In this document: positions 1 to 57,221 of the stretch, piece after piece | Layout of the letters: each line of letters begins with the position of its first letter | How positions within the stretch are numbered: the first letter of the stretch is position 1 | Source of the DNA: Candidatus Melainabacteria bacterium | GTDB lineage: Bacteria > Cyanobacteriota > Vampirovibrionia > LMEP-6097 | Reading direction: 5' to 3' | Assembly: GCA_028817775.1 (NCBI GenBank) | Contig: JAPPOW010000230.1 | Span: 1 to 57,221 of the forward strand | DNA: 57,221 nucleotides | The notes under the pieces: generated by a model | Told to the model about the DNA's origin: nothing | What the model saw: only the letters and a program-made list of their open reading frames with translations | Database searches by the model: none | Program-made: the position numbers and the translations under genes

Positions 1-120
1 TAAACGATATCACTCATTTCAGGCATATTTTTTCTTTTTCTAACTTTGCCTCTAATTGCCATGGCAAGTTATTTTATCACGCGGGATATTGGGAAATGTA
101 AATATATTCTATAAGAATTG

Positions 121-157
121 GCTTCCCGGGTACCCCAATTTGGGGTACCCGGGAAGC
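121..157. repeat. Perfect 37-nt palindrome GCTTCCCGGGTACCCCA-ATT-TGGGGTACCCGGGAAGC (17-bp stem, 3-nt loop), 22 nt upstream of the likely rsmI start
   Basis: Read directly: 121-137 is the exact reverse complement of 141-157. No T-tract follows on either strand, so it is not a classical intrinsic terminator. Confidence 0.85.
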
Positions 158-178
158 CAAAAAGGCTATAATCTTGCG

Positions 179-862
179 GTGGCTTCTTTATATGTAATTG
201 CAACGCCAATTGGCAATCTTGAGGATATCAGCCTGCGGGCGCTGCGCATACTCAAAGAAGAGGTCAATATAATTTATTGTGAAGATACCCGGGTTACAGC
301 CAAATTGCTCAATTTCTACCAAATTGAGGGCAAAAAACTAATCAGTTTCAATAAGGACAACGAAAATAAGCGAATTAAAGAAATTAAACGGTGTTTAATT
401 AATTCTGAGGACGTGGCAATCTGTTCTGATGCTGGTACGCCATTGGTTTCTGACCCGGGACAAAGCTTAATCACTGCTTGTTTTGAAGATGAGTTTGAGC
501 TGGTACCACTGCCTGGAGCTTCAGCCCTAACTACTGCTTTGTCAGTCTGCCCTATCGACACTTCAAGATTTATATATGAAGGATTTTTGCCGCATAGCCC
601 GCAGAAGCGGCGCCGGGTCTTGCGGGACTTGCTTGGTTCTACTAGACCCATTGTAATTTTTGAAAGCCCACATCGAATTAAAAAATGTCTCGAGGATATT
701 AAAAATATTCTTGGTGAGAAAGAAGTATTTATTGCAAGAGAGCTTACTAAAAAATTTGAGCAACTCTATTATGGTTCGGTGGAGCAAGTACAAGCTCAAC
801 TTGAGGAGCAATTCCCAAAAGATGTTCAGGGTGAGTTTGTATTAGTAATTGGTACTACATAA
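179..862 (+). CDS. rsmI: 16S rRNA (cytidine1402-2'-O)-methyltransferase RsmI
   Basis: Translation carries LYVIATPIGNLEDISLRAL, CEDTR, SDAGTPLVSDPG, PGASA, EGFLP and FESPHR, typical of RsmI. The ORF-track start (TTG 56) reads through the 121-157 palindrome. In-frame GTG at 179 gives the canonical short N-terminus M-ASLYVIATPIGN. Confidence 0.9.
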   Translation: MASLYVIATPIGNLEDISLRALRILKEEVNIIYCEDTRVTAKLLNFYQIEGKKLISFNKDNENKRIKEIKRCLINSEDVAICSDAGTPLVSDPGQSLITACFEDEFELVPLPGASALTTALSVCPIDTSRFIYEGFLPHSPQKRRRVLRDLLGSTRPIVIFESPHRIKKCLEDIKNILGEKEVFIARELTKKFEQLYYGSVEQVQAQLEEQFPKDVQGEFVLVIGTT

Positions 863-886
863 ACCACCTGATATAATTTCTTAACA

Positions 887-1285
887 ATGATTCAAGGAAG
901 AAGAAGCTTGCAGCCTTTGAGCAAGCCTATTACTAGAGAGAGTCTCCGAAGCGACCCACAAACTGCGCGAGCAATGGACGAATCAGATCTCCGCTTGAAA
1001 GCCGGTGAGGGGAATCTTCGTATGGATGAAAATGGTGACTGGGTTGAAAACCGTGCTGATGATGGCACACCGGTACGTGTTCTCAAGCAGCGCTACGAAC
1101 AGAAAACAGGACCTCTCTCAGACCCTCCATTGATTGCTTACGTACCAAAAGCTTTAATCTTGGGGCTTGCATCAGTAGTTGGTCTTCCTTTGCTGGTGAA
1201 TGGCTGCGAGGAAGAAGCAGCTGAAACTACTGAACCCGTTAAGGCATTGCATCTAGCTGAAGCTACTACTGAACCTTCGAACTAA
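887..1285 (+). CDS. Hypothetical small protein with one predicted TM helix
   Basis: ORF only. Charged N-half, hydrophobic stretch ALILGLASVVGLPLLV, acidic tail. No family recognised. The 3' end overlaps the convergent 1266..2771 gene by 20 nt. Confidence 0.4.
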   Translation: MIQGRRSLQPLSKPITRESLRSDPQTARAMDESDLRLKAGEGNLRMDENGDWVENRADDGTPVRVLKQRYEQKTGPLSDPPLIAYVPKALILGLASVVGLPLLVNGCEEEAAETTEPVKALHLAEATTEPSN

Positions 1286-2771
1286 AGAAAGTTTTATTAG
1301 CTGCAGCAGAGTCATGAGTTTTGCAAATCATATCTAGGTATTTGCTAAGTTCTGAATTGACTTGGGGCTTCAAGTCTGGATTGCTTCGTCTGGACGGGGG
1401 CTCCCTGTCATCACCATGGATACTAAGTTTTGGCACCCCTGAATCCTCGCAATGACGGTAAGCTATATAGCGAGCGAGGATTTGCATTTGTTCTTTGGCA
1501 CTCAAAAGTAGTTGCTTACTAGCAACAGTGCGGTATTGCTCATAGACATATTTGAGAGTATTGATGACATCTCCCCGATTAGCGCGCTTCCAGCTTTGAT
1601 CTGATTCTAGATAGAGATCTTGACCAGGCTCAGTGGCAACTAAGAAATCAGCGTCATTGGCTTGATTGACGGAGTCAATTTTTTCAAAACTGAGATAGTT
1701 CCAAGGGATGGCAATATCTGGATGTAAGTGCCAGCCATTGCGTAGAACTTCGTGCATGCTATTACTACCATCATGTCTGCCACTGGCACTACTCTCAGTT
1801 GCCAAACCAGACCAAGAACCGCCCTCCAGATTTAATAATGCTTCAGGTACTGCATCGTAATCACCAAGTAGATTAAAGATCACTCTTACTGCTTGTCCTG
1901 GACTTGCCGTAAACTCAATAGTTTCTCTATTTTGAGGCTGATAATCCTGCTTATGAGCAATGCTATCAATTAATTTTTGGTCGATAGTTATTGATCCACC
2001 TTGGCTGATACTCTGGTAGTTAGTAGCTGCAGCTAGCACTATGACCCAGCGTTCGTCTATTTTGACTTTGTAAATTGGTGAGACTAGAGTATCAGTATAG
2101 TCTTCAACCAAGTTGACTTCTGAAACTAGTTCATTATTTTTGTTGACTTGATAAATCTTGCCCTTGTTAAAACTTGCAGGGCGTTGCTGGAATTTAATCA
2201 CATCCCAGCCACTAAATCTATTGCGTCGGGCAGCTTTGAATGCAGTCTCAGGCATTACGGCAATTGCTAGATTGTTTTTTTTGATACGGTGAGCTTTGAT
2301 ACAGTCACTAAACAAGCCAATATTGCAAAGTCCTTCAGTGAAATGAAAATGATCTACTGCCACATCTTTATACAAAGCCTGGTGTAAATACTTTGCTGCC
2401 ATTGCTTCGATATAGGCGATACTAAAGTCACCAAGAAACTTTTGCCCCGCAATAGCTTGGCTGAGCAAGAGCCCTGAAGGACTAGCTTTGCAGCCCTGTT
2501 GTAATTTGTAGTCCTGCTTGCTATCGCAAAGGAAACCAGCTTCAGCAATTTGATTATTAGTCAGTAAATTACCAAGTTTGAACTTAACAGCTTTACCCTG
2601 CACTAGGACTTCCTGCACCTTTGCAAGTAAAGTCCTAGTACCTGGAAAATTTAGATAGTCAAATTCATCTTCAACTTGAACTGTTGGAGATTTTGCAGGA
2701 GTTGAAGCATCGAACAGCGAAGCCTGCTGTAAAAATTCAATTTCTGAATTTTGTTTAGAATCTATGCTCAC
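1266..2771 (-). CDS. Unassigned 501-aa protein, last gene of the MNIO RiPP operon
   Basis: Long uninterrupted ORF with a GTG start 7 nt after the DUF2063 stop codon (TGA-aatcagg-GTG). No signal peptide or TM segment. No motif I can assign (contains HFHFTEG and GWHLHPD). Confidence 0.6.
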   Translation of the reverse strand: MSIDSKQNSEIEFLQQASLFDASTPAKSPTVQVEDEFDYLNFPGTRTLLAKVQEVLVQGKAVKFKLGNLLTNNQIAEAGFLCDSKQDYKLQQGCKASPSGLLLSQAIAGQKFLGDFSIAYIEAMAAKYLHQALYKDVAVDHFHFTEGLCNIGLFSDCIKAHRIKKNNLAIAVMPETAFKAARRNRFSGWDVIKFQQRPASFNKGKIYQVNKNNELVSEVNLVEDYTDTLVSPIYKVKIDERWVIVLAAATNYQSISQGGSITIDQKLIDSIAHKQDYQPQNRETIEFTASPGQAVRVIFNLLGDYDAVPEALLNLEGGSWSGLATESSASGRHDGSNSMHEVLRNGWHLHPDIAIPWNYLSFEKIDSVNQANDADFLVATEPGQDLYLESDQSWKRANRGDVINTLKYVYEQYRTVASKQLLLSAKEQMQILARYIAYRHCEDSGVPKLSIHGDDREPPSRRSNPDLKPQVNSELSKYLDMICKTHDSAAANKTFFSSKVQ

Positions 2772-2778
2772 CCTGATT

Positions 2779-3492
2779 TCAGTCTATCAGGATATTGGCC
2801 TCTTGCAAATCACCAATTAGCTTCTCTAGGGCCGAAAGCTCGATTTTTAGGCCAAAATGGGCACAAAAACTTTGATGAATTTCTTCTAATCCTTTGCCTG
2901 AGCCTATGGCCTCGATGACAAATAAGGTGGTATTGGACAGAACGAAGCTGCGGTTCTTGAGACTTTCATGATCACGATAGAAGAACACAATCTCGCTTTC
3001 TTCCTCAATATCAGTCTGGCGCAGACTTTCAATATCATCCTCTGTTGTTTTGAGATATTCAATGACTTGTGTTACAGGGTATGAGAACTTCTCAATTTTA
3101 TGAACCGGAGTTAATTTAGAACTTGCTGCTAGATCAGGACTATTGTGGATTAAAACCTCTGTCCACTCATAACGGGCTAGATCACTTAGGAAATTAGGAA
3201 AGTTCTCAGCAAGATCTTCTTCTGAAAGTAATTTATAGAAATCAGCAGCCAGTCTATTGTAGATTGCTGATTTGCTCGGGTAATTATTTTGATAGTGTCG
3301 CATCAAATCATCCCAATCTTCGCCAATAATCTTGCGGCTCAAGGGATAGATGTTCTGCATCAACGAACTAAGGCTACTGACTACCAGTGAGTAATAAACG
3401 CTCAGTTCGCTCTTGGTTTGTTCTGGCAGCTCAGTCGGCTGACCCAGCATAAATTTTTGAATCTCTTGTTGTAGTTGATAGACTTGGTTCAT
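2779..3492 (-). CDS. DUF2063-family partner protein of the MNIO enzyme (HvfC/BufC/MbnC-like role)
   Basis: N-terminal pattern LSVYYSLVVSSLSSLMQNIYPLSRKIIGEDWDDLMRHYQNNYPSKSAIYNRLAADFYKLL...LSDLARYEWTEV matches the DUF2063 signature (vYrnn..l..aL...yP....G..w..l...Y....PS...l...g..F..fL....dlA..Ew). Start taken at ATG 3492 (MNQVYQ), 5 nt after the MNIO stop. The ORF-track ATG at 3522 lies inside a family-A repeat. Confidence 0.75.
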   Translation of the reverse strand: MNQVYQLQQEIQKFMLGQPTELPEQTKSELSVYYSLVVSSLSSLMQNIYPLSRKIIGEDWDDLMRHYQNNYPSKSAIYNRLAADFYKLLSEEDLAENFPNFLSDLARYEWTEVLIHNSPDLAASSKLTPVHKIEKFSYPVTQVIEYLKTTEDDIESLRQTDIEEESEIVFFYRDHESLKNRSFVLSNTTLFVIEAIGSGKGLEEIHQSFCAHFGLKIELSALEKLIGDLQEANILID

Positions 3493-3497
3493 GATTT

Positions 3498-4409
3498 TTA
3501 TACCTGGATTGCCGCGTCGCATGCGCTCCTCGCAACGACGCCTTGTATTTGTTTTAATTCTTCGACTAATTCTTTAAGCTCAGGGAAATTAGAATCGCGC
3601 TCAAGCAAGATAGCATTGACTTCAGTTCTTGCAAGTAGTTGCCGCAAAATTTCATAAACTTCATCGATGATTCCTTCACCATGAGTATCTAGGATTTCAA
3701 TTTTGTGACCGGTGTGAGAGTGGTAACCATTGAGGTGACCAGCTATATGTACTTGCACAACCCGTTCTAGCATTAGTGAATCAAGAAACTCTACTGGCTG
3801 GTAATTGCCATGATTAGTGGCGTTGACATAGATATTATTGACGTCAAGCAACATACCACAATCTGCCTGCTCCAAAATTGAATTGATAAACTGAGCTTCA
3901 CTCATTTCTGCATCGATAATCGTTGAATAGAAACTTGGATTCTCAACTAAAAATGGAAGTTGGAATTCATCTTGTAAAAATTTAACGTTATCGGCAATGA
4001 TATCCACTGACTCCTGAATCATTGGCACTGGAATTAGGTTCTGTAAGTAGTATTCACCAACACGAGTGCAGGAAATATGGTCAGAGAACCAAGGTGCTTC
4101 GATTTGCTGGAATAGTTCTTTGCAGCCATCAATCAGGTAAGGATCAAAACAGGGCTTACCGGGAGTCTCGGGCGCTGTGCCTATACTAAGATTCACGCCA
4201 TGAGGAATCAATGCTACGCCACTATCAAGTACTTCTTGAAACTGCTGGGCTTTGCGTCCGCCTAAGTAGATATAGTTTTCTGGAACGATTTCTAACCATT
4301 CGATGAGACCGGTATTATTCTCACTGCTATAAAAATCTAAAGTTTCTTGAGTTAGAGCTCGGCGTAATCCTAATCCTAGACCTGCCTTGCTTAGTTTGTT
4401 TTTGTCCAT
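3498..4409 (-). CDS. DUF692 / MNIO (multinuclear non-heme iron oxidative) enzyme
   Basis: GLGLRR...IEWLEIVPENY...IPHGVNLSIG...WFSDHIS...LPFLVENPSFY...LLDVNNIYVNATNHG...VQVHIAGH is the TIM-barrel DUF692 pattern (MbnB/TglH/HvfB/BufB family). Start ATG 4409 has AGGA 8 nt upstream. The alternative ATG at 4418 sits inside a family-A repeat. Confidence 0.85.
   Translation of the reverse strand: MDKNKLSKAGLGLGLRRALTQETLDFYSSENNTGLIEWLEIVPENYIYLGGRKAQQFQEVLDSGVALIPHGVNLSIGTAPETPGKPCFDPYLIDGCKELFQQIEAPWFSDHISCTRVGEYYLQNLIPVPMIQESVDIIADNVKFLQDEFQLPFLVENPSFYSTIIDAEMSEAQFINSILEQADCGMLLDVNNIYVNATNHGNYQPVEFLDSLMLERVVQVHIAGHLNGYHSHTGHKIEILDTHGEGIIDEVYEILRQLLARTEVNAILLERDSNFPELKELVEELKQIQGVVARSACDAAIQV
3506..3539 (-). 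repeat. Family-A hairpin element, TTGC/GCAA stem variant (copy A10), forming the last ~12 codons of the MNIO gene
   Basis: Minus-strand read GTC-GTTGC-GAGGAGCGCATGCGACGCG-GCAAT-CC has the same architecture as the other family-A copies. It is translated as ...GVVARSACDAAIQ. Confidence 0.7.
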
Positions 4410-4413
4410 CACT

Positions 4414-4495
4414 GTCATCCTGAGCTGCGTAGCAGCGTCAGGATCCCATTATCGCACACAGGAGATCCTGACGTCACTTCGTTCCTCAGGATGAC
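4414..4495. repeat. Inverted dimer of family-A hairpin elements (A1 4414-4447 forward, A2 4461-4495 reverse)
   Basis: GTCATCCTGAGCTGCGTAGCAGCGTCAGGATCCC, a 13-nt spacer, then GGAGATCCTGACGTCACTTCGTTCCTCAGGATGAC. The same tail-to-tail dimer layout recurs at 52597-52693. Confidence 0.85.
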
Positions 4496-4497
4496 AT

Positions 4498-4524
4498 AAA
4501 AAAAGCCCCGGCAGAGCCAGGGCT
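4498..4524 (-). terminator. Intrinsic terminator/attenuator just downstream of the RiPP precursor gene
   Basis: Minus-strand read AGCCCTGGC-TCT-GCCGGGGCT followed by TTTTTTT. It lies between the precursor stop (4552) and the MNIO start. Confidence 0.65.
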
Positions 4525-4551
4525 TTATAATCAAATTAAGTAAGTCAATTA

Positions 4552-4809
4552 CTACTTAACGTGCTCTCCGCATTTGCCTTCGCCGCACTTGTGCTCACCA
4601 CATTCGTGTTCACCGCACTCATGCTCTCCGCATTTGCCTTCGCCACATTTGTGATCGCCACCACTAATAAGTAGTGAAGAAGAGCTAGTCTCACTAATAC
4701 TGAAAATTGTTTCAGCATTAACATCGATTTCTGGAGCAGTAATTGCACCAGCGTTTAATGCTGTAGCAAGGCCTAATGCTAATGCAGCAGCTTTAACTTT
4801 CTTTTTCAT
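4552..4809 (-). CDS. RiPP precursor: Sec signal peptide plus six (K/E)CGE(G/H) pentapeptide repeats (oxazolin/bufferin EGKCG-like class)
   Basis: ATG 4809 is preceded by AAGGAG. The 85-aa product is MKKKVKAAALALGLATALNAGA|ITAPE...SGGD-HKCGEGKCGEH-ECGEHECGE-HKCGEGKCGEH-VK. It sits immediately upstream of MNIO+DUF2063. The ORF-track start at 4866 adds an implausible CCC-containing extension. Confidence 0.85.
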   Translation of the reverse strand: MKKKVKAAALALGLATALNAGAITAPEIDVNAETIFSISETSSSSLLISGGDHKCGEGKCGEHECGEHECGEHKCGEGKCGEHVK

Positions 4810-4848
4810 CTGTTGTAATCTCCTTTGTTTGTCCGAACAACAGCAGAA

Positions 4849-4887
4849 ATTATATACTTTAATCAAGAAATGACACCTAATTTCTTG
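4849..4887. promoter_or_regulatory. Candidate promoter (-10 TATAAT on the minus strand at 4849-4854) overlapped by an 8-8-8 palindrome CAAGAAAT-N8-ATTTCTTG (4864-4887), in the divergent precursor/porin intergenic region
   Basis: Read directly. Position is appropriate for the precursor promoter and for an operator shared with the divergent gene at 4945. No experimental support. Confidence 0.3.
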
Positions 4888-4944
4888 GCATTAATTTGAC
4901 CAAGATAAAAGACAAGTCTTTTGCTATCGCAAGGGAATAAAACA

Positions 4945-6129
4945 GTGGTGGGCAAAAAGTTTTGTTTATTAATAGCTTTGCTTTGTTTGACTAGTCAAAC
5001 TGTAATGGCGATTCAATTTAAGGATGGAGATCTTGAAGCTGGCAAAGTCATTAATCTTTCTCAGCTTTTGGATAAATCAGAATTACATTTCGACACAATT
5101 TTTAGTAACGATTGGACCGGTGGCAGAGCGGGTGGCAACACCAACCCACATCGAGCATTTATTGATTATAGAGTCGAAGGACACTTGCCTCTCTATAATT
5201 TAGCTGGCAATCGAGGACGTTTGATCACTCGAGTACAAGGGCTGGGTTTCGTTGATGAGAATATAGATGATTTTGTTGAGGATCCCTTGCTTGATATTCC
5301 TGAATTGTTTTGGCAAAACGATAAACAACTTGGTGATAATGATTTGAGATTTGTCTTTGGTAAGTTTGCCAATAGAAGGTTCTTTAACAAGGATGAAATT
5401 AATCCTGATCCATTTGATATTGGGGAGATGCGTTTCTCTGGTGCTCTTGCTAATAGCTTAAATTTATTCAATTCAATCAATGAGTTCAGAGATTCTGATT
5501 TGCGCTTCTCTGGAAGTCGTCAAGCTAGTGGTTCTTATGGTTTCAATTTTGCAATCAAAAATCAAGCTGAGCAAGGTTTATTCAGCCGCTGGGGTTTCCA
5601 GCAAGCATTGGCTGTTAGTCAACTGGATGATTTCAAGTCTAACTTTTATGGAATTTCTGAACTTAATAAAGATTGGGGCAGGCAAAAACCAGGGCGCTTG
5701 AGTATGGGCTTGGTCTACGCTAATGATGCGGTATTTCGTTTGGCAAATAATGATGAGAATAGTTACTTGTTCTATTCTTCATTGGTACAAAAACTAACAG
5801 ATAGACTCAAGTTTTATTTCCGCTATGGTACTTTGTTTAGAAATTTAAATTCTGGTGCTAGTAACAATAATGAATATAGATTAGGTTTCTACTATAAGTG
5901 GACTGACAAAATTGCTACTCACAATTGGCTTGGTTACTTTGATAATGATGTAGCACTAGCTGAGGAGGATGAGCGCTTCCACTGGGTTAATGTGCTGACT
6001 TATAAATTCAATAAAAATTTCTTTGCTAATTTTGCTGCGGTCTTTAGGTTTAATCAAGGCAATTCAGCAGCTACTGGCGCTAGTGACAATAACTATACTC
6101 TGGCTACTCAGTTACGGGTCTTCATGTAA
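4945..6129 (+). CDS. Putative outer-membrane beta-barrel (porin-like) protein
   Basis: Signal peptide VGKKFCLLIALLCLTSQTVMA. Abundant alternating aromatic/polar segments (FYFRYGTLF, YRLGFYYKW, WVNVLTYKF). C-terminus YTLATQLRVFM resembles a beta-signal. Family (possibly OprB-like) not confirmed. Start is uncertain (TTG 4921, GTG 4945 or 4948). Confidence 0.5.
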   Translation: MVGKKFCLLIALLCLTSQTVMAIQFKDGDLEAGKVINLSQLLDKSELHFDTIFSNDWTGGRAGGNTNPHRAFIDYRVEGHLPLYNLAGNRGRLITRVQGLGFVDENIDDFVEDPLLDIPELFWQNDKQLGDNDLRFVFGKFANRRFFNKDEINPDPFDIGEMRFSGALANSLNLFNSINEFRDSDLRFSGSRQASGSYGFNFAIKNQAEQGLFSRWGFQQALAVSQLDDFKSNFYGISELNKDWGRQKPGRLSMGLVYANDAVFRLANNDENSYLFYSSLVQKLTDRLKFYFRYGTLFRNLNSGASNNNEYRLGFYYKWTDKIATHNWLGYFDNDVALAEEDERFHWVNVLTYKFNKNFFANFAAVFRFNQGNSAATGASDNNYTLATQLRVFM

Positions 6130-6137
6130 GAGTTAGG

Positions 6138-6178
6138 GAGGTCCTGACGTCACACCTTTGGTGTTCCTCAGGATGACA
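6138..6178 (-). repeat. Family-A hairpin element (A3) between the convergent porin-like gene and hisB
   Basis: Reverse read: GTCATCCTGAGGAACACCAAAGGTGTGACGTCAGGACCTCCC. Confidence 0.85.
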
Positions 6179-6183
6179 GGATT

Positions 6184-6771
6184 TTATATTATACCTTTGG
6201 TACTACGGATTTCATTAGCAATCCGAGCATCAACTGTCTTGGCTTTGTCAAAAGCCAATGCAAAAGCTTTGAAACTCGCTTCAATAATATGGTGTGAATT
6301 AGCGCCAGAGATTTTGTGGAAGTGAATCACCATACCGGTGTTGTTAACTAGTGCACGCCAGAACTCAATACAGAGCTCGGTCTCAAAAGTATTGATGCGC
6401 TCCTTATCAACTGGCACATCGTAAACCAAATAAGGTCTAGTACCAAGATCAATATCACAACTAACTAGTGCTTCGTCCATCACTACTCGGGCTGAAGCGT
6501 AGCGGCGGATACCCTTGCGTTCACCCAATGCTTCTTTGATAGCTTGTCCAATGACTATACCAGTATCTTCGACACTGTGATGGTCATCGATTTCATGATC
6601 GCCTTTGGTTTGGACACTTAAATCTATAAATGAATGCCTGCGGAATTGCTCAAGCATATGATCAAAAAATGGCACGCCAGTATTGATATCACCTTGGCCA
6701 GAGCCATCTAGGTTGATTTCAACAGAGACTGAGGTTTCTTTGCTGTCGCGGTTAATACTTGCTTTGCGCAT
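6184..6771 (-). CDS. hisB: Imidazoleglycerol-phosphate dehydratase
   Basis: RETKETxV-like start (RDSKETSVSVEINLDG), GVPFFDHMLEQ, DDHHSVEDTGIVIGQA, SGANSHHIIEASFKAFA: full-length IGPD pattern. Confidence 0.93.
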   Translation of the reverse strand: MRKASINRDSKETSVSVEINLDGSGQGDINTGVPFFDHMLEQFRRHSFIDLSVQTKGDHEIDDHHSVEDTGIVIGQAIKEALGERKGIRRYASARVVMDEALVSCDIDLGTRPYLVYDVPVDKERINTFETELCIEFWRALVNNTGMVIHFHKISGANSHHIIEASFKAFALAFDKAKTVDARIANEIRSTKGII

Positions 6772-6808
6772 AAGTTTATTATTCCCAGATGGAAAAGTAT
6801 AGCAATTT

Positions 6809-6841
6809 GGGGATCCTGACGCCTTACAGGCTCAGGATGAC
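6809..6841 (-). repeat. Family-A hairpin element (A4), short form
   Basis: Reverse read: GTCATCCTGAGCCTGTAAGGCGTCAGGATCCCC. Confidence 0.8.
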
Positions 6842-6846
6842 AAAGG

Positions 6847-8169
6847 CTACATTCCTAACATTTCTTCTATATACTGCAGTTCTTCTTCAGTATATCCAAG
6901 CAAGGCATCAATAATTTCATTGAGTTGTGAGTTTTTGTAATCAGTTTTGTTACGAACTTGTTTCTTGGCTTGTTCTAGCAAATCTTGAGTATCTAAGTAA
7001 AGTGCTTCTGCTTCTTCAAAATCAGCAAAGTCACCTTCATCAAGTTCTAGACCACCTTCACTAAAACGTTTGCAAGCAAGAACAATCTTTTGGTAAACAT
7101 CGACATCTTCATCGGTACCAATTTTCTTTTCTTTCTCGAAATAGCCAATGGCTTCATCCATATTGTTCTTGACTTTGACCCATGGATCATCCTCGAGTGA
7201 CTTAAGACTCTTGCGAACAATAAGCAAATAATCTGACTCTTGATCAGAGAGATTTAGTGCTTGTGAATTTTCCTTGGTGAGTTCTTCCTCTGGTTGAGCT
7301 GCCAAAGTTTCTACTGGAGCATCTTCTAGAGCTGGTGCTCCAGGGATTGGCTCCGCTTCGTGTTCTTCAACTTTGTGCTCGCTATGACTTTCTTCAGCAG
7401 CATGTTCTTCTTCAGCAACTGGCTTGAATTTCTCTTCTTCTAGTTCAACTACTGGTGCCTTGCCACCACCAAGAACTTGGTTGAGAAAGACAGTTACTTC
7501 ATCAGTAGTTTTGTGTTCTGTATGTTCAGCTTCCTCTGTGTGACTTGTTTCTTCATGATGAGTACTAATTTCATGTCCATGGGCTTCATGACTGGTGTGA
7601 ACTGTAGAACTCGTCACAGTTTCAGTGTGGATAGAACTTGCCCCATGAGCGGTATGAGTTTGTACTGGAGGCTGAGAAACTTTGTGCTCAGTTTTGACTT
7701 GAACTTGTGGCTCGCGTTTGTGCACTATTGGAGCAGGTGCTGGATGTACTGGCTCTGGCTTATGAACTTCTTCGTGCCTCGGTTCTTCTTTCTTGGGATG
7801 AGTTTCCAGGACTCGTGGTGCCCGGTCCTGATGATGAGCCTGTGCATGGTGAGTTGTTTCATGAGCTTCAGGAGCGTGATGATGTTCTTCTACCACTGCT
7901 GCTGGTGGTGTATCATGCACAGTCTCAGTTTTATGTTCTATTGATTCTGGAACAAGTACTGGCGCTGCTTCTACCGGAGCTTGCACTGCTTCTTGTGGAA
8001 TAAAAGGCTGCTTAGTCACTGGGGCAGCTTTGCGTTGCTGGTAGTTTGCATGACGAGCGCGGGCTCGCTGCAGTAATTCTTGCAATCTGGCGTTATCCTC
8101 ACCAAGAGCACTAACGCTAGCCGGAAACGCGAGCAAAGAAATTAGAGCTAAGCTGATCTTTTTGGACAT
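6847..8169 (-). CDS. Secreted His/Glu/Pro-rich low-complexity protein with an acidic helical C-terminal domain
   Basis: Signal peptide MSKKISLALISLLAFPASVSA. Long tracts such as HHHAPEAHETTHHAQAHHQDR and HTSHEAHGHEISTHHEETSHTEEAEHTEHK. No family recognised. Two plus-strand ORFs in the same interval are compositional mirrors. Confidence 0.6.
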   Translation of the reverse strand: MSKKISLALISLLAFPASVSALGEDNARLQELLQRARARHANYQQRKAAPVTKQPFIPQEAVQAPVEAAPVLVPESIEHKTETVHDTPPAAVVEEHHHAPEAHETTHHAQAHHQDRAPRVLETHPKKEEPRHEEVHKPEPVHPAPAPIVHKREPQVQVKTEHKVSQPPVQTHTAHGASSIHTETVTSSTVHTSHEAHGHEISTHHEETSHTEEAEHTEHKTTDEVTVFLNQVLGGGKAPVVELEEEKFKPVAEEEHAAEESHSEHKVEEHEAEPIPGAPALEDAPVETLAAQPEEELTKENSQALNLSDQESDYLLIVRKSLKSLEDDPWVKVKNNMDEAIGYFEKEKKIGTDEDVDVYQKIVLACKRFSEGGLELDEGDFADFEEAEALYLDTQDLLEQAKKQVRNKTDYKNSQLNEIIDALLGYTEEELQYIEEMLGM

Positions 8170-8220
8170 GAATATAAGGTCCTGCGATATTATTATGGCA
8201 AGACCTAAATATTATAAGCG

Positions 8221-9012
8221 ATGAATCTTCAAGCCAAAATCCAAGAATTAGTAGAAAGTCCAGAACGCTTTCTGGATCCGGCACATAATGAGTATTTACT
8301 TGCTAATAAGAGTTCGCCTGAGATTGCCGAATACCTCAAAAAAGACCAGCGGGTCATCCTGCCATTGGGTTCTACCGAGCAGCATGGTCCAGATGGAATC
8401 CTTGGGATAGATCATATTACTGCTACTGGAATTGCTTATGCTGTGGCCCAGCTCACCGGAGTTCTCTGCGCGCCGCCACTTAATTACGGAATGGCAATGC
8501 ACCATCTTGGCTTCCCTGGGACAATGGCACTACGTCCCACTACTTATATCAATCTCATTTGTGATTTGATTCATTCTTTAAAACGTCATGGTTTTAAGAA
8601 GGTGATTGTGATTAATGGTCACGGCGGCAACAAGGGACCCTTCATGAACGCGCTTGCTGAGCGCGAAGATGAGTTTGCAGAGATGGATTTTAGTTTTGTT
8701 AATTGGTGGGTGATGCCTGGTTTGCAAAAAAATATCATCGATAAATATTTTGCTGAGAAGGAAGGTTACCATGCAACACCAACAGAAATTTCTGTGACTA
8801 TGGCTTTGGTGCCAGAAGCTATGACTATGCCTGATTCATATACTTGTCCTCAAGCTCAGGTTGATAATGACAACTGCGCTTGGGTGATGCCTGGTAAGTT
8901 TAGAGAGTACTATCCTGATGGAGTGATGCGGGCTGATTACTCTGGGTCTACCCAGCAGATAGGTAAAGAAACGCTGGCTTATGCTTTGACTGAGATTTGT
9001 GAATTGATTTAA
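8221..9012 (+). CDS. Creatininase-family amidohydrolase
   Basis: ILPLGSTEQHGPDG..., GFPGT..., VINGHGGN: the creatinine amidohydrolase/MftE-type fold signature. Confidence 0.75.
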   Translation: MNLQAKIQELVESPERFLDPAHNEYLLANKSSPEIAEYLKKDQRVILPLGSTEQHGPDGILGIDHITATGIAYAVAQLTGVLCAPPLNYGMAMHHLGFPGTMALRPTTYINLICDLIHSLKRHGFKKVIVINGHGGNKGPFMNALAEREDEFAEMDFSFVNWWVMPGLQKNIIDKYFAEKEGYHATPTEISVTMALVPEAMTMPDSYTCPQAQVDNDNCAWVMPGKFREYYPDGVMRADYSGSTQQIGKETLAYALTEICELI

Positions 9013-10055
9013 GCCCAATAGGTTTCCACTGCAAAAATAAATTGCTCAATAAAGATTTGTTTGAGATAGCTAAGATTATTCTGCTCATAAAAAATTAGCA
9101 GAGCTTTTTTATATTCTGCTTCATCAATATTACGGTATGAAAGTGGGCAATAGTTATGAGCGAGCAGGATGGCATTGGTTAAAGTTCTGCTGGTTCTTTT
9201 GTTACCATCTTCGTAAGCTTGCAAGTAAGCAATGAGAGCCATGGTTGCAAGTGCTTTGCAGAAAATATTGTCAATTTGATTGATAGCCACACAGCTTGCT
9301 TCAAGTGCTTCTTGGATTTGAAATTGATTGTCAAGTGGTTTGTAGTTGGTGCCACCAATCCTTACTGGATTGGTTCGGATACCAGCTTTGACGTTAAGTT
9401 CTTTAGTCAGAATTTCATGTAGTACTGAGACTTTGCTGCTGCTGATTGTTTGGAAGAGTTCAGCTTGTTCTAAGATGTAATCGATTGCTGCCTTGTGGTT
9501 GAGTAGCATGATGGCTTCATCTTTGGTTTTGCCTGCTGCTGTTCTCTGGGTTTTGAGTAAGGTTTCAGTTTCAAGTAGTGTGTAGGTGTTGCCTTCAATT
9601 TTGGATGATTTCCAGGCAAAGTCTATGGTGAAGATTTCTAAGTTTTTTTTGATTAAAGTTTGACCGAGCAATTTTCTGTTTGCTTTGTATTGTTGATTTG
9701 CTTCTTGTAGCCTGGCTAATTCATCTTCAGTAAAAACTTTTTCTTGGGATTCAAGAACCTGCTCAATAATTTCTGGCTTGAAATTGCTGATAATTTTTCT
9801 TTCATTGAATTCTTTGTAGAAGTATTCTTGTGGATTAATTTCATGAATTAGTTGGTAAGCTTTGGAAAGTTTGTATTTGCTAGCGCGAGCTTTGCCAGTT
9901 GTGCTGACTAAGTTTTGTTTGCGCAGTTCTAGGAGATCTCTATTAAGACTGGCTCTAGAGATTTTAATTCCTTCTTCTTTGAGCGAGGCAAGGATTTCAT
10001 CGTGGCTTAGCTCTTTATTTTGAAGAATTTTGAGTATATTTAAGTATCTGCTCAT
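9009..10055 (-). CDS. Fic/DOC-family protein with N-terminal wHTH and a degenerate Fic motif
   Basis: EGNTYTLLETETLLK (Fic N-terminal element), then QAYEDGNKRTSR where the canonical motif is HxFx(D/E)GNGRxxR (catalytic His is Gln, second Gly is Lys). The N-terminal segment (LKILQNKELSHDEILASL...SRASLNRDLLEL) looks like a winged helix. Confidence 0.7.
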   Translation of the reverse strand: MSRYLNILKILQNKELSHDEILASLKEEGIKISRASLNRDLLELRKQNLVSTTGKARASKYKLSKAYQLIHEINPQEYFYKEFNERKIISNFKPEIIEQVLESQEKVFTEDELARLQEANQQYKANRKLLGQTLIKKNLEIFTIDFAWKSSKIEGNTYTLLETETLLKTQRTAAGKTKDEAIMLLNHKAAIDYILEQAELFQTISSSKVSVLHEILTKELNVKAGIRTNPVRIGGTNYKPLDNQFQIQEALEASCVAINQIDNIFCKALATMALIAYLQAYEDGNKRTSRTLTNAILLAHNYCPLSYRNIDEAEYKKALLIFYEQNNLSYLKQIFIEQFIFAVETYWA

Positions 10056-10207
10056 TTTTTGATTGTATCTGTCCCTATTATACCTTTGAGTGTCCTGATT
10101 TTAGCACTTTTGTGAGTAGATTCCTGGATTGGGCTTTTTGCGGACTAGATGATATGGATTAGCGTACTCTAATCTAAAATTTAGTAGATTGTGGCATAAT
10201 ATAGTTA

Positions 10208-11467
10208 GTGTACTCAAGAATAGAATACTCTAAAATATATCAATCTAAAGATCAGCCTGAGATTACGGTTCTATTGGGCCCTAGACAAGTTGGTAAGACT
10301 ACCCTGATTAAAGCTCTACAGGAAGAGCTCGGTGGTCTCTATTTTGACTTGGATATTCTGAGTAATTATGAACGAGTCAAGAGCTATGAAGATTTTTTGC
10401 AGACCCTTAAGCTTAATGGTTACCGAGAGGAGCAGCAAGAAAAATTCTATATCTTTCTTGATGAGTTTCAGCGTTACGCTGATCTGACCATGGTCTTCAA
10501 AAATATTTATGACCATCATCCTAATGTAAAAATTTTTGCAACAGGTTCATCTTCCTTCACTATCAAAAATCAGATACAAGAAAGTCTGGCAGGGCGCAAA
10601 AAAATCTTTCATCTTTACCCGCTTAATTTTGAAGAGTTTTTGATTTTTAAAGAACGTGATGATCTGTTAGAACAATTACGTAATCTTAGAACTATCACTC
10701 AAACAAGTAAGATGAATACTGAAATAGAACTTTATACTTTGCTAGAGGAGTTTATGATTTGGGGCGGTTACCCAGGGGTTGTGCTTGCTCCAAGCACAGA
10801 GGAGAAGAAAGAAAAATTACAAAGTATTTTTGATGCTTTCATCAAAAAAGATCTCGTTGACTATCTCAAAATCGAAAAATTTCTTGCAGCAAAGCGGCTC
10901 ATAGAAAGTATTGCAATTAATAATGGACAGATAGCCAATTACAATAACTTTGCTCAGTATGCTGATATCAACGCGGTGACAGTTAAGAACTATATTGAAT
11001 TATTGCGTGAGACTTTTATTATCATGGAGCTAAGACCTTTCTTTCGTAATAAAAATAAAGAAGTGAGCAAGGCGCCTAAATTATATTTCTTGGACAATGG
11101 TGCAAGGAATTTTTTTATTAACAATTTTAATCCATTACACTTGCGTCAAGATGCCTCATTTTTGTTTGAGGGATATTTTATTTCTGAATTTTATAAGACT
11201 TGTCTTGAGTGGGATCAAATCAAATATTAACGAGACAAAAATCAAGTCGAAGTTGATTTAGTTTATGACCTAGTCCATAAGCAAATTCCAATTGAAATTA
11301 AATATAAGGCAGAGTCAAAGTATGATGACTTTTCTGGTTTGCGCAGGTTTATTCAGGAGTATCATTCTAGTGAAGCTTATATGGTTAATCTTGGACAAAT
11401 AGGGGAGGCTCAACACAAGGGCTATGAGCAGATTAAGTACCTTAGTTGTTTAACAAATATCTTGTAA
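10208..11467 (+). pseudogene. AAA+ ATPase of the DUF4143 type, interrupted by an in-frame TAA at 11228-11230
   Basis: P-loop GPRQVGKTT and Walker B FLDEFQ. After ...DQIKY-TAA the same frame continues RDKNQVEVDLVY...IPIEIKY...* to 11467. This is the usual C-terminus of the family (yWR..g.EVDfv...IEVK). The stop sits where Trp is expected. Confidence 0.7.
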
Positions 11468-11495
11468 ATCTCAACAGTGGAGACGGCCCCATCAT

Positions 11496-12176
11496 CTAAT
11501 GTAATTTTGCAATATCAGTAATCATAGTTTCACTATCCTTATGATTACCTGAACTAATAATCGGATCTTTTTCTTTGTTCTTCTCGTGCCACCAGCCAAC
11601 AAATGCTTCAACTACCGCTGGATCAAATTGAGAACCAGAAAATCTGATAATTTCTTCAAGCCCTTCTTCTGGTGAACGCGCTGGCATATAGACGCGGTTG
11701 GTAGTCATGGCATCATAGGCATCAGCCACTGTAGTGATCTTAGCAATGAATGGAATCTCATCACCATCAAGTCCATGAGGGTAGCCCTTACCATCAATAC
11801 GTTCATGGTGGAATAAAATTGGTTCAAGACAACGCTTCAAAGTTGGTACTTGAGAAATTATATTGGCACCCAAAATGACATGGGTTTTCATAATGGTAAA
11901 TTCTTCAGCTGTCAGTGAGCTAGGCTTGAATAGTACGTCATCCTTGATACCAATCTTACCGATATCATGTAATAACGAGCCACCTTCCAGGTTAAATTGG
12001 TCTTCTTCACTCAGGTCAAAGCTTTTGCCTAAGTCCTTCGACATCTTATATACGCGGTAACTATGGCCACTGGTATATGGGTCCTTGGTTTCAAGGGCAT
12101 ATATCAACGCTTTGGCGATATTATAAAATTCTTCTCCGCTCATATGAGCCATTTCACCTACTATGTCGTCCATCAA
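11496..12176 (-). CDS. HD-GYP domain protein (putative cyclic-di-GMP phosphodiesterase)
   Basis: HSYRV, LLHDIGKIGI, HHERIDGKGYPHGL: HD and GYP motifs present. Stand-alone domain with no receiver. Confidence 0.85.
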   Translation of the reverse strand: MMDDIVGEMAHMSGEEFYNIAKALIYALETKDPYTSGHSYRVYKMSKDLGKSFDLSEEDQFNLEGGSLLHDIGKIGIKDDVLFKPSSLTAEEFTIMKTHVILGANIISQVPTLKRCLEPILFHHERIDGKGYPHGLDGDEIPFIAKITTVADAYDAMTTNRVYMPARSPEEGLEEIIRFSGSQFDPAVVEAFVGWWHEKNKEKDPIISSGNHKDSETMITDIAKLH

Positions 12177-12292
12177 CTATTTAATCATATTTTAGGCAGG
12201 ATTATTTAAGAAAGGATTATTCGTGGCGTTTTTTTACAACGTAAACCAAATTTTAAAATAAATAGGTAATACTGAGATATAATGTAGAAAAT

Positions 12293-14062
12293 ATGAGAAT
12301 TCTTCTTAACCTCATTCTTATTTTAAGCTTAGTGGCGCCAGTTCAGGCTTATTCTGTGCAGTCAGAAGTGACACGTCTGATCAATCAAGGCATCACTTAT
12401 CACAGCAATAGAAATTTTTTATTGGCGATTAAATCCTTCACGCGAGCGCTTGAACTTGACCCAGAAAATGAGCAGGTCAAACAAAATCTAAGTATCGCTC
12501 ATAACAACTACGGTAAGTATTTGGCTGAGCGTACTGATGGACGTGGTGCCGCACGTGAGTTTCGTAACGCAATTTATTACAATCAATTCAATGAGATTGC
12601 GCGTGACAATCTAAATTACAAACTCAAAGATCTTAATCAATCAAGTGATGATGTCAACAAACGAATTTTGCAAGCAAAGCAAGAACGCCTGCAGGAAAAT
12701 TTCCTAGCTGCAATTGCTGAGTTGCGTGAAGCAAACCGTATCCAGAAGACAGTTGAGGCTTACCTCGAGATTGGAACTAACTATCATTTGCTTTCACTCA
12801 AAACTCCTCAGGACAAAGAGTATGTGAGCCATGCAATTGATGCGTTTAACGCCGCGATTGCAATCAACTCTGATGATGCTCGTTGCTATGTCAAGCTTGG
12901 TGACGTCCATGTAGCGATTGGTAAAATCAATCAGGGTATTGATTACTACGAAACTGCAATCAAAAAAGATCCAGAGAATAAAGAAGCGCAAGCAGCTTTG
13001 GTCAATGGTTGGCTGGCTGCAATTCGCATTGCGCCGCACCTGGCTAATAACCATATTGGTTTAGGTACTGCTTATCAATTACGCGGTGACTTTATGCAAG
13101 CTGAACGTAGTTTCCGCCGGGCTTTGCAAATAGATCCTAACAATAGTCTTGCGCTTGGCGGACTTGAAACTTTGAAAGAAGATCGGATCAAGACTCAGGT
13201 TAATTTATTTTTTGATCGAGCGGTTGCATTGCAGCAAAAAGGACAGCTGGATGAAAGTCTCTCTCATTACATTAAGGCTCTGAATTTAGAACCAATGAAT
13301 CCTGATATTCACTACAATATTGGTACAGCATTTCAAGCCAAGGGTGATATGATGCGTGCCCGCAAAGCTTATGCCAAAACTTTTGAGCTGGCACCAGGAC
13401 ACCAGGAGGCTAAGCAGGCACTTGCAGCACTTGACGCTGAAGAGCAAGAGATGCAAGTTGCTGAAGCATTCAAGGCAGCTATTCAGTTGCAACAGGATGA
13501 AGATTATGAGGGTGCAATCCTAATCTATGAGCGCATTGCAGAAGATAGACCTGATGATGATAGTTTGTTTTACAACATGGCGGTCGCTTACCAAGCGATG
13601 AATCGTTTTGATGAGTCAATCGAGCACTACCGTAAGGCTTATGCGCTCAAACCAGATCAGGCATACTCAGAAGCAATTCGTTCAGTAGAAATTGCTCAGG
13701 CTAATTCTTTATTGGCAGATGCAATTAAATTACAATCTGAAGCTAAGAACAGTGCAGCGATTGATTTATACGAGCGAGTGGTGAAATTAGTACCGAGTAA
13801 TGCTAATGCTTGGTATAACTTGGGTACTGCATATCAAGCGGTAGCTCGTGACTCGAGTGCACTTAATGCTTACCAAAAAGCTTACACACTTGATGAGACT
13901 AATCAAACCGAAGCAGTTTTCTTTGCGGCTTTGATTCTTGAGGATAAGCGTCAGTTGATTGAGGCGATTGATCTTTATTCTAAATATTTAAGTATTGCTC
14001 CAAGCGGTGATTATGCTAGTGAGGCTAGAGAAAGACAAGACTATATCAAGAGTTTCTTATAG
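12293..14062 (+). CDS. Secreted tetratricopeptide-repeat (TPR) protein
   Basis: Signal peptide MRILLNLILILSLVAPVQA. More than 10 repeats of the A..Y..AL.L.P.N pattern. Confidence 0.8.
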   Translation: MRILLNLILILSLVAPVQAYSVQSEVTRLINQGITYHSNRNFLLAIKSFTRALELDPENEQVKQNLSIAHNNYGKYLAERTDGRGAAREFRNAIYYNQFNEIARDNLNYKLKDLNQSSDDVNKRILQAKQERLQENFLAAIAELREANRIQKTVEAYLEIGTNYHLLSLKTPQDKEYVSHAIDAFNAAIAINSDDARCYVKLGDVHVAIGKINQGIDYYETAIKKDPENKEAQAALVNGWLAAIRIAPHLANNHIGLGTAYQLRGDFMQAERSFRRALQIDPNNSLALGGLETLKEDRIKTQVNLFFDRAVALQQKGQLDESLSHYIKALNLEPMNPDIHYNIGTAFQAKGDMMRARKAYAKTFELAPGHQEAKQALAALDAEEQEMQVAEAFKAAIQLQQDEDYEGAILIYERIAEDRPDDDSLFYNMAVAYQAMNRFDESIEHYRKAYALKPDQAYSEAIRSVEIAQANSLLADAIKLQSEAKNSAAIDLYERVVKLVPSNANAWYNLGTAYQAVARDSSALNAYQKAYTLDETNQTEAVFFAALILEDKRQLIEAIDLYSKYLSIAPSGDYASEARERQDYIKSFL

Positions 14063-14905
14063 ATCAGCGATTGTGTTTCTTAATAATACTAAGGCTTGGC
14101 TAGGGTTCTTTTCTTCACTGCGACCGGGTTGTGGCTTGGTCTCGTGAATGGTGTAAGTCCACTTGTCGTCTGGTTGATCTGCTAGGTAGATTTCTGCATT
14201 GATTGTTTTTCTCCCTTCTTCACCACGTTCAAGAGTATTTTTGAGGAGATCTATAATTAGAGTGCCTGGAGTTCTGGTGCCAGAACTCATCTCTAGCCTG
14301 ATAGTATTTGCTTTTGCTTGGACTAGTTTTGCAGTGCCTTTACCCATAGTTATAACTGTATTGAGTAGTCTTGGGTGAGAGTCTCGTTTTGTTTTAAAGG
14401 AAAGCCCCCTGACTCCAAAAGAGAGATCAGATTTTTTTTCTAGGCTTTCACCTCCTAAGCGTAGTAAATTATCGAGTATACTCGTTACCTGTGTGGTGAA
14501 GGCTGAGGAGGAGCTTGGTTTGGAGTTTTGACTAACCATGCATTGAAGATCGAGAGCTTTCCAGCGACCCAAATCTTTCTTGCCTTGAATCCTGATTACT
14601 CCATTGCAGCCCGGTCTTGCATGCAAGGCTTGGACGGTATATTCGCCTTTATCTGTTTTGACTTCAAAGCTAGTCTGTTTACGATTTTGGACTCGGTCGG
14701 TAATTTCTGCTTCTGGTTTATTCAGTTCCTGAACTTCTTGTGTTTGGCTTTCTCTTCGAGCTGCTGGGTAAGAGCCTAAGCTATAGCTTAAAAGGCCGTT
14801 GTAAACGTAAAATATTGGGCTGATATGTGCTCTTGAGCTAGGCATGCTATTAAATAAGACCATTAAGATTATACCAGAGACTAAGGGCCTAGTAGATTTT
14901 TGCAA
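14057..14905 (-). CDS. Hypothetical protein with an N-terminal signal/anchor
   Basis: ORF with TTG start and hydrophobic N-terminus (PLVSGIILMVLF). No family recognised. Overlaps the TPR gene end by 6 nt (convergent). Confidence 0.45.
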   Translation of the reverse strand: MQKSTRPLVSGIILMVLFNSMPSSRAHISPIFYVYNGLLSYSLGSYPAARRESQTQEVQELNKPEAEITDRVQNRKQTSFEVKTDKGEYTVQALHARPGCNGVIRIQGKKDLGRWKALDLQCMVSQNSKPSSSSAFTTQVTSILDNLLRLGGESLEKKSDLSFGVRGLSFKTKRDSHPRLLNTVITMGKGTAKLVQAKANTIRLEMSSGTRTPGTLIIDLLKNTLERGEEGRKTINAEIYLADQPDDKWTYTIHETKPQPGRSEEKNPSQALVLLRNTIADL

Positions 14906-14978
14906 GAGTGAATTTCTTAAGAAAAAGCATTGTAAAGCATGGTAAAGCTTGGCTTATGATAGTATTTCCTCCTGGTAT

Positions 14979-15054
14979 GGGCCCGTAGCTTAGTTGGTAG
15001 AGCGCGTCGTTTGCACCGACGAGGTCGAAAGTTCGAATCTTTTCGGGTCCACCA
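14979..15054 (+). tRNA. tRNA-Ala (anticodon UGC), CCA encoded
   Basis: Manual cloverleaf: acceptor GGGCCCG/CGGGTCC with the G3:U70 alanine identity pair, D-arm GCTT-AGTTGGTA-GAGC, anticodon arm CGTCG-TTTGCAC-CGACG, T-arm GAAAG-TTCGAAT-CTTTT, discriminator A, then CCA. 76 nt. Confidence 0.93.
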
Positions 15055-15069
15055 CTTTAAAAACAGAAA

Positions 15070-15096
15070 AGCACTCCCGTGTGGGGTGCTTTTTTT
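15070..15096. terminator. Bidirectional intrinsic terminator after tRNA-Ala and after the convergent 15097..15672 gene
   Basis: AGCACTCC-CGTGT-GGGGTGCT followed by TTTTTTT on the plus strand. On the minus strand the complement is followed by TTTTCTGTTTTT. Confidence 0.7.
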
Positions 15097-15672
15097 CTAC
15101 TTAGTACAATGTCTAAAATACTCTTCAAATTGACTACTAACCTTACCTAGATATTGGAATTTCTCAAAGTGAGGTTTTTTCTTGTAGACAAAGAGACCAT
15201 CATCAGTTCTAACTACTAAATATTTTTCAGTTGCTCTGTTTGCTACTTTTTGACTTAGATAGCCATCTTCATCTAGTTTAAATTTTGAGATTCTTGCTGC
15301 TGTGTTTGCATCTAATTTTTTTCTTGTATTTATATCTCCTAATTTAGTTCGAGTCGGTCTGAATTCAATATAGCTTTCGCTAGCAGCTTTAGGCTTTGTT
15401 TTTGCGGCACTTGGCTTACTGATGCTGGTAGCTTGTTTGCGCTTAGCAGTTTTTCTTTGACTAGTTTTTTTCTTAGTAGCTTTTTTCTTTTTGGCTCCAT
15501 TCTGTTTTCTGTTTACGGCAGCTGCAGCATCATCTTGCCTGGCTTCTTCACTGTGCTCCAGCATCTGTATCCTTTCTTGTGTAAGGTCGCCGCCTTTGGC
15601 TTGAACCTCAGCATCGCTGACGCCATGCCCCATGGGAGCTCTGTAACTGAATTGAGTAAGTTCTCTAGACAT
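15097..15672 (-). CDS. Hypothetical protein with a Lys-rich histone-H1-like central tract
   Basis: ORF. Contains KKKKATKKKTSQRKTAKRKQATSISKPSAAKTKPKAA. Start set at ATG 15672 (MSRELTQ) rather than TTG 15690. Confidence 0.5.
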   Translation of the reverse strand: MSRELTQFSYRAPMGHGVSDAEVQAKGGDLTQERIQMLEHSEEARQDDAAAAVNRKQNGAKKKKATKKKTSQRKTAKRKQATSISKPSAAKTKPKAASESYIEFRPTRTKLGDINTRKKLDANTAARISKFKLDEDGYLSQKVANRATEKYLVVRTDDGLFVYKKKPHFEKFQYLGKVSSQFEEYFRHCTK

Positions 15673-15837
15673 AAGCGGATATTGTAACAAGATAATAATT
15701 ATATTTCAAGCCCAAATCTGCAATTTTAGCTAGAGATGCCTCAAAAGGGGGCTAAAACACAGTATTTTGTTGATGAGATTGAAGCTGGTGCTAGCATACT
15801 GAATGAACAATTAGCAGAGCTAACTAGTGATTAATTT

Positions 15838-16437
15838 ATGTATAAAGCCATTGATATAGCTATTATCCCAGAACAATCAATTTTGAATTTGGCTTGTCAA
15901 ATCAACGCTAGTTTTGAAGATAGAAGGATAGACCTTAATTTAGTTAATGCTGTGCCCCATTTAACTCTTTCTATGGGGGTGATTGCTCAAGCTAATGAGC
16001 AGGTATTAGTTGACGGCTTGAAAGTTCTTGCAGAGAAGTATCAGGGCTTAGAACTTGAGTTAAGTCATGTATTCAATGCTGGCTTCAAAACTGATTCTGC
16101 TGAAGGCTTGGGAATTGCTGCTTCAGAGGACCTAATGAATTTACACAATGACTCTGTTGAATTAATGCAAGCATACATAGAAGGCTATTATGAGGCTGAT
16201 ATTTTTGCTGACTATGAGCAGGGTTTGGGTGAATCTTGCATGAACTGGCTTAAAAGATTTCAGGTTGAATGCACTGGCAAGAACTTTGATCCGCATATCA
16301 CTTTAGGTTTTGGTTCAGTACCAGAGCAAAAGCCATGTAAATTCAAAGCCGGACTATTGGCTCTCTATCAGTTGGGGAATTACTGCACTTGTAATAGCTT
16401 AATTGCTGAATTTAATTTGCACAAAAGTCAAAATTAA
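15838..16437 (+). CDS. 2H-phosphoesterase superfamily protein (LigT/cyclic phosphodiesterase-like)
   Basis: Two HxTx motifs in the expected halves: VPHLTLSMG and DPHITLGFG. Confidence 0.65.
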   Translation: MYKAIDIAIIPEQSILNLACQINASFEDRRIDLNLVNAVPHLTLSMGVIAQANEQVLVDGLKVLAEKYQGLELELSHVFNAGFKTDSAEGLGIAASEDLMNLHNDSVELMQAYIEGYYEADIFADYEQGLGESCMNWLKRFQVECTGKNFDPHITLGFGSVPEQKPCKFKAGLLALYQLGNYCTCNSLIAEFNLHKSQN

Positions 16438-16460
16438 TATAGTCTGAACTTAGAACAAAT

Positions 16461-17045
16461 ATGAGCTTTAGGAATATAGGCAATGTCGCTATCCTAGGTT
16501 TGGCTGCTCTTGCAGCAGGCGATAGCCCTGAGCAGGTCCCGCAGCCAGCAAGGCAAGATCAAGTAGTTGTCTCTGAAGAGAGAATTTTAGAACTACTTGT
16601 CAAGGCTCAGGCAATTATAGATAGAAGGATAGAACAGAAGCCAATTCAAACTGATGATCTATTGCTTGTTTTTGGACAGCTTTATCAACGTGGTTGTAGG
16701 GATACAGAAGATTTATGCCAGGCTTATTCAATTGCAGAGGAGCTCATATCAGAATTCAATAAGCTAGATAAACAAGAACAAGTCGAGCTCTTGCGTTTTG
16801 TAAATATGAACTTGGATTCTGATCGGCTTTATAGTGAAGAAAAACAATATTTGCAGGAGCACATTTTAGCTTTGATAAATGAGCTAGATCATGGAACAAA
16901 ACTTGAGTTAGATGATTTTATGTTTCTTGCTAGTTTAAGACCCAAAGCTTCAAGCCCGCTTTTGGCAGCTCTACAGGTTTATTTTGGACCAAGCCCAATC
17001 TTGAATAGAAGATTTTTGTTAGCAAGCTTGCATGCTGCAAACTAG
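16461..17045 (+). CDS. Hypothetical protein
   Basis: ORF only. Possible signal peptide (NVAILGLAALAAG). No family recognised. Confidence 0.45.
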   Translation: MSFRNIGNVAILGLAALAAGDSPEQVPQPARQDQVVVSEERILELLVKAQAIIDRRIEQKPIQTDDLLLVFGQLYQRGCRDTEDLCQAYSIAEELISEFNKLDKQEQVELLRFVNMNLDSDRLYSEEKQYLQEHILALINELDHGTKLELDDFMFLASLRPKASSPLLAALQVYFGPSPILNRRFLLASLHAAN

Positions 17046-17189
17046 GTACTGTTCACAAAGTTTGAGAATAAGGCTTGCGAGTATGAAAAAGTATTTAAAT
17101 TAAAGATTTTACTTCGTACACCCGAAGTTTGCTTGTAGCAAATGAGGGCGAGCGTAACGCAGTTATCGGGCTTTGTGAACAGTACCTAG
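17042..17189 (+). repeat. Family-B structured repeat (copy B1, 148 bp) with perfect 19-bp outer inverted repeats
   Basis: CTAGGTACTGTTCACAAAG ... CTTTGTGAACAGTACCTAG enclose the core AAGGCTTGCGAG...CCCGAAGTT-TGCTtgtAGCA-AATGAGGGCGAGCGTAACGCAGTTATCGGG, which is shared with five other loci. Confidence 0.85.
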
Positions 17190-18599
17190 TTATTTAAGAG
17201 AAACTGTTTTGATATAGTCACCAACCAGTTCTCTATTCCAATAGGCACCCGTTTCTTTGCGCTCTTGAGGACTAGTGAAAGTGTAGAGATAGTATTTAGC
17301 TCTAATAAATTTAGGAGCTTGCTCTGGGAAGGGATTATATTTGAGTAGTTTGAGAACATCCTGATTAGCCTGCAGTAATTTTTCTATTAGTGGGATAAAC
17401 CAATGACTTTGCTGTTCTCTGCCAAATGCAGCAAACCACATCAACCAATCAAGTCTCAGGTGATAAGGCGCGTACTGAGCAGGCATTGCTTTGGGGTCTC
17501 CTGGTTTGCCCTTGAACTGGTATTCTTGCCAAGTTTTTTGATCATTACTTCCTTCAATGACAATCTCAAAACGTTTTTTGGTAACTGAACCAAAAGCACC
17601 ATAAGTGTTGACAAGATGCAGCGGATCAAAACTAGCGTTCATTTTTTGTCCTGGTGAAATCATGTTCATGATTGGTTTATAGCTAAGTACTAAGATTAGC
17701 AGCGAAATAATTAAACTAGTCATTTGATAACTAGTTGGGCTTATAAGGCTGGCTGGAATTTCAATTGGAATTAATCTACGCAAGAAATTATTAGAGAGCC
17801 CAGAGACTGCAAGTAAAATAGCTGACCAATTTAACCAAGAAAAATTTCCACTAAGTACTAGCCAGGATTGGGAGCCAATGATTAAGCTAGCTGCAATTGT
17901 TGGTAGCGGCTGTGGCAGAAATAAGCCCCAGGGTACTATCAATTGAAAGAAATGATTACCAGCAACTTCGCAGCGGTGTATCCAAGTTGGTAGGTTGTGA
18001 AAGTGCCAGGAGAGTGGGTTTGGCATCGGTTGGGTTTCATGGTGATAATCTAGGCAAGTGAGATCTCGCCAGCATTCGTCGCCGCGCATTTTGATTAAGC
18101 CAGCACCAAATTCTAATTTGAATAAAATCAATCTCAGTAAGAATATAATTACTATAGGCACTAGAGTTTTGCTGGAACCAAGAAAGATAGCAAGAAAACC
18201 AATCTCAAGTAATAATGATTCCCAACCAAAACCATAGAAAGTTTGTCCAACATTCATTATTGAAAGATAGAGTAGCCAGGGGATAAACCAGATCAGGGCT
18301 GAGCCCCACCAGGGCAATTTGTCTGCTAGACCTAAGACAAGGGCAATTGAAACAATGAGTCCAATCCAGCTGATTAGGGCAAAGAAGCTATCGGAATAAT
18401 GGAAGTGAAAAATACTAGGAGCTTGCCAAAATTTGACATAAGTCAAAAATCTAGGTACCGGTAGTAGTCCATTGCTGCCAATCAAGCCCTTGAATTGATT
18501 GATTGTAACCAAAAATCCAATAGAGTAGATTAGTGCAAGTCCTCTCTGGATGACTAATCTAGCTAGGTAAAATTCTTCTGTGAATAACCAGGCTGGCAT
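17190..18599 (-). CDS. Lipase-maturation-factor (LMF1)-family polytopic membrane protein
   Basis: Many TM helices. FYGFGWESLLLEIGFLAIF resembles the LMF signature W(D/E)xLLLExGFLA. Conserved C-terminal soluble part (YHLRLDWLMWF). Confidence 0.6.
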   Translation of the reverse strand: MPAWLFTEEFYLARLVIQRGLALIYSIGFLVTINQFKGLIGSNGLLPVPRFLTYVKFWQAPSIFHFHYSDSFFALISWIGLIVSIALVLGLADKLPWWGSALIWFIPWLLYLSIMNVGQTFYGFGWESLLLEIGFLAIFLGSSKTLVPIVIIFLLRLILFKLEFGAGLIKMRGDECWRDLTCLDYHHETQPMPNPLSWHFHNLPTWIHRCEVAGNHFFQLIVPWGLFLPQPLPTIAASLIIGSQSWLVLSGNFSWLNWSAILLAVSGLSNNFLRRLIPIEIPASLISPTSYQMTSLIISLLILVLSYKPIMNMISPGQKMNASFDPLHLVNTYGAFGSVTKKRFEIVIEGSNDQKTWQEYQFKGKPGDPKAMPAQYAPYHLRLDWLMWFAAFGREQQSHWFIPLIEKLLQANQDVLKLLKYNPFPEQAPKFIRAKYYLYTFTSPQERKETGAYWNRELVGDYIKTVSLK

Positions 18600-18617
18600 A
18601 CTTTATAATTATAGACC

Positions 18618-19568
18618 TTGTCTCAGCATTACTACAGCCTCAAAGATTACCTTGCCAAGCGCTTTGGCGGCAGAGTGCAGCGTGTCACTTTAGAAGGTGG
18701 ATTTACTTGTCCCAATATTGATGGTTCTAAATCTGTAGGAGGTTGTACTTTCTGTACTGATGATGGCTCATCATCGGGCGCGCAGAATGCAGCGCATACT
18801 ATTAGGCAACAAATGAAAGAAGGGATAGTTAAGCAGTCCAAACGTTTTGATTGTGAGCAATTCATTGCTTACTTTCAGTCCTTCACTAATACTTATGCTG
18901 ACGTGGATTATTTGAGGACACTCTATGATCAAGCGGTGGATCATCCACAAGTCAAGGTGCTTGCAATTGGTACTAGACCAGATTGTGTGCCTGAAGAAGT
19001 GATTGATTTATTTGAGGAGTACACCGCAAGAGGTCTTGAACTTTGGGTAGATATTGGTGTGCAGACTAGTCACAACTCTACATTAGAAAAAATCAATCGT
19101 GCACATAGTTGGGAAGATTTTACCGATGCCGCCCAGAGACTTGCTCGCCGTAATAATCCATTACTAAGAATTTGTACTCATGTGATTATTGGTTTACCTG
19201 GTGAGACCCCAGAAATGATTATAGAGACTGCTGATAAACTAGCAGCTAGTCCAATCCATGATATTAAAATTCATCAGCTCTGTGTTTTCAAGGGCACACC
19301 GATGGAGATTGATTACCTCAATGGTGAATTAGAAATTTATAAAACTGCAGAGGATTATATTCCAATCTTGGCTGAATTTATTTCTCGCTTGCGCCCTGAT
19401 ATTGCCATCCAGAGAGTGATGGGAGAGGGCAAAGTAGGTGAGATGGTAGTACCAGCCTGGGCTGACCACGGCATGAAGAACAAGTTTCTTGATAAGTTTT
19501 ATAACTACCTAGAAGAAAATCAAATTCAACAAGGTTCTAACCTAAAAAGCCACCAGGTATATTCGTAA
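18618..19568 (+). CDS. Radical SAM protein, TIGR01212/YhcC-like family
   Basis: GGFTCPNIDGSKSVGGCTFC is the atypical cluster motif of this family. N-terminus Y..L.DYL..RFGGRVQRV and the downstream TIM-barrel pattern fit. TTG start. Confidence 0.75.
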   Translation: MSQHYYSLKDYLAKRFGGRVQRVTLEGGFTCPNIDGSKSVGGCTFCTDDGSSSGAQNAAHTIRQQMKEGIVKQSKRFDCEQFIAYFQSFTNTYADVDYLRTLYDQAVDHPQVKVLAIGTRPDCVPEEVIDLFEEYTARGLELWVDIGVQTSHNSTLEKINRAHSWEDFTDAAQRLARRNNPLLRICTHVIIGLPGETPEMIIETADKLAASPIHDIKIHQLCVFKGTPMEIDYLNGELEIYKTAEDYIPILAEFISRLRPDIAIQRVMGEGKVGEMVVPAWADHGMKNKFLDKFYNYLEENQIQQGSNLKSHQVYS

Positions 19569-20307
19569 CAATATCTGGGAATTGGAAATGATACTGCTCT
19601 TCAAATTTCTTGAGCAAAGGCTCTAGCCTCGGGTAATTTGGTTTACCATCACCTTTGTAACCCGCTATAAGAATGGCATGTAGTAGTTTGATAGGGTGCT
19701 TGATCCTCTCAAAAATATCTTGGTCTAAACTATAATCAACGGAGGTGGCGAACTCCAATAGAGCAGCCTCTTCTGCAAAGCGGTCATCTCCTAGACTTGA
19801 TTCTTGTTCAATAGCATCTAAGACTTTGTCTGCAGCGATCCTGCGACCAGTGAGTAGAGCATAGATTTGTGCAAGGAAATGCTGTTGCATGTCATCTTCT
19901 TCTATATCATGTGGTTGGAATCTATCGAGTAATTGACGTAGCAGTGGAGCTTTGGTCTCAAAGCTTTGAAAGCTAGTCTTGATTAGTTTGATATCGTCTG
20001 GTGATTGGCGAGCAATAAATGCTCCAATGTCCTTATTGTCCTGCTGCAAGCCAGAGAGCTTGGGCGAGGTGAACTGGGTTAACAGGGCTCGCGCTCGTTT
20101 GAGACATTGTCTGGAATCAATACTTGTGAGAATGTCCTCATAACGATCTAGTTGAGCTTTGTGCAAATCTGCCAAGTCTGAACGTTCTAGCTTTGGTTCG
20201 ATCAGGTCGCGCCGTCTCTCCTCCGGTATTAAATGGTGGACTTCGCGTTGCCATTCCTCTAGGGCAGCCAGTCTGTTAACGAGTTTTGTTAAAACGTGGG
20301 TATTCAA
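19537..20307 (-). CDS. Hypothetical protein
   Basis: ORF only. Helical and charged, no signal peptide. No family recognised. Overlaps the convergent radical SAM gene end by 32 nt. Confidence 0.45.
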   Translation of the reverse strand: MNTHVLTKLVNRLAALEEWQREVHHLIPEERRRDLIEPKLERSDLADLHKAQLDRYEDILTSIDSRQCLKRARALLTQFTSPKLSGLQQDNKDIGAFIARQSPDDIKLIKTSFQSFETKAPLLRQLLDRFQPHDIEEDDMQQHFLAQIYALLTGRRIAADKVLDAIEQESSLGDDRFAEEAALLEFATSVDYSLDQDIFERIKHPIKLLHAILIAGYKGDGKPNYPRLEPLLKKFEEQYHFQFPDIVTNIPGGFLG

Positions 20308-20373
20308 TCTCTTAACTCCTTTGTTAATAATAAGTGAAAGCTTAAGCGATTATAGAGGGGCTGAAAATAAAAG

Positions 20374-21360
20374 TCAAGCTGATTTTGGACCAGACCACAT
20401 TTTTTTGCGGCTGCTGATCTCAATCATCTGATCAATAGTGTCTTTGGCGGGTTCTAGCATTGTATCTGGAATTGTGATCTCAGTGAATTCTTGATCGAGA
20501 GCTTGGTAGAGGTTCTCCAATGAATGGTATTTCATATTTGGACAAAGTGGTAGCGGGAATACAGTAAGGATCTCCTTGTCGCGGAAATCAGCTTGCATGC
20601 GGGCAACCAAACCTTGCTCAGAGAGAATGATAAATTTCTTACCAGCAGATTCTTCAACGAATTTATATATCTGAGAAGTGCTGCCGACAAAATCAGCTCG
20701 GCGCCAAACTTCTGGATCACACTCAGGGTGAGCAATAATGATTGCTTCTGGATGTACTATGCGCTGACGATCAACTTCCTCTGCTGTAATCTGCCAGTGG
20801 GTTGGACAGAAGCCATCGTAGATATGAATTTTTTTCTCAGGTACTTTGTATTGAACCCAAGCGCCGAGACCCTTGTCTGGGACAAAGATTACTTCTTCAC
20901 TATCTAGCGAACGTACTATGTCGACTGCGTTAGTTGAAGTGCAGCAGATATCAGACTCTGCCTTGATTGCAGCAGAGCTATTGACATAGCAAACTACTGG
21001 CGCGCCTGGATGTTCAGCTTTGAATTTGCGCAGGTCTTCAATGTTGATCATGTCTGCCATGGGGCAGCCAGATTGGATATCTGGTAGTAGAACTTTTTTC
21101 TCTGGGCTAAGTAGTTTGGCAGTTTCTGCCATAAAGTGCACACCACAGAAGACGATAATATCAGCGTCAGTTTCCTGAGCTTGTTTTGAGAGCATCAACG
21201 AGTCTCCCACGAAGTCTGCTACTCGCTGGACTTCTAGTCTTTGGTAAATATGGGTTAGTATGACGGCGTTTTTGGTCTTGGCTAGATCTTTGATTTTGGC
21301 AAAGAGCTCAAGTTTTTCGGCGGTTCTGTCTACAACCGATTGTGCCATTAAGGTTGACAT
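20374..21360 (-). CDS. nadA: Quinolinate synthase
   Basis: ILTHIYQ, DFVGDSL, FCGVHFMAETAK, SGCPMADM, VCYVNSSA, CCTSTNA, FVPDKGLG, HPEC, ILSEQGL: full NadA pattern. Confidence 0.93.
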   Translation of the reverse strand: MSTLMAQSVVDRTAEKLELFAKIKDLAKTKNAVILTHIYQRLEVQRVADFVGDSLMLSKQAQETDADIIVFCGVHFMAETAKLLSPEKKVLLPDIQSGCPMADMINIEDLRKFKAEHPGAPVVCYVNSSAAIKAESDICCTSTNAVDIVRSLDSEEVIFVPDKGLGAWVQYKVPEKKIHIYDGFCPTHWQITAEEVDRQRIVHPEAIIIAHPECDPEVWRRADFVGSTSQIYKFVEESAGKKFIILSEQGLVARMQADFRDKEILTVFPLPLCPNMKYHSLENLYQALDQEFTEITIPDTMLEPAKDTIDQMIEISSRKKMWSGPKSA

Positions 21361-21380
21361 GACGGATTATTATAGCAATT

Positions 21381-21477
21381 TTAGCCACCCATGCCTTAAC
21401 CTTTACCATTTTTCAGGATAATTGCATAGTTTGGAATTATCTCAAAAAGTGGTAAAGGTTAAGGCATGGGTGGCTAA
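21381..21477. repeat. 97-bp palindromic element (28-bp perfect outer stem plus inner hairpin), 20 bp upstream of nadA
   Basis: TTAGCCACCCATGCCTTAACCTTTACCA (21381-21408) is the exact reverse complement of 21450-21477. The loop holds an inner hairpin (GATAATT...AATTATC). Single copy in this window. Confidence 0.8.
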
Positions 21478-21549
21478 ACGTTAAGTAAATATATAATCGA
21501 GGCCTGGCAAGAGGCTCTTTGCTAGAATTATCTCCCTCGAGGTCAAATT

Positions 21550-21732
21550 ATGGCAGTACCAAAGAAAAATCATTCGCACCAAAGACAGCACAAAAGAAGA
21601 GCTAATTGGAAAGGCAAATTAGTAGAAGTAACTAATTGTTCTAATTGTGGTGCCCTCAAAAGACCTCACCACGTTTGCGGCGAGTGTGGATTTTATAACG
21701 GTCGCAAATTCAAAGACACTGACGCAGAATAG
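21550..21732 (+). CDS. rpmF: 50S ribosomal protein L32
   Basis: MAVPKKNHSHQRQHKRRANWK...CSNCGALKRPHHVCGECGFYNGR: typical L32 with a zinc-ribbon Cys pair. Confidence 0.93.
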   Translation: MAVPKKNHSHQRQHKRRANWKGKLVEVTNCSNCGALKRPHHVCGECGFYNGRKFKDTDAE

Positions 21733-21841
21733 CTCTAAAATAACCCAATAGCTTTGTTCTGTGAGTCCTCATTGGCTTCAGCCAACTTCGGACACGCCCT
21801 TTGGGCTTCACATGCCTCGCTCTTGGGCATTTTAGAACTAT
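21728..21841 (-). repeat. Family-B structured repeat (B2, reverse orientation) directly after rpmF
   Basis: Reverse complement reads ...CAAGAGCGAGGCATGTGAAGCCCAAAGGGCGTGTCCGAAGTTGGCTGAAGCCAATGAGGACTCACAGAACAAAGCTATTGGG. Copy-specific outer stem AATAGCTCTAAAAT / ATTTTAGAACTATT (1 mismatch). Confidence 0.8.
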
Positions 21842-21860
21842 TCTATAATCACAACAGTCA

Positions 21861-22778
21861 GTGCTCCGCTATATCTCTCTAAAATTAATATCAATTTGTT
21901 TGACCTTGTTTCTCTTGGTCTCTGCTAGTTTTTTTATGCTGCGCACTTTGCCTGGTAGCCCCTTTGAAGAAGGTAAGCGACTCTCACCAGAAATAATTCT
22001 CAAACTAGAAAAAAAATATGGGCTCGATAAGCCATTATTAGAGCAGTACCAATCCTATATTACTGGCTTAGTTAGGCGTGGCGATCTTGGTCCTAGCCTC
22101 AAGTATCCCAACCGTGATGTCGGTGATATTCTAGCTGACGCAATTCCAGTTTCATTAGGTTTGGGTTTGATTGCTTTGATACTGGCTCTGGTTTTGGGAA
22201 TGACTTTGGGCATCACTGCAGCACTCAAGCCAGATCACTGGCTCTCCAATTTTGCTTATTTGTTTTCAAGTCTGGGGATGTCGATTCCTGGATTTGTCTT
22301 TGCAGCAATTTTGATTAGTATCTTTGCACTCAAACTTAAATTACTGCCAGTTGCTTTACTTGAAGGACCTGAGTATTTCATTTTGCCTGCTTGCACCCTT
22401 GCTATTGCGCCAAGCTCTTATATCGCACGAATCACTCGCTCCTCAATGCTTGAAACTCTTGGGCGCGAGCATATCAAAACCGCTCTAGCCAAGGGGCTTA
22501 GTTACTACGATATTGTTTTGAAACATGGTTTGTGGAATGCATTGCTGCCGATAATTACAGTGCTTGGTCCAATTGCTGCAATTTTGGTTACCGGTTCATT
22601 TGTAGTTGAGTATATATTTGCCCTGCCTGGCATGGGTAAGTATTTTGTCACAGCATTTACTAACCGGGATTATTTTTTAGTTTCTGGGGTGATAATAGTA
22701 TTTGCTGTGATCTTACTGCTGATCAATACTTTGGTAGATTTAGTTATTAAAATTATTGATCCGAAATCGTCATCCTGA
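21861..22778 (+). CDS. ABC transporter permease, oligopeptide/dipeptide (OppB/DppB) type
   Basis: N-terminus MLRYISLKL...LPGSPFE, six TM segments and an EAA-like loop (SSMLETLGREHIKTALAKGLS). GTG start. The stop codon TGA lies inside a family-A repeat. Confidence 0.85.
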   Translation: MLRYISLKLISICLTLFLLVSASFFMLRTLPGSPFEEGKRLSPEIILKLEKKYGLDKPLLEQYQSYITGLVRRGDLGPSLKYPNRDVGDILADAIPVSLGLGLIALILALVLGMTLGITAALKPDHWLSNFAYLFSSLGMSIPGFVFAAILISIFALKLKLLPVALLEGPEYFILPACTLAIAPSSYIARITRSSMLETLGREHIKTALAKGLSYYDIVLKHGLWNALLPIITVLGPIAAILVTGSFVVEYIFALPGMGKYFVTAFTNRDYFLVSGVIIVFAVILLLINTLVDLVIKIIDPKSSS

Positions 22779-22820
22779 TCCTGGCGCGTTCGCTCAGGAC
22801 AGGCTTCCTCTGGATGACAG
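22769..22820 (+). repeat. Family-A-related hairpin (A5), extended/degenerate
   Basis: CGTCATCCTGA-TCCTGGCGCGTTCGC-TCAGGAC, then ...TCTGGATGAC pairs back to GTCATCC(T/A)GA. Confidence 0.6.
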
Positions 22821-22824
22821 TGGG

Positions 22825-23355
22825 TTACCTTCTACGAAGAAAACTTGAAGAACCGAGTGAGCCACCACGACGGTTACCTGTTGCACTATTAGAACCTAGA
22901 CCACTATTACGTCTGCTGGCACCAAAGAAGCTTCTTGAGCCAAGTGCACCATTGCGTCCACCTCTTCTGGCACTAGTTGAACCTAAACTGCCATTGCGTC
23001 CGCCTCTTCTTGCGCTACTTGAACCCAAGCCAGCATTGCGTCTTGAAAGTCCAGAGGAGCCAAGACTATTACGGCTATCATTACGATGAGTTAAGTTGGT
23101 GAGACTGTTACGAGTGTCGTTGCGATGAGTCAGGGTGGTGAGACTATTGCGTGTATCGTTGCGGTGTGTGAGTGTAGTTAAACTGTTACGAGTATCATTT
23201 TTAGATCTGATTCTACTGAGATTATTGCGCAATGCGCCTGCTCTATTGGAGAGACTTGATCTGCGAGAGCCAGAAGCGTAGCTATTACGGCTGCGTCCAC
23301 GACTACTAGAGCCGATGCCTTCATTATTGCTTCCACGTATTCCTCTTGCGACCAT
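22825..23355 (-). CDS. Arg/Ser/Gly/Asn-rich repetitive (RGG-like) hypothetical protein
   Basis: 176-aa ORF with NDTRNSLTTLTHR x3 and GSLGSTSARRGGRNG x2. No clear SD. The mirror plus-strand ORF is also open, so coding status is uncertain. Confidence 0.4.
   Translation of the reverse strand: MVARGIRGSNNEGIGSSSRGRSRNSYASGSRRSSLSNRAGALRNNLSRIRSKNDTRNSLTTLTHRNDTRNSLTTLTHRNDTRNSLTNLTHRNDSRNSLGSSGLSRRNAGLGSSSARRGGRNGSLGSTSARRGGRNGALGSRSFFGASRRNSGLGSNSATGNRRGGSLGSSSFLRRR
22949..23195. repeat. Two adjacent imperfect tandem-repeat arrays (42 bp x2-3 at 22949-23050; 39 bp x3 at 23079-23195) inside the RGG-like ORF
   Basis: Read directly. Units CCATTGCGTCC(A/G)CCTCTTCT... and CGTTGCG(A/G)TG(A/T)GT...GAGACT(A/G)TT(G/A)CG(T/A)GT(A/G)T. 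Confidence 0.75.
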
Positions 23356-23401
23356 TAATTGAATTGAAACATGGCTAAGTTAAGACTAGGTAAAGAAACT
23401 T

Positions 23402-23520
23402 AGATTTATTACGAAAGACACAAGAGCAAGGCTTGCGAGCCCCGAAGGGGTTTAGTCGAAGTTTATTTACATAAATGAGACCTCGCGTAACGCAGCTATT
23501 GGGTTTTTCGTGATGAATCT
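23402..23520 (+). repeat. Family-B structured repeat (B3)
   Basis: ...CAAGAGCAAGGCTTGCGAGCCCCGAAGGGGTTTAGTCGAAGTTTATTTACATAAATGAGACCTCGCGTAACGCAGCTATTGGG... with imperfect outer stem AGATTTATTACGAAAGA / TTTTTCGTGATGAATCT. Confidence 0.8.
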
Positions 23521-23537
23521 TGTTATATAATTAGCTT

Positions 23538-23978
23538 ATGAACCCCAAATTTGCCCCAAAAGTCATGGCTTATTTACTCATTTTGCGCTGGACTTTATCG
23601 CTTATTTTCTTTGTTATGGGGGCACCAAAACTCTTCGATGCTAATTTTGGGGCAAGTGCAGATATTTACTTCGCTAGTTTGCGTGACGATATCATTCTTT
23701 CGCCTTATACCGGCTTCTTTAATAAGGTAGTGATTCCTAATGCTTTCATCTTTGCAAGTTTAGTGAAGTATGCAGAGCTTGCAATCGCTGGAGCCTTTTT
23801 TATTGGATTCCCTATGCGCTTAGCTGTTTTTGCAGCGACTTTCTTGCATATCAATTATATTTGCATTGCTAGTTTCCCGAGCTTACTTTATTTGAATGTT
23901 CTAATGATAGTTTGTGAATGGGTTTGCCTTGCTGCAGTGGAAGCGTCAGTGAATAATACTACTCCAGTTGCCAAATGA
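23538..23978 (+). CDS. DoxX-like small integral membrane protein
   Basis: Four hydrophobic segments. LRWTLSLIFFVMGAPKL and YAELAIAGAFFIGFPMRLA resemble the DoxX pattern. The stop overlaps the next gene's ATG (ATGA). Confidence 0.4.
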   Translation: MNPKFAPKVMAYLLILRWTLSLIFFVMGAPKLFDANFGASADIYFASLRDDIILSPYTGFFNKVVIPNAFIFASLVKYAELAIAGAFFIGFPMRLAVFAATFLHINYICIASFPSLLYLNVLMIVCEWVCLAAVEASVNNTTPVAK

Positions 23979-25696
23979 GGTTCTTTAGTCTTTTAGTCTT
24001 GCTCTGTGCATTGAGTGCTTGCTCAAGCCCCAAGCTAGATGCTTCGAAACCTGGTGGGGTATTGCGTCGTACCCATCTTGGTTCTGATCCCAAAACTTTA
24101 AACCCTTGGATTTCTGCTGATGCTGCAAGTTCAAGGTTTGCTTCTCTGCTTTATTTAGGTTTGGTGAGAACTGATCCAGATACTGATGAAGTAATGCCTT
24201 ATATGGCTGAGAGCTTTGAGCTTCGCAAGGGTGGTAAGTTGATTTTGGTCAAAATGCGTGAAGATCTAGAGTGGACTGATGGTGAACCAATTGATGCAGA
24301 AGATGTTGAGTATACCTGGAATACTTTGATCCGGGATGAAGTTGCACAAAGTTCGACCAAGGATATTCTTACTGTTGATGGTGAGTTTCCGCAAGTAACT
24401 TTGCTTGATAAATTTAATTTGCGTTTTGAAACCAAAGAAGTTTTTGCGCCGTTTTTGCGGAGTTTGAGTACTGCAATTGCACCAAAGCATGATGTAGAGC
24501 GCTTCTTAACAGAGAGTGGAGCCAAGACTCTGGAGGAGAAACAAAAAGCCTTCAATTCATATTTGAGTATCCAAACTAAGCCAGATGAGATTGTTAGTTC
24601 AGGACCATTTAAGCTCGATAAAATTATTCGTGGTGAGCGGATTGAAGTCAAACGCAATCCTAAGTTCTTTATTTTTGATGAGCAAGGACAGCGTCTACCT
24701 TATCTCGACAAGATAGTTTATTCCTATGTGCGTGATAGTACCGCCGATACTTTTAAGTTTCTAGCTGACGAAGCTTATATTCTAAGTGTCACTGCTCAAA
24801 ACAGTGCTTTGATTAAAACTCTAGAAGAGAAATATGATTTCTCTTTGCATGATGCTGGTCCCACTACTGGTACTAACTTTATTTGGTTCAATATGAGCAA
24901 GCATGTGCCTGAACCAAAATATTCTTGGTTTAATGATGAAAATTTCCGTAAGGCAATTTCTTATGCTATTGACCGGGAGAATATCGTTAACAACGTCTTT
25001 CAAGGTCTAGGAGCGCCTTTGTTCACTGCTGAATCTCTCAAGTCCCCATTTTTAAATGAAGAACTTGCTGATGGTCACCCGCGTGATATGGCTAAAGCCA
25101 AAAAATTATTAGAGGCTTCTGGTTTTAGTTTTCATACTAATAAAGATAGTGATGAACTTGAGTTGCATGATAAGCATGGCAACCGAGTTGAATTTAATTT
25201 ATTCACCAATGCTGGTAATCAAGAACGAGAATTTATTTCAGTTATCGTTATTAGCAATTTGCGTGAGCTTGGTATGAAAGTAAATTTCAAACTCTTGGAG
25301 TTTAATAATTTTGTTTCTCGTTTGATGTCGGGTAAGGATTATGAAGCTGGCATTATTGGGCTGACCGGTGGCAATGAACCAAATAGCGGCGCAAATGTTT
25401 GGCGCAGCGACGGGCGCTTGCATATGTTTGATGTTAAAGCCGGACAAGAGGGAGCTGTCACTCGTGATTGGGAGCGAGAACTCGATTCTTTATTTAGTAA
25501 GGCTGTGCAGACTATGGATTTTAAGGAGCGTAAGGTCTTCTATGATAGATTTCAGGAGATAATTTATGAGCACAATCCGATGATTTATATCGCCTCTCCA
25601 AAGCAATTAAGTGCTATCAAGCATAAGATTGCTGGTATCCGAAAGACCAAATATGGCGGTATGATGCCATATTTATATAAAGTGTATATCAAATAA
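23975..25696 (+). CDS. ABC transporter substrate-binding lipoprotein, family 5 (OppA/DppA-like)
   Basis: Lipobox LLCALSAC|S. Size and pattern (LDPW..., LVRTDPDT.EV.P.MAES, W.DGEP..A.DV.YTW) typical of SBP_bac_5. Confidence 0.8.
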   Translation: MRFFSLLVLLCALSACSSPKLDASKPGGVLRRTHLGSDPKTLNPWISADAASSRFASLLYLGLVRTDPDTDEVMPYMAESFELRKGGKLILVKMREDLEWTDGEPIDAEDVEYTWNTLIRDEVAQSSTKDILTVDGEFPQVTLLDKFNLRFETKEVFAPFLRSLSTAIAPKHDVERFLTESGAKTLEEKQKAFNSYLSIQTKPDEIVSSGPFKLDKIIRGERIEVKRNPKFFIFDEQGQRLPYLDKIVYSYVRDSTADTFKFLADEAYILSVTAQNSALIKTLEEKYDFSLHDAGPTTGTNFIWFNMSKHVPEPKYSWFNDENFRKAISYAIDRENIVNNVFQGLGAPLFTAESLKSPFLNEELADGHPRDMAKAKKLLEASGFSFHTNKDSDELELHDKHGNRVEFNLFTNAGNQEREFISVIVISNLRELGMKVNFKLLEFNNFVSRLMSGKDYEAGIIGLTGGNEPNSGANVWRSDGRLHMFDVKAGQEGAVTRDWERELDSLFSKAVQTMDFKERKVFYDRFQEIIYEHNPMIYIASPKQLSAIKHKIAGIRKTKYGGMMPYLYKVYIK

Positions 25697-25729
25697 CAAG
25701 GTAATATCACCTAAATGTGCTAAAATGTA

Positions 25730-26497
25730 TTGACGAATATGGTCTTAGGATTCAACTTCAGTGCTGGCGAAGCAGTACGAAGCGCGGTTGATGCATTTCG
25801 TAATGAGGCCCTGGCAAAAATACCCGGATATAGTTCGATGGCTACTCTCTACCGTCGGGTTAAAGCACGGCAGGGTATGGAAGGACCTAAACATGCTGGC
25901 AATACTGTAGATGAGAGTGAGTTTAATAGTGCTAGAAGAAAAATTGAATCGGAGATTGGGGGTAGCCTCAATCCATTTAAGTGGATGTGGAATGCAGTGC
26001 AAACTGTCATTGGTAATACCAAGAGTGAGCGTATTGCAACAGCAGTTAGGAATTTTGAATCTTATTCGCACCAGTATGAGGCTTATAAATTTGCACACAA
26101 GGCACAAAAATTCTTACTGACGGAATTAGAACGGCGGGTCAGCAATATTGAAAGCTATGGATCTAAATTTGTTGGTACCAAGAATAAACATGTTGCCAGT
26201 GATCCGGTGCTTAGTTCACTCAAATCAGCAATTAAATCTTGGCTGGAACCGTTCAATCGAATTGCCCATGGTGAAGTGAAGGAGGTTGGCAAGCTCACTG
26301 AGTCTGATCTCAAGTTCTTGATGAATATTCGCGATCGAATTCGTTATAGCTCCAAAGCTAGATACCTAGAGGATTTGTTGCCTGAATATGAAACTACAAT
26401 TCAAGCAGCAAGACAATCAGTTTATAGTACTAAACCAGCTCTTAATCAAGGACAACGCCAAGTTGGGGAGCACTTAGCTAAACAAATGGGGGTCTAA
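25730..26497 (+). CDS. Hypothetical protein
   Basis: ORF only. Start uncertain (TTG 25730 or ATG 25739). Helical, no signal peptide. Confidence 0.45.
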   Translation: MTNMVLGFNFSAGEAVRSAVDAFRNEALAKIPGYSSMATLYRRVKARQGMEGPKHAGNTVDESEFNSARRKIESEIGGSLNPFKWMWNAVQTVIGNTKSERIATAVRNFESYSHQYEAYKFAHKAQKFLLTELERRVSNIESYGSKFVGTKNKHVASDPVLSSLKSAIKSWLEPFNRIAHGEVKEVGKLTESDLKFLMNIRDRIRYSSKARYLEDLLPEYETTIQAARQSVYSTKPALNQGQRQVGEHLAKQMGV

Positions 26498-26859
26498 CAG
26501 CTTTTGTCTAAGAGCTTAGTAAGCTCACGCTCAAGCTCTTGATAGCTTAGCTGAGTCTCAGCAGTCAAAGATTTCTTAGGACCAATCACTACTAAGCCAT
26601 GAGCTTTAAGAGCTTCACCATGCTCTAATCTGTAGAGACGATAGATCTCACGTAATTGCCTACGTAGACGATTACGCTTTACTGCTGACTTGGAATAATT
26701 CTTGGAGATGGCAAAACCTACATAAGGTAGCTTGTCTTGATGAGTTTCTCTAGTTTTAGTGAAATTGAGTTTAAGATTAGCAGAATATAAGGACTTGCCC
26801 TTTTGGTAAGCCTGCTTAAAAAGACCAGAGTATTTTAGTCTTTCATCTCGTCCTAACAT
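26494..26859 (-). CDS. rnpA: Ribonuclease P protein component
   Basis: MLGRDERLKYSGLFKQ...FAISKNYSKSAVKRNRLRRQLREIYR: RnpA RNR motif. Located downstream of rpmH. The ORF-track N-terminal extension runs toward repeat B4. Confidence 0.88.
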   Translation of the reverse strand: MLGRDERLKYSGLFKQAYQKGKSLYSANLKLNFTKTRETHQDKLPYVGFAISKNYSKSAVKRNRLRRQLREIYRLYRLEHGEALKAHGLVVIGPKKSLTAETQLSYQELERELTKLLDKSC

Positions 26860-26872
26860 AATGATAATTATA

Positions 26873-27000
26873 ACCTTTCTGTAGGGCACAAGAACGAGGC
26901 ATGCGAGCTAAGAAAACAGCAGGTTTTCTTAGTTTACCCGAAGTTTATTTCCATAAATGAGGGCGAGCATAACAAAGTTATTGGGCTCTACAGAAAGGTT
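26873..27000 (+). repeat. Family-B structured repeat (B4) filling the rpmH-rnpA intergenic space
   Basis: AACCTTTCTGTAGGGC...CAAGAACGAGGCATGCGAGCTAAGAAAACAGCAGGTTTTCTTAGTTTACCCGAAGTTTATTTCCATAAATGAGGGCGAGCATAACAAAGTTATTGGG...GCTCTACAGAAAGGTT. Confidence 0.8.
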
Positions 27001-27133
27001 ATAGGCTGATTTTTTTGCGTCCGCGTGCACGTCTGCGTGCAAGAACTTTACGGCCGCCAGGGCTGGCCATTCTGGCACGAAAACCACTGGTTCTTTTGCG
27101 TTTTCTTTGCGATCCACGTAAAGTCATTTTCAT
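26999..27133 (-). CDS. rpmH: 50S ribosomal protein L34
   Basis: [44 protein letters not shown]: canonical L34. Start at ATG 27133, not the ORF-track 27181. Confidence 0.93.
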
Positions 27134-27166
27134 AGCGTCAGAAATTGTAGCATAATAGCTATTGTG

Positions 27167-28597
27167 ATGGCTCGTGCCCAAAATCAGTTTAATTTAAATC
27201 CAGCCCAGGCAACAATGCTCAGTTTTACAGTTTTGTGCTTAATTGGCGCTGTTTTGTTGGCTTTGCCTATTGCTAACGCCGACGGGCAGTGGCGGGACTG
27301 GGTTTCTGCCCTCTTTATGTCCACTAGTTCAGTCTGTGTCACTGGGCTCTCCGTGACCCAATTGGGCAGCGATTTCACAATTTGGGGACAATTAATAATC
27401 CTCATTTTAATTCAAATAGGTGGTCTCAGCTATATGACCATTACTACCATCCTTATCTATATGACCGGTAAGCGTCTCTCATATAGTGATTCCAAAATTT
27501 TTGACATGTCCAACAATAGTGATACTCGAATCGACTTTGCTGGTTTTGTGATCAAGATTGGTCTACTGACATTTACTATTGAAGCTTTGGGGGTGCTGGC
27601 ACTATTGCCTAACTCGCTAGAAGTGACTGGTTTTAATCCGACTGATCTTTCTAGCTTTGCACTCGGTTTGTTTGACGCAGTTTTCCATTCGGTCTCAGCA
27701 TTTTGTAACGCTGGACTCAGTCTCTACCAGAATAGTCTTGAAGGTTTTCGTGATAATTACTGGGTGCTGTGGGTATTTTCTTTCTTACCGATTCTTGGTG
27801 GACTTGGTTATACCGTGCTCAATGAATTGTTTACTTGGTATCAAGCCTGGGCAGCTGATAAATCAACTAAGTTTAGACCAAGCTTGCATACCCGGGTATC
27901 ACTTTGGTTGACTGGTTCACTGCTTGTGCTTGGAGTATTGATTCAATTGGCTTTGATCTACGCCCAGAATCCAGAACATATCATTATCATCAATAATGGT
28001 GAGCAGATCGTTAGTCAATATCAACCGCAAAGTCAGCTTGATGCTTGGTGGGTATCTTTTTTCCAGTCTTGTGCAGCTCGTTCTTCTGGTTTCAATTCAA
28101 TTCCACTGCGTGAGCTCGGTGATCCTTCTTTGATGCTCTTGATCATTTGGATGTTTATTGGTGCTTGTCCTGGTGGTACTGGTGGTGGTATTAAGGTCAC
28201 TACTTTAGCTGTAGTGGGTGCAGTGATGTGGTCTGGACTCAAGGGTGATGAGACCAAAATCTTCAACCGTTCAATCAAGCCGCTCTACCAAAAACGAGCA
28301 TTGATTGTATTTATTTCCACTGGGGTGATGATTCTCTTCTTTAGTTGGTTGATTAATATTTTTGAAAGTGGTGGTAGCATGCGCTATATTGATCAATTGT
28401 TTGAAGTGGTTTCCGGTTTCACTACTGTAGGGCTCTCTACTGGCATCACAGCTGAATTGAGCTCGCCTTCTTTATTAGTACTTTGTCTCTGCATGCTTAT
28501 TGGAAGACCGGGTCCACTACTATTCTTAATGGCGCTAATCACCGAGGATATCTACACCAAACCTAAATATCCTGAGGAAGGTATACTTATTGGATAA
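27167..28597 (+). CDS. TrkH/KtrB-family potassium transporter membrane subunit
   Basis: Four pore-loop-like segments ([36 protein letters not shown]) plus GGGIKVTT. Start ATG 27167 (GTG 27164 also possible). Confidence 0.88.
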
Positions 28598-29725
28598 ATG
28601 AAAAAAGACGAGAAGCTCACTGAAATAATGTTCAAGTCGCTAGCCAAGGACCCCGGGCTTGCTAGCCGTGAGGAGTGGGACAAAGCTGGTGATTGGGCAG
28701 TGGAGATGCGCTTCTTTCCTCATGCGCTGAGCTGTTACCAGATGGCTGCTGAAATTAAGAAAGATGAACCAATTCTCGTCAAAATTAATGACACTGTCGA
28801 CAAGATTACTAATGTACTTGAGTTTGTACCAGAACGGCTTAAAGCTCCACTGGAAGAAATTCGTTTGAGTAATCCACTTGATCCAAGTAAGTGGTTAGCT
28901 ATTTCTAATTCATTACTTAAAGAAGCGACTGAAGCAATGAATAAGGGCAGTCAGCCAGCAGAGGATTTGATGGAAGCTTCTCAATTTGCACTCGCCTTTG
29001 GCGCCTACTGTGCAGTGCGCTCAGGTAATGATATTGAACCAATTAATGGCTTACTGAGAGATTTGATTTTACCGGTAGATTTAAATTCATGGCAGAGTCC
29101 TAAGCTTGATCTTAAGTCAATTGATAAGGATCAAATTAGAGTAGTAGCACTTGGTGACAATGTGACTCTGGGTCTTAATAGTGACTGGGGTATTAATTTC
29201 CAGGAGACTTATCACTATCTTTGGTCACAAGCCAGCGGCAAGCAGGTTTCTTTAGCCAACAATGCCATCTCTGGAGCTGGTTTGCTTGACTTGGCTCTCT
29301 ATCTTGGTAGAGACGCGATTTATTTCAAGCCTGATATCGCTTTGATTAATTTTGGTATCAATGATGTTTGGTTGGGTCCTGATATTGTTCATGCTTATGA
29401 GGTTTTGCTTGAGCTTTGCGTCAAACTACTAGAGCGCAACGGTATTAAGCCAGTGATCATTACCCCAATCCCGCATATCGCCTCAGCTTGTCCTGAAGAG
29501 CAAAGACCAAATGATATTGATGTAGTTGATCTCGATACCCGTAATTTTGCTGATGCTTGCATCAGGGTCGCAGCCCGTACTGGTACAGTATTAGCCAATG
29601 CCTATAATAAATTCCCGCAGGATGAGACTCAGCGTAAAGAATATCTCGAGAATGGTTTCAATCAACCGAATCTTGCTGGGCAGCAATTAATCAAAGCAGC
29701 TCTCGATGAGGTCACTATAGCTTGA
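28598..29725 (+). CDS. Two-domain protein: helical N-terminal domain plus SGNH/GDSL-fold domain lacking the catalytic triad
   Basis: Block I reads ALGDNVT (Ser to Asn). Block II NNAISGAG and block III FGINDVW are intact. Block V reads ENGFNQPNLAGQQLI where DGxHPNxxGhxxiA is expected (Asp and His both Asn). The ATG directly abuts the ktrB-like stop (TAA-ATG). Confidence 0.65.
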   Translation: MKKDEKLTEIMFKSLAKDPGLASREEWDKAGDWAVEMRFFPHALSCYQMAAEIKKDEPILVKINDTVDKITNVLEFVPERLKAPLEEIRLSNPLDPSKWLAISNSLLKEATEAMNKGSQPAEDLMEASQFALAFGAYCAVRSGNDIEPINGLLRDLILPVDLNSWQSPKLDLKSIDKDQIRVVALGDNVTLGLNSDWGINFQETYHYLWSQASGKQVSLANNAISGAGLLDLALYLGRDAIYFKPDIALINFGINDVWLGPDIVHAYEVLLELCVKLLERNGIKPVIITPIPHIASACPEEQRPNDIDVVDLDTRNFADACIRVAARTGTVLANAYNKFPQDETQRKEYLENGFNQPNLAGQQLIKAALDEVTIA

Positions 29726-31074
29726 AAACTAAAGTAATTGCAATGGCTCATGGACCTTACGCTATTGCTAAGGAAGATGGGGTGATATTTATTGAGAATG
29801 CTTGTCCTGGAGATGAGCTTGAGTTAGAAATCTATGATCAGCGAAAGGATTTTGCTTATGCCCATATTATTGAGTTGCTCGAAGCTAGTGAGCTGCGCGC
29901 GCCTGAGCCACCATGTAAGATTCATAAGATCTGCGGCTCTTGTCAGTGGCAACATATTCAATATGATGAACAATTAAAATTCAAGCAGCAAAATTTAACT
30001 GATTTGATTCCGGGCGTTGAGACTCCAGCAATTGTTGGCATGGATGAACCTTGGAATTTCCGTAACAAAATTACTTACCCAGTCGAAGTGGTTGGCAAAA
30101 CTGGACGGGTCAAAGCAGGATATTTCAAGCGTAATAGTAATGAACTAATTAATGTCAAACACTGTCCTATACAGTATTCTATCTTTGATGAGATTATGGA
30201 TGCGCTTAAAGAACAAATGTCTACTCGAGGCTATCCTGATAAACTAATTCGCCATATTATGCTGCGCTCTAATATTGATCAGAGTGAGATCTTGCTCTGT
30301 GTGGTGCTTAGAGAGTCAATGCTTGATAAAGAATTTCGCAATAAGCTTCGGGTTGATCTAAACAAGATTCAAGAAAAATTTCCACAGATTGTTACGACTA
30401 GTATTAATTACAATGATCTTTCTACCAATGTAATTCTTGGACAGAAGACTGAAGTGCATAATGGTCCAGGATATATCACCGAGACTTTTGGCGGTATCAA
30501 ATTAGAAATCTCGACTACTAGTTTTTTTCAGGTTAATACCAAGCAGTTTCTCAAAATTGTTGAGCAAATCAAGTCTGCCATCCTGAGGACCCTGAGCGAA
30601 GAGAAGGGGACGTCAGGATCCCATAAACTTTTGGATCTCTATTGTGGTATTGGTACTATCTCGCTGAGTCTAGCTAAGGCAATCCCTGAGCTTGATATCA
30701 CTGGTATTGAACTGGTTGAGTCAGCGGTTGAAAATGCAAAAAAGAATGCTGAAATTAACCAAATTTCCACTGCAAAGTTTATTCATGGCAAGGTAGAAGA
30801 CCTTGCTTCCCCAGAGCCCTCAGCTCAGAGCCCTCAGCCCTATGACATTGTCATAGTGAATCCGCCACGAAAAGGCTGTACTAATAAAGTACTTAATGAT
30901 TTGGGGCAATTAAAATTTAAGCAGTTAATTTATGTGAGCTGTAATCCTAGTACTCTAGCCCGTGATGCTAAGCATTTAGAGCAGTTTGGTTTTAAAATTC
31001 AATCCTTGCAGGGCTTTGATATGTTTCCGCATTCGTTTCACTTTGAAACACTTGCCGTTTTGACGCGTGAGTAG
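29722..31074 (+). CDS. rlmD: 23S rRNA (uracil-5-)-methyltransferase, RumA/RlmD type (TRAM + 4Fe-4S + SAM MTase)
   Basis: CKIHKICGSCQWQH Cys cluster, FFQVN, LDLYCGIGTISL, VNPPRKG, YVSCNPSTLARD, FDMFPHSFHFE. Contains an in-frame family-A repeat at 30577-30622. Confidence 0.85.
   Translation: MKTKVIAMAHGPYAIAKEDGVIFIENACPGDELELEIYDQRKDFAYAHIIELLEASELRAPEPPCKIHKICGSCQWQHIQYDEQLKFKQQNLTDLIPGVETPAIVGMDEPWNFRNKITYPVEVVGKTGRVKAGYFKRNSNELINVKHCPIQYSIFDEIMDALKEQMSTRGYPDKLIRHIMLRSNIDQSEILLCVVLRESMLDKEFRNKLRVDLNKIQEKFPQIVTTSINYNDLSTNVILGQKTEVHNGPGYITETFGGIKLEISTTSFFQVNTKQFLKIVEQIKSAILRTLSEEKGTSGSHKLLDLYCGIGTISLSLAKAIPELDITGIELVESAVENAKKNAEINQISTAKFIHGKVEDLASPEPSAQSPQPYDIVIVNPPRKGCTNKVLNDLGQLKFKQLIYVSCNPSTLARDAKHLEQFGFKIQSLQGFDMFPHSFHFETLAVLTRE
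30577..30622 (+). repeat. Family-A hairpin element (A6) translated in-frame inside the rlmD-like gene
   Basis: GCCATCCTGAGGACCCTGAGCGAAGAGAAGGGGACGTCAGGATCCC, encoding AILRTLSEEKGTSGS just upstream of the SAM-binding LDLYCGIG motif. Confidence 0.75.
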
Positions 31075-32048
31075 ACTTCAAAGCTGAATTCACTAGTATC
31101 TGAACGTTTGAAGTAACCTGCTGAAGCTACCATCGCAGCATTGTCAGTGCAGTACTTCAGTGACGGTACCACTAACTCAAAGCCTTCCCCGCCAAACTTG
31201 TCGTGGAAGATTGCCCTTACTGCGCTATTGGCTGAAACCCCGCCAGCAAGTACGATCTTGGTAATCCCAGTCTCCTCACTGGCTGCTAAAGTCTTACGGT
31301 AAAATGTTTGCGCAACTGTTTGCTGGAAAGATTTAGCGATCACTACTTTGTCTCTCTCCCAAACTTCATCACCAATTTTTTCTTTGACCCTAAGCACCGC
31401 TGTCTTGAGTCCAGAGAAACTAAAGTTGAGAGATTTTGGCATTGCTACCGGGAATTTATACTCTGCTGGCACTTCAGCTTCACAAGAACTGGCTAATTTA
31501 TCTAAGTGTGGTCCACCGGGATAAGGCAAGCCCATCAATCTTGCTACCTTATCAAAGGCTTCTCCAGCAGCATCATCTACTGTCTCAGCCAAAATATTCA
31601 TCTTAGTATATGACTGCATCTCAATGATTTGAGTATGACCACCACTAGCTAGCATACAAAGTAAGGGCGGTTCTAAATCAGAATCAATAAAGTTAGCGCA
31701 GACATGACCATGTAAATGATTTACTTCAATCAAATCTTTGCCGTAAATCCATGCAAGAACCTTGGCAAAATTAGCGCCAACCATTAATGATCCCACTAGT
31801 CCAGGCCCTGAGCTGACTGCAATAGCATCGATATCTTCAATTTGATAATCACAATCCTTAAACAACTCAGCCATCAAATCATTAATAGCTTCAAGGTGTA
31901 AACGAGAAGCAAGCTCTGGGATCACACCACCCCAATCTTTGTGTTTGGCAATCTGACTCAATACTTTATTAGCGTGAACCTTGCGCCCATCCTCAACAAT
32001 TGCTAAAGCTGTTTCGTCGCAGCTGGTTTCCACTCCCAATACAAGCAT
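31038..32048 (-). CDS. tsaD: tRNA N6-adenosine threonylcarbamoyltransferase
   Basis: MLVLGVETSCDETALAIV, GVIPELASRLH, SGPGLVGSL, HLHGH, SGGHTQ, LAGGVSAN: full TsaD/Kae1 pattern. The 3' end overlaps the convergent rlmD-like gene by 37 nt. Confidence 0.93.
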   Translation of the reverse strand: MLVLGVETSCDETALAIVEDGRKVHANKVLSQIAKHKDWGGVIPELASRLHLEAINDLMAELFKDCDYQIEDIDAIAVSSGPGLVGSLMVGANFAKVLAWIYGKDLIEVNHLHGHVCANFIDSDLEPPLLCMLASGGHTQIIEMQSYTKMNILAETVDDAAGEAFDKVARLMGLPYPGGPHLDKLASSCEAEVPAEYKFPVAMPKSLNFSFSGLKTAVLRVKEKIGDEVWERDKVVIAKSFQQTVAQTFYRKTLAASEETGITKIVLAGGVSANSAVRAIFHDKFGGEGFELVVPSLKYCTDNAAMVASAGYFKRSDTSEFSFEVYSRVKTASVSK

Positions 32049-32372
32049 CTATTGCACCTCTAAAGTTATGTAATCTTGCAAAGCTTCATACTTAGCTTCA
32101 CCAATTCCAGGAACACGTTTGAGCTCCTCAATACTATTAAATCTGCCGTTATTCTTGCGATCATCAATGATACGCTGAGCCAAAGCTGGCCCAATCCCGG
32201 GTAAATTATCAAACTCACGCCAATTAGCTAGATTGAGATTGATTTTATATACCTTAAGCTCATCAGTCTTAGTCTCAATGGCATAATGCTCGAATTTATA
32301 ATCACGACTAAAGTAAATGCCGACAGCAAAGAAAATACTGAACGCTAAGATTACTAAAGAAATCTTTTTCAT
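32049..32372 (-). CDS. comEA: ComEA-like helix-hairpin-helix DNA-binding protein
   Basis: N-terminal TM anchor (MKKISLVILAFSIFFAV), then INLNLANWREFDNLPGIGPALAQRIIDDR...FNSIEELKRVPGIGEAKYEAL. Start ATG 32372 overlaps the upstream stop (ATGA). Confidence 0.8.
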   Translation of the reverse strand: MKKISLVILAFSIFFAVGIYFSRDYKFEHYAIETKTDELKVYKINLNLANWREFDNLPGIGPALAQRIIDDRKNNGRFNSIEELKRVPGIGEAKYEALQDYITLEVQ

Positions 32373-33331
32373 GCTGGACTCAGAGTCCCAACCGACATCA
32401 TTTTTTGGCATTGTTCTAAATATCTAACGATTTGAGAACCGTTGCTACCATCACTAGTAGGTACTGCTTTGTTCTCAATACAATCTAAGAAATGCTTACA
32501 CTCAAGACGAAGTGGCTCATCATTGGCATAGACTGGTTTCTCAACAGTCAGAGAACCATCAGCATTACGGCTATATAACTCCAACTTATTTTCCTTGAAT
32601 ACATCATTCAAAACAGCAGTCTTCTTACTACCATTTACCGTAAGCAAAGCTTGTTTCTGTGGATCTAACCAACTGTTGTGAATATGACCACCAATATTAT
32701 TCGGGAATACCAAATCTACGTGAACTACATCCACGACAGCATCATTTGCACTTGCCCAAGCACGTACCGATAAAATATCCTCTGGTTCTGCAGAAAGTAA
32801 ATAGGCCATCATTGATAAATCGTGAGGAGCTAAATCCCACATAACGTTTGAATCACGTCTGTGATTAGGGTTAAAGTTACGACGGTCAGAATTGATATAG
32901 TTGATCTCACCAAGCTCACCAGATTCAATTAAAGTCTTGAGCTTGTTAACAGCTGGATGATACAAAAGTAAATGACCAACCATCAAAACCAAATCGTTTT
33001 CCTGAGCAATACTGTGTAACTCCTCAGCTTCATTAAAGTTCTGAGCCAATGGCTTCTCAACGTAAACATTCTTGCCAGCAAGTAATGCTTGATGAGCTAA
33101 CTGATAATGAGTGCTCGATGGAGTTGCAATTACTAAACCATCAAAATCTTTGCTCAATAAGTCATTAAAATTATCAATACATTCAACTTGGGGATGATTT
33201 CTTTGGATAAACTCTATAGTCTCAGGATTGCGGTCGCATGCATACGCCAAGACTCCTAGTTCGCTAAAATTTCGAACAAGGTTTTTACCCCAGTGGCCGC
33301 AACCTACAATAGCTATTTGCACAGCACCCAT
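32369..33331 (-). CDS. Gfo/Idh/MocA-family NAD(P)-dependent oxidoreductase
   Basis: IAIVGCGHWGKN Rossmann start and EKPLA motif. Start ATG 33331 (MGAVQIAIVG). The ORF-track extension (..AVANEDS..) is simply read-through of repeat B5. Confidence 0.8.
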   Translation of the reverse strand: MGAVQIAIVGCGHWGKNLVRNFSELGVLAYACDRNPETIEFIQRNHPQVECIDNFNDLLSKDFDGLVIATPSSTHYQLAHQALLAGKNVYVEKPLAQNFNEAEELHSIAQENDLVLMVGHLLLYHPAVNKLKTLIESGELGEINYINSDRRNFNPNHRRDSNVMWDLAPHDLSMMAYLLSAEPEDILSVRAWASANDAVVDVVHVDLVFPNNIGGHIHNSWLDPQKQALLTVNGSKKTAVLNDVFKENKLELYSRNADGSLTVEKPVYANDEPLRLECKHFLDCIENKAVPTSDGSNGSQIVRYLEQCQKMMSVGTLSPA

Positions 33332-33335
33332 AATA

Positions 33336-33467
33336 GCAAATTGGCTTACTTTATAAGGTTCAATAGCTTTGTTATTTGAGTCCTCATTGGCTACAGCCAA
33401 CTTCGGACCCGCCCATTCTGGGCTTCAAATGCCTCGCTCTTGAACCTTTTAAAGCAAGCCGAATTGC
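33336..33467 (-). repeat. Family-B structured repeat (B5, reverse orientation), 5 bp upstream of the oxidoreductase start
   Basis: Reverse complement contains CAAGAGCGAGGCATTTGAAGCCCAGAATGGGCGGGTCCGAAGTTGGCTGTAGCCAATGAGGACTCAAATAACAAAGCTATTG. About 26-bp imperfect outer stem. Confidence 0.8.
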
Positions 33468-33494
33468 CCATAACTAAGGGCTAACAGGTTATGA

Positions 33495-34259
33495 CTATTT
33501 TATTGCAAAGCCAATCTTGTTACTTCTTTGGCTGCCATCACGTACTAAATACAAGCTGTAATTGCCTTTGGCAAACTTCTTGTCGGTCACGAATTTAAGC
33601 TTAGTACCTTCTTTAGGGTCAGTGCTGAACTTGGCAATCTCAAGTTCTTTGCTTTTCTTAGCTTCGCTAGATTTGTAGAAAACCTTAATGGCATCTCTAT
33701 CTTTACCAAGCTTAGCAACTGTGATTTCGAACTCGTCACCCGCTTTGATTTCAATTGGCTCCTTCGGCTCAAAAATCTCTGGTTTGAAAATTTGTGCAGC
33801 AGAGATATAAAAATCTTCTATTTTGGAGTTGGCGTTGTAGTGCAGTCGTCCCTCAAGCTTGTTAGCAACCTCACTGGAGCTAATCAAACCGTCAAACTCA
33901 AAATTCTCTGACAAGCTGGTGTATACGTTCTGATCCTTGTGAAAGAGTACATTCCAGGAATCAACGCTATTACCATCGGTACGCCAGAAAAATCTTTGGC
34001 TATTATCACGCAAAGCCAGTACGCCGATACCATCTGTAAGTTCTGCTTCTTTGGGAAGGAAAGTAATTTTGACCTTGAAAGCCGCGGCTTCGCCATTATC
34101 TCCTTCAGGTAAGATAGTTTTGGCAGTACCAATATAATCACCTGGAGGAAAGTCTACGGTTTCACTTTCAATCCCAAATATTTTTCTAATATTGACACAG
34201 CTAGTAAGGCTAAAGGAAATTGCTGTTGCTATTATCAAAGTTTTGATTGATGACTTCAT
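33495..34259 (-). CDS. Hypothetical lipoprotein
   Basis: Lipobox ISFSLTSC|V. Beta-rich sequence. No family recognised. Confidence 0.55.
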   Translation of the reverse strand: MKSSIKTLIIATAISFSLTSCVNIRKIFGIESETVDFPPGDYIGTAKTILPEGDNGEAAAFKVKITFLPKEAELTDGIGVLALRDNSQRFFWRTDGNSVDSWNVLFHKDQNVYTSLSENFEFDGLISSSEVANKLEGRLHYNANSKIEDFYISAAQIFKPEIFEPKEPIEIKAGDEFEITVAKLGKDRDAIKVFYKSSEAKKSKELEIAKFSTDPKEGTKLKFVTDKKFAKGNYSLYLVRDGSQRSNKIGFAIK

Positions 34260-34292
34260 TACTTGTTTATTATAAACTAAGACTTACGCCTG

Positions 34293-35207
34293 ATGAAATT
34301 GATCAAGCCAGCTCTAATAGCTTTTTCTAGCATTGTTTTGCTAGGTTCTATCTATTTTTTCTTTATTGGTGACCGCTATTCATCGGTTGAGCCTCTGGAG
34401 AAAATCTACAGTAGCGATAGACCTCAATTAGAAGAGGAGTTAAATATTTTGATCTTGGGTGCTGATTCTTTAGTACCGGGGAAGCTTGAGGGCTGGAACG
34501 GTCGTTCCGATGTAATTGTTCTACTGAACTTCAATCCGCGAACTAAACAAGTCTCAATTTTGAGTATCCCGCGTGACACTCATATTGAACTCAAAAAATA
34601 TCCTGATATTCATAGAATCAATTCTGCTAATCAGTTTGGTGGTTATAAGCTCAGTAAACGAGCAGTACGGCGTTTGCTTGACAAGGTCAAAATTGACCAC
34701 GTAATTGTCTTTAGTATGAAATCAACTATCGAATTATTGGAGACTTTGGGCCCCCTCAAAATTTTTGTGCCTGTTGATATGAAGTATCGGGACAAGAGTG
34801 CAGGCTTAGATATTGATATCAAAGCGGGGTTGCAGGAGCTTGAAGGTAAGGAATTAATGAATTTTTTGCGTTTCCGTAATCTCAACAAGGGTGATATTGG
34901 ACGGATTGAGCGCCAGCATATATTCTTTAGGGCTGCGCTCAAAAAGCTGTCACAGCCTGAAATGATCTTTAGATTACCAGGGATTTTACTCAAAGCGGGA
35001 CGCACTTTCACCACTGATATGAGCTTCCGAGAGCTTTTTGAGCTTGGAACTTTGCTAAGATCTTTATTACCGGGTTCTGAACAAGAGCAGGATAATGTCT
35101 GGGATTTTCAGAGTTATATAGTACCGGGTGATTTTGGGGAAGATGGATCCTGGGTTCCTAATCATTCCAAAATCAAAGTAATGATGCAAGAAATAAGAAG
35201 GAAATGA
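34293..35207 (+). CDS. LytR-CpsA-Psr (LCP) family protein
   Basis: N-terminal TM, LNILILGADS, GRSDVIVLLNFNP...VSILSIPRDT: the LCP signature. Confidence 0.85.
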   Translation: MKLIKPALIAFSSIVLLGSIYFFFIGDRYSSVEPLEKIYSSDRPQLEEELNILILGADSLVPGKLEGWNGRSDVIVLLNFNPRTKQVSILSIPRDTHIELKKYPDIHRINSANQFGGYKLSKRAVRRLLDKVKIDHVIVFSMKSTIELLETLGPLKIFVPVDMKYRDKSAGLDIDIKAGLQELEGKELMNFLRFRNLNKGDIGRIERQHIFFRAALKKLSQPEMIFRLPGILLKAGRTFTTDMSFRELFELGTLLRSLLPGSEQEQDNVWDFQSYIVPGDFGEDGSWVPNHSKIKVMMQEIRRK

Positions 35208-36577
35208 AATTACTGGACAAAAGTCGCGCACGCAAGTTAGGAATTTTTAGTTTTTGGCAAGGTAACCACCGTGATCGTCTGGCTTTATTTGGGATCATTG
35301 CTGGGATTTGGTTGGTGATCCGCTTGATTGAGGAGTTCATGCCTAATAAATACTTGGAGGCTCTTCCTGGTGATGTCTCATTAACTTTGCTCGCTTTGAT
35401 TGTTTTAGTTATGACTGCTCACGCAGTTTTTATTTTTGTAGCACAGTATCATCGCCGCCGTAACCCACGCGAGCTCAATGGCGATTATCAACCGAGTGTT
35501 GATATTTTTATTTCTGCACATAATGAGGAGGCCGTAATTGGAGCTACTCTAGATCGTTTGTTGCAATTGAGCTATCCCAATTTGAAAATCTATATCATTA
35601 ATGATCGTAGTCAAGACCGTACTCAAGAAATCATTGAAGCTTGTGCTGCACAAGCAGCTGGCAAGATAGTTGTAATCAACCGACCTGATGATGCATTCCC
35701 GGGTAAAGCTGCAGCATTGAATGATGCACTTGAAATTTCTGACGGTGAAGTGATCTTGGTGCTTGATGCAGACGCTCGTATTGAGGATAGTTTTATTGCA
35801 AGTATAGTGAGCTGCTTAGATGATCCACTGGTTGCTGCGGTGCAGGCACAGAAAGTAATTGCTAACCCTGAGGCAAATTTATTGGCGCGCCAGCAATTGC
35901 ATGAATATGCGATGGACACTTATTTACAGATGGGGCGTGATAGTATTCGCGGCTCGGTTGAATTGCGCGGCAATGGTCAGTTAATTAAACGTGAAGCGCT
36001 TGAAGATGTCGGTGGTTGGAACGAAGAAACAATTACTGATGATCTTGATCTTTCCACTTGCCTGCACGTCAAAGGTTGGGATATTAGATTTAGTCCTGAG
36101 AATAAAGTTTATGAGGAAGCAGTTACCACTATGGATGGTTTTATCAAGCAGCGCCGGCGTTGGGCTGAGGGTAGTATGCGCCGTTACCTCAATTATTTCT
36201 TGCAGCTTTTGAAACCAGGTAATTTAACTTTGAATCAAATCTTTGATACTTTCTTCTTCCTTGGTGAGTTTAGTATTCCGCTTTGGTTGTCACTCGATAT
36301 TGTCTATGAAGTGATTAGGATTGCTAGCGGTCGTGAGACCTACCTGACTACCTTGATGTATTTGAGTATGTCTTTGACGGTTATCATCGGCGTGTCTATG
36401 TTCAATGGTCTACGGATTTATAAACAACAGGGTTTCTTTGAGGCTTTGGGCAATACTATAGTTGGTGCTAGCTATATTGTTAGTACCTGGACCATGATTA
36501 TCATGATGACTTATCGCAAGATCTTGTTTAGTCGTAGTGTTGGAACTTGGGCTCGTAGTCCCAAAGGGTCTTCTTAG
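35204..36577 (+). CDS. Family-2 glycosyltransferase, processive membrane-embedded type (PgaC/cellulose-synthase-like)
   Basis: PSVDIFISAHNEE, INDRSQD, VLDADA, TDDLDLS, QRRRWAEG (the Q(R/Q)xRW motif), flanked by TM helices. Start overlaps the LCP stop (ATGA). Confidence 0.85.
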   Translation: MKLLDKSRARKLGIFSFWQGNHRDRLALFGIIAGIWLVIRLIEEFMPNKYLEALPGDVSLTLLALIVLVMTAHAVFIFVAQYHRRRNPRELNGDYQPSVDIFISAHNEEAVIGATLDRLLQLSYPNLKIYIINDRSQDRTQEIIEACAAQAAGKIVVINRPDDAFPGKAAALNDALEISDGEVILVLDADARIEDSFIASIVSCLDDPLVAAVQAQKVIANPEANLLARQQLHEYAMDTYLQMGRDSIRGSVELRGNGQLIKREALEDVGGWNEETITDDLDLSTCLHVKGWDIRFSPENKVYEEAVTTMDGFIKQRRRWAEGSMRRYLNYFLQLLKPGNLTLNQIFDTFFFLGEFSIPLWLSLDIVYEVIRIASGRETYLTTLMYLSMSLTVIIGVSMFNGLRIYKQQGFFEALGNTIVGASYIVSTWTMIIMMTYRKILFSRSVGTWARSPKGSS

Positions 36578-37566
36578 TCAGCTTCTGGTGCAGCCAGATC
36601 CAAAAGACTACGTACATCGTCTTTATTGTCTAAATTTGTTTCAATGAAACTATTGATTGCTCCGTTGAGTTTGCTTGGATCAATTGTAAGTAAGTCCTGA
36701 GCGATAGTTCTATATTCACTAATAGTTTCTAGAGCACGCTCTTTGACTAGTGTTAACTTGGCAGTTAATTTGCTAAGGAAATCAGTATATTCTTTAGCTT
36801 TATTCATTATTTCTAGGCCTTGTTGGAAATGTTGACCATGCTCAGTTAATTGAGCCACAAAGGTTTCAAGTCTAGCTCCTAGCTCCTCTGGTTTTTTGTT
36901 TGGTTGAATCCCATTAATATCCGCTCTTAGTGCACTGATTCCTTCTGTTACTTTTGTTTGGAAGGCTTCTAGGCTGTGAGGCGGAAGTGCAGTTTTTAGG
37001 CTTATTACCTGATCAACAAAGCTAAGTAGTGTTCTAAAGCTTCGTGGTAATGTACCTGGATCGATAGTTTCTTGCCAAGATTTTTGCACTAGCTCTTCGC
37101 TTTCACCAACAAGTATTCTTTGCCAAAATGGTTTAGCTTTCTCAAATCTTGGGCGGGTAATTTCAGCTGAATCCTTTTCATCAACAAAGAATGGCGCAAA
37201 GTACAGTGCGGGTCTGGCTCTAAGTAGCTCAATATCTCCATCCGCACAATCTCCAATTTGTGTGGTGATTGAATATGGAGCTGCAGACCTATCCTTGGAG
37301 CTGGCTTCAGACAGACGGTCTTTGAAGTAGCGGAAGGCAAGGTCTTCATCAACAGAATCATGGGCAAGGTTAATCATTACATCCTGAAAATTTGCTAACC
37401 TTGCAAGCCTGATCCTGCGAGCTTCAAGTGATACAGGCTTAGAGCCCTCGACGTACGACGTCCTGATTTCCATATTTTCATTAAGTTCGTCATGACCGTG
37501 CACTTGCTCCATTACAGCGGCAAAGTCTGGTCCTAATAAATTTAAGCTTGCTAAATTTAGGCTCAT
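36574..37566 (-). CDS. Hypothetical protein
   Basis: 330-aa ORF, helical, no signal peptide. No family recognised. Confidence 0.5.
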   Translation of the reverse strand: MSLNLASLNLLGPDFAAVMEQVHGHDELNENMEIRTSYVEGSKPVSLEARRIRLARLANFQDVMINLAHDSVDEDLAFRYFKDRLSEASSKDRSAAPYSITTQIGDCADGDIELLRARPALYFAPFFVDEKDSAEITRPRFEKAKPFWQRILVGESEELVQKSWQETIDPGTLPRSFRTLLSFVDQVISLKTALPPHSLEAFQTKVTEGISALRADINGIQPNKKPEELGARLETFVAQLTEHGQHFQQGLEIMNKAKEYTDFLSKLTAKLTLVKERALETISEYRTIAQDLLTIDPSKLNGAINSFIETNLDNKDDVRSLLDLAAPEAD

Positions 37567-37662
37567 GCGGACTAATTGTATTATATTGGGCCCTCGATTG
37601 TCAATCTTATCTTGTGATGTGTTGATTAGGCTTTATCGAGCTGATTAGGTTACCATGTTGTT

Positions 37663-39759
37663 ATGACCAATCCACTCTTGAATTATCAGGAATTTGTGCC
37701 CTATGAGCAAATCAAAGCTGAACATATAGTGCCAGCAGTTAAGCAGGCAATTGAGCAATCTCAAGCTGAATTGGAGCAGATACTTGCTAAGCAGGATTTG
37801 AATTTTGCTGGAGCCATGCAGTCATTTATCGAGATGGAGAAAATTCTTGAGCGAGTTTGGAATCCAGTCGAGAATTTGCTTAGTTTGATGGGGCAGGATG
37901 ATATTCGTGATGCAGCCAATGAAGCACGCCCACTAGTAGTTGAGTTCTATAACAACTACTCGCTTGATCCAAGGGTATATAAATTAGTCAAAGATTATTC
38001 GCAGACTGATGAAGCCAAAGCTTTGACCGGTGAGCGCAAGCGTCACCTCGAAACAACTCTATTGGATTTTAGACTCTCCGGTGCTGAGCTTGAAGGTAAG
38101 GATAAAGAAGAGTTCAAAGAACTTAATCTTAAACTCTCTGAGCTCTCTCAAAAATTTTCAGACAATGCTACTGATTCCAAGTTTGAACTGGTGATCGCGG
38201 ACTCTAGTGATTTAGCAGGTTTGCCTGATGATATTCTTGCTGGCGCTAAACGCAAAGCTGATGAGATGCGCGAGCAAGGAGCAGAGATTGCAGCAGATGC
38301 TTGGCTCTTCAATCTTGATTATCCATCTTATGGACCCTTTATGAAGTTCGCTGACAGTGGTGCATTGCGCAAACAGCTTTATTTAGCATACTTAGCCAAA
38401 GCAACTACTAATGCTAATCGTGGTCTGCTCGGCGAGAAAGACGATTCACTTGATAATGAACCATTGATCGCTCAAATTTTTGCAGCCAAGTTGCGCAAAA
38501 CTAAATTGCTAGGTTTTAAGAACTATGCTGAGCTGAGTTTGGAAACTAAAATGGCACCAAGTCCTGAGGAGGTGACAGAATTCTTACAAAGACTAGCTTC
38601 TAAGTCTAAAGCCTTGGCTCAAAGTGAGTATCAAGATCTAGTAGCCTACCAAAAAGAGATTGGCTACCATAATACAGAAAATAACCCAGAGAAAATCTAT
38701 CCATGGGATCGCGACTATCTCTCTGAGAAATTACGCAAGGCTAAGTTTGACTTCGATACTAATTTAACTAAGCCATATTTTGAGCTTCGTAACACCATCG
38801 ATGGCATGTTCAATATCGCTAGAACCCTTTTTTCAATTGAGCTTGAGCAGGTTAATAATATTGAAGCTTGGCATGATGATGTTGAAGTTTATCAATTGAA
38901 GAATAAAGATGGTTCTTTGATTGGTAGTTTCTATATGGATCTCTACCCGCGTGATATCAAACGCCAGGGTGCTTGGGTGATGCCATTGGTGGCAGCTTCT
39001 ACTGATATCAATGCTCAGCGTATCAAGCCACAATGCACTTTGGTTTGTAATCTCACTAAACCACATGAAGGCGAGCCAAGCTTGCTGACTCATATGGAAG
39101 TAGTAACTTTATTTCATGAATTTGGTCATGCTCTGCACCACTTGTTCTCGACTGTTGAGCTAGAGCCGCTTTCTGGAACCAATGTGGAGTGGGACTTTGT
39201 TGAATTGCCGTCACAACTCAATGAAAATTTTGCTTGGGAGCGTGAGTCGCTTGAGACCTTTGCCAAGCATCATGAGACTGGTGAAGCCATTCCTCAAGAC
39301 CTGCTTGATAAGATGCTTGCAGCAAGGACTTTCAATGAGGGACTAGCCTGTATTAGACAGCTAGAGTTTGGTTTGTTTGATCTAGCTATTCATATGCGTG
39401 AGAGCGCTGAAGATAGCCGCTCGCCAAATGATATTTTCAAAGAGATAGTAGATAAGTATGGTTTGTTTGAAGTTTGGCAAGGAACTAACTTCCCTTGTTC
39501 TTTCTCACATATTTTTGCAGGCGGCTATGCTGCTGGTTACTATAGCTATAAATGGGCTGAAGTACTTGAGGCTGATGCTTTCTCTCGTTTCCAAAAGGAA
39601 GGGGTGCTCAACTCTAGTCTAGGACAAGAATATAGAGAGAAGATTTTAGAGCGCGGGGATGCTGAGCCGCCGATGGAATTATTCAAAGATTTTATGGGAC
39701 GTGAACCGAAAGAAGATGCTTTGCTTGAAAGAATGGGTTTGGAGGTAACTAATGTCTAA
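37663..39759 (+). CDS. M3-family zinc metallopeptidase (oligopeptidase A / dipeptidyl carboxypeptidase-like)
   Basis: HEFGHALHH zinc motif, downstream E in VELPSQ, about 700 aa. Overall M3A pattern. Confidence 0.88.
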   Translation: MTNPLLNYQEFVPYEQIKAEHIVPAVKQAIEQSQAELEQILAKQDLNFAGAMQSFIEMEKILERVWNPVENLLSLMGQDDIRDAANEARPLVVEFYNNYSLDPRVYKLVKDYSQTDEAKALTGERKRHLETTLLDFRLSGAELEGKDKEEFKELNLKLSELSQKFSDNATDSKFELVIADSSDLAGLPDDILAGAKRKADEMREQGAEIAADAWLFNLDYPSYGPFMKFADSGALRKQLYLAYLAKATTNANRGLLGEKDDSLDNEPLIAQIFAAKLRKTKLLGFKNYAELSLETKMAPSPEEVTEFLQRLASKSKALAQSEYQDLVAYQKEIGYHNTENNPEKIYPWDRDYLSEKLRKAKFDFDTNLTKPYFELRNTIDGMFNIARTLFSIELEQVNNIEAWHDDVEVYQLKNKDGSLIGSFYMDLYPRDIKRQGAWVMPLVAASTDINAQRIKPQCTLVCNLTKPHEGEPSLLTHMEVVTLFHEFGHALHHLFSTVELEPLSGTNVEWDFVELPSQLNENFAWERESLETFAKHHETGEAIPQDLLDKMLAARTFNEGLACIRQLEFGLFDLAIHMRESAEDSRSPNDIFKEIVDKYGLFEVWQGTNFPCSFSHIFAGGYAAGYYSYKWAEVLEADAFSRFQKEGVLNSSLGQEYREKILERGDAEPPMELFKDFMGREPKEDALLERMGLEVTNV

Positions 39760-41143
39760 ATTAACAGTTGAGGTGATTACAGGGGAGCCCTATGGCTTTA
39801 ATGAAGATCCCGGACTTAATGAGCGTAAGCCTGCTTTGACTCAATACTTGCCTAAGGAGCGCAAGCTCAAATTATTTCTTGGTCCGAAATCCAAGCTTAG
39901 TCTGAGCAAGATCCGTCAACGAGTTTCTGATGTTGATTGGAAACATGTTTCAGAGACTGAAGTAGAGATTGATACTGATAGTCTTGATGCTGCTCAAGCT
40001 GAAGCCCTCTATGAAATGATTGCTCTTAAAAGTTTTGTCTTTGATAAGTACAAAACTTCAGCGGCTGAACGCCACGTCCAGGTCAAGCGTTTAGCCTTCA
40101 AGAAAAAGAAACCAGAAGGCTTCAATTCTCGTTTACGTGATGAAATTATTACTGGAGTTAAATTCTGCCGCGATATAGTTTCTAGTAATGCTGATACTAT
40201 CAATCCTGGTCAGATGCAACGCTTTGCTGAAGAGATTGCTAAGAACTCAAAGAATGTTAAGTGCAAAACTATCAATGTTACTCAAGCTCAGAAAAAGGGC
40301 ATGGGTGCACTACTGGCTGTAGGTGCTGAATCACTAAAAAATTCACCAGTTGATTTTCATCCTCGTCTAGTGCAGCTAGATTTCACTGGTGCTAAGGCTG
40401 CCAAGTCTAAAGAAGTTAAGCATATAGTTCTAGTGGGTAAGGGGATTACTTTTGATACTGGTGGACTTTGCCTCAAGCCAACTCAATACATGCTTGATAT
40501 GAAGTCTGATATGGCTGGCTCAGCGACAGTGCTCTCAGTGATGAAAGTGCTTGCTAAGATTGCTGGCAAGGTTGGAAGCAATATCAAGGTCACTGGTATC
40601 ATGGCATTGACCGAGAATGGTTTTGGAGCAAGTAGCTACAAACCTGGTGATGTACTTAAAGCAATGAACGGTAAAACTATCCAGGTGGTGGATACTGATG
40701 CGGAAGGTAGATTGGCTCTTGCTGACGCTTTGAGTTATGCTTCAAGTCTCAAGCCGGATATCATTATTGACCTGGCTACTCTGACTGGTTCAATCGTTGC
40801 TACTTTAGGAGAGGTGGCTGCTGGTGCTATGGGTGACGAGGATTTGTTTACTGAAGTCAATAAAGCATTTGAACGTGAAGGTGAAAAAATCTGGCGCATG
40901 CCACTTTATGATTACTACAAAGATTCACTCAAATCAGAGATCGCTGATATCAAACACTGTAATACGAGACCAGATGCGCTTTGCGCTGGAATTTTCCTCA
41001 AAGAATTTGTCGATGAGAATATTGATTGGTTGCATCTCGATATTGCTGGTTTAGGTTTTATTGAAAATGATGGGCTCTGGGCTTACAAGGGTGCAACTGG
41101 TTTTGCAGTAAAAGGTTTAGTTAAGTACATTCTTTCCCAGTAA
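39752..41143 (+). CDS. pepA: Leucyl aminopeptidase (M17)
   Basis: VGKGITFDTGGLCLKP, DMKSDMAG, VVDTDAEGRLALAD, DLATLTG: M17 signatures. Start overlaps the M3 gene end by 8 nt. Confidence 0.9.
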   Translation: MSKLTVEVITGEPYGFNEDPGLNERKPALTQYLPKERKLKLFLGPKSKLSLSKIRQRVSDVDWKHVSETEVEIDTDSLDAAQAEALYEMIALKSFVFDKYKTSAAERHVQVKRLAFKKKKPEGFNSRLRDEIITGVKFCRDIVSSNADTINPGQMQRFAEEIAKNSKNVKCKTINVTQAQKKGMGALLAVGAESLKNSPVDFHPRLVQLDFTGAKAAKSKEVKHIVLVGKGITFDTGGLCLKPTQYMLDMKSDMAGSATVLSVMKVLAKIAGKVGSNIKVTGIMALTENGFGASSYKPGDVLKAMNGKTIQVVDTDAEGRLALADALSYASSLKPDIIIDLATLTGSIVATLGEVAAGAMGDEDLFTEVNKAFEREGEKIWRMPLYDYYKDSLKSEIADIKHCNTRPDALCAGIFLKEFVDENIDWLHLDIAGLGFIENDGLWAYKGATGFAVKGLVKYILSQ

Positions 41144-41198
41144 AAGTTAATACGTAAAGTATCTTGTCGAGGGGCATTATGTTTGTTAAAATTTCCTT

Positions 41199-41975
41199 AT
41201 GATACAAATTGTAGATGGGCCTTTGCTCGCTGTTCACAAGCGGGCACGCAGGCAGGTTGTGGCGCAGACAGGTCAACGAAAGCAACTAGCTGAGCAAGCA
41301 CGGACTGCGACTGAATACGATCAGTTGCCAGCTCAATATTTAAGTTTGATTCACGCAGCAGGAGTAGAAGATCCGAGGGGCGGCCCCAATGAGCAAGATA
41401 GGGAAGCACTGGGATTAACTATGGATGCTCTTACTAGCTACGCAAAAATTTTGGAGACAAAAGATAGAGAAGCCAAACGACTAGCAGACAGACAAGAGTT
41501 CGATCAGATAGAGCAAGAGAAAGCTATCCTGGTTAAGCAGCTCTTGCCTGATGTGATTAGTTTTTTGGAGAGCGAAGCTACCAAGGCAGAATTAAGCGAG
41601 CGCTTTGGCAAGAAGGCTTTTAGATATGACTTTATTAATGAGGATCTGCAAGTTGGGCCGCAATTTAGGCAGCAGGCTAGAGCCCGTAATTGTTTTGCCA
41701 ACTATGATAATGGCAAGGTTTATAGTTTTAGTCTTGGTCCAGATATAGTGCCAGAAATTAATCAAGATCCTGCATTGGCTGAGCAGATAGCAAGATGTTT
41801 CAATTTTAAGCATCGTGGAATATCTTTCTTGTCTGATGAACTCTATAGAGATCCTGATTTGAGTGAGCTTAAGGATGTTCTAGAAGCTAGGCTGCAAGTA
41901 AAAACTGGTTCCTTGCGAAGAACTTGGAATAACTTAGTCGGTGCTAGCCAGGCTCCAGCTGTTTCAAGCAGCTAA
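41199..41975 (+). CDS. Hypothetical protein
   Basis: 258-aa ORF. The first ~70 codons are locally GC-richer and open on both strands. No family recognised. Confidence 0.45.
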   Translation: MIQIVDGPLLAVHKRARRQVVAQTGQRKQLAEQARTATEYDQLPAQYLSLIHAAGVEDPRGGPNEQDREALGLTMDALTSYAKILETKDREAKRLADRQEFDQIEQEKAILVKQLLPDVISFLESEATKAELSERFGKKAFRYDFINEDLQVGPQFRQQARARNCFANYDNGKVYSFSLGPDIVPEINQDPALAEQIARCFNFKHRGISFLSDELYRDPDLSELKDVLEARLQVKTGSLRRTWNNLVGASQAPAVSSS

Positions 41976-42020
41976 TCGCTAGACTTTGATTAAGCCTTTT
42001 GAGATGCTATTATTGCTTGA

Positions 42021-43295
42021 ATGCAAACCAAAGAACTAGCAAAATATTTTGGTGAATATGGCGGGCAATTCGTGCCAGAGACCTTGATGCCAGCTTTGGC
42101 TGAGCTTGAGATTTGCTACCTTGAAGCAATTGAAGATCAAGACTTCAAGGACCAACTTAATTACTATTTGCAAAACTATGTTGGTAGACCATCACCGCTT
42201 TATTACGCTGAATCTTTGACTAAACACTATGGCGGTGGCAGGATCTATCTCAAACGTGAGGATCTTAATCACACTGGCGCCCACAAAATTAATAACGCTA
42301 TTGGACAAGCTCTATTAGCCAAACGACTTGGCAAAAAATTAATCGTGGCAGAGACAGGAGCCGGACAGCATGGAGTCGCTACAGCTACAGCTTGTGCCTT
42401 GCTTGATTTAGAGTGCAAAGTATTTATGGGAGCCGAGGACATCAAGCGTCAAGCACCAAATGTCTATCGTATGGAACTACTGGGAGCCCAAGTGGTGCCA
42501 GTAGAATCAGGTTCACGTACACTTAAGGATGCGACATCAGAAGCGATTCGTTACTGGGTGACTAATGTAGTTTCCACTCACTATATTATTGGCAGTACTG
42601 TCGGTCCTCATCCTTATCCAACTTTAGTTAGAGACTTTCAAAGAATTATTGGAGACGAGGTCAAGCAGCAATTCTGGGAAGCTTATAGTCTGAGCTCAGG
42701 GCTTCATATGCAAGGCTTGCGAGCCCAAAGGGCTTGTCCGAAGTTGGCTGTAGCCAATGAGGACTCGCATAACGCAGCAGATGGAGCTATGAGCCCAGAC
42801 TATATTATTGCTTGTGTTGGTGGTGGCTCAAACGCTATGGGAATTTTCTATCCCTACCTTGAAGAAGCCCGCAAGCAAGAAACTAAATTGATTGCAATTG
42901 AAGCGGCTGGTGAAGGACTTGATGGCAAGCACGCAGCTTCAATCTCTAAAGGTAAGCCAGGAGTCTTGCACGGCTCCAAGAGTTACTTGCTGCAAGATGA
43001 GTTTGGGCAAATTCAAGAAGCTCACAGTATCTCTGCTGGGCTTGATTACCCGGGTATTGGTCCTGAGCATAGCTTTCTTAATGATGAAGGTTTAGTTGAT
43101 TACCAATCAATTACAGATAAAGAAGCGCTTGCTGCATTTAAATTACTTTGCAGGCTTGAAGGAATTATTCCAGCGCTAGAAAGTTCACATGCACTTGCTT
43201 ACTTGGAGAAACTTAAAACTAATCCAGATCAAACTATTGTGCTAAATCTCTCTGGTCGTGGTGATAAAGATCTCCAGCAAATATCAAACTGCTAG
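42021..43295 (+). CDS. trpB: Tryptophan synthase beta chain carrying a ~34-codon in-frame family-B repeat insertion
   Basis: [65 protein letters not shown]. The segment between IIG and [11 protein letters not shown] is 47 aa, versus about 15 aa in E. coli TrpB as recalled from memory. Confidence 0.92.
42694..42794 (+). repeat. Family-B structured repeat (B6) embedded in-frame in trpB
   Basis: GCTCAGGGCTTCATATGC-AAGGCTTGCGAGCCCAAAGGGCTTGTCCGAAGTTGGCTGTAGCCAATGAGGACTCGCATAACGCAG-CAGATGGAGCTATGAGC, translated ...[34 protein letters not shown]. Confidence 0.8.
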
Positions 43296-43300
43296 GAGCA

Positions 43301-43921
43301 CTATGATTCTGATGCTGCTCGTTCGGCAAGTCGCCGCTTAGTGGCTTCAACCACAGCTTTACTTATGGCTCTATTCTCTCTCATTAATAATTTCCAGTCT
43401 TGTTCACTTAAATATTGTTCGAAACAATCTGCTATTGAATAAGCAAGCTTGTAATCTTGGTGTTTCAAACCTAGACCAGGCTTGCGGAAGGACTTACCTT
43501 CTTCATCAATAAAGCTAATAGTAAATTCTTTATCTGTATTTTTGGTTGGTCTGAGTCGGTGCGTGCAGTGGATTAAGATTTTCTCGGGTTTTCTACTCAG
43601 TCCTAAGTCTGCAATTTGCTCGTCTGATAAACCAAGGTAAATAACTGCTCTGATTTTTTTATCATTATTATCAACATTTACTAGCTTGCAGCTCTCAACA
43701 TTAGCAGGAGCGTTTAATACAATCTCTCTAATATGGTTGAGCAGTCTTAAAGTTTTCTGCCTTCTTTCTTGAGCTTTGGCTGTTGCTGCCAATGCCTTGG
43801 CACGAGAACCCGTGCCATCGTTCTTGGTTACTGGCTGAGCGAGTTCAACAAAATCAAATTTTCTAGCTCGATTTTTACCGAGACCTCTACCAGTAGGTCT
43901 GCCAACATGTACTACCTTCAA
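43301..43921 (-). CDS. Hypothetical basic protein
   Basis: 206-aa ORF. No family recognised. Confidence 0.5.
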   Translation of the reverse strand: MKVVHVGRPTGRGLGKNRARKFDFVELAQPVTKNDGTGSRAKALAATAKAQERRQKTLRLLNHIREIVLNAPANVESCKLVNVDNNDKKIRAVIYLGLSDEQIADLGLSRKPEKILIHCTHRLRPTKNTDKEFTISFIDEEGKSFRKPGLGLKHQDYKLAYSIADCFEQYLSEQDWKLLMRENRAISKAVVEATKRRLAERAASES

Positions 43922-44065
43922 AGATTAAGCTCCATATTTCAACCGGGATGGGTGTTATTGTAACATGGGGCTGTGCTAGTTTATAGCTAGGAGACCAATG
44001 CTGCAGAATTGTTGATGATCAATACAGGTTGCACTATGGTTTATTATTAAGCTACCATTGGGTTT

Positions 44066-44773
44066 ATGTTAATCAATCAAGATTCTAGTACCTGGACAGC
44101 CATGCAGGCTGGTAGAAGGAAAAGAAAGTCACATCGCAAGCCTGGCTTTAATCCACCTAAGCCATTAGTGATGCCAAGAAGTGCCAGAGAAGCTGATTTA
44201 GTAGCAGCTTCAAAGCCAGTTGCTAAAACTCAAAAAGCTAGTGCTCCAGCTTTGAAACCTGACCCTGAAGATATTTTTTACTTTGGTTATCCAGCTCACT
44301 TTATTTACGAGAACTTAACTACTTGGGATTTAACAGAAGTAGGTGCCGAAAATATTAATAGATTGGGCTTTGAGAAACCACATGCCTTTTTTGACTCTTT
44401 GGGGGCAGTTTTGCGAAGGTCTGAGCAACCACCTTTGATAATTTATAGTGCATTTGGGGATCATAATGTTGCAAGTTTCCAACGAAACTTTGATGGTCCT
44501 TTTGGCTTGTCCCTGCCAGATAGTCTTTCAAGTGCCTACTCAACAAGTGGCTTTCTTGAGCTTTTGAACGAATTTTGTGAGAGAGAAAATATTCCAGAAG
44601 CACAGAGACCTTTTGTTTATATCATGGACTATTATGATGGGGCACTTGGTAAGGATAAAGAAATGAAAGCAGCTTATCCTAGAACTTTAGATATTGAAAA
44701 TACTGGTGATACAGAGATTTTTGGACATGCCAAAGATGCGGTCTTAAGTTATAGAGCGGCAATCAAACAATAA
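44066..44773 (+). CDS. Hypothetical protein
   Basis: 235-aa ORF with a basic N-terminus (RRKRKSHRKPG). No family recognised. Confidence 0.5.
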   Translation: MLINQDSSTWTAMQAGRRKRKSHRKPGFNPPKPLVMPRSAREADLVAASKPVAKTQKASAPALKPDPEDIFYFGYPAHFIYENLTTWDLTEVGAENINRLGFEKPHAFFDSLGAVLRRSEQPPLIIYSAFGDHNVASFQRNFDGPFGLSLPDSLSSAYSTSGFLELLNEFCERENIPEAQRPFVYIMDYYDGALGKDKEMKAAYPRTLDIENTGDTEIFGHAKDAVLSYRAAIKQ

Positions 44774-44798
44774 AAAGAGCGGTCATTGACCGCTCTTT
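44774..44798. terminator. Bidirectional intrinsic terminator hairpin between convergent genes
   Basis: AAAGAGCGGTC-ATT-GACCGCTCTTT: perfect 11-bp stem whose A/T-rich ends give a U-tract on either strand. Confidence 0.7.
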
Positions 44799-44852
44799 AT
44801 CCCACTTAGGTTAAGCTTAGAGTAATACTCCACAAGAATCCCCTCATTAAGC

Positions 44853-46352
44853 TTATCCTAGGTTAATTAATGTCTGAAGGACGTCATCAGATCTCTGAAC
44901 TGTTGTTGCATTGAACTGAAGACCTCTTTGGAAGGCAATCAATTCAGCGAACTCATCAGCGATGTTAACGTTTGATGACTCAAGTGCACCAGAAACAATC
45001 TGAGTAGCATTGATTGATCTTGCGTTTCTGTTAAACGGACCATCAATTACAGATGTAGCCGCTAGACCAGAGTTAGCAGTTTGTTGGAATCTATTTGCAC
45101 CAATAGACTTAAGACCATCCGGGTTAATGAAGTTACTCATTAGTAATCTAGCAATCTTGAGTTCCTCTGATCCAGGACCAATGATTGAGATAGTACCATT
45201 GGAAGAGATTGTGAAACTATTAGTTTCTCTCTCTAATGCTGAATCTTGGTCATACAAGAAATTAGGAATCTTGATTGATGAATATAAATCAGAAACATCT
45301 GCAACTTTCATATGTTCAAAGTCATCATTACCAACAGTAATATTAGAGCCAACTTGGGTTGTTGCTGCTGCACCTGAGAAAACCATTGTGTCACTAGTCT
45401 GAGTAGTAGAATCGTACTCAATATTAGCGAATGCATCTTCAAGTGAGTCAACACCAGGTTCTAATCTGATTCTCATTTGCAACTTGTCATCTGAACCATT
45501 GGTCATTTCAAATGAAAGTACACCATCTAGAATTGAAGCATTAGTATCAATTGCTGCAGTGAACAAGTCATCTGAAGTACCACCATTGGCATCATCGAAA
45601 GTAAAGAGTAATTTGTTGTCGTCTCGTCTAGAGATTGTCAAATCACCTGGAGTACCAGTTGTCACACCAGTGTTCTCATCGATTAAACCACCACGGATAC
45701 TAAGTTCTTGAAGTACTCCAGCAGTAAATGCAGGGGTAGAACCAGTAACGTTGGTAACAGTTGGAGTAGGAAGAGCTAAGTTAGGTGCACTCAAACCATT
45801 GTTTGGATACATGGTTGGGCTACCAGCCGGACCAATTGTTTGGTCTGTGTGGAAAGTGATTGCACTATAACCACTGATAGATTTTACTTTCTCTGTTGCA
45901 TGGTCATAGAGAGTTGCTGCCATAACTTTGGCACCATCTGCTGTAACCAAGTTTCCATCAGCGTCTAGAAGGAAGTGACCATCACGAGTATACTCTGGGT
46001 TGAGGATCTCGTTGGTTCCATCTGGAGTTGATGCCGAGATTACAAAGAAACCGTTTCCTGAAATTGCAAGGTCAGTTACGTTTCCTGTTTGTTTTAGTGA
46101 ACCTTGTGAGAATACCGAGTTGATATCACTCAAAGTTAAACCTGTACCAATTTGGCCTGGGTTCTTACCACCTTTAATGATAGATGGCGCTGAAGCATTT
46201 GATAGTGTACTGCTAACTGCTTCTGAAAAGTGTACTCTGGAGCCTTTGAAGCCGGTCGTGTTGACGTTGGCGATATTGTTTGCAATGACTGAGATCGCAT
46301 TCTGTTGCGTACTCAGGGCCCCTGCTCCTGTAAATAACGATGGGATTGGCAT
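44853..46352 (-). CDS. flgE: Flagellar hook protein FlgE
   Basis: N-terminus SLFTGAGALSTQQNAISVIANNIANVNTTGFKGSRVHF and C-terminus GALESSNVNIADEFAELIAFQRGLQFNATTVQRSDDVLQTLINL match flagellar axial-protein termini, closest in style to Bacillus-type FlgE. 499 aa. AGGAG RBS. Confidence 0.85.
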   Translation of the reverse strand: MPIPSLFTGAGALSTQQNAISVIANNIANVNTTGFKGSRVHFSEAVSSTLSNASAPSIIKGGKNPGQIGTGLTLSDINSVFSQGSLKQTGNVTDLAISGNGFFVISASTPDGTNEILNPEYTRDGHFLLDADGNLVTADGAKVMAATLYDHATEKVKSISGYSAITFHTDQTIGPAGSPTMYPNNGLSAPNLALPTPTVTNVTGSTPAFTAGVLQELSIRGGLIDENTGVTTGTPGDLTISRRDDNKLLFTFDDANGGTSDDLFTAAIDTNASILDGVLSFEMTNGSDDKLQMRIRLEPGVDSLEDAFANIEYDSTTQTSDTMVFSGAAATTQVGSNITVGNDDFEHMKVADVSDLYSSIKIPNFLYDQDSALERETNSFTISSNGTISIIGPGSEELKIARLLMSNFINPDGLKSIGANRFQQTANSGLAATSVIDGPFNRNARSINATQIVSGALESSNVNIADEFAELIAFQRGLQFNATTVQRSDDVLQTLINLG

Positions 46353-46364
46353 TTATTTTCTCCT

Positions 46365-47138
46365 TTATCTACCCAATGCTAATGTGGCTTCCAGTAATTC
46401 ATTAGCTGTTTGAGTAACCCTAGATACCGACTGGAATGATCTTTGGTATGCGATCAAGTCAACCATGTTGGCACTTAGGTCTGCGTTCGACGCCTCTAAT
46501 GCTCCAGACACAACTTGGGTTGCAGCAGTACCTGAACCCAACTCTTCTGCCGAGGAGTATTGAGGTGTTCCTGAATTGAGTGTTTCTCGATATTGGCTGT
46601 TGCCAATTGGTTCAAGCGCTTGATCATTTGCAAAACTCGCGAGTTGCAATTGAGCCAAGACTTGGAATGAGTCATCTCCCGATTCAAGAATTCTTATTTC
46701 ACCAGCCTGGGTGACTTCCATTGATTCGGTGGTGACAGGTAGTAGGATCTTAGATCCGCCTGAAGACAGTACGTAGTTGCCGTTTGCATCTACTAGTGCT
46801 CTCTCACCATCGAAGCTGAAATGACCTGATCTTGTGTAGATCACGTCACCAGTGGTGCTTTGTAAAGTAAAGAAACCTTTGCCTGTTAGTGCAAGGTCGG
46901 TAATTTGATTTGATGTTTTCAAGCTACCTTGGTTAAAGTTTGGTCTGATTGCTGCCACTGCAGCACCAGCGTATTGAGGATACTGACCGCTGCCTCTGCC
47001 TACTACACTTGAGAACTGTACTTTTTTCTCTTTGTAAGCGGTGGTATTAGTGTTAGCGATATTGTGTGCAACTACATCAATGGCAGATTGCATGCCTTTC
47101 ATTGTTGATGCGGATGATTTTAGTGCGCTAATTGACAT
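46365..47138 (-). CDS. Flagellar basal-body rod / hook-basal-body protein (FlgF/FlgG family)
   Basis: N-terminus MQSAIDVVAHNIANTNTTAYKEKKVQF and C-terminus GALEASNADLSANMVDLIAYQRSFQSVSRVTQTANELL. 257 aa. AAGGAG RBS. Confidence 0.8.
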   Translation of the reverse strand: MSISALKSSASTMKGMQSAIDVVAHNIANTNTTAYKEKKVQFSSVVGRGSGQYPQYAGAAVAAIRPNFNQGSLKTSNQITDLALTGKGFFTLQSTTGDVIYTRSGHFSFDGERALVDANGNYVLSSGGSKILLPVTTESMEVTQAGEIRILESGDDSFQVLAQLQLASFANDQALEPIGNSQYRETLNSGTPQYSSAEELGSGTAATQVVSGALEASNADLSANMVDLIAYQRSFQSVSRVTQTANELLEATLALGR

Positions 47139-47291
47139 AGTATCTCCTTAAGCTTTTTCGCTTAGTGTCATTATCTGCAAATAAGTCTTTTTTTGAACTT
47201 AGGCCTTTGGGGTATTTAGCTTCAATTAGATGGCCTAATTTCTTGATAAATACCGGATTTTAGTCCTCCGGCCTATAGTTTGTAGTTGATT

Positions 47292-49205
47292 CTAGTTAAT
47301 TTGGAGGGGAATACGTGCCAAAATTGCCCCGCAACCTAGAGCTAGAAGCCAGGAGCTGAGCCAGATTGCCATCGCAGATTTGAAGTTTTGTTCTTTGATC
47401 ATGACGGCCACAGTAGCGATACATGGCACGAATAAAGTAAGCACCGTGCAGGCTGTAACCAGCTGGCTGGCGCTCATTGGGATATCCATCAAACCAAAGG
47501 CACCAAAATCTCGGCGTACCATACCCAAAATAAAGCTAATTGCTACTTCTTTAGGTAGCAAGAGTACCTGGCTGATAACAGGTTCACTTATTTCTACTAT
47601 CCAGCTTAGTAGCCCAGTAACTTGCAGGAAACTCACTACGGCAGCAGCTATGAAGAAGGCTGGAGTAGCCTCGTCAAGAAATATCTTTGATCTAACTATA
47701 GTTTTGGAGAAAATATTGCTCAGCCTTGGAATTCTCAGTGGTGGAATATCAGAGATAAACTGCCCACAATCACCTGGCAAGACTTTATTTAAGATGCTAC
47801 CGGTTGCAATGAAGACAATAGTGAGAGTACCAGCCCAAATGAGCCATGGAGTGATGCCACCAATATTAGAGAGTAAGCCTTGAATTACTCCTAATTGAGC
47901 CGAGCAGGGGATGGTTAAACCAAGCAATGCCATGGTGATTAGTTTTTCTTTTTTGTTATTGAGCAGGCGGGTGGTTACTGTTGCCATGGTGACACAGCCG
48001 CCACCAAGAATAAGTGGGATGATAGCTCTACCATTCATGCCTAATTTAGAAAGAATGCCATCTACTAGTACAGCTAGGCGCGGTAGGTAGCCGCTATCTT
48101 CAAGCATGGCTAACCCAAAGTAGAAACCTAAAACTAGTGGCATCAATAAACCATATAAGTAAGTGATTGTTAAAGTAAGTAGACCGTAGTCACCAGCAAG
48201 CATTGTGCCAATAGCAGCACTAGGATTGTCAAAGAGTAAATTGCCACTTGGCTCTTTAATGACAGGCAAGATTTGGCTTACTAGTTTGGTAATTAATGGA
48301 TTAAAGTGAGCATTGAAGACTGAGTTTTCGAGAAGATCAACCACTGTGCCAGCTACAAAAATTCCAAGAAACTGAAACAAGAAAGTATAGAGAATAACGA
48401 TTGCTGCAATTGAACCAATAACTGGGTTGAGTAGTAATTTACCGATCAGGGTACGTTTAGAAAATTTGCTTTGACTAACTACTTTAGCGACTAAATCATT
48501 AACTTGCTCACGGCGGATTTGATAAATATCTTCGCGGGCTTTATCACTTGAGTTTTCAGCAGCAAGCAGAGCTTCAAATCTAGTTGGCATCTCATCGTAG
48601 TATTGAGTAATTTGAGCGTCTATCTCTGCTGAGATCGTGCCTACTTTAAACTGTGCTAGTTTTGCTTTTTTGTTTTGTACTGCGTTGAGGAGAGCTTGTT
48701 TTAATTCAGCTAAACCTTCGCCATCAATAGCAACCGCTTCAATAATGTCTAAACCTAGTTCTTGAGAGAGTTTCTTTGTATCAATCTCAACTTTACGGAT
48801 GCGCGCCTCATCGCACTGATTGAGAACAATTAGCATTGGTTTACCCAGGTCAGCTAATTGCTTGGTCAAGAAGAGATCCCGGCTGAGGCTGATACTTGAG
48901 ACTACATTGATAATAAGGTTGGCTGAATCTAAGCAGTCGCGGGTGGCAATTTCTTCATCATTGAGAGTGGAGATACCATAGACTCCTGGGCTATCAACTA
49001 ATTTAAGTTTGTAATCCTCAAGTCCAAAATCTCTAGCTTCAGTATCACTGACACTAAGATCAGCAGAACTAATTTCAATAGTGGTACCAGGATAGTTGCT
49101 GACATCAACATAGACACCAGTAAGGTAATTAAAGATGACAGACTTACCCACATTGGGGTTACCGACTAGAGCTATATTGATGGTTTTAGTTTTTAGCTCT
49201 GGCAT
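47292..49205 (-). CDS. feoB: Ferrous iron transporter B
   Basis: N-terminal G-domain IALVGNPNVGKSVIFNYLTG, DSPGVY, NQCD, followed by a polytopic membrane domain. Confidence 0.92.
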   Translation of the reverse strand: MPELKTKTINIALVGNPNVGKSVIFNYLTGVYVDVSNYPGTTIEISSADLSVSDTEARDFGLEDYKLKLVDSPGVYGISTLNDEEIATRDCLDSANLIINVVSSISLSRDLFLTKQLADLGKPMLIVLNQCDEARIRKVEIDTKKLSQELGLDIIEAVAIDGEGLAELKQALLNAVQNKKAKLAQFKVGTISAEIDAQITQYYDEMPTRFEALLAAENSSDKAREDIYQIRREQVNDLVAKVVSQSKFSKRTLIGKLLLNPVIGSIAAIVILYTFLFQFLGIFVAGTVVDLLENSVFNAHFNPLITKLVSQILPVIKEPSGNLLFDNPSAAIGTMLAGDYGLLTLTITYLYGLLMPLVLGFYFGLAMLEDSGYLPRLAVLVDGILSKLGMNGRAIIPLILGGGCVTMATVTTRLLNNKKEKLITMALLGLTIPCSAQLGVIQGLLSNIGGITPWLIWAGTLTIVFIATGSILNKVLPGDCGQFISDIPPLRIPRLSNIFSKTIVRSKIFLDEATPAFFIAAAVVSFLQVTGLLSWIVEISEPVISQVLLLPKEVAISFILGMVRRDFGAFGLMDIPMSASQLVTACTVLTLFVPCIATVAVMIKEQNFKSAMAIWLSSWLLALGCGAILARIPLQIN

Positions 49206-49414
49206 ATCTCCACCTTGATTTGCGCTGCTTGTTTATCCCCGATGGCTATTTCTTGTAGATCTTTGAGCAAGACTACTGGTCCAGCTGGGATTTTGGATGC
49301 GCAGCAAACCTGATCACCTTCACAAATCCCTATCCTTATAAGTTTTGCTTTGAGTTCACTTGGTAATTTGAGGATTTTGAGGCATTGGCCTGTTTTGGCT
49401 TGGTTTAACAACAT
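49193..49414 (-). CDS. feoA: FeoA-family ferrous iron transport protein A
   Basis: 73 aa, SH3-like FeoA pattern (LRIGICEGDQV...GPVVL...IAIGDKQAAQIKV). Overlaps the feoB start by 13 nt. Confidence 0.85.
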   Translation of the reverse strand: MLLNQAKTGQCLKILKLPSELKAKLIRIGICEGDQVCCASKIPAGPVVLLKDLQEIAIGDKQAAQIKVEICQS

Positions 49415-49418
49415 TTAT

Positions 49419-49435
49419 ATGAGAATTGTTCTCAT
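49419..49435. promoter_or_regulatory. Fur-box-like palindrome ATGAGAA-TTG-TTCTCAT, 5 bp upstream of feoA
   Basis: Perfect 7-3-7 inverted repeat. Read as TGAGAAT-T-GTTCTCA it matches the 7-1-7 Fur consensus TGATAAT-N-ATTATCA at 11 of 14 positions. Context is upstream of the iron-uptake operon. Confidence 0.5.
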
Positions 49436-49855
49436 TAAATATAGCACTTCCCCTTATCTTAGAGCATGGTTTAAATAATTCTTGCTTATCTTTAGTTTTG
49501 TAATTCAGCTGAGACATATAGTTGCTCTATTAGAAAAGTTTCTCCGAATATCAGACAAATTGCTTCCCATTCGGCGCAGCTGCTATCACAAAGTTATTGT
49601 TGTTTTGCTTTGCAAAACGAAAAGGCAACGTGAATCCGATATGAGAAGCAATTGTCTGAATTCTCCAAAACTTTTCTTAGACCCCAGCAGATTCTCTTTT
49701 CGCGAGTCTCAAGAAGCGGGCACAAAACAATTTCTCGGAGAAAACATTTGCAGGAAAATCAATACTAGCAAGATCGAAGATCTTGCCCATTTTCCGAAAC
49801 CGTTTTTCCGAAAATTCGTTTTGTGCTAAGCTTCGGACTGTTTCGCGATATGGTC

Positions 49856-49892
49856 GGAAGATCCTGACGTCGCAAAGCTCCTCAGGATGACC
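49856..49892 (-). repeat. Family-A hairpin element (A7)
   Basis: Reverse read: GGTCATCCTGAGGAGCTTTGCGACGTCAGGATCTTCC. Confidence 0.85.
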
Positions 49893-49981
49893 ATCAAAAT
49901 AAGCAAGAATTATCTAGGTTTTTAGCTGAAAACTAGATTTAATTAAAGCTTTATATAATTCGTCAAGACAAGCAAGCTAGA

Positions 49982-50656
49982 ATGATGGCAATGGAAAAGC
50001 GCAGCGCGGCTCGTGAGTTAGCATTTCTTGCTTTGTTCCAACTCCCGCAGAAATCTGAAAACATAAATATCGACAAACTCTCAAAAATGGACCTTGACGC
50101 CATTTGTTTGTCAGCGATTCGCACCTTGGCTGATCACAGCAAGGACAATATCAAGTCTGCTGAAGCTTTCTTTATTAAAGCTGAGCGTGCCGTGATGGAA
50201 CACCAAGTTAATCACGAGGCTAATGAAGCACTAGATGAAGCGACTCGTTCAGTTGAACTACCGCAGACTGAAGATTTTATAGAACATTTGAATAATTGTT
50301 ACCAAGCAATTGCGCTGATGCGTGAGGGCTTGCAGCTGCCTGAAGTTTATTGGCACTACCATGATGAAGCTACCAAAGAATTTGCACTTGATTTGATTTT
50401 TAAATATGTCAACAATCGTGAGGAAGTTGCAAGCTTGATCAAAGATGTCTCTAAATCATGGAAGGCAGAGCGTATCCAGAAGACTGAGCGTAAATTAATT
50501 GAACTTGGTATTACTGAGCTTGTGGCTTCTGATTTAGCTCACTCAGTAGTGGTTTCCGAAACTATTAAACTAGCTAATAAATATTCAACTGAAGAAGGTA
50601 TCAAATTTATCAATGGTATCTTGGCTGATGTGATTAAGATTCTTCAGGATCACTAG
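49982..50656 (+). CDS. nusB: Transcription antitermination factor NusB (long form)
   Basis: N-terminus RSAARELAFLALFQL and C-terminus ERIQKTERKLIELGITEL...VVVSETIKLANKYSTEEGIKFINGILADV are NusB hallmarks. About 80 extra residues lie between them. Confidence 0.75.
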   Translation: MMAMEKRSAARELAFLALFQLPQKSENINIDKLSKMDLDAICLSAIRTLADHSKDNIKSAEAFFIKAERAVMEHQVNHEANEALDEATRSVELPQTEDFIEHLNNCYQAIALMREGLQLPEVYWHYHDEATKEFALDLIFKYVNNREEVASLIKDVSKSWKAERIQKTERKLIELGITELVASDLAHSVVVSETIKLANKYSTEEGIKFINGILADVIKILQDH

Positions 50657-51920
50657 TTGTTTCTGGTTCTGGTGGTGGAGGTTCTGGCTCTGCTTTACTG
50701 ACTTGAGCTTCAGTGTTCTGAGGAGAGTCTTCTGCAACTTGAGTTTCTTGATCTGAGTTTGCTGCTCCATCACTGCTTAGAGCCCTAGCTGCTTCAGCTA
50801 AAGCGTCCCCAGCTGCAACTAGTGATGGAGGTAATACAGCTTGAGCTATTTCTCTACCCGTCATATTTCTTTCTTCACCAGTTTTGGGGTCAGTTACAGT
50901 TGTTACTTCATCGACAACTTCTACTAATTCTTCCAAAGTTTCTTGTGCAGCTTCTACGGTATCTTCAAATTTAGTTTCAGCTGCTTCAATTTTTCGTTCT
51001 TCTTCCGTTTGGGCTTCAATTTCATCTACATGGTGTTCAAATGTTTCAACTTCGTGGGCTGTACCGTCACCTGATAGGTGATAAACAGTGTTACCATCTT
51101 CATCCATGCCATCTTCTACGTTAAAACCAGCTTTAATTGCTTTATCAATAATTGCAGTTAATTTTGCTGGATCATCAATACCTGTAAGAGTTATATCAAG
51201 ATGTTTAGAGTCGCCACTACCATGATGTCTATATTTTACGTGACCATCAGGAGTTCGTTTTAATGCATGCTCGATTTCTTGAAATAATGCTTCTCTTGGT
51301 GATAGACTTGGTTTGCTTGTGCCACCAGTAATAGGTCCCTTGGAGTAACCACCACCTGAGCTATTGTCATGGTTTGAATTATTACCATTCCACCAATTGT
51401 AGAAATTTTGTCCCCAACTATTGTTGTTCGCAGGAGGTAGGCTGCCACCTGCACCACCCCAAGCATCGTCAATGCCCTGATGGTTATAAGAATTGAAAGA
51501 TTCGTTGAGGCGTCCTTGTTGAAGTGCGTTGAGTTCACTTTGTGGATTAAGGGCACTTGCCATTGTACCTTCAAGTAGCGCACTATTTTCTGGTCGCATC
51601 AAATCAGCTCTACCATTTACTGGACTTGCATCTTTAAATACACCACTAAGACTCGAGCTTAGATTAGCATTGGTTTGAGAATCTGAATTACTGGTGCTAG
51701 TTGCAAAATTTTCTTGCTTGCCTTGGCTAGTGCCAATATCAACTTGTGAGAATGGGAAATTAGGATCAGCATCTGAGCTGTCGCTAGAACCAGCTTGCGC
51801 TTGCGGTCCACTGACTTGGCTAATAGCAGACTTGGTGGTTTTATTGCCACCACTAACTTGGTTTATGCGGCCCGAGCCTGCACCCTGAATGCCTTGCAAA
51901 ATTTTTGCTGAATTAGCCAT
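50634..51920 (-). CDS. Hypothetical protein: S/G/N/Q-rich N-half, small folded middle, highly acidic C-terminus
   Basis: 428-aa ORF with no signal peptide and low-complexity ends. Overlaps the convergent nusB end by 23 nt. Confidence 0.5.
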   Translation of the reverse strand: MANSAKILQGIQGAGSGRINQVSGGNKTTKSAISQVSGPQAQAGSSDSSDADPNFPFSQVDIGTSQGKQENFATSTSNSDSQTNANLSSSLSGVFKDASPVNGRADLMRPENSALLEGTMASALNPQSELNALQQGRLNESFNSYNHQGIDDAWGGAGGSLPPANNNSWGQNFYNWWNGNNSNHDNSSGGGYSKGPITGGTSKPSLSPREALFQEIEHALKRTPDGHVKYRHHGSGDSKHLDITLTGIDDPAKLTAIIDKAIKAGFNVEDGMDEDGNTVYHLSGDGTAHEVETFEHHVDEIEAQTEEERKIEAAETKFEDTVEAAQETLEELVEVVDEVTTVTDPKTGEERNMTGREIAQAVLPPSLVAAGDALAEAARALSSDGAANSDQETQVAEDSPQNTEAQVSKAEPEPPPPEPETTSDPEES

Positions 51921-51973
51921 TTTGGAATCTCTAATTCAATGTATATAAACTGGTTTAAGGTAGGGTTATGGAT

Positions 51974-52531
51974 CTAGATTTCTACACCGTCTAACTGAGC
52001 TTTGAAGATAAGTTGAAGCCTTTCTATTAAGAACTTGTCACCATGAGCACTTGCGCTGCCATCTGCTCTGAGCCAAACTAGGGCTTCATTGTTGTGAGCA
52101 GTGACAAACCTAAATAAAGTCCCGCCGGTTTGCCTTTCTTCTTGCATCAAAGTATCGCCATTGTCGTAGTACCACGTTGAAATTTTGTCCCCATTCAACG
52201 TGGTTTCGACTGTCTTTTCTAGCTTTTTCTCTGCATCAAGTAAGTACATTACTTCAGAACCATCGTACTTAAATTCATGCATTGCTGGAAGTCCCTTGGA
52301 ATCCTCTGATAGATGGAAGATTTTGCCGCCGTCCATAGTATGTTCAACTGCAACCTCCACTCCTTCTGTATCATGAGTAAAAATTATTTGATTGCCATCC
52401 TCAGTCCTTGAGAATGCAAGCTCCTGCCCCTCTCCATCAGTGATTTTGCTTATATTATTGATTTCTCTTGCAAATACAAACTTTGCCTCAATCTTCTCTT
52501 TGATAAGCACTCTTGTGTTGGTTTCTTTCAT
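51974..52531 (-). CDS. Hypothetical protein, paralog of 53519..54082
   Basis: 185 aa. Aligns end to end with the 187-aa product of 53519..54082 (shared DGEGQ.L.FS.T..GN.II.T.D.EG..VA.EH..DG.K.FH...DSKGLPAMHEFK.DG.E..YL.D..K.LEK.VE...NGDK..TW...). Confidence 0.6.
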   Translation of the reverse strand: MKETNTRVLIKEKIEAKFVFAREINNISKITDGEGQELAFSRTEDGNQIIFTHDTEGVEVAVEHTMDGGKIFHLSEDSKGLPAMHEFKYDGSEVMYLLDAEKKLEKTVETTLNGDKISTWYYDNGDTLMQEERQTGGTLFRFVTAHNNEALVWLRADGSASAHGDKFLIERLQLIFKAQLDGVEI

Positions 52532-52596
52532 AGTAACTATATAAAGTTTGGCTGGAGCGCCATTGATTGCAAATTACTTAATCGGTTCTTAACGTT

Positions 52597-52693
52597 GTCA
52601 TCCTGAGGAACGCCGTAGGCGTGACGTCAGGACCCCATTGTTACCAAGCTGATTGGGGAGATCCTGACGTCGCCTGCTGCTCCTCAGGATGAC
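52597..52693. repeat. Inverted dimer of family-A hairpin elements (A8 52597-52636 forward, A9 52655-52693 reverse)
   Basis: GTCATCCTGAGGAACGCCGTAGGCGTGACGTCAGGACCCC, an 18-nt spacer, then GGGGAGATCCTGACGTCGCCTGCTGCTCCTCAGGATGAC. Confidence 0.88.
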
Positions 52694-52705
52694 AGCCATG
52701 CTAAA

Positions 52706-53443
52706 ATGAAAACCCTCATGAGTGAAAAACACATCTATATTGATCTAGAAACCACTGGCTTGAACGCCAACCAGGACCGGATTTGCCAGATTGGGGTGAT
52801 ACTTGATGATGGCAGGGAAATTAGTAGTTTGGTCAATCCTGAGATGAATATTCCAAAGCAAGTTAGTGACTTGCATGGCATCACCAATGAAAGGGTTGTT
52901 GACGCACCAAAGTTTGTCGATTTGGCGGCTCAATTAGTTGAGGAGCTTGAAGCAGCACAAGTATTTGTGGCTTACAACTATGCCTTTGATTTTCAATTCT
53001 TACAAAACGAATTGTTTAGAACAGTGCAGTATGAATTGCGTGAGGATAGTTTCGTATTTCTCGATCCTTATAAGATTTTCAAGACCATGTTTCCGCATAA
53101 TTTGAGCAATGCTTATAAGTTCTATACTGGTAAAGAATTGGATGGTGCTCATGATGCAATCAATGATATCCGCGCAACCAAAGAAATTCTGGCTGCACAG
53201 CAAAATCAATACGCTGAACTATTTGCGCGCGGGCTTAAAACTGTCGAGCAGAAAACTATCGGTGATACTTCTATCCTAGGCAAGTGGTTTAGAACCGAGA
53301 ATTCTGATGTTTGTTTTCGTCAGGGTAAACACCGGGGTGAGACAGTGGCCAAGGTCCACCGAGACTACCTTAAGTGGATATACTCATTAGAAGATATCAG
53401 CATGTCTGAGCGTAGATTTATCTCCAAATTCATTAACGCCTAG
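52706..53443 (+). CDS. DEDDh 3'-5' exonuclease (DnaQ/ExoX-like) with an ExoX-type C-terminal domain
   Basis: Exo I YIDLETTGL, Exo II VAYNYAFDFQFL, Exo III HDAINDIRATKEIL. The C-terminal FRQGKHRGETVAKVHRDYLKWIY resembles the small domain found after ExoX-like nucleases. Confidence 0.8.
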   Translation: MKTLMSEKHIYIDLETTGLNANQDRICQIGVILDDGREISSLVNPEMNIPKQVSDLHGITNERVVDAPKFVDLAAQLVEELEAAQVFVAYNYAFDFQFLQNELFRTVQYELREDSFVFLDPYKIFKTMFPHNLSNAYKFYTGKELDGAHDAINDIRATKEILAAQQNQYAELFARGLKTVEQKTIGDTSILGKWFRTENSDVCFRQGKHRGETVAKVHRDYLKWIYSLEDISMSERRFISKFINA

Positions 53444-53518
53444 GGGAAACCCCTGGCAAAATTAAGGCCGATATTTGTCAAATTACTGAGCTTTTGGTCC
53501 TTATATTAAAGGACGGAC

Positions 53519-54082
53519 TTGAATTACGATGAGGTAATTTATTTAATGGCGCAAGCAGATACTATTGAATCGAGATTTATTTTTAAGCAGAAGACGGCTT
53601 CTGCACTCAATTTTATTTCTGACGGTGAAGGGCAGACCTTAGGTTTCTCCAAAACTGACGAGGGTAACAATATCATTTATACCAAAGATCTTGAAGGTAT
53701 TGATGTGGCGATTGAGCACTATCCTGATGGCACCAAAGTTTTTCATATGGAGAAGGATAGCAAGGGTTTGCCAGCGATGCATGAATTCAAACCAGATGGT
53801 ACCGAGTATATTTATTTATTTGACTCTAAAAAACGTCTTGAAAAAATGGTTGAGATGAAAACCAATGGTGATAAGGTTACAACTTGGTTCTCAGTTCGAG
53901 GTGAAAGTATTAGACAAGAGCAAAGGCAACAAGGTGGTATCCTGTTTTCAATGGAATCCAAGGGTAATAAGGCTACGGTTTGGTTGCGCATTGATGGTTC
54001 GATAGAAAGCAGTGGCTATCCGCAATTGATTGCTCATCTTAAAATGGTCTTTTCGAAGTTTTTAGATGGATTGGAACTTTAA
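53519..54082 (+). CDS. Hypothetical protein, paralog of 51974..52531
   Basis: 187 aa. See the paralog entry. TTG start. Confidence 0.6.
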   Translation: MNYDEVIYLMAQADTIESRFIFKQKTASALNFISDGEGQTLGFSKTDEGNNIIYTKDLEGIDVAIEHYPDGTKVFHMEKDSKGLPAMHEFKPDGTEYIYLFDSKKRLEKMVEMKTNGDKVTTWFSVRGESIRQEQRQQGGILFSMESKGNKATVWLRIDGSIESSGYPQLIAHLKMVFSKFLDGLEL

Positions 54083-54089
54083 TTTTAGA

Positions 54090-54218
54090 TAGCATATGGT
54101 CGTTTCACTCCCTGCGTATGGCACTTCGTGCCTGCAAATTCTGCGCTGCAAATAGCAGGCGAAGCCATACGCAGGAGCTTTAGCTCCATATGCAGGGAGT
54201 GAAACGACCATATGCTAT
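54090..54218. repeat. 129-bp composite palindrome (27-bp perfect outer stem plus nested inner stems) between convergent genes
   Basis: ATAGCATATGGTCGTTTCACTCCCTGC (54090-54116) is the exact reverse complement of 54192-54218. Inner pairs GTATGGC/GCCATAC and TGCCTGC/GCAGGC. The bioF stop codon lies in the right arm. Confidence 0.85.
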
Positions 54219-55348
54219 TTACGAAGTAACCCCGCAACCCTCTCAATATCCCCAGCTTCATGAATAGAATTAATACAAATCCTTAAACGAGGATTAGGCA
54301 CTGTTGGTGGTCTAATTGCCACAACTAGGTAACCCGCTTCTTCTAACTCTTTGGCTTTAGCTTGAGCAGCTTCAGTGCTTGGCATATGAATTGCAAATAT
54401 CGGAGTGCCTTCGTTTGAGTAGTTGATCAATGCATTGGATTGCCACGTAGAGCTACGCTCTCCTCGCAATGACGTTTCAAACAACTCAATATTTTTTTGT
54501 AATTGATCACGCAATTCTTTACCTGCTGAAATTTCTTGCAAATGTTTAAGTGCAATTTGAGCTTGCAATGGAGGGTTTGCTGTTGAATAAATAAATGTTC
54601 GTGATTTGTTCTTGAGAAATTCAATTAATTCCTTGGAGCCAGCTATATAACCGCCTTCGAGCCCACCAGCTTTGGAGAGAGTACCCATTTGCACCACTAT
54701 ATTGTCCTTGGTGATCTTGCCAGCTTCAACTAATTCTTCAACCAAGCCAGCCCCATGGGAGCCAAGTACTCCAGTGCCATGAGCTTCATCGATATAGATG
54801 GAGGCATTGTTGGCTTGAGCAATTTCATTAATTTCGGGAAGTTTAGCTTTGTCACCATCCATACTGAAGACTGATTCAGTAACGATGAGTGATTTCTTGC
54901 CTTTGCTGCGGTGTTCTTGAATTAATTCTGCTAGATGTTTTGTGTTGTTGTGCTTATAGAAATATTTTTTAGCGCCGCTGAGTCTGATGCCATCTAAGAT
55001 ACAAGCATGGACATATTCATCAGCAAAAACAATATCGCGTGAGTTAAGAATTACAGAAAGTGTGCCGAGGTTAGCCATATAGCCGCAGTTGAAAATTAAG
55101 GCTGCTTCAGCCCCCTTCCACTGAGCGATAAAGTTTTCTAATTCTATGTGTTCATTGAATGTGCCACTAGTGATGCGTGAAGCACTAGCTCCGCGACGTG
55201 AAGCTGTCAGTGATAAGTCTCTGCGAGCTAAGCCTAAGTAATCATTAGAGCTAAAACTAATTAGATTAGAATCATAAACTTGTGCTTGGCGGTATAGATT
55301 TTTCTCACGCGCCTTGTTTAACTCTTCACTAAAGAACTCATTAAACAT
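54215..55348 (-). CDS. bioF: 8-amino-7-oxononanoate synthase-like PLP-dependent acyltransferase (BioF/Kbl family)
   Basis: [47 protein letters not shown] (PLP lysine). Start ATG 55348 overlaps the ubiX stop (ATGTTTAA). The ORF-track extension to 55516 runs into ubiX. Confidence 0.8.
54437..54473 (-). repeat. Family-A hairpin element, TTGC/GCAA variant (A11), in-frame inside bioF
   Basis: Minus read GTC-ATTGC-GAGGAGAGCGTAGCTCTACGTG-GCAAT-CC, translated [12 protein letters not shown]. Confidence 0.75.
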
Positions 55349-56216
55349 TGGCGTAACTTGGTGACTGCCGAGCTTGATCCCAGCGGTTGAAGTTCTCGTT
55401 TTCAATTCCAAAAACATCAAGCGCTTTGCCGCAAACAAATTTGACCATATCATCAATGCTTTGTGGTTTTTTGTAGAAGCCTGGACTTGCTGGTAGGACG
55501 ATTGCTCCCATCTCACTAAGCTTAAGCATATTAGTCAGGTGAATTGAACTAAGCGGGGTTTCACGTGCCATCAAAACTAGCTTACGACGCTCTTTGAGAC
55601 AAACATCAGCCGCTCTTGCAATCAAGTTATTAGAAGTGCCTGCTGCAATATTAGCGATACTGCCCATGCTACAAGGTGCAATGATCATACCTTGACTTTT
55701 GTAAGAACCTGAAGCGATTGAAGCCGTGATATCATCTGCTGCCCATAAAGTTAGCTCATGGCTGGTAGCTGATGCTTGATGGCTACTTTGGCTATAGCTT
55801 GGACTAGTTGTAGTTGGAGTAGCTTCGTTGAGGTCGTATGACAAACCTTGCTTGTATTTATTTTTTAATTCACGCTTACGTTTGAGTTCTAATTTTTTTT
55901 CTTCTATTTTTGAGGAGATACTTGTTTGTCTTGGACTAGGGTTTGGACTTGGAGTCCCAAAACTGGATTGCTTCGTCACTAGCGTTCCTCGCAATGACGA
56001 CCCGGTGCCAACATAATTTAAGATTTGTGACTTGCGCTGCTCCAGTTCGCCGTAGAGTTCTAGTCCGAGTTCGTGTTTAGCTACTTTGGTGGCGTTCTCT
56101 GAGAGTACTAGGTCTATCTTTTGCCCTTGTTGGAGCAAAAACTTGAGCAAGGCAAATCCATAAGGAGCTCCGCTGGCTCCGGTGATGGCTAAGGTGATGG
56201 GTTTACTTTGAGTCAT
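55341..56216 (-). CDS. ubiX: Flavin prenyltransferase UbiX with a ~85-aa low-complexity insertion
   Basis: [14 protein letters not shown] at the N-terminus. From [33 protein letters not shown]...[20 protein letters not shown]...[13 protein letters not shown] onward it is colinear with E. coli UbiX as recalled from memory. Residues ~70-153 have no counterpart. Confidence 0.88.
55965..55998 (-). repeat. Family-A hairpin element, TTGC/GCAA variant (A12), in-frame at the start of the UbiX insertion
   Basis: Minus read GTC-ATTGC-GAGGAACGCTAGTGACGAA-GCAAT-CC, translated [11 protein letters not shown]. Same reading frame as the bioF copy. Confidence 0.75.
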
Positions 56217-56276
56217 GGTAAGAAAATAGATGCTGGGTATAATGGCTTAGTATCAAGTTTAACAGACCCACAAAAG

Positions 56277-57050
56277 ATGCACAAAATTAACAACGATGAC
56301 CTGGGCAAAATAGGTGCGATCACTCTGATCGGTCTGGTGGCCCTTACAATGTTTATCTTTTGGCTTAAAGGTCATAAGATACATAATTACGATAGCTTTA
56401 GTTTTTATTTCCGTAATGTCAATGGTCTTGAGGAAGGTGCAGCGTTGCGCTGGAATGGTCTCAAGATTGGGGTGGTTGAAAGTACTGAAGCGGTTGAAGA
56501 AAGTTTTGATCAGGATCCATTTCCGGCACAAGCTTTGATTGATCTTGGTAAGCGTCATCTTGCTAAGGCTGAAGACTTACTCAAAAGTGGTCGTATTGAA
56601 GATTTGGTGGTGGCTCGTGAGGAAATCAATAAAGCTCAACTAGAAATCACTTTGGGTAAAGCTAGTAATTTGCAAACTGAAATTACAGCTGGTGAGTTTG
56701 TGCAAGTTAATGTAGTTGTCACCACACCTAATGTACCGATTGGTCCACTCAATCAGGTAACCATTGTGCCATCTGGTTTGATTGGTGAGCAGTACGTTGA
56801 TATCACCACCATTCAAATTGATGAAAGTTACAAGCGTCGCTTTGATTGTTCGATTCCTCGTTTTGTAGTTCTCGAACCGGTACGCCTTGATAGTTTGATT
56901 CGCGCTAATGTTGAATCTGCTGAAGCGATTACTCATTTGTCTAATCGTCTCAATGCCCTCTTTGGTGAAGAGGATGCTGAGAACGTCAAAGGTCTGATCA
57001 AGAATCTAGAGAACTTGACTAAGAACTTTAAGATTTGGAAGTTGTTCTAA
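56277..57050 (+). CDS. MlaD/Mce-domain protein
   Basis: N-terminal TM (IGAITLIGLVALTMFIFWL), then YDSFSFYFRNVNGLEEGAALRWNGLKIGVVES, typical of MlaD. Start ATG 56277. The ORF-track TTG 56208 would overlap the divergent ubiX start. Confidence 0.75.
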   Translation: MHKINNDDLGKIGAITLIGLVALTMFIFWLKGHKIHNYDSFSFYFRNVNGLEEGAALRWNGLKIGVVESTEAVEESFDQDPFPAQALIDLGKRHLAKAEDLLKSGRIEDLVVAREEINKAQLEITLGKASNLQTEITAGEFVQVNVVVTTPNVPIGPLNQVTIVPSGLIGEQYVDITTIQIDESYKRRFDCSIPRFVVLEPVRLDSLIRANVESAEAITHLSNRLNALFGEEDAENVKGLIKNLENLTKNFKIWKLF

Positions 57051-57220
57051 ACTGCTTCTTTGCTAAATACATTGAAGTATTGAGTACAGAAATCTTCAAA
57101 GCCCATCCCTGAAGATTCAACAATTATTCTTGCTTGATTAAGTATTGTTGTCCATGCACCATGGTCTAGAATTTTTTGTAGAGTCTTTGGGCTAGAGCCA
57201 AGACGTTGGCTTAGGGTACT
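57047..57220 (-). CDS. 3' end of a gene running off the window (57 C-terminal residues)
   Basis: Own translation of the minus strand: ...STLSQRLGSSPKTLQKILDHGAWTTILNQARIIVESSGMGFEDFCTQYFNVFSKEAV*. Open to the window edge and below the ORF-track length cut-off. The first part looks HTH-like. Confidence 0.35.
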   Translation of the reverse strand, partial: STLSQRLGSSPKTLQKILDHGAWTTILNQARIIVESSGMGFEDFCTQYFNVFSKEAV

Positions 57221-57221
57221 A

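What the first reader, a model, noticed from the sequence alone, without database searches (positions are those of the whole stretch)
1266..4809. MNIO (DUF692) + DUF2063 RiPP operon of the oxazolin/bufferin class with unexplained extras
Four co-directional minus-strand genes lie close together:
- An 85-aa precursor with a Sec-type signal peptide and a Cys-repeat core.
- A DUF692/MNIO enzyme.
- A DUF2063 partner, starting 5 nt after the MNIO stop.
- An unassigned 501-aa protein, starting 7 nt after the DUF2063 stop.

From memory of the field, MNIO+DUF2063 pairs acting on Sec-exported Cys-repeat precursors define two known groups: the copper-binding oxazolin system (HvfABC of Haemophilus influenzae, EGKCG repeats) and the bufferins (BufABC). 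The enzyme class is therefore known.

Three things are not accounted for by that knowledge:
- The His-containing CGEH linkers.
- The absence of the DoxX-type gene that I recall often accompanying such operons. The only DoxX-like gene in the window is 19 kb away, at 23538.
- The fourth gene.

This is the best candidate for a new variant of a metal-handling RiPP system in the window.
Basis: partly seen in the sequence, partly recalled or inferred. Interest (0 to 1): 0.85.

Follow-up and report, generated by a model that had tools for sequence, protein, structure and literature searches.

The report
Captophorin copper-peptide operon plus orphan gene
This is a recognisable member of a known, widespread family of bacterial operons that make a secreted copper-binding peptide; here it sits in a non-photosynthetic relative of cyanobacteria and is followed by a fourth gene of unknown function found only in that small lineage.

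Summary
Four co-directional minus-strand genes encode:
- an 85-aa secreted precursor with six Cys at 5-residue spacing
- an MNIO (PF05114, E 9e-78)
- a DUF2063/PME1 partner
- a 501-aa protein with no family match

The first three form an HvfABC/FonABC-type "captophorin" cluster of the Lys-Cys family. This is a known kind, and its modification has since been revised to 5-thiooxazole.

- **No DoxX.** About 32% of MNIO-PME1 clusters lack DoxX, including the characterised fonABC.
- **His next to Cys.** (D/E)HKCG repeats occur in other precursors of the family.

The fourth gene is the real unknown. It is an orphan: 23 representatives among 1.84 billion proteins, with no Pfam, PDB or fold match. It occurs only in MAGs mostly labelled Melainabacteria/Caenarcanales. 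It follows HvfC on the same strand, 4–59 nt away, in 16 distinct loci. It also survives intact in three lineages that lack MNIO and HvfC at the locus, two of which keep a deletion scar. It is therefore probably co-transcribed but not dependent on the local maturase genes.

Verdict: a new lineage-specific variant of a known system, of moderate interest.

The parts
4849..4876 (-). Sigma-70-like promoter of the precursor gene (GTGTCA, 16 nt, TATAAT; the -10 box is at 4854..4849)
   Evidence: Consensus scan, 10 of 12 matches. A TATAAT-like box lies at the same relative position upstream of the precursor in most relatives. This is a pattern match only.
4829..4840 (-). Dyad TTGTTCGGACAA between the -10 box and the Shine-Dalgarno sequence (AAGGAG, 4825..4820). 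It is a candidate operator or 5'-UTR hairpin.
   Evidence: Similar dyads sit at the same place in relatives: TGTTCGAACA (L007), TGTTC-N5-GAACA (L005), TTGTTT-N4/5-AAACAA (L001, L009). The regulator is unknown; this is inference.
4552..4809 (-). Precursor peptide (85 aa): Sec-type signal peptide, conserved FSISE..LLIS segment, six-Cys core C-G-E-(G/H)-(K/E)
   Evidence: ORF and translation. NF050137 scores 22.4 bits against a cut-off of 19.5. Orthologues are present in 12 related loci.
4502..4526 (-). Intrinsic terminator directly after the precursor gene (11-bp stem, 7 G-C pairs, T-run)
   Evidence: Scan and fold. A stem plus T-run is present at the same position in 8 loci, with different stem sequences.
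4413..4496 (-). 84-nt palindromic dispersed-repeat element inserted between the terminator and the MNIO start. Its 3' arm covers the ATG at 4418.
   Evidence: The fold of 4400..4560 gives -71.8 kcal/mol, z -9.1. Further copies lie at 52590-52700, 6090-6185 and 49800-49900. L005 has it at the same site; L001, L007, L009, L010, L013 and L014 do not. The only Rfam match is a sub-threshold chance hit to a miRNA hairpin.
3498..4409 (-). MNIO (multinuclear non-haem iron oxidative enzyme), HvfB/FonB-like; an alternative start lies at 4418
   Evidence: PF05114 E 8.6e-78. HvfB model 237 bits and BufB model 222 bits, both below their equivalog cut-offs. 3BWW E 2e-48. The conserved motifs HG, SDH, LDVNN, HIAGH, DTHG, LLERD and LRR are all present, and the site equivalent to FonB Phe250 is Ser.
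2779..3492 (-). HvfC/PME1 partner protein (DUF2063 N-domain)
   Evidence: PF09836 scores 40.7 bits against a cut-off of 27.2. NF050145 E 4.4e-19, below its equivalog cut-off. A clade profile hits PDB 3DEE (N. gonorrhoeae PME1) at E 0.0017.
1266..2771 (-). 501-aa orphan protein ('g501'): no signal peptide or membrane segment seen by eye (no predictor run), no known domain, co-directional and 7 nt after HvfC
   Evidence: 17 homologues among 5.8 billion clusters. 23 among 1.84 billion representatives by exhaustive profile search. AF2 model pLDDT 77, pTM 0.80. No PDB fold match at E<0.001. It follows HvfC in 16 distinct loci.

Best explanation
This is a captophorin (HvfABC/FonABC-type, Lys-Cys family) RiPP operon in a genome of the Melainabacteria/Caenarcanales lineage.

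**Proposed mechanism.**

1. The precursor gene has its own promoter and a strong terminator. Its mRNA is therefore probably made in excess. Terminator read-through or an internal promoter then gives the MNIO-HvfC-g501 message.
2. In the cytoplasm, HvfC (PME1) presents the precursor to the multi-iron MNIO. The MNIO uses O2 to convert each of the six Cys of the C-G-E-(G/H)-(K/E) pentads into a 5-thiooxazole. The expected mass change is -4 Da per Cys, -24 Da in total.
3. The Sec signal peptide then takes the modified peptide to the periplasm. There the thiooxazoles, probably helped by the five neighbouring His and the many Glu, bind copper.

**The fourth gene.** The 501-aa gene is a clade-restricted orphan that is probably co-transcribed with the maturase genes. 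It is most likely not needed for thiooxazole formation, and it is not dependent on the local maturase genes.

**Shown versus inferred.**
- Shown here: gene identities, motif conservation, synteny and the loss patterns.
- Inferred from characterised homologues: the modification, export and copper binding.
For: **Family matches for the three core genes.**
- HMM scans.
- Solved-structure matches: 3BWW for the MNIO and 3DEE for the partner.

**MNIO motifs.** The MNIO keeps every conserved motif it shares with FonB, HvfB and NgoB. This includes the Asp aligned with FonB's proposed catalytic base and the substrate-gating LRR (roles from PMC13097082).

**Precursor.** It passes NCBI's HvfA-family domain cut-off.

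**Sufficiency of the MNIO/PME1 pair.** FonBC alone reconstitutes 5-thiooxazole installation in vitro. The products of the H. influenzae hvf and N. gonorrhoeae ngo clusters carry the same modification, and fontiphorin and gonophorin were shown to bind Cu (PMC13097082).

**Terminator.** A terminator after the precursor is conserved in 8 loci, with varying stem sequences.

**g501 is linked to HvfC.**
- It follows HvfC on the same strand, with a gap of 4-59 nt, in 16 distinct loci.
- Insertions in relatives fall on either side of the four-gene block, never between HvfC and g501.

**g501 is not dependent on MNIO/HvfC.**
- L003/L004 keep a Cys-less version of the peptide and g501 but lack MNIO and HvfC.
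- L011 keeps only g501.
- L016/L017 have g501 at another locus.
- In L003 and L011 the last codons of HvfC (ATATTGTTACAATAG / ATACTGTTAATATAG) remain as a deletion scar upstream of g501.
- All 48 invariant residues of the family are retained in these proteins.
Against: **Nothing about the chemistry, export or metal binding was measured.**
- The MNIO and the partner score below NCBI's equivalog cut-offs for HvfB, BufB and HvfC.
- The clade's MNIOs carry Ser where Lys-Cys-family MNIOs have Phe (FonB F250), a site that tunes substrate selectivity.
- Two repeats are EHECG rather than KCG. Whether all six Cys are modified is therefore uncertain.

**Expression may be affected.** An 84-nt palindromic repeat sits between the terminator and the MNIO start. 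It may reduce MNIO expression in this particular genome.

**g501 could still be a pathway component.**
- Its tight and widespread linkage to HvfC is also what a true pathway component would show.
- The genomes that lack the local MNIO/HvfC could encode another pair elsewhere; this could not be checked.
Confidence: 0.7

Rival explanations
1. The 501-aa protein is a true fourth component of a Melainabacteria-specific captophorin pathway. It would act in the cytoplasm on or with the precursor, for example as an additional tailoring enzyme, or as an escort that holds the signal-peptide-bearing precursor until the MNIO has finished.
For: - It lies immediately downstream of HvfC in 16 distinct loci spanning 30-79% identity, with gaps of 4-59 nt.
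- The block precursor-MNIO-HvfC-g501 stays together where the flanks change: L020 and L024 upstream; L005, L007, L014, L020 and L023 downstream.
- The family occurs nowhere else in 1.84 billion representative proteins.
- It has many invariant polar residues: E122, D140, H141, S290, R296, E310, E316, S319, E326, N337, K395 and H486. These suggest an enzyme.
- The literature notes that how premature Sec export is avoided is unknown (PMC12452194).
Against: - It is retained intact where MNIO and HvfC have been deleted (L003/L004, L011), and at an unrelated locus in L016/L017.
- L011 has no precursor either.
- The whole neighbourhood (creatininase-like gene, orf440, hisB ... rsmI, rpsR, rpmB) is syntenic in this clade. 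Functionally unrelated genes there are equally tightly spaced.
- In characterised systems the MNIO/PME1 pair suffices.
- There is no similarity to MNIO or HvfC or to any known fold.
Confidence: 0.3
2. The His- and Glu-rich repeats change the metal specificity. The mature peptide would handle Ni, Zn or Cu(II), by mixed thiooxazole/imidazole/carboxylate coordination, rather than acting as a Cu(I) sink. This rival concerns the metal only and could hold together with the main explanation or with the g501 rival.
For: - There are five His in a 34-residue core, with one His two residues before five of the six Cys.
- His at that position is conserved across the clade as (D/E)HKCG.
- The Cys-less descendant in L003 keeps a His/Asp-rich tail, which suggests that metal binding by His/acidic residues is itself selected.
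- The metal specificity of 5-thiooxazole peptides is stated to be incompletely assessed (PMC13097082).
Against: - Every characterised member binds copper, and the clusters respond to copper, gold or oxidative stress.
- No metal-specific regulator or transporter lies in the operon.
- No measurement was made here.
Confidence: 0.25
3. In this particular genome the operon is impaired. The palindromic repeat inserted between the precursor terminator and the MNIO start has displaced the internal promoter and buries the start region in a hairpin. The precursor would then be made but poorly modified.
For: - Relatives without the insertion have a TGnTAnnAT-like box right after the terminator. In the window that position reads TTTATGTCAT and runs into the repeat.
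- The predicted hairpin is very stable and reaches to the ATG at 4418.
Against: - All four ORFs are intact, and the MNIO keeps every invariant residue of the clade.
- L005 carries the same insertion with intact genes, so the arrangement has been tolerated over considerable divergence.
- Terminator read-through could still supply the message.
Confidence: 0.1

Closest known systems
Captophorins of the Lys-Cys / EGKCG group: oxazolin (HvfABC, Haemophilus influenzae), fontiphorin (FonABC, Fontimonas thermophila), gonophorin (NgoABC)
   Same: - The gene order is the same: precursor, MNIO, DUF2063/PME1.
- The precursor has a Sec-type signal peptide and tandem 5-residue Cys repeats containing KCGEGKCG.
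- The MNIO shares the conserved motifs, the aligned catalytic Asp and the LRR gate.
- Like fonABC, the cluster has no DoxX gene.
   Different: - His replaces Gly two residues before five of the six Cys, and two repeats have Glu instead of Lys (EHECG).
- The MNIO has Ser at the FonB-Phe250 selectivity site, as do all 13 clade members examined.
- Scores fall below the HvfA, HvfB and HvfC equivalog cut-offs.
- The host lineage is labelled Melainabacteria/Caenarcanales. That lineage is absent from the published RefSeq survey, which lists only Cyanophyceae within Cyanobacteriota.
- An orphan 501-aa gene follows HvfC.
Bufferins (BufABC, DUF2282 or Buf2 precursors)
   Same: - The MNIO is of the same large sequence cluster: the BufB model gives 222 bits.
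- It has a PME1 partner and a Sec-exported precursor.
- The modification is thiooxazole, with a role in copper stress (PMC12452194).
   Different: - The precursor is not DUF2282 or Buf2; it is a repeat peptide.
- The score is below the BufB equivalog cut-off.
- No sigma/anti-sigma or DoxX genes lie at the locus.
Methanobactin system (MbnABC)
   Same: An MNIO enzyme modifies Cys of a ribosomal peptide to give a copper ligand.
   Different: - The match is distant: MbnB model E 8e-12, PDB 7DZ9 E 1.6e-8.
- The partner type differs, and methanobactin has a leader peptide instead of a Sec signal.
- The chemistry is oxazolone/thioamide, and the function is copper acquisition.

Membership tests
Captophorin / MNIO-PME1 RiPP cluster (HvfABC-FonABC type) | MNIO enzyme (PF05114) with the conserved motifs thought to hold the metal ligands, and the catalytic Asp | tested here: met
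   PF05114 scores 261.7 bits against a cut-off of 25. 3BWW E 2e-48 over 280 residues. HG, SDH, LDVNN, HIAGH, DTHG and LLERD are all conserved in an alignment with FonB, HvfB and NgoB. Individual ligand residues were not mapped one by one.
Captophorin / MNIO-PME1 RiPP cluster (HvfABC-FonABC type) | PME1 partner with a DUF2063 domain, encoded next to the MNIO | tested here: met
   PF09836 scores 40.7 bits against a cut-off of 27.2. NF050145 E 4.4e-19. The start lies 5 nt after the MNIO stop. A clade profile hits 3DEE at E 0.0017. The C-terminal RRE-like part was not tested separately.
Captophorin / MNIO-PME1 RiPP cluster (HvfABC-FonABC type) | Cys-rich precursor with Lys-Cys 5-mer repeats, encoded just upstream | tested here: met
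   NF050137 (KCGExKCG_twice) scores 22.4 bits against a cut-off of 19.5. There are six Cys at 5-residue spacing.
Captophorin / MNIO-PME1 RiPP cluster (HvfABC-FonABC type) | Sec signal peptide on the precursor instead of a classical leader | tested here: inconclusive
   The sequence shows a typical n/h/c pattern, MKKKVK-AAALALGLATAL-NAGA. It is conserved in orthologues. No signal-peptide predictor was available.
Captophorin / MNIO-PME1 RiPP cluster (HvfABC-FonABC type) | Product carries 5-thiooxazoles (-4 Da per Cys, about 305 nm absorbance) and binds copper | not testable with these tools
   This needs co-expression, MS, NMR and metal titration.
HvfA / HvfB / HvfC equivalogs in NCBI's sense (same function as the H. 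influenzae proteins) | Score at or above the curated equivalog cut-off | tested here: not met
   HvfA NF050188 scores 30.7 against 95. HvfB NF003818 scores 237 against 360. HvfC NF050145 scores 69 against 142. BufB NF050167 scores 222 against 310. The proteins are family members, not equivalogs.
Canonical four-gene oxazolin/gonophorin operon with DoxX (HvfX/NgoX) | DoxX gene in the cluster | tested here: not met
   There is no DoxX within the operon. The only one lies at 23538..23978, overlapping the start of a family-5 solute-binding protein gene. DoxX is optional for the wider family: 67.8% of clusters have it.
GH57-type glycoside hydrolase fold (best structural hit for the 501-aa protein) | Significant fold similarity | tested here: not met
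   The best Foldseek hit is 4CMR at E 0.05, TM 0.29. No hit reaches E<0.001. A profile search against PDB sequences found nothing at E<=10.

The most novel reading that the evidence does not exclude
The orphan 501-aa protein is a new kind of cytoplasmic partner of MNIO-PME1 maturases. It would be either a tailoring enzyme with a new fold or the missing factor that holds Sec-targeted precursors back until they are modified. This would define a four-component captophorin pathway specific to Melainabacteria. The His-substituted repeats would give the product a metal preference different from that of the known copper sinks.
Probability: 0.25. Interest if true: 0.7.

Novelty: new variant of a known kind. 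Interest (0 to 1): 0.4.

Why it matters
**What it adds.**
- Captophorins are among the most widespread RiPP pathways and are tied to copper stress and virulence. This locus extends them to a lineage labelled as the non-photosynthetic sister group of cyanobacteria.
- It shows a clade-wide change at an MNIO residue known to tune substrate choice (Phe to Ser). That change goes together with His/Glu-substituted repeats.

**Natural experiments in the relatives.**
- One lineage has lost the maturase pair and converted the precursor into a Cys-free His/Asp-rich secreted peptide.
- Other lineages have lost everything except the orphan gene.

**What is at stake.**
- If the orphan gene turns out to act on the peptide, it would be a new component of a pathway thought to need only two enzymes.
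- If not, the locus is simply one more member of a known family.

Tried and rejected
**Assigning the 501-aa protein.** All of these found nothing usable.
- Pfam, NCBIfam, PADLOC and PHROGs scans.
- A profile search against PDB sequences.
- An AF2 model searched with Foldseek against PDB and BFVD. The best hit was only a weak GH57 match, TM 0.29. The viral search was not a sensible use of a job.
- An exhaustive profile search of 1.84 billion representatives, which returned only family members and fragments.
- Pfam scans of the longer family members in search of fusions.
- Profile-profile comparison with the clade's MNIO and HvfC alignments; both gave probability 0.1%.

**Ideas considered and rejected.**
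- The hairpin between the precursor and the MNIO is a riboswitch or other regulatory RNA. It is a dispersed repeat with other copies in the window, and Rfam gives only a chance miRNA match.
- The porin-like gene next to the precursor belongs to the system. It is adjacent only in the window and its closest relative.
- The distant DoxX is the operon's missing fourth gene. It overlaps a solute-binding protein gene in a separately conserved cluster.

- Checking the complete genomes of the lineages that lack MNIO/HvfC.
- Searching AlphaFold DB.
- Running a multimer prediction.

Full report

Yes. The ORF list shows four co-directional minus-strand genes at the stated coordinates.

The 85-aa product of 4552..4809 begins MKKKVKAAALALGLATALNAGA. 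By eye this is a typical Sec signal peptide; no predictor was run. It ends in DHKCGEGKCGEHECGEHECGEHKCGEGKCGEHVK, which has six Cys at exact five-residue spacing and five His.

The HMM scans settle the identities.
- The precursor passes NCBI's HvfA-family domain model NF050137 (22.4 bits, cut-off 19.5).
- The 3498..4409/4418 product is an MNIO (PF05114, E 8.6e-78).
- The 2779..3492 product has the DUF2063 domain of the PME1/HvfC partners (PF09836, 40.7 bits against 27.2; NF050145, E 4e-19).

The 501-aa ORF starts at a GTG 7 nt after the partner's stop. It matches nothing in Pfam, NCBIfam, PADLOC or PHROGs. The DoxX-like gene at 23538 is also real.

**2. What the three core genes are**

They form a cluster of the kind first described as oxazolin (HvfABC) and bufferin (BufABC). 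These are now grouped as captophorins, Cu-associated peptidic thiooxazole metallophores. That work also revised the oxazolin modification from oxazolone/thioamide to 5-thiooxazole (PMC13097082).

The MNIO aligns over 280 residues with the solved Histophilus somni protein 3BWW (E 2e-48). Aligned with FonB, HvfB and NgoB, it keeps the HG, SDH, LDVNN, HIAGH, DTHG and LLERD motifs. It also keeps the Asp aligned with FonB's proposed catalytic base and the LRR pair that gates the substrate's Glu (roles).

One difference is consistent across all 13 MNIOs of this clade. The residue after the catalytic Asp is Ser (ERDS). It is Phe in Lys-Cys-family MNIOs and Asp in Cys-Lys-family MNIOs. FonB experiments showed that this site governs tolerance for the residues around the modified Cys. 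This fits the clade's unusual repeats.

The scores are below NCBI's equivalog cut-offs for HvfA, HvfB, HvfC and BufB. The proteins are therefore family members, not equivalogs.

**3.

*DoxX.* DoxX accompanies only 67.8% of MNIO-PME1 clusters. Oxazolin-type clusters occur with the core genes "in various combinations". No DoxX is listed for the reconstituted fonABC cluster. Its absence here is ordinary. The window's DoxX overlaps the start of a family-5 solute-binding protein gene and belongs to a separately conserved cluster.

*His-containing linkers.*
- Every orthologous precursor in the clade carries (D/E)HKCG repeats.
- The same EHKCGEGKCG or DHKCGEGKCG unit occurs in precursors with quite different N-termini, including one whose N-terminus looks lipoprotein-like (P0083, P0087-P0090).
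- His beside the Cys is thus a recurrent, uncharacterised variation inside the family.
- The EHECG units, with Glu instead of Lys, were found only in the window and in the precursors of its closest relative (P0080 and L014/L015).

*The fourth gene.* This is the real unknown (section 4).

**4. The 501-aa gene (g501)**

*A rare orphan.*
- A word-indexed search of 5.8 billion protein clusters found 17 homologues.
- An exhaustive profile search of 1.84 billion representatives found 23, all full-length members or fragments, with no link to another family.
- The AF2 model is reasonably confident (pLDDT 77, pTM 0.80): an alpha/beta core followed by long C-terminal helices.
- No PDB structure matches at E<0.001. 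The best are GH57 enzymes at TM 0.29.
- It is unrelated to MNIO or HvfC by profile-profile comparison.
- No signal peptide or membrane segment is apparent by eye.
- It has 48 invariant positions, many of them polar (E122, D140-H141, S290, R296, E310, E316-G-G-S319-W, E326, N337, K395, H486). This looks like an enzyme but assigns no activity.

*Host lineage.* The genomes carrying it are MAGs labelled Candidatus Melainabacteria, Candidatus Caenarcanales, Cyanobacteriota or "Cyanobacteria bacterium". Three automated assemblies are labelled "uncultured Gammaproteobacteria" instead. No marker from the window itself was tested, so the placement rests on these labels and on shared synteny.

*Context.* I recovered 19 distinct loci.
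- In 16 of them g501 follows HvfC on the same strand, with 4-59 nt between them. These are the window, L014, L005, L007, L001, L009, L021, L010, L012, L013, L018, L020, L022, L023, L024 and L025.
- The flanks change while the block stays together.
  - L020 and L024 have different upstream genes.
  - L005, L007, L014, L020, L023 and the window have different genes inserted between g501 and rsmI.
  - The window and L014 have a porin-like gene inserted between hisB and the precursor.
  - No insertion separates HvfC from g501.
- This argues for co-transcription and perhaps a shared role.

*Three lineages argue the other way.*
- L003/L004 (two samples) have hisB, then a 75-aa peptide with a homologous signal peptide but a Cys-free tail (DDEDGEHYNHDDDEQNNHDDDDEV). 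A terminator follows, then g501. MNIO and HvfC are absent.
- L011 has hisB followed directly by g501.
- L016/L017 have g501 after a DoxX, SBP_bac_5, 254-aa trio. This is the same trio found at 23538-26497 in the window.
- Upstream of g501, L003 and L011 still carry what look like the last codons of HvfC (ATATTGTTACAATAG and ATACTGTTAATATAG). Compare ATACTGTTACAATAG at the end of HvfC in L023. These states therefore arose by deletion of the maturase genes, with retention of g501.
- The proteins in these loci keep all the invariant residues.

*Caveat on the linkage evidence.* The surrounding genes (creatininase-like gene, a His-rich secreted protein, hisB ... rsmI, rpsR, rpmB, aroC) are also syntenic and tightly packed across the clade, although functionally unrelated. 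Adjacency alone is therefore weak evidence here.

*My reading.* g501 is probably co-transcribed with the maturases. It does not depend on the local maturase genes, and it is probably not needed for thiooxazole formation, for which FonBC alone suffices in vitro. I put about 0.3 on a true pathway role.

**5. Operon anatomy**
- The precursor has a sigma-70-like promoter (TATAAT at 4854..4849) and a strong Shine-Dalgarno sequence.
- A dyad, TTGTTCGGACAA, lies between them. Related dyads occur at the same place in L001, L005, L007 and L009. It may be an operator.
- A strong intrinsic terminator (4526..4502) follows the precursor gene. A stem plus T-run occurs at that position in 8 loci with different stem sequences, which indicates selection for the structure.
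- Most relatives then show a TGnTAnnAT-like box before the MNIO gene, possibly an internal promoter (inference).
- In the window and in L005, an 84-nt palindromic element sits there instead. It is a dispersed repeat with further copies at 52590-52700, 6090-6185 and 49800-49900.
- In several relatives a short GGGCC-type hairpin without a T-run lies just upstream of g501, including in the Hvf-less loci L003 and L011.

**6. Mechanism**

Inferred from characterised homologues:
1. HvfC binds the precursor. The conserved FSISE..LLIS segment between the signal peptide and the core is a candidate recognition site (my inference).
2. The MNIO oxidises each Cys to a 5-thiooxazole.
3. Sec exports the product.
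4. The periplasmic peptide binds copper.

The neighbouring His and Glu could add ligands and shift metal preference. This is untested.

**7. Novelty and verdict**

The enzyme class, the precursor class and the DoxX-less architecture are all known. Four things are new:
- the host lineage, which is absent from the published RefSeq survey (that survey lists only Cyanophyceae within Cyanobacteriota)
- the clade-wide ERDS variant together with the His/Glu-substituted repeats
- a conserved orphan gene downstream
- natural loss series among the relatives

I rate it a new variant of a known kind, with interest 0.4.

Noticed in passing
L003 7622-7849 (also L004 1156-1383): This is an orthologue of the precursor with a homologous signal peptide but no Cys. 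Its tail is His/Asp-rich (DDEDGEHYNHDDDEQNNHDDDDEV). The locus has lost MNIO and HvfC, so a RiPP precursor appears to have turned into an unmodified acidic/His peptide.
   Followed up: partly
window 4921-6129 (+): A 402-aa protein with a signal peptide is transcribed divergently from the precursor. The AF2 model (pLDDT 82) is a porin-type beta-barrel: Foldseek against OmpF/OprB gives E about 1e-11, TM 0.56-0.62. Its family has 43 proteins and no Pfam domain. It lies next to the precursor only in the window and its closest relative (L014/L015).
   Followed up: yes
window 4413-4496, 52590-52700, 6090-6185, 49800-49900, 6760-6850: A dispersed palindromic repeat (GTCATCCTGAGGAAC...GTGACGTCAGGATC...CTCAGGATGAC) is present in full or partial copies at several intergenic sites. 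It looks MITE- or REP-like. One copy sits between the precursor terminator and the MNIO start, and L005 has it at the same site.
   Followed up: partly
window 6847-8169 (-): A 440-aa protein with an apparent signal peptide has a long His/Glu/Pro-rich low-complexity middle (for example HHHAPEAHETTHHAQAHHQD). It is syntenic in almost all related loci and tightly coupled to hisB (imidazoleglycerol-phosphate dehydratase). It has no Pfam match and may be another metal-binding envelope protein.
   Followed up: no
window 23538-26497 (+) and L016 5035-9575: A DoxX gene overlaps the start of a family-5 solute-binding protein gene, and a 255-aa unknown gene follows. In the most divergent relative (L016/L017) the 501-aa family gene sits directly after this same trio. 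This gives a second, indirect association between that family and a DoxX gene.
   Followed up: partly
window 4829-4840 (-) and the equivalent sites in L001, L005, L007, L009: A conserved dyad (TTGTTCGGACAA; TGTTCGAACA; TGTTC-N5-GAACA; TTGTTT-N4/5-AAACAA) lies between the -10 box and the ribosome-binding site of the precursor gene. It is a candidate operator for an unknown repressor.
   Followed up: no
L001 7942-8000, L009, L012/L013, L020, L025, L003, L011 (just upstream of the 501-aa gene): A short GC-rich hairpin of the GGGCC(N)GGCCC type, without a T-run, precedes the 501-aa gene in several relatives. These include two that lack MNIO and HvfC. It is absent from the window, where the gap is only 7 nt.
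   Followed up: no
L024 4360-7590: MNIO, HvfC and the 501-aa gene are present, but RNase HII lies directly upstream. No xCG-repeat ORF was found in the 13.6-kb locus, so the precursor is elsewhere or lost.
   Followed up: partly
window 22825-23355 (-): A 176-aa ORF encodes an Arg/Ser/Asn/Gly-rich low-complexity repeat protein (repeats of ...THRNDTRNSLTTL...). It has no Pfam match.
   Followed up: no
window 887-1285 (+): A 132-aa ORF with one hydrophobic segment overlaps the 3' end of the 501-aa gene by 20 nt in convergent orientation. It has no counterpart in any related locus, and the local G+C is slightly raised (0.47). It may not be a real gene.
   Followed up: no

Follow-up and report, generated by a model that had tools for sequence, protein, structure and literature searches.

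Oxazolin, the product of HvfA, HvfB and HvfC of nontypeable Haemophilus influenzae, carries six modified cysteines and binds one Cu(I) per pair of them (PMC11252979). Its precursor HvfA has an N-terminal disulfide (C38/C43) and a core of three AEGKCGEGKCG repeats that are separated by spacers and contain no histidine, and the cluster includes a DoxX gene (PMC11252979). Fontiphorin of Fontimonas thermophila is made by a minimal three-gene cluster (FonA, FonB, and FonC) without DoxX, and FonA displays its EGKCG pentads in three blocks with seven Lys-Cys sites, none of which has a histidine two residues ahead of the cysteine (PMC13097082). The modification in these copper-binding peptides has been revised to 5-thiooxazole (PMC13097082; bioRxiv 10.64898/2026.07.17.739211), for which the family criterion is a loss of 4 Da per cysteine together with absorbance near 305 nm. 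Glutamate just before the cysteine “severely impacted processing” by FonBC (PMC13097082 / PMC12668002), and FonB Phe250 contacts the residue at that position, where altering Phe250 shifted tolerance (PMC13097082).

Two other systems also depend on MNIO enzymes. Bufferins (Buf1 with its DUF2282 domain and Buf2, processed by BufB and BufC) are Sec-exported precursors with an MNIO and a DUF2063 partner whose cysteines are converted to 5-thiooxazoles for periplasmic copper buffering (PMC11626156; PMC12452194), but in place of a pentad array like that of the peptide described here they have folded domains, in which four or six cysteines are conserved. Methanobactin (MbnA, MbnB, and MbnC) binds Cu(I) with an MNIO-made, cysteine-derived heterocycle, but has a leader instead of a Sec signal peptide, oxazolone/thioamide chemistry, and MbnC as the partner protein. 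Published surveys place the family of HvfA-like peptides mostly in Pseudomonadota, and the taxonomic table of PMC13097082 contains no Cyanobacteria; Table S2 of that study catalogues about 4,700 clusters with Lys-Cys precursors.

We analyzed a stretch of 57,221 nucleotides (contig JAPPOW010000230.1; hereafter “the window”) from a metagenome-assembled genome (MAG) of Candidatus Melainabacteria, outside the Pseudomonadota that host oxazolin. A sequence-only reading of this DNA had proposed an EGKCG-type RiPP precursor with a predicted Sec-type signal peptide and adjoining maturase genes, and both sequence comparison and hydropathy support this proposal. The locus encodes a His-rich addition to an established family and no new kind of system; publications on this family, with its enzymes and chemistry, go back to 2024, so that no new category is opened.

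An hvfABC-type cluster in Candidatus Melainabacteria

The precursor gene occupies positions 4552 to 4809 of the minus strand (85 codons plus stop), and the peptide quoted in the earlier reading is its exact translation. An exact-sequence look-up retrieved the public record MDD9899209.1, annotated as “hypothetical protein OXU45_09460” in a Candidatus Melainabacteria MAG, and 12 metagenome contigs carry the identical peptide. We place the start at the ATG at 4809 and discount an upstream TTG at 4866: all homologues open with MKK, and a ribosome-binding site read from the sequence (AAGGAG; 4820 to 4825, minus strand) lies 10 nt 5' of this ATG. Residues 1 to 22 (MKKKVKAAALALGLATALNAGA; 4744 to 4809, minus strand) form a predicted Sec signal peptide which, by inspection and hydropathy, consists of the n-region KKKVK, the hydrophobic stretch AAALALGLATAL, and the A-G-A after which the cut is predicted; its ALALG h-region is unchanged across 11 homologues. 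Farther along the N-terminal region, F36-S-I-S-E-T41 (4687 to 4704, minus strand) matches a conserved F-x-h-x-[E/D]-h motif, which is found in strict form in 80 of 155 family representatives and in a looser version in 113 of them, at a median of 20 residues (IQR 19 to 22) from the first Cys-Gly. FonA shares this motif and the outline F-x-x-x-[D/E]-L (SVFQASDL, compared with IFSISET in the window), and E40 of the precursor is invariant among homologues, which makes the motif a candidate recognition element for the HvfC-like partner. A search of the window for a second KCG-type precursor found none.

The maturase gene lies immediately downstream on the same strand (3498 to 4418; MDD9899208.1) and encodes an HvfB/FonB-like MNIO (PF05114, 261.7 bits) of 306 residues from the ATG at 4418 or 303 from the annotated ATG at 4409. 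It matches the structure 3BWW at E = 2e-48 and shares 36% identity with FonB and 35% with HvfB. Its metal-ligand and catalytic motifs (H73, D113-H114, E159, D192/N195, H224/H228, D244-x-H246, and E273-R-D275) align with those of 3BWW, FonB, and HvfB, and it retains the Arg-Arg pair (FonB R15/R16) as well as the catalytic Asp (FonB D249). The third gene (2779 to 3522, minus strand) shares 25 nt with the MNIO gene and encodes an HvfC-like partner with a DUF2063 N-domain (PF09836, 40.7 bits, cut-off 27.2), for which a search for sequence matches in the PDB found none. A scan of genome contigs with the MNIO as query returned distant relatives only (at most 43% identity), accompanied by other precursor types and thus uninformative about the histidines.

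Residues 52 to 83 of the precursor score 22.4 bits against NF050137, the KCGExKCG_twice domain of HvfA-family RiPP metallophores that is common to this peptide and oxazolin (curated cut-off 19.5); since the MNIO and DUF2063/HvfC genes come next, we classify the locus as an hvfABC-type cluster and its precursor among the HvfA-family (Buf_EGKCG or Lys-Cys captophorin) peptides. All three proteins stay below the cut-offs of the equivalog-level models for HvfA (NF050188, 30.7 bits, cut-off 95), HvfB (NF003818, 237 bits, cut-off 360), and HvfC (NF050145, 69 bits, cut-off 142), so the precursor is a distant family member and not the H. influenzae orthologue. The maturase likewise scores below the cut-offs of the BufB model (221.6 bits, cut-off 310) and of the MbnB model TIGR04159 (45 bits, cut-off 325); the latter score, the DUF2063 partner in place of MbnC, and the signal peptide of the precursor set the locus apart from the methanobactins. 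The precursor has no Pfam family at E ≤ 0.01 and hence no DUF2282 (PF10048). As in fontiphorin and unlike in oxazolin, the cluster is minimal: neither here nor at six related loci does a DoxX gene adjoin it, and the sole DoxX-like gene is a weak match 19 kb away (23538 to 23978). Among 30 window proteins (about 40 kb) scanned against Pfam, we detected no copper-homeostasis genes or metal regulators.

Taken with the conserved gene order described below, these matches make the gene very probably a genuine precursor of the oxazolin/fontiphorin (“captophorin”) type, and we infer its modification, export, and copper binding, like any role of its histidines, from characterized relatives. The earlier reading had envisaged a heterocycle/thioamide at each cysteine; oxazolone/thioamide chemistry is superseded in this family, where the expected modification is now 5-thiooxazole (PMC13097082; bioRxiv 10.64898/2026.07.17.739211). 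A “hypothetical protein” thus gains a functional annotation, and Candidatus Melainabacteria gain an hvfABC-type cluster.

Architecture and conservation of the core

The core (residues 52 to 85, DHKCGEGKCGEHECGEHECGEHKCGEGKCGEHVK; 4555 to 4656, minus strand) comprises six Cys-Gly sites, one every five residues, and translation confirms the exact spacing of the cysteines (residues 55, 60, 65, 70, 75, and 80) as well as the five histidines (53, 63, 68, 73, and 83). The alternation of His and Cys that had been read into this pattern is not strict, as H53 and H63 have two cysteines between them, and so do H73 and H83. Written as xxCGE pentads, the core reads HK-GK-HE-HE-HK-GK(+H). It can be divided into module A1 (HKCGEGKCGEH; 4621 to 4653), with two Lys-Cys-Gly sites and a His cap, module B (ECGEHECGE; 4594 to 4620), the atypical part with two His-flanked Glu-Cys-Gly sites, and module A2 (4561 to 4593), a second HKCGEGKCGEH, all on the minus strand. 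Four of the six cysteines therefore stand in K-C-G and two (C65 and C70) in E-C-G, so that the core does not consist of Lys-Cys-Gly sites only. Like HvfA, the peptide combines a Sec signal peptide with six cysteines in pentads that form three pairs next to genes for an MNIO and a DUF2063 partner, but it differs from HvfA by its single unbroken array of six pentads, its five histidines, its two Glu-Cys sites, and the lack of an N-terminal cysteine. Compared with FonA, whose EGKCG pentads it shares, it adds two sites in a context that is poor for FonBC.

The core had been described as mirror-organized, which is accurate for the A-B-A partition only. A residue-level palindrome was ruled out by mirror identity at just 11 of 31 core residues, and what the core actually contains is an 11-residue direct repeat with an offset of 20 (11/11 matches), set in an array of five-residue periodicity; shuffling the six pentads made the first 11 residues equal to the last 11 in 4.6% of trials. 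Tandem Repeats Finder reports periodicities of 15 and 30 nt in the core DNA. As the earlier reading had noted, modules A1 and A2 are encoded by non-identical DNA, with differences at 3 of 33 nucleotides that are all synonymous. Its suggestion of selection on the peptide is borne out by the orthologue in the related locus L018, in whose core all 12 differing codons are synonymous (12/12; crude P about 5e-10), while the comparison of the whole precursor gene gives 29 synonymous versus 6 non-synonymous differences. The core is therefore under purifying selection.

The precursor-MNIO-HvfC adjacency is conserved in six related loci (L018, L022, L025, L026, L036, and L039), in one of which (L025) MNIO and HvfC are fused. 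A further locus, L034, lacks both MNIO and HvfC, and the small secreted ORF at the equivalent place has no cysteine at all, which ties the cysteines to the enzyme; the tail of this Cys-less peptide still has His among acidic residues (DGEHYNHDDDEQNNHDDDDEV). The core begins with [D/E]HKCGE in all seven lineage loci examined. Beyond this start, the 11-residue direct repeat that includes module A2 is confined to the window and its L018-type closest relative, with other lineage members being differently built, and the module B block is kept in L018 and L039. Conservation of the histidines is correspondingly uneven: all of the 11 nearest homologues have H53, and H63 and H68 are common to L018 and L039, but H73 is shared with L018 only and H83 is missing even from the closest relative.

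Histidine and Glu-Cys sites across the family

A search with a profile of the window peptide and 10 relatives retrieved 570 proteins (E ≤ 1e-3). Most of them are short and combine a signal peptide with (E)GKCG arrays, and three low-complexity false positives were noted among the best 150. Histidine is not peculiar to the window peptide, since 46 of 157 family representatives contain at least one HxCG. Across the family, His stands at position -2 relative to Cys 114 times versus 11 times at -1. At -2 it is common at the initial cysteine of a run (105/442, or 24% of runs) and rare at run-internal cysteines (8/543, or 1.5%), and in 109 of 113 cases it is preceded by Asp or Glu. This quantifies a -2 His at the run-initial Cys as a common family feature. 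The papers and supplement text consulted contain no discussion of His in such cores and no HKCG or HECG strings, in line with the earlier remark that mixed His-plus-heterocycle metal sites were not known from the EGKCG peptides.

Glutamate before the cysteine is a different matter. Among 1035 Cys-Gly sites in the family, 934 are preceded by Lys and 12 (about 1%) by Glu, and 5 of 157 proteins contain HECG. With His within the array and Glu before Cys, the window peptide thus represents a rare natural substrate, in a context that is mishandled by the sole enzyme tested. The position of FonB Phe250 is occupied by Ser in the window maturase (Ser276, counted from the ATG at 4418) and in all seven lineage maturases, a lineage-wide change at a known enzyme specificity position. 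These features combined bear on substrate selectivity and on the tuning of metal sites in thiooxazole metallophores.

Proposed maturation and alternative readings

By analogy to the characterized systems, the precursor would be made with a Sec signal peptide and handed by the HvfC-like partner to the downstream-encoded multi-iron oxidase in the cytoplasm, with recognition probably via F-x-I-x-E, the conserved motif some 20 residues ahead of the core. The MNIO would turn the Cys-Gly cysteines into 5-thiooxazoles (-4 Da each), and Sec would then export the modified peptide, which after the cut behind residue 22 would be an acidic periplasmic peptide of about 63 residues. Pairs of heterocycles would bind Cu(I), which following the example of oxazolin could amount to as many as three Cu per peptide at the contiguous pairs 55/60, 65/70, and 75/80. 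The histidines occupy position -2 relative to Cys, with one capping each pair, two within the central pair, and one at the C terminus. A high precursor-to-enzyme ratio may result from a terminator-like hairpin behind the precursor gene (see below) combined with read-through into the maturase genes.

In this setting, the most likely function of the histidines is to assist these sites as auxiliary ligands or to tune them, and they may thus be metal ligands. A stronger version, in which they are true ligands, possibly together with the two Glu-Cys cysteines in unmodified form, and create mixed imidazole/thiooxazole or Cys2His(n) sites with a different metal selectivity or redox behavior, appears unlikely to us. 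If it is true, metal selectivity (for example for Cu(II), Zn, or Ni) or redox behavior would depart from that of oxazolin and fontiphorin, whose Cu(I) sites are all-thiooxazole, and a co-adapted maturase, with Ser for FonB Phe250, would accept or skip Glu-Cys.

The Glu-Cys sites might also be left untouched by the enzyme, a partial modification in which C55, C60, C75, and C80 become thiooxazoles while C65 and C70 remain thiols and form a classical Cys2His(2-3) site with H63, H68, and H73 between the heterocycle sites, so that the product would carry two chemically different metal sites. The poor processing of Glu-Cys by FonBC (PMC13097082 / PMC12668002) and the rarity of such sites in the family (12/1035) speak for this proposal, as does HECGEHECGE itself, which three genomes have kept despite a divergence that lowers MNIO identity to as little as 63%, and which is hence selected as such. 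We still see the proposal on the unlikely side. Against it, the Ser that replaces FonB Phe250 in the seven lineage maturases suggests that the local enzyme may accept Glu-Cys; this Ser is no specific co-variation, as it is also found in lineage members without Glu-Cys precursors. Falling somewhat short of probable is the view that the histidines are no metal ligands at all and instead serve substrate recognition as a register “cap” at the run-initial cysteine or tune charge and pH, in which case the metal chemistry would equal that of His-free oxazolin. The specificity for position -2 (114 versus 11) and the concentration at run starts behind Asp or Glu (105/442 versus 8/543; 109/113) resemble a start-of-run signal, and FonBC tolerates most substitutions at -2 (PMC13097082 / PMC12668002). 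Against a signal for the enzyme, characterized family members are processed without such a His, and the L034 peptide keeps His despite the loss of its maturase and all cysteines, which points to a role of His that is independent of the enzyme.

Two more radical alternatives would do away with the modification or with the gene altogether. An unmodified, metallothionein-like Cys/His buffer of the periplasm, with the MNIO next door by coincidence, has in its favor that a composition rich in Cys, His, and Glu could by itself bind Zn, Ni, or Cu and that the peptide is without a Pfam match. It is nonetheless very improbable: MNIO and HvfC adjoin every lineage peptide that has cysteines, loss of the cysteines accompanies absence of the enzyme genes, the peptide is recognized by the curated HvfA-family model, and free thiols tend to oxidize in the periplasm. 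Still less, to the point of being negligible, is the chance of a spurious ORF in low-complexity DNA, even if one source labels the cluster representative an “uncharacterized low-complexity protein” and P0012, a low-complexity false positive, reached a high score in our profile search. The substitution pattern, with exclusively synonymous divergence in the core, effectively refutes this idea, and the signal peptide and N-region conserved in 11 homologues, the conserved place upstream of the maturase, and the gene's ribosome-binding site, promoter-like match, and terminator-like hairpin all argue against it.

Regulatory elements and neighboring genes

Upstream of the precursor gene, a sigma-70-like promoter match (4849 to 4876, minus strand) combines GTGTCA, a 16-nt spacer, and TATAAT (10/12 matches), but is a consensus match only, as the number of such matches in the region equals the expectation from shuffles. 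A possible regulatory fold of the 5' UTR, with CTGTTGT...ACAACAG flanking the ribosome-binding site, was considered and rejected, as it is no better than shuffles (z = -0.66) and lacks conservation in L036 and L039, and an Rfam scan of the window returned one tRNA and nothing else. Behind the precursor gene, an intrinsic-terminator-like hairpin (4502 to 4526, minus strand) with an 11-bp stem, 7 G-C pairs, and a following T-run starts 26 nt past the stop codon, where L018 has a different hairpin with a T-run. It is followed by a stable hairpin of about 80 nt (4414 to 4495, minus strand; CATCCTGAG-N12-GTCAGGATC), a REP-like insertion that L018 lacks and in which a 30-nt unit occurs twice, in opposite orientations; the window has three copies of this unit versus 0.03 expected. 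This hairpin spans the first MNIO ATG and the AGGA ahead of the second, and the fold of 4405 to 4560 reaches -71 kcal/mol (z = -8.1).

Two neighboring genes were considered as further components. A 501-aa protein (1266 to 2771) is encoded 7 nt from hvfC and its gene adjoins the cluster in several relatives, but we rejected it as a fourth cluster gene because homologues occur without MNIO and HvfC in L034, where the gene is syntenic, and in L035, where it lies elsewhere. It has no Pfam or NCBIfam match, and its AlphaFold model (pLDDT 77) finds no PDB fold match (best E = 0.05, TM 0.29). The divergently oriented gene for a 402-aa protein (4921 to 6129) was likewise dismissed as a partner dedicated to export or uptake: its homologues lie elsewhere in other genomes, including the L036 MAG, and the modeled protein is a generic 16-strand porin-like barrel of the OmpF/OprB kind (E about 1e-11) rather than a specialized channel.

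A precursor and maturase cluster of the oxazolin family in Candidatus Melainabacteria

The small gene at 4552–4809 (−), translated as MKKKVKAAALALGLATALNAGAITAPEIDVNAETIFSISETSSSSLLISGGDHKCGEGKCGEHECGEHECGEHKCGEGKCGEHVK, matches the NCBIfam model NF050137 ("HvfA family oxazolone/thioamide-modified RiPP metallophore") with 22.4 bits, above the curated cut-off of 19.5, and scores far under the cut-off of the HvfA equivalog model. Directly downstream on the same strand lie the expected partners, a multi-iron oxidase maturase gene (MNIO/DUF692; 3498–4418) and a DUF2063/HvfC-like gene (2779–3522), so that the family assignment implied by the sequence-only reading proved right. The system adds a new member, previously without annotation, to a known family, and does so in an unexpected phylum. 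Buf_EGKCG peptides or oxazolins comprise about 2,000 proteins, for the most part from Pseudomonadota (PMC12452194). Oxazolin itself (HvfA of Haemophilus influenzae) has six modified Cys with one Cu(I) per pair (PMC11252979), and the captophorin modification has now been revised to 5-thiooxazole (PMC13097082 and preprint PMC12668002; bioRxiv 10.64898/2026.07.17.739211). By exact-sequence look-up, the three genes are publicly annotated as hypothetical protein OXU45_09460 (precursor, MDD9899209.1), DUF692 domain-containing protein (MNIO, MDD9899208.1) and putative DNA-binding domain-containing protein (partner, MDD9899207.1), and the identical precursor peptide is present on 12 metagenome contigs. 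With a family profile built from this peptide and ten relatives, 570 proteins were retrieved at E ≤ 1e-3. Most of them are short, start with a signal peptide and contain (E)GKCG arrays, and three of the best 150 were seen to be low-complexity false positives.

The MNIO matches PF05114 with 261.7 bits and the HvfB-family and BufB models with 237 and 222 bits, both under cut-offs, as well as PDB structure 3BWW (E = 2e-48). It is 36% identical to FonB of the fontiphorin system and 35% to HvfB (sequences from the PMC13097082 supplement), and it keeps the iron-ligand motifs of the family together with the Arg-Arg pair and the catalytic Asp. Its partner, whose gene shares 25 nt with the MNIO gene, scores 40.7 bits against PF09836 (DUF2063/HvfC). 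In one related locus (L025, ENA ERZ3430527), a natural MNIO-HvfC fusion of 576 aa (5259-6989; PF05114 plus PF09836) adjoins a 119-aa precursor with EHKCGEGKCG; a fusion of the same kind was engineered for HvfBC in a 2026 preprint. A Candidatus Obscuribacterales MAG (L001) has a remoter pair of MNIO and partner (41% identity) that lacks an EGKCG precursor, and a 57-aa ORF downstream of that pair (7858-8031), ending in ...GGNGSAAGCVPCLGRVDKP, may represent a different MNIO substrate class.

The core is a direct repeat selected at the peptide level

The precursor starts at ATG 4809 rather than TTG 4866: its homologues begin with MKK, and an AAGGAG is found 10 nt upstream (ribosome-binding site read from the sequence, 4820–4825, −). 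The core that had been described from the sequence is real, with Cys at every fifth residue (55, 60, 65, 70, 75 and 80) and His at 53, 63, 68, 73 and 83. Its "mirror" organisation was overstated, since only 11 of 31 residues are mirror-identical: the core is a direct repeat offset by 20 residues inside a pentad array HK-GK-HE-HE-HK-GK (CGE after each) plus a final His, and this arrangement is restricted to the closest relatives. When the six pentads were ordered at random, the first 11 residues equalled the last 11 in 4.6% of trials. The DNA shows 15- and 30-nt periods (Tandem Repeats Finder), and the two HKCGEGKCGEH modules (A; 4621–4653 and 4561–4593, −) do come from non-identical DNA, differing at 3 of 33 nt, synonymously throughout.

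The argument that selection acts on the peptide rather than the DNA was borne out and became much stronger by comparison with L018, the nearest orthologue (91% identity in the peptide, 80% in the MNIO). The precursor codons show 29 synonymous and 6 non-synonymous differences, and within the core all 12 codon differences are synonymous (crude P ~5e-10, based on 17% of single-nucleotide changes being synonymous).

Lineage relatives, two of which carry the source label "Cyanobacteria bacterium", share the gene order HD, creatininase, His-rich secreted protein, hisB, precursor, MNIO, HvfC and a 480–550-aa protein. As for His conservation among homologues, the core opening [D/E]HKCGE is found in all seven lineage loci (the window and six related loci with precursor, MNIO and HvfC). 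The final His-Val-Lys is missing even in L018, whose stop codon four contigs confirm. Beyond the opening, architectures differ: the window and L018 have A-B-A (B being ECGEHECGE); L039, with an MNIO that shares only 63% identity with that of the window, has A-B only (DHKCGEGKCGEHECGEHECGE, then an acidic tail); L036 has a 17-residue unit twice (DHKCGE-DHKCGE-GKCGx); and in L022, L026 and L025, spacers rich in Lys or Ala lie between HKCG units. Being common to the window, L018 and the diverged L039, the HECGEHECGE block is old and maintained, and by this comparison the second A module was added later at the C-terminus.

Internal His and Glu-Cys sites define a rare sub-variant

In the profile-search sample of 157 family representatives, the residue two before Cys is Gly in 716 cases and His in 114, and His directly precedes Cys in 11; 46 of the 157 proteins have at least one HxCG. 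His at −2 occurs at 105 of 442 run-initial Cys (24%) and at 8 of 543 run-internal ones (1.5%), the latter in five proteins only, including P0001 (which represents the 90% cluster of the window peptide) and P0014 (from L039), and Asp or Glu precedes this His in 109 of 113 cases. Glu precedes Cys-Gly at 12 of 1035 sites, and ten members have at least six Cys at spacing 5, two of them false positives. In core His density the window ranks 7th of ~157, the family median being zero. Of the three precursors so far characterised, HvfA, FonA and NgoA, not one carries a His two residues before Cys, and the papers and supplement text consulted contain neither discussion of core His nor HKCG or HECG strings, in agreement with the earlier impression that these residues had not been described for EGKCG peptides. 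Since 24% of run-initial Cys carry it and these papers are silent, the "cap" His is a common yet undiscussed family feature, and the low counts make internal His together with Glu-Cys a rare sub-variant that poses a clear experimental question. It is plausible that the His residues of the window peptide would serve as metal ligands.

In substrate scanning of FonBC, the fontiphorin enzyme pair, Glu directly before Cys "severely impacted processing", changes at the position held here by His were mostly tolerated, and FonB Phe250, beside catalytic Asp249, touches the residue before Cys and sets tolerance there (PMC13097082 / PMC12668002). FonB, HvfB and 3BWW read ERD-F at this position, and the MNIOs of all seven lineage loci read LERD-S-NFP, with Ser (residue 276 in the window) in place of Phe. 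Ser at this position could make the enzyme less selective and let it accept Glu-Cys. Since lineage members without Glu-Cys in the precursor have the residue as well, it is a trait of the lineage and no proof of co-adaptation.

Loss of Cys together with the enzymes was seen in a single case, the relative L034, in which synteny is kept and the MNIO and HvfC genes are missing. The position of the precursor is taken there by a small secreted ORF (L034:5622-5849; JGI 3300075147, 600-kb contig) that has no Cys and has His in an acidic tail, DGEHYNHDDDEQNNHDDDDEV. This ties Cys to the enzyme and suggests, from this one case, a role of their own for the His and acidic residues; the ORF may encode a metal-binding peptide of a degenerate or alternative kind.

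Expression signals

A sigma-70-like promoter match lies at 4876–4849 (−), and a strong terminator-like hairpin (4526–4502, −; 11-bp stem with 7 G-C pairs ahead of a T-run) follows 26 nt past the precursor stop; L018 has another hairpin and T-run in its place. A terminator after the precursor gene is the usual route to more precursor than enzyme, and the window hairpin would accordingly favour precursor in excess over enzyme. Between terminator and MNIO start, a REP-like palindromic element (4414–4495) consists of a 30-nt unit and its inverted copy, CATCCTGAG-N12-GTCAGGATC, forming an ~80-nt hairpin. With a third copy at 49860–49889, the window holds three copies against 0.03 expected. The element, absent from the orthologous L018 spacer, spans the first ATG of the MNIO gene and the AGGA ahead of the second and might damp maturase translation.

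Genes outside the cluster

Two adjacent genes were rejected as cluster parts. The 501-aa protein 7 nt downstream of hvfC (1266–2771, −) has 17 homologues, all within the lineage, with 48 invariant residues including an EGGSW motif; it has no family match, and the best PDB hit of its AlphaFold model (pLDDT 77, pTM 0.80), a GH57 amylase at E = 0.05, does not amount to a fold match. It is present without the cluster in L034 and in another relative, L035. The divergently encoded 402-aa protein (4921–6129, +), without Pfam or NCBIfam match, is a generic 16-strand porin-like beta-barrel (Foldseek OmpF/OprB, E ~1e-11) from a Melainabacteria-specific family of ~43 proteins; it adjoins the precursor only in the window and its closest relatives, and homologues are placed elsewhere in other genomes.

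The window cluster has no DoxX gene, and the 30 neighbouring window proteins scanned include no copper or metal-regulatory genes. A weak DoxX-family match (28 bits; 23538–23978, +) immediately upstream of an SBP_bac_5 gene, a pairing repeated in L035, is probably unrelated to the hvf cluster because it lies 19 kb away. A 440-aa secreted protein without Pfam match (6847–8169, −) contains a long low-complexity stretch rich in His (HHHAPEAHETTHHAQAHHQ...). Its gene keeps its place upstream of hisB in every relative, the maturase-less L034 among them, and the product may bind metal in the periplasm or at the cell surface. Genes for FeoB (637 aa) and a FeoA-like protein (73 aa), called from translations only, occupy 47292–49414 (−). 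The ~560 nt beyond the feoA start (49415–49981) contain no ORF of at least 120 aa and no Rfam match; a perfect palindrome, ATGAGAATTGTTCTCAT (49419–49435), sits 5 nt before the feoA start and may serve as operator for a metal regulator.

Follow-up and report, generated by a model that had tools for sequence, protein, structure and literature searches.

Family B, a palindromic repeat with a branched core from a Melainabacteria lineage

The window analysed here, a stretch of 57,221 nt from a Melainabacteria contig, carries a short repeat, family B, in which a conserved core is enclosed by paired outer arms that look different from copy to copy. What kind of element keeps its ends paired while their sequence drifts, and does it move, serve its host, or settle in hairpins that are already there? 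A first-pass annotation had listed six copies and had offered two explanations, a structured RNA family or an element that inserts into pre-existing hairpin loops. We conclude that family B is a previously undescribed, unusually structured relative of the bacterial palindromic repeats (REP, ERIC, RPE, Correia), and that it is probably a non-autonomous, MITE-like palindromic repeat of a Melainabacteria lineage that moved as a whole hairpin. Melainabacteria are the non-photosynthetic sisters of cyanobacteria, and family B gives this group a repeat family; our literature search found none described for it.

Census and fold of the family

The window holds exactly six copies, all at the sites first listed, with extents now refined (Table 1). 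The pattern CGAAGTT-N8-16-AATGAG occurs six times in the window against 0.02 expected, and a covariance model recovered only these six window copies, scoring 79-105 bits on the sense strand and at most 19 bits on the antisense strand. One Melainabacteria MAG and metagenomes yielded about 22 more distinct copies, with at least 13 in the MAG loci. The elements are ~115-165 nt long, and no conserved ORF with a start codon was present in the intergenic copies. The Rfam comparison that had been proposed gave no gathering-score match anywhere in the window (Rfam 15), and no family matched at E<=10 over 16900-27100, a stretch with four of the copies; the sole weak Rfam signals were miRNA-like and fell on an unrelated hairpin at 21380-21478. 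Neither a pattern search of viral contigs nor blastn against plasmids and phages returned a match to family B, and carriage by a phage, plasmid or virus was rejected on these grounds.

All copies share one fold, in which a long outer stem leads to a closing helix (P1b) that is interrupted at its centre by a purine-purine mismatch, then to an internal loop and a three-way junction. Each window copy folds better than its shuffles (z -4.9 to -8.5), and 90.6% of cells are paired in the shared structure versus 32-42% in slid controls. Covariation was upheld in the larger alignment, with compensatory changes at 25 of 34 pairs, a level reached by 0 of 500 shuffles; some of these changes could come from hairpin-templated mutation without selection. 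For ERIC-type repeats, compensatory changes have been read as a sign of structure at the RNA level; the family B fold is equally significant with DNA parameters.

The conserved blocks that had been described as single-stranded are so only in part: RAGGCW, GAA, GA and TAACRMA are unpaired, and the remainder is paired in P1b, P2, P4 and P5. CAAGARC and GYTATTG supply the two strands of P1b, while TGYGAR and YTCRCA form P2, whose two central pairs are G.A/A.G mismatches in many copies. The C of CGAAGTT and the final G of AATGAG sit in P4, and GTT and AAT close P5. The GAA/GA loop of the P4-P5 arm is conserved and asymmetric; reading it as a kink-turn or hammerhead was rejected by inspection, as its register fits neither motif. 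P5, the small hairpin between CGAAGTT and AATGAG, was present as annotated, with at least five stem sequences in the enlarged copy set rather than three, and its first pair is G.U in 26 of 26 aligned copies. The hairpin upstream, P3, does vary in size, over a range that extends from absent to ~15 bp instead of 3-10 bp. Most copies have a stem of 3-6 bp here, capped as a rule by a C-GNA-G triloop, a type of loop that leans towards DNA and that ends 12 of 21 short P3 hairpins.

Copy B1 has arms with a 21-bp perfect stretch (17040-17060 / 17171-17191). It begins in the TAG codon that terminates ORF 16461-17045 and ends within the TAA stop (17190-17192) of an LMF1-like gene (17190-18599, minus strand). 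The C-terminus of this gene is natural, and relatives are without the element after LMF1.

Table 1. Coordinates of family B copies and their parts in the window
Feature	Position	Strand	Remarks
B1, complete element	17040..17191	+	between two convergent genes
B1 5' outer arm	17040..17062	+	pairs with 17169-17191
B1 P1b 5' strand (TGAGAAT)	17063..17069	+	pairs with 17162-17168 (GTTATCG); central purine-purine mismatch
B1 unpaired J5' (AAGGCT)	17070..17075	+	family consensus RAGGCW
B1 P2 5' strand (TGCGAG)	17076..17081	+	pairs with 17149-17154 (CGAGCG); middle tandem G.A/A.G
B1 variable hairpin P3	17082..17120	+	AT-rich, expanded version
B1 P4 (CCC/GGG), GAA/GA loop and P5 (GTTTGC..GCAAAT)	17121..17148	+	holds CGAAGTT and AATGAG
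B1 unpaired J3' (TAACGCA)	17155..17161	+	family consensus TAACRMA
B1 3' outer arm	17169..17191	+	pairs with 17040-17062
B2	21726..21844	-	directly 3' of rpmF stop; antisense to rpmF and ABC permease
Host rpmF end (A GAA TAG)	21726..21732	+	outermost 7 bp of B2 stem, with 21838-21844 (CTATTCT)
B3	23402..23520	+	18 nt upstream of DoxX-like gene start
B4	26869..27003	+	between rnpA start (minus) and trkH (plus); P3 of 10 bp
B5	33336..33467	-	intergenic, co-oriented within minus-strand gene pair
B6, full stem	42684..42804	+	inside trpB ORF 42021-43295; sense, in-frame translation; type II shell
Extra stretch in trpB	42696..42794	+	99 nt, 33 codons absent from TrpB homologs
trpB codons CCA GAC TAT A (P D Y I)	42795..42804	+	conserved host sequence

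Termini, strand bias and movement

Identity between copies is 92% at the unpaired junction bases, 68-77% in the helices, 50% in the P5 loop and 44% in the outer arms, where pairing is nonetheless kept. The termini are the least conserved part of the family, and the first-pass remark that it is unlike classical MITEs was a fair one. Mean identity is 90% for the unpaired J5' block and 88% for J3'. The two strands also differ: on the sense strand the arms contain G.U and A.C pairs at 56:8 and 57:10 in two counts, G.U outnumbers A.C in 21 copies and the reverse holds in none, and the sense strand is the more stable in 27 of 28 copies (mean difference 11.5 kcal/mol). The raw pair numbers are inflated by shared ancestry, as counting distinct (position, type) events leaves 21 G.U versus 10 A.C (p=0.07).

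Family B is mobile, and its arms and core move as a unit. Three copies (L009, L015+ and L016) share 97-99% identity that extends through the arms, and their flanks are unrelated. The window between 15.8 and 22.8 kb is syntenic with the MAG contig L009 (NadA 87.5% amino acid identity); B2 is missing from the MAG ortholog locus and the MAG copy upstream of NadA is missing from the window, so the proposed comparison of orthologous loci did reveal a difference in occupancy. The outer stems, which do look unrelated within the window as had been reported, are homologous across the family, some of them near-identical, and are therefore part of the element; the arms of B5, for example, are homologous to those of the MAG copy L008. 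Only the outermost 7-9 bp of the stem can include host coding sequence, as in rpmF and trpB. The rpmF end that contributes to the B2 stem is kept in the element-free MAG ortholog, and the outermost 9 bp of the B6 stem consist of trpB CAGACTATA (42796-42804) paired with 42684-42692 (TATAGTCTG).

Junctions of recent copies read CTTAG/CTTAG, CTAAG/CTAAG (L034) and ATAAG/CTAAG. TAA/TTA (or CTWAG) direct repeats flank L009, L016 and L034, a reading that draws on 3-4 recent copies and is confounded by their near-palindromic tips. TA or CTAG repeats fit B1 and B4 and are absent or decayed elsewhere, again with palindromic tips confounding. A 9-bp target duplication in trpB (TGAGCYCAG) was considered and discarded: the internal palindrome CTGAGCTCAG accounts for the repeat, and other copies do not show it. 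Strain variants with exact flanking proteins (8, 4 and 2 contigs) all contain the element or break at it; synteny is not conserved among LMF1 relatives, and trpB of P0002 and P0003 is too diverged at the B6 site. No nucleotide-exact empty site was found among these strain variants, LMF1 relatives and trpB relatives. Family B breaks metagenome assemblies of its lineage, where the covariance model can flag copies.

On the favoured reading, the mobile unit would be the entire hairpin, consisting of ~20-bp arms, P1b and the three-way-junction core, and an enzyme encoded elsewhere in the genome would copy or move it. Landing sites would be T-W-A-(G)-like and lie in intergenic DNA, most often immediately at a stop codon; rare landings inside genes would survive only if in frame, stop-free and sense, to be translated as insertions of ~33 or more residues. 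Selection would keep the fold of one strand and ~25 unpaired junction bases, not terminal sequence. Because it is this one-strand fold and these junction bases that are preserved, we infer that what the mobilising machinery recognises is a single strand in folded form, ssDNA or RNA, and not duplex terminal repeats, and we likewise infer the class of enzyme and the way in which the stem extends into its flanks. Copies may later exchange modules, with core and shell recombining, and the stem tip may come to pair with host flank, most simply via hairpin-templated (template-switch) conversion of an unconstrained flank. The stem tips built from host coding sequence offer a possible view of hairpin growth by template switching.

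Several observations weigh against this reading. First, TWA-type duplications would suggest a duplex-cutting DDE transposase, which needs no single-strand fold. Second, replication-coupled ssDNA transposition of the IS200/IS605 type is expected to give strictly oriented insertion, and the four plus and two minus copies of the window are unlike it. Third, a convergent gene's stop codon lies at the 3' tip in 14 of 25 copies versus 4-5 at the 5' tip, an excess that it leaves unaccounted for. Lastly, neither a mobilising gene nor a nucleotide-exact empty site was found in the sequences searched.

Part of this evidence would suit a classical MITE, mobilised as duplex through its terminal inverted repeats by a DDE transposase (IS5/PIF-Harbinger-like or IS630-like), for which the fold would be a by-product of the repeats, perhaps relevant only to transcripts carrying the element. 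Family B agrees with the MITE definition in its small size (<~300 bp) without coding capacity of its own, its terminal inverted repeats (arms of 15-30 bp paired in each complete copy), its AT-rich intergenic sites and its dispersed copies (six in 57 kb) with presence/absence differences at orthologous sites (PMC10969869). Recent copies show T-W-A(-G) direct repeats at CTWAG-like junctions, TWA being the signature of PIF/Harbinger, which is related to bacterial IS5 (PMC4482050), and B1 and B4 are compatible with a TA duplication. None of the 53 ORFs in the window that reach 150 aa carries a transposase, reverse transcriptase or HUH domain in scans or pre-computed Pfam calls, which is consistent with action in trans. 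We nevertheless regard a classical MITE as unlikely: the contrast between divergent termini and conserved internal unpaired bases is the opposite of the pattern expected if a transposase read the terminal repeats, the conserved junction blocks are not inverted copies of one another, the internal helices P2-P5 covary, G.U is far above A.C on one strand, and ~190 kb of window and loci contain neither an autonomous partner IS with matching ends nor a solo arm.

It is rather unlikely that recognition goes further than the favoured reading holds and depends purely on the folded strand, with the core a structure-specific recombinase site or a new ribozyme, the arms free in sequence and the stem growing by copying inverted flank. 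If true, this would be a mode of hairpin growth and mobility not described for bacterial repeats.

Gene context, in-frame copies and exchange of cores

Copies are dispersed beside housekeeping genes and sit at gene ends, a position that would suit a structured RNA serving the host, whether a cis-acting mRNA element or small RNA genes, duplicated and kept because neighbouring genes benefit, for instance in the stability or processing of their mRNA. The combination of free loops with covarying stems and conserved junctions is typical of functional RNAs, the G.U pairs are confined to one strand, and ERIC and Correia elements have orientation-dependent RNA effects (PMC10969869). This explanation is improbable, however, since the two syntenic genomes compared retain no copy at shared orthologous sites, orientation relative to neighbouring genes is mixed, copies also lie inside translated ORFs and no Rfam family matched. 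Where both neighbours are co-directional, 3 copies are sense versus 6 antisense, so that many would be transcribed as the weaker antisense strand. The best -35/-10 scores average 7.6 and 7.8 over 28 copies versus 7.9 in shuffled controls, with no excess in either orientation, and a promoter inside the element was rejected, as was an intrinsic terminator, no consistent T-run being seen after the stem. The antisense strand of one copy reads TTGAAA-N16-TATACT. Of the proposed structured RNA family, then, the structure holds (covariation, junction bases, strand-specific G.U), and a conserved host RNA does not (no orthologous sharing, mixed orientation, four copies read as translated).

These four copies (~4/29) are in-frame insertions in TrpB, the transketolase N-terminal subunit (Transketolase_N), MurT and a membrane protein. 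All are sense-oriented and stop-free and, judged by their reading frames, are translated as part of the host protein. The three with a standard core use a single frame across their 3' half, which yields a common peptide motif, PK[LF]xxxNEDx[HY]NxAD, while the L008 variant retains only the ends of the insert peptide. A peptide search for further in-frame hosts scored nothing, the query being too short for the database size. Deleting the 99 extra nt from trpB brings back the canonical spacing ahead of the PD-x-(I/V) motif, and the element is absent from trpB of relatives.

The histories of core and shell are unlinked (Spearman r=0.02, Mantel p=0.39). Cores with 95% identity are enclosed by shells that differ at 59% of positions (B3/L030 and L005a/L019), near-identical shells carry different cores, and the boundary of exchange falls exactly at P1b/J. 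The shell of B6 is of type II (CATATGC/GCAGATG). The L008 variant keeps its shell and J blocks around a replaced interior. Concerted evolution of cores within genomes was not significant (0.256 vs 0.275, p=0.19). An nhmmer arm profile run over the window and loci matched known copies, one shell with another interior and one core-deleted remnant; it found no arm-only hairpins or empty shells, and arm-only or half elements and an autonomous parent were rejected as candidates.

Such a mosaic would also arise if a ~66-90-nt core (RAGGC..AACRMAG) were itself mobile or exchangeable and entered the loops of pre-existing hairpins, either the shells of older copies or host palindromes. In trpB, a 9-bp hairpin is left at the site after deletion of the 99 nt, and in P0002 trpB an extra 24 nt at this place forms a hairpin. 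We consider a two-layered element of this kind quite improbable, as core-free shells were not found in the window or loci, recent copies moved with arms and core together, gene conversion or template switching between copies via the conserved J blocks explains the mosaic equally, and the stem tips in trpB and rpmF resemble canonical arm tips and sit at canonical arm length. Insertion into pre-existing hairpin loops as first formulated is not supported, because the arms are homologous and move with the core and no arm-only hairpins were found in the window and loci; a refined version is kept alive by the host-made stem tips of B2 and B6 (7-9 bp) and the uncorrelated core and shell histories.

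It is very improbable that the core works as an RNA with catalytic or protein-recruiting activity, such as a self-cleaving ribozyme of a new kind, and that the element spreads through an RNA intermediate in the manner of ribozyme-bearing retroelements: a three-way junction with ~25 invariant unpaired bases and an invariant G.U, the tandem G.A pairs that replace Watson-Crick pairs in P2 and the multi-copy dispersal speak for it, but no Rfam ribozyme matched even at E<=10, a reverse transcriptase is absent nearby, the P3 triloops are of the DNA-leaning kind, and in-ORF copies are always in frame and stop-free and hence translated rather than removed from the mRNA.

Family B among known palindromic repeats

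Rickettsia palindromic elements (RPE) are repeats of ~100-150 bp that lie between genes and also, in frame, within housekeeping genes unrelated to one another; there they are read as a conserved peptide, and the host protein is not destroyed (PMC10969869). Family B likewise occurs between genes and, in its four in-frame copies, inside unrelated protein genes where a conserved peptide is read, and so represents a second, independent case in which palindromic insertions are translated in frame within essential enzymes (TrpB, transketolase, MurT). Compared by description, it differs from RPE in that it belongs to a different phylum, has no known relationship to them in sequence and possesses an asymmetric three-way-junction core, conserved unpaired bases and a core/shell mosaic, with ~4/29 copies in ORFs. 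The ERIC/IRU elements of enterobacteria are ~127-bp imperfect palindromes found in transcribed regions at the ends of genes; their size varies through insertions at set internal positions, some copies lie within genes, and their influence on mRNA depends on orientation (PMC10969869). Together with the YPAL-type repeats of Yersinia they are comparable to family B as palindromes at gene ends, but are unrelated to it in sequence; ERIC folds into what is essentially a single long, imperfect hairpin, whereas family B has a branched core and its termini are the least conserved part. The Correia elements of Neisseria (CREE/NEMIS) are also short, gene-adjacent repeats with terminal inverted repeats, and their transcribed hairpin is an RNase III substrate (PMC10969869). 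The Correia ends are conserved repeats of 26 bp that carry promoter and IHF sites, whereas no promoter-like signal was found in family B.

For REPINs, compensatory changes that keep the hairpin led to the inference of a single-stranded intermediate (PMC3116915). Family B resembles REPIN/REP (high-copy elements mobilised by RAYT, HUH transposases) as a hairpin-forming intergenic repeat with compensatory changes; in REPINs, however, the two terminal REP sequences are conserved and the middle is free, the opposite of family B, whose tips on inspection read T-W-AG.. with no GTAG/CGTC heads, and no Y1-transposase domain or RAYT gene was seen in the window. It shares with Tourist-like MITEs (IS5/PIF-Harbinger) a small non-coding body, terminal inverted repeats and T-W-A flanks at AT-rich near-palindromic targets (PMC4482050), but its arms are highly divergent between subfamilies, its target duplication is a candidate one, and the window and loci yielded no cognate transposase.

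The palindrome-associated elements derived from IS200/IS605 have subterminal hairpins, no terminal inverted repeats and strict orientation, whereas family B has long complementary termini and copies in both orientations. Integron attC sites have R''/R' core sites (RYYYAAC / GTTRRRY) at their hairpin ends and occur in cassette arrays; family B ends are without such boxes, and strand-specific folding alone is common to both. In Nostoc, of the sister phylum, Elhai et al. reportedly described in 2008 short modules that sit in the hairpins of longer repeats and replace one another to give mosaic elements; compared by description, those modules are 21-27 nt, whereas the family B module is 66-90 nt and structured. 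Small palindromic repeats are widespread, and the signal of family B is a clean one, comprising a branched fold, 25 covarying pairs, invariant junction bases, a strand bias and termini conserved in pairing only, a pattern that points to recognition of a folded single strand over terminal sequences.

Occurrence and fold of family B

The first-pass annotation placed six copies of family B, a palindromic repeat, in the window (B1 to B6), and all six were borne out by the signature CGAAGTT-N8-16-AATGAG, found six times against 0.02 expected. Each copy folded better than its dinucleotide shuffles (z −4.9 to −8.5). A covariance-model search, proposed there for complete and public genomes, was run on the window with a model trained on 26 non-redundant copies and retrieved exactly these six, at 79–105 bits on the sense strand (the better-folding one) and at most 19 bits on the antisense strand, the weaker matches being unrelated long hairpins. 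The proposed Rfam comparison returned no family B match in Rfam 15, either across the whole window at gathering score or at E<=10 within 16900–27100, which contains four copies, so membership of an Rfam family fails.

Using a degenerate pattern spanning the conserved core, we found family B among GTDB species representatives almost only in the metagenome-assembled genome (MAG) "Candidatus Melainabacteria bacterium SI037S4_bin4" (11 matches on 9 contigs); the few isolated matches in other phyla lacked the remainder of the element and were about as many as chance would give. A metagenome collection yielded about a dozen further distinct copies; viral contigs, plasmids and phages yielded none. 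The window is itself part of a metagenome assembly. Its gene content is that of an ordinary chromosome and includes flagellar rod and hook genes, its TrpB has its best named relative in Caenarcaniphilales, and synteny with a MAG contig extends over 7 kb (NadA 87.5% identical); these three points place window and MAG in one lineage. Many sister-sample contigs (L051–L058, L062, L064) end inside or beside a copy, indicating that the repeat fragments metagenome assemblies of this organism. Paired copies 30–70 nt apart are common, two pairs being head-to-head and one tandem.

Coordinates of family B copies and other features (L-handles are loci from the MAG, metagenomes or relatives)
Feature	Location	Strand	Remark
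B1	window 17040-17191	+	
B2	window 21726-21844	-	
B3	window 23402-23520	+	
B4	window 26869-27003	+	
B5	window 33336-33467	-	
B6	window 42684-42804	+	in trpB
Head-to-head pair	L015 1284-1383 / 1439-1563	- / +	
Head-to-head pair	L031 826-926 / 998-1089	- / +	
Tandem pair	L007 528-630 / 661-760	+ / +	type I copy and type II copy
Family B shell in membrane-protein ORF	L008 6189-6368	-	different ~100-nt interior, in frame; L008 is a MAG contig
Core-deleted family B remnant	L008 6757-6806		abuts glycosyltransferase stop
Large unrelated palindrome	L008 6630-6750		GTAACG-containing units
Hairpin	window 21380-21478		47-bp arms, 5-nt loop, ~20 nt upstream of NadA start
Second palindromic repeat family	window 4413-4496 and 52596-52694		unrelated to family B; shared arms TGTCATCCTGAGG..CCTCAGGATGACA
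Long inverted repeat	window 54086-54221		36-bp arms around 64-nt centre
Long inverted repeat	window 49720-49826		24-bp arms
Perfect 21-bp palindrome	window 118-160		TTGGCTTCCCGGGTACCCCAA
tRNA gene	window 14979-15051	+	sole Rfam match in window at gathering score
DUF2063 gene adjoining MbnB/TglH/ChrH-family gene	window 2779-4418	-	pair typical of a RiPP (methanobactin-like) modification locus
rpmF	window 21550-21732	+	ribosomal protein L32, 60 aa; below 80-aa ORF filter
Flavoprotein gene	window 55341-56216	-	Pfam match over residues 6-268, profile 162 positions
MlaD gene	window 56208-57050	+	match over residues 63-200, profile 81 positions

A single architecture is common to all copies. An outer stem of ~15–30 bp leads into helix P1b (CAAGAGC/GCTATTG, a purine-purine mismatch at its centre), an asymmetric loop of conserved bases (5' RAGGCW, 3' TAACRMA) and helix P2 (TGCGAG/CTCGCA, in many copies with two central G.A/A.G pairs), followed by a three-way junction whose arms are hairpin P3, absent to ~15 bp long, and P4, a 3-bp helix continued by a conserved GAA/GA loop and hairpin P5. 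Several conserved blocks originally read as single-stranded are actually helix strands in this shared fold. Standard pairs fill 90.6% of cells in the 26-copy alignment compared to 32–42% when partners are slid by 1–3 columns, and 25 of 34 pairs show both-sided changes, values reached by none of 500 shuffles; P1b alone varies as CAAGAGC/GCTATTG, CAAGAAC/GTTATTG, CGAGAAC/GTTATCG, CAAAATC/GATATTG, CATATGC/GCAGATG and CATCTAC/GTAGATG. Mean pairwise identity is 92% for unpaired junction bases, 68–77% for internal helices, 50% for the P5 loop and 44% for the outer arms, which keep their pairing. This regional conservation is the reverse of that expected of a terminal-repeat element.

Mobility and the moving unit

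The outer stems had been described as copy-specific, and within the window their arms do appear unrelated; a family-wide comparison shows that they are homologous, the rough consensus being T-W-AG-RNCYTGTYTTGAAARKTT ahead of P1b. The arms of B5 resemble those of L008, L031+ and L033, those of B2 resemble L013, and those of B6 resemble the L007 copy at 661. Three MAG copies (L009, L015+, L016) are 97–99% identical through arms and core amid unrelated flanks, so the moving unit is the whole hairpin, and the outer stems are part of the element. In these three copies and the related L034 the junctions read C-T-W-[AG..CT]-W-A-G with W equal on both sides (CTTAG/CTTAG, CTAAG/CTAAG, ATAAG/CTAAG). This fits a candidate T-W-A duplication at a CTWAG-like target, though the tips are near-palindromic and no clear repeat is visible in older copies. 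PIF/Harbinger elements, which are related to bacterial IS5, have TWA as their hallmark (PMC4482050).

Comparing presence and absence at orthologous loci, as the first-pass annotation had suggested, revealed that occupancy differs between window and MAG. In the MAG a copy lies ~40 nt upstream of NadA, where the window holds an unrelated 47-bp-arm hairpin with weak miRNA-precursor-like Rfam matches, which makes this site a hotspot for palindromic insertions. B2 immediately follows rpmF, where the MAG has only 40 unrelated bases, and a MAG remnant after a glycosyltransferase gene is missing from the window ortholog. TrpB relatives lack the insert, LMF1 relatives lack B1, and every strain-level contig either carries the copy or breaks at it. 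Between two syntenic genes, a 2.2-kb insertion/deletion (window 16440–18615 versus L009 3948–3978) comprises a 194-aa gene, B1 and an LMF1-like gene absent from the MAG. Orientation relative to neighbours is mixed, with three copies sense and six antisense where the neighbours are parallel, and no promoter-like signal in the copies exceeded shuffled controls. Among the window's 53 ORFs of 150 aa or more, most scanned and three assessed by pre-computed Pfam calls, no transposase, reverse-transcriptase or HUH domain was found. Family B is a mobile element rather than a host RNA that genomes retain.

Intergenic copies sit at gene ends: in 14 of 25 the 3' arm has at its very tip the stop codon of a convergent ORF, usually a TAG formed by the terminal CT and the A that follows it; at the 5' tip, a co-oriented ORF ends in only 4–5 copies. 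B1 occupies the entire gap between two convergent genes, and the LMF1-like gene beside it keeps its natural C-terminus. The rpmF stop codon is part of the B2 stem.

Copies inside genes, host sequence and mosaic build

All four intragenic copies are sense and read through in frame. They lie in TrpB (B6, 33 extra codons, whose removal restores canonical spacing before the motif beginning PD-x-(I/V)), a transketolase N-terminal subunit (L004, Pfam match stopping at residue 224, the insert start), a MurT ligase (L005, Pfam match from residue 92, past the insert) and a membrane protein (L008, a variant whose interior differs). In each the shell (outer arms plus P1b) is of type II (CAKATGC/GCAGATG); among 29 copies, 4 of 10 type II and 0 of 19 type I are intragenic (hypergeometric p about 0.009), an association unlikely to be due to chance. 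In the three with a standard core, the 3' half uses one reading frame (PK[LF]xxxNEDx[HY]NxAD). Such in-frame read-through has been described for Rickettsia palindromic elements (PMC10969869). The trpB of P0002, the closest relative (L047), carries a 24-nt extra exactly at the B6 site, after the codons for ..REIY, which folds into a hairpin TTCTGA-tgt-TCAGAA lengthened by five G.U pairs, and the trpB of a third relative, P0003, is 4 codons shorter; this may be the remnant of an old insertion. The window's Flavoprotein and MlaD proteins may carry other in-frame insertions.

In B2 and B6 the outermost part of the stem is host coding sequence. The last rpmF codons, A GAA TAG, are unchanged in the MAG ortholog, which has no element, and pair with CTATTCT at the opposite side of B2; in trpB the partner of the conserved P-D-Y-I codons (CAGACTATA) is TATAGTCTG, located where the gene is variable. 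Since recent copies lack such flank pairing, it probably arises after insertion, for which hairpin-templated (template-switch, quasi-palindrome) conversion of the unconstrained side would be the simplest route. The alternative, insertion next to tip-like targets, draws on the likeness of both host tips to the canonical arm tip, at canonical arm length.

Core (junction blocks plus P2–P5) and shell have evolved independently of each other: pairwise distances between cores do not correlate with those between shells (Spearman r=0.02, Mantel p=0.39), B3/L030 and L005a/L019 have cores 95% identical in shells differing at 59% of positions, and different cores also occur in near-identical shells, the boundary lying precisely where P1b meets the junction blocks. 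Copies that undergo gene conversion with one another by way of the conserved blocks would produce this mosaic. A core that is itself a mobile module can explain it too, but an arm profile search of the window and collected loci found no core-less shells, which favors gene conversion.

Strand bias and relation to known elements

In the arms, G.U outnumbers A.C mismatches 56:8 in one parse and 57:10 in another, with G.U in excess in 21 copies and A.C in none. As shared ancestry inflates these counts, we collapsed them to distinct position/type events (21:10, p=0.07); we take the bias to be genuine, if smaller than the raw counts imply. The sense strand outfolds its reverse complement in 27 of 28 copies (mean margin 11.5 kcal/mol), and the first P5 pair is G.U in 26/26 aligned copies. 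DNA parameters predict the same architecture (sense z −4.7 to −7.3), antisense again being weaker. Short P3 hairpins end in a triloop in 17 of 21 cases, 12 of them C-GNA-G with N taking all four bases. Mini-hairpins with the C-GNA-G motif are exceptionally stable as DNA, which hints mildly at single-stranded DNA.

We lean towards family B being an element that is mobilised in trans and recognised in the form of a folded single strand. The chief competing view is that a DDE transposase recognising duplex DNA moves family B, the fold being incidental. In its size, paired termini, copy number and absence of coding capacity family B is MITE-like; no autonomous partner turned up in about 190 kb of sequence. 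It lacks the heads of REP/RAYT, the ends of IS200/IS605-type elements and the boxes of attC. It works like structured palindromic repeats known elsewhere in bacteria: like RPE it inserts in frame; its size, position and internal size variants recall ERIC; its hairpin with compensatory changes and inferred single-strand stage recall REPIN (PMC3116915); and target choice is possibly shared with Tourist/IS5-type MITEs. None of these combines, as family B does, a branched core of conserved sequence with termini that vary freely yet stay paired, a strand bias and a mosaic build.

Follow-up and report, generated by a model that had tools for sequence, protein, structure and literature searches.

In-frame palindromic insertions in core enzymes have largely been seen as a Rickettsia curiosity. 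The trpB gene described here shows the same behavior in a distant, uncultured lineage of non-photosynthetic relatives of cyanobacteria, and it raises the question of what is maintained when a dispersed repeat becomes part of a conserved enzyme: the peptide that it encodes or the structure of its nucleic acid. The gene lies in a stretch of 57,221 nucleotides, which is referred to here as the window. A sequence-only reading of this DNA had proposed that a repeat is translated in frame within trpB, in the manner of the Rickettsia palindromic elements (RPEs). The open frame and the identity of the repeat support the core of that proposal, and neither of two observations that would speak against it (the same segment in orthologues lacking the repeat, or a second, uninterrupted trpB in the window) was made.

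The host gene and its additional segment

The trpB gene (42021..43295, + strand) encodes a tryptophan synthase beta subunit of the TrpB1 type and, as previously read, is an intact open reading frame of 424 residues. It matches the TIGR00263 trpB profile at 598.7 bits (cut-off 392.45), in two stretches, and solved TrpB structures in the PDB at E = 1e-165, over residues 10-220 and 258-421. The PLP-lysine motif HTGAHKINN and the segment CVGGGSNA, which holds the GGGSN phosphate loop, are both present and are invariant in TrpB alignments. The interruption, from residue ~220 to ~258, appears against 15 and then 52 homologues as well as against the solved structures. It corresponds to extra codons for residues 225-258 (SSGLHM...DGAMS; 42693..42794, + strand), delimited by the alignments and by a disordered loop predicted with AlphaFold2. 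The insert adds 34 residues to canonical TrpB, the size estimated in the earlier reading, and 38 residues relative to P0003, the closest insert-free orthologue. More than 50 TrpB sequences outside a clade of four members lack the segment.

Within the protein, the insert follows a helix (209-225) and precedes a strand (261-266). This strand, whose N-terminal end the insert adjoins, runs into the Gly-rich GGGSN loop, seven residues away from the insert in sequence. In the AlphaFold2 model (pTM 0.85), residues 226-260 are coil, with pLDDT < 50 at 233-254, and Foldseek aligns the model to PfTrpB with a TMt of 0.94. As modeled, the TrpB fold is otherwise intact and the insert is a low-confidence coil outside it. 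The earlier suggestion that the insert lies near the PLP-binding loop is accordingly correct along the chain; in the predicted structure the insert is a coil external to the fold.

There is no second trpB within the 57-kb window, and trpA is not adjacent to trpB. A scan for intrinsic terminators inside trpB found none at the element. The same insert occurs, base for base, in two further metagenome assemblies, L003 and, up to position 42778, L004. Together with a diverged version in another species, L005 (Ca. Melainabacteria SI037S4_bin4), these assemblies rule against an assembly artefact.

Architecture of the inserted element

A covariance model, R1, built from 13 copies of the repeat, matches 42685..42803 (+ strand) at 122.8 bits (E = 5e-28; model positions 1-120), which bears out the view that the inserted DNA is a complete repeat element. 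The element is 119 nt long, lies in the sense orientation and in frame, and covers approximately residues 222-261; its antisense strand scores 24.4 bits. The imperfect outer stem noted previously is real. Its 5' arm, TATAGTCTGAGCTCAGGGCTTCATATGC (P1 and P2; 42684..42711, + strand), and its 3' arm, GCAGATGGAGCTATGAGCCCAGACTATA (42777..42804, + strand), form an inverted-repeat pair of 28 nt with 82% complementarity, a pairing also seen in folds and in covariation. The conserved asymmetric core spans 79 nt (42705..42783, + strand) and is defined by the core alignment, an RNAalifold consensus and pair counts. It comprises a type 2 P2 (CATATGC/GCAGATG), an internal loop (AAGGCUU/AUAACGC), P3, P5 and a GAA/GA loop, together with the hairpins P4 (42723-42733) and P6 (42743-42758). 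The computed fold of the element reaches -61.6 kcal/mol (z = -6.1).

The last nine bases of the 3' arm are the conserved P-D-Y codons of TrpB. As P-[DN]-Y is also found in the insert-free P0003/L134 and in nearly all TrpBs, it is less parsimonious that these codons were brought in by the element. The extension of the outer stem into ancestral P-D-Y codons is unexplained by a simple cut-and-paste insertion.

A dispersed repeat family

The motif CGAAGTT-hairpin-AATGAG occurs six times in the window, against 0.04 expected, and the trpB core recurs at 21760-21797 (-) and 33361-33417 (-). With R1, five further copies are found in the window at 66-117 bits. The copy at 33341..33462 (- strand; 111.8 bits) has a type 1 P2, and ~10 nt beyond its end an oxidoreductase gene probably starts; the P5-P6 region of this copy is 94% identical to that of the trpB copy, and in the corresponding frame the copy reads A-V-A-N-E-D-S, the peptide that the earlier reading had used to link the two. 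Other copies lie between nadA and oppB (21725..21845, - strand; 106.6 bits) and upstream of a DoxX-family gene (23401..23521, + strand; 116.7 bits), the latter with a different P6 (TTTAT/ATAAA). Two copies carry an enlarged P4 hairpin: one adjoins rnpA (26869..27003, + strand; 99.2 bits) and the other fills the gap between two convergent genes (17043..17188, + strand; 66.5-82.3 bits). Three weak R1 matches (21381-21477, 54086-54221 and 116-162) were set aside: they are long palindromes unrelated to the family, and it is only the outer stem that gives them a score, on both strands.

Across the window and the collected loci R1 finds 35 copies, ~30 of them beyond the window and from metagenomes. 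With six copies in 57 kb the family is abundant in the present genome, and further genomes with a Melainabacteria or Cyanobacteria label contain it as well. Copies range from 105 to 170 nt, and the core is asymmetric and non-palindromic. Most are intergenic, in either orientation, and occupy short gaps, often just past stop codons. No orientation bias of the intergenic copies with respect to genes is evident (3 sense versus 2 antisense in informative contexts). Three or four of ~33 copies are intragenic. Approximately 20 of 49 metagenome pattern matches were discarded as conserved coding sequence (GACGAAGTTTTTCAACGCGTCAATGAG...) or, in a few cases, chance matches, without the 5' motif and the fold.

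The family is in no RNA database. A search of Rfam 15, including ribozymes, introns and riboswitches, gave no family match, with a single tRNA in the window reaching the gathering score; at permissive thresholds (E up to 10) the best matches were generic hairpin models of the miRNA type at E >= 0.5. The exact 28-mer core is without a match in GTDB representative genomes because the family is too variable. No copies were found in viral contigs, plasmids or phages. A profile of the insert peptide gave no candidates in a set of 5.8 billion proteins, searched by word index with a very short query. When the 40-residue peptide was compared in full with the 50% representatives by HMMER, a lone match appeared at E = 7e-4, a leucine-rich-repeat protein (GLKAITDCPKLEKLNAS), which was rejected as a chance likeness. 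With clustering at 50%, a protein that has the insert is probably represented by one that lacks it and so escapes such a search.

Conservation and strand specificity of the fold

Covariation was assessed in two alignments, one an independent MAFFT alignment and the other fitted to the covariance model. In these family alignments 92.7-96.1% of paired cells are complementary, as compared to 33-44% when the partners are slid. Between 28 and 34 of 41 pairs have changed on both sides, and none of 500 shuffles reached the observed values. Read from the aligned copies, this covariation argues for a specific structured fold, beyond what the controls produce. Pairing between the two ends extends over ~20-24 bp in all copies. 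The sequence of the arms is only loosely conserved; they are the most variable part of the element and retain only their complementarity.

The fold is also specific to one strand. On the sense strand G-U cells number 59 and A-C cells 10, and the sense strand is the more stable in 31 of 33 copies, by 10 kcal/mol on average (Wilcoxon p = 1e-6). This asymmetry coexists with intergenic copies in both orientations relative to neighboring genes.

The unpaired loops of the core are conserved across distant copies. The conservation of CGAAG/UGAG is in part ascertainment, because the search pattern fixed some loop motifs. L005, which was found through trpB and is independent of the pattern, keeps CGAAG...TGAG, and three copies found by the covariance model (L086:7811, L008 and L006) retain a related version of the loop motifs.

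Reading frame and translation

Only 16 of 99 sense frames in the family are open, and the clear intragenic copies are open in all three cases. Most copies are closed in every sense frame, which means that coding is not what the family is built for; the open, in-frame copies are best regarded as survivors of selection. It is the conservation of the frame that points to translation of the insert. In another metagenome (L087), a MurT-like open reading frame contains the element in the same reading frame as the trpB copy; its residues 8-48 and 91-137 align with residues 5-44 and 52-97 of MurT. The N-terminus of a histidine kinase in L104 contains a possible, uncertain copy.

The insert in a second species

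The most informative comparison is that of the window with L005, where a TrpB of 426 residues has an insert at the same site and synteny is conserved. Outside the insert, trpB shows a pS of 0.716 and a pN of 0.083 (pN/pS ~0.1 over 381 codons). Within the insert, the corresponding values are 0.309 and 0.293. Peptide identity is 49% in the insert and 88% in the rest of TrpB, whereas nucleotide identity is 73% in the insert versus 42% at fourfold sites (p = 9e-12). The nucleotides of the insert are thus constrained while its peptide is relaxed. Seven stem pairs have changed on both sides; in six of them, both species have a standard pair. The frame is restored by a +2 and a +1 indel within the insert. 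The stems have been kept by paired mutations while the peptide drifted; therefore it is the shape of the nucleic acid, and not a protein loop, that is conserved.

Both proteins belong to a TrpB clade of four members with 100% bootstrap support in a neighbor-joining tree. The loop from KxQ to P/V-D/N-Y measures 42, 43, 16 and 4 residues in these members, as compared to ~10 in canonical TrpB. Mapping the boundaries across orthologues, a check suggested by the earlier reading, finds the insert complete in the window and in L005, reduced to a remnant in L001 and absent from L134. P0002 carries a scar of ~8 extra residues at the insert site, and the P0003 loop is four residues shorter than the canonical one; from their sequences, the abnormal loops of these two members look like deletion scars. 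The homologous insert at the same site in another species indicates that the insertion is neither recent nor strain-specific.

The branching within the clade (65% versus 30% bootstrap) possibly nests the insert-free P0003 among insert-bearing lineages, an arrangement that calls for the insert to have been cleanly lost afterwards or for the site to have been hit twice. Judged by the P1/P2 columns, which are copy-specific, each of the two trpB copies is the nearest neighbor of the other, at 75% versus at most 69% for other comparisons. The P5-P6 region of the window trpB is 94% identical to other copies in the window, although its P2 type differs.

Alternative explanations

The low divergence of the insert could stem from later conversion or re-insertion instead of selection, and the retention of the hairpin has a possible, if doubtful, neutral explanation in DNA: template switching or mismatch repair within a quasi-palindrome, combined with gene conversion, would keep the arms matched and let the stem creep into its flanks, with no function in trpB. 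Such a process would account for an outer stem that reaches ancestral P-D-Y codons and whose 5' arm follows these codons from one species to the other, through synonymous and non-synonymous changes alike. It also fits the match of P5-P6 to the paralogues of the same genome, which suggests conversion, and the orthologous intergenic copies L089 and L126, whose arms likewise change in step. However, correction of a DNA palindrome acts equally on both strands, and A-C and G-T mismatches would therefore be expected in equal numbers; the 59:10 excess of G-U cells and the better sense fold run against this, as does a core that is asymmetric, not palindromic, yet conserved in its unpaired loops across distant copies. 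If the low divergence instead reflects youth, the window and L005 lineages would each have received a fairly recent insertion at one trpB hot spot. The position of P0003 inside the clade in 65% of bootstraps is compatible with this, and each trpB central hairpin is closer to other copies than to the other trpB copy; over the whole element the window copy is 72% identical to L109 and 71% to L005. Two independent events would nevertheless have had to hit the identical codon position, frame and orientation, and would leave unexplained the reciprocal P1/P2 matches and the stretch TCAGGGCTTCATATGCAAGGCTTGC, which is common to both trpB copies and not seen in others. The P0002 scar and the short P0003 loop are what imprecise deletions of an older insert would be expected to leave, and a double insertion is rather unlikely.

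Strand-specific, RNA-type conservation of structure within a coding region, an outer stem that pairs coding sequence on both flanks, and an insert peptide without constraint (pN ~ pS) could all be expected if the element were removed from the mRNA, either in the manner of an intron or by processing and religation, with the stem bringing the junctions together and TrpB regaining its canonical length. We consider this very unlikely. An excised RNA would need no open frame, and upkeep of the frame therefore speaks against removal: the frame is open in both species and the +2 and +1 indels restore it, though only 16% of family sense frames are open. Furthermore, no ribozyme or intron family in Rfam matches the element even at E up to 10, and most copies are intergenic and in either orientation. 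Least credible of all is that trpB is a decaying pseudogene or that the repeat itself generated the insert during assembly. The break of the L004 contig inside the repeat and the separation of trpB from trpA could be cited in its favor, but the frame is intact and under purifying constraint (pN/pS ~0.1 over 381 codons), the HTGAHKINN and GGGSN motifs are present, and the insert is found identically in the independent assembly L003 and in diverged form in another species from another study.

Proposed history of the insertion

Taken in aggregate, these comparisons make it probable that a selfish hairpin element entered trpB long ago in the manner of an RPE, that it lies in a disordered surface loop and is translated, and that the constraint on it acts at the level of the nucleic acid. 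The element itself is best read as a non-autonomous, MITE-like repeat with a single-strand fold, an outer stem of ~24 bp and a three-way-junction core with purine-rich loops.

Under this translated-insertion reading, a single copy would have landed in the trpB of the ancestor of the small clade, in the sense orientation and in the sole open frame. The landing site would have been the loop between the helix and the strand leading to the PLP phosphate loop. The ribosome would read through the insert, producing a disordered loop of 34-38 residues that TrpB tolerates, presumably owing to its surface location. The insert would then have been kept in two lineages, those of the window and of SI037S4_bin4, whereas deletion would have removed part or all of it in two others. 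Where kept, it appears to have evolved as a nucleic-acid structure and not as a protein segment, its stems preserved via paired substitutions, and paralogous copies probably replaced its central hairpin through gene conversion.

No autonomous partner or transposase for the element was noticed in the window, and no consistent target duplication was found among the family copies examined. TA may be present on both flanks of the trpB copy; it is not seen at the MurT copy or at several intergenic copies, and the palindromic ends blur the boundary, so that a TA target duplication is not supported as a family feature. Because a target-site duplication, autonomous partner and transposase were not found, the case for mobility is built on the dispersed copies and on the presence and absence of the insert among orthologues.

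It is also conceivable, though we put this forward tentatively, that the element is a new structured, strand-specific module of RNA (or single-stranded DNA) under purifying selection, with a function in cis wherever it is located. A cis function of this kind would explain why the fold is preserved even within the trpB frame. The element might serve as a signal for processing or stability, as a platform on whose tandem G-A loops proteins bind, or as a device that makes ribosomes pause. In its extreme form, the proposal would make the element a bacterial mini-intron of a new type that is cut from the mRNA, which is highly improbable.

Relationship to known repeats

The closest behavioral parallel is that of the RPEs. 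These palindromic repeats, ~100-150 bp long, are dispersed as well, and a minority lie in frame in unrelated housekeeping genes at fold-compatible sites. Of the 526 RPEs of R. bellii, 53 fall within protein-coding genes, and in-frame RPE fusions have been described in the MITE review. The likeness drawn here is one of behavior. The element described here has an asymmetric three-way-junction core with conserved loops and a strand-specific fold, and most of its copies are closed in all sense frames. Its palindrome was maintained by compensatory change after insertion, unlike RPEs, whose palindromic character, according to what Ogata and colleagues are said to have reported in 2002, is lost progressively. 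Membership in the RPE families proper is unlikely because the host, a Melainabacteria-like organism, belongs to another phylum.

The transcribed hairpin MITEs of Proteobacteria (ERIC/IRU, Correia/NEMIS and YPAL) are likewise 100-150 bp long, form a long stem from their ends and occupy short intergenic gaps; intragenic copies of ERIC are known (MITE review). The best-conserved part of these MITEs is their terminal inverted repeats, and a TA duplication is typical of Correia, whereas here the arms are the most variable. The REP/REPIN-RAYT systems share abundant extragenic hairpins, a strand-specific single-stranded fold and stems kept paired within a genome. However, REPs are short (20-40 bp) and carry a GTAG or CGTC head, and REPINs have the form of symmetric doublets, while the present element lacks such a head, is 105-170 nt long and has a non-palindromic core. 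No RAYT-like gene was found among the scanned part of the open reading frames in the window.

Mitochondria, too, contain small hairpins that are mobile; they invade intergenic regions and, at times, enter coding regions in frame. The double-hairpin elements of Allomyces mitochondria are of this sort, and the repetitive hairpin-forming elements (RHE) of sponge mitochondria are described as mobile hairpins of the same kind. These belong to organelle genomes and are much simpler, without a conserved multi-helix core. A resemblance to k-turns is also apparent, as tandem sheared G-A pairs are possible both in the invariant 5'-GAA/5'-GA loop (P5-P6) and, in many copies, in the GCGAG/CGAGC of P3; the motif is not a canonical k-turn because position 2b is U, not A.

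As the insert can be traced across species whose synonymous sites are saturated, and over that span evolves like a nucleic-acid structure within a protein, it provides a natural experiment on overlapping constraints, those of an RNA or DNA fold and of a reading frame, and on the entry of new surface loops into conserved enzymes. R1 is a ready handle for a genome-wide census of the family, which could identify a mobilizing enzyme or a host function.

Repeats of this kind also affect the handling of genome data. They break metagenome assemblies, as in L004, where the contig ends inside the repeat, and they give spurious starts to open reading frames, as at the oxidoreductase and rnpA in the window. 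For the oxidoreductase, the mechanically assigned start (TTG 33400) lies inside the element, and homology begins only at residue ~25.

An in-frame repeat element within an intact trpB

The trpB ORF (42021-43295, +) is open over 424 aa and, with 598.7 bits, clears the 392-bit cut-off of the trpB equivalog model TIGR00263, in agreement with the sequence-only reading that the gene is intact. HMMER comparison with solved TrpB chains of 385-400 residues returns two matching stretches, 10-220 and 258-421, and the same break in homology is seen upon aligning 15 and 52 database homologues. These alignments bear out the extra segment noted earlier, which corresponds to residues 225-258 (42693-42794, +): it adds 34 residues to canonical TrpB, as had been claimed, and 38 to P0003 (locus L134), the closest orthologue without the segment. 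No second trpB is present within the window.

The DNA encoding this segment is, as also proposed, a repeat element with its own outer stem. Its central 38 bases recur at 21760-21797 (-), with 0 expected by chance; direct-repeat families tie 42732-42785 to 21746, 33361, 23450, 26932 and 17140; and a CGAAGTT-hairpin-AATGAG motif occurs six times in the window versus 0.04 expected. All six window copies adopt a common fold: a long outer stem whose sequence varies between copies; a short P2 helix that is either CAAGAGC/GCTATTG or CATATGC/GCAGATG, its two strands covarying; an internal loop in which RAGGCWU and RUAACRM are conserved; then P3, a P4 hairpin that may be absent or reach ~60 nt, P5, a GAA/GA loop that never varies, and the P6 hairpin. 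The trpB copy has a folding energy of -61.6 kcal/mol (z = -6.1). A pattern scan of metagenome contigs gave 49 loci, ~28 with the same architecture; the others are conserved coding sequence and chance matches rather than the element.

RNAalifold, run on 13 copies aligned independently with MAFFT, gives 41 predicted pairs, and 28 of these have changes on both sides. Paired cells make up 92.7% of this alignment versus 33-44% with the partners slid, and none of 500 shuffles attains the observed values. A covariance model made from the same alignment recovers the six window copies at 66-123 bits and 35 copies across all compared loci; when these 35 are fitted to the model, 34 of the 41 pairs contain double changes and the paired share of cells is 96%. 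Over 42685-42803, the trpB copy reaches 122.8 bits, versus 24.4 bits on the antisense strand. The fold is strand-specific: G-U cells number 59 versus 10 A-C cells, and the sense strand is the stabler in 31 of 33 copies (means of -49.8 versus -39.5 kcal/mol, p = 1e-6).

Rfam 15 contains no family matching the element, whether at the gathering score or with E relaxed as far as 10, and no copy was found in plasmid, phage and viral collections. A literature search returned no description of the repeat family, although one may still exist. Among the copies compared, exact element ends were not located, and neither a clear target duplication nor a mobilising enzyme was found.

Evolution of the insert and its neighbourhood

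The closest genome record is JABHOV010000057 (L005), from 'Candidatus Melainabacteria bacterium SI037S4_bin4', whose synteny with the window spans pepA, trpB and the flagellar rod genes (~72-79% nucleotide identity). Its TrpB (426 aa) carries a homologous insert at the identical codon position. Across the other 381 codons of the gene, pS is 0.716 (saturated) and pN is 0.083, so purifying selection on the enzyme is strong in both lineages. Over the 37 codons of the insert, pS is 0.309 and pN 0.293, with 49% peptide identity and 73% nucleotide identity; fourfold-degenerate sites elsewhere in trpB are 42% identical (p = 9e-12). The peptide is thus unconstrained, and the nucleotides are conserved far above neutral sites.

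The two species agree at 29 of the 41 stem pairs and differ on both sides at seven. In six of the latter, each species has a standard pair; in the remaining one, an A-C mismatch becomes a U-G pair. Two of the double changes lie in P6; the other five belong to the outermost stem, and there the 5' arm follows changes in the P-D-Y codons (CCA GAC TAT versus GTT GAT TAC). Copy-specific columns of P1/P2 make the window and L005 trpB copies reciprocal nearest relatives. The window copy, whose own P2 is type 2, is nonetheless 94% identical in P5-P6 (GTCCGAAGTTGGCTGTAGCCAATGAGGACTC) to the window's two type 1 copies. This mosaic suggests that the centre of an orthologous insert was converted by paralogues.

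The identical insert is found in two further assemblies of the window organism, in L003 and, up to the point of divergence, in L004. The latter (ENA ERZ23496742, 1716-1799) is ~99% identical to the window, with four substitutions and one gap, up to 42778 inside the repeat, and continues into the canonical 3' end of another copy (GCAGCTATTGAG...), yielding a 272-aa truncated 'TrpB' (P0069). The most likely explanation for this contig is a chimera that the repeat caused during assembly.

P0002 (L001, Logan), sister of the L005 protein at 94% amino-acid identity, has just ~8 extra residues at the insert site, and the P0003 loop is 4 residues below canonical length. Together with the window and L005 TrpBs, these form a clade with 100% bootstrap, within which support for the branching order is split (65% versus 30%). 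An abnormal loop is present in all four members and in none of the other ~50 TrpBs. The simplest history is one old insertion, with imprecise deletions thereafter; independent insertion on two occasions at a trpB hot spot is possible. A further 77 trpB loci from diverse phyla gave no element match.

The gene itself stands alone (39752-47290), between leucyl aminopeptidase and flagellar rod genes, with no trpA or other trp gene adjoining; trpA is likewise not next to it in L005 and L001. This order is conserved in three related genomes (window, L005 and L001). Three ORFs distributed over the two sides of trpB, 41199-41975 (+), 43301-43921 (-) and 44066-44773 (+), have no Pfam/NCBIfam match. At the syntenic position, L005 and L001 lack them and have pepA, trpB and flagellar rod genes directly adjoining; the three ORFs are lineage-specific insertions.

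The insert in the protein and in other host genes

An AlphaFold2 model built from 53 sequences has pTM 0.85; superposed on TrpBs, PfTrpB among them, it gives target-normalised TM values of 0.92-0.95. Residues 209-225 are modelled as a helix, 226-260 as coil (pLDDT <50 at 233-254) and 261-266 as a strand leading to GGGSN. From this coil and its low pLDDT, the insert is predicted to be disordered, at the strand end far from the PLP phosphate loop.

A second host gene is a MurT-like ORF at L087, in which the element (2183-2301) is read in the same frame as the trpB copy and encodes ...RKAHMQGLGARRACPKFVQTNEDEYNAADESFQ.... Residues 8-48 and 91-137 align with S. aureus MurT 5-44 and 52-97, leaving an excess of ~35 residues immediately before the GTNGKT loop; the contig stops 150 nt on, so the gene is covered only up to there. 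At L104, a P4-less copy (765-874, -) is located at the N-terminal end of a PAS histidine kinase, either inside the coding sequence or immediately before it; the start codon of this kinase is uncertain. There, the sole frame with an upstream ATG would add ...SPDARLTSPEVCYNANEGECNAADGAS..., sharing its 3' half-frame with the trpB insert.

Retention of the insert and of its palindrome

The in-frame repeat in trpB is confirmed, and its earlier interpretation as a translated insertion resembling Rickettsia palindromic elements (RPEs) is supported and is the best-supported account. A selfish hairpin element of a new family would have inserted in frame into a tolerant TrpB loop, and would have been translated and since retained. 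RNA excision of the element is disfavoured by the frame evidence. Between the window and L005, +2 and +1 indels 20 bases apart shift the frame and then regain it; sense frames are open in 16 of 99 cases across the family but in all three clear intragenic copies. Together these argue that ribosomes read through the insert.

As with RPEs, of which 53 of 526 lie within genes in Rickettsia bellii, a similar proportion of element copies (~10%) is intragenic. In contrast to RPEs and classical MITEs, the conserved part of this element is an asymmetric multi-helix core, the termini are variable with pairing alone kept, and the palindrome is kept up after insertion without decay. Ogata et al. in 2002 reportedly described RPE palindromes as decaying after insertion. 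This maintenance may reflect selection for a function as RNA or as single-stranded DNA, or it may be a by-product of gene conversion and hairpin-templated repair. A single-strand function is favoured by the G-U excess, a templated mechanism by the spread of the stem into flanking codons.

Other copies and repeats

The majority of copies are intergenic, frequently between convergent genes and against stop codons, with no orientation preference seen among them. Copies at 17043-17188 in the window, at the compared loci L085, L089, L108, L110 and L125, and at others fill the whole convergent-gene gap, their palindromic ends (TAG...CTA, TTAA...TTAA) overlapping the stop codons, which hints that copies favour gene ends or survive there. 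A Gfo/Idh/MocA-type oxidoreductase (ORF 32369-33400, -) has its likely ATG at ~33331, about 10 nt beyond the end of the copy at 33341-33462 (-), so the outer stem's 3' arm holds the ribosome-binding region. The TTG at 33400, called mechanically as the start, falls within the element and is probably spurious. Another copy (26869-27003) overlaps the called start of rnpA.

A second subfamily with the same architecture (L086, 7811-7935, -; L008, 8947-9069, +; L006, 6326-6448, -) has another central hairpin (TGTAC/GTACA) and a longer purine-rich junction. Besides L086, two MAGs, labelled 'Cyanobacteria bacterium REEB446' and 'Proteobacteria bacterium WB4_1_1465', contain it; WB4_1_1465 has a TrpB of Vampirovibrionia-like appearance, and the label of this MAG may therefore be wrong.

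The genome seems rich in distinct hairpin-repeat families. Long hairpins or palindromes lacking sequence relation to the trpB element lie at 21380-21478, 54086-54221, 4413-4496 and 49859-49891, 118-160, and 49720-49826; features among them are 47-nt arms, 36-nt arms with a 64-nt centre, a repeated GATCCTGACGTC...CTCAGGATGAC unit and a perfect 21-bp palindrome. Tandem repeats within ORFs, of 15 nt in at least 5 units (4562-4661; ORF 4552-4866, -) and of 39-42 nt (22949-23199; ORF 22825-23355, -), suggest short peptide repeats in two small uncharacterised proteins.
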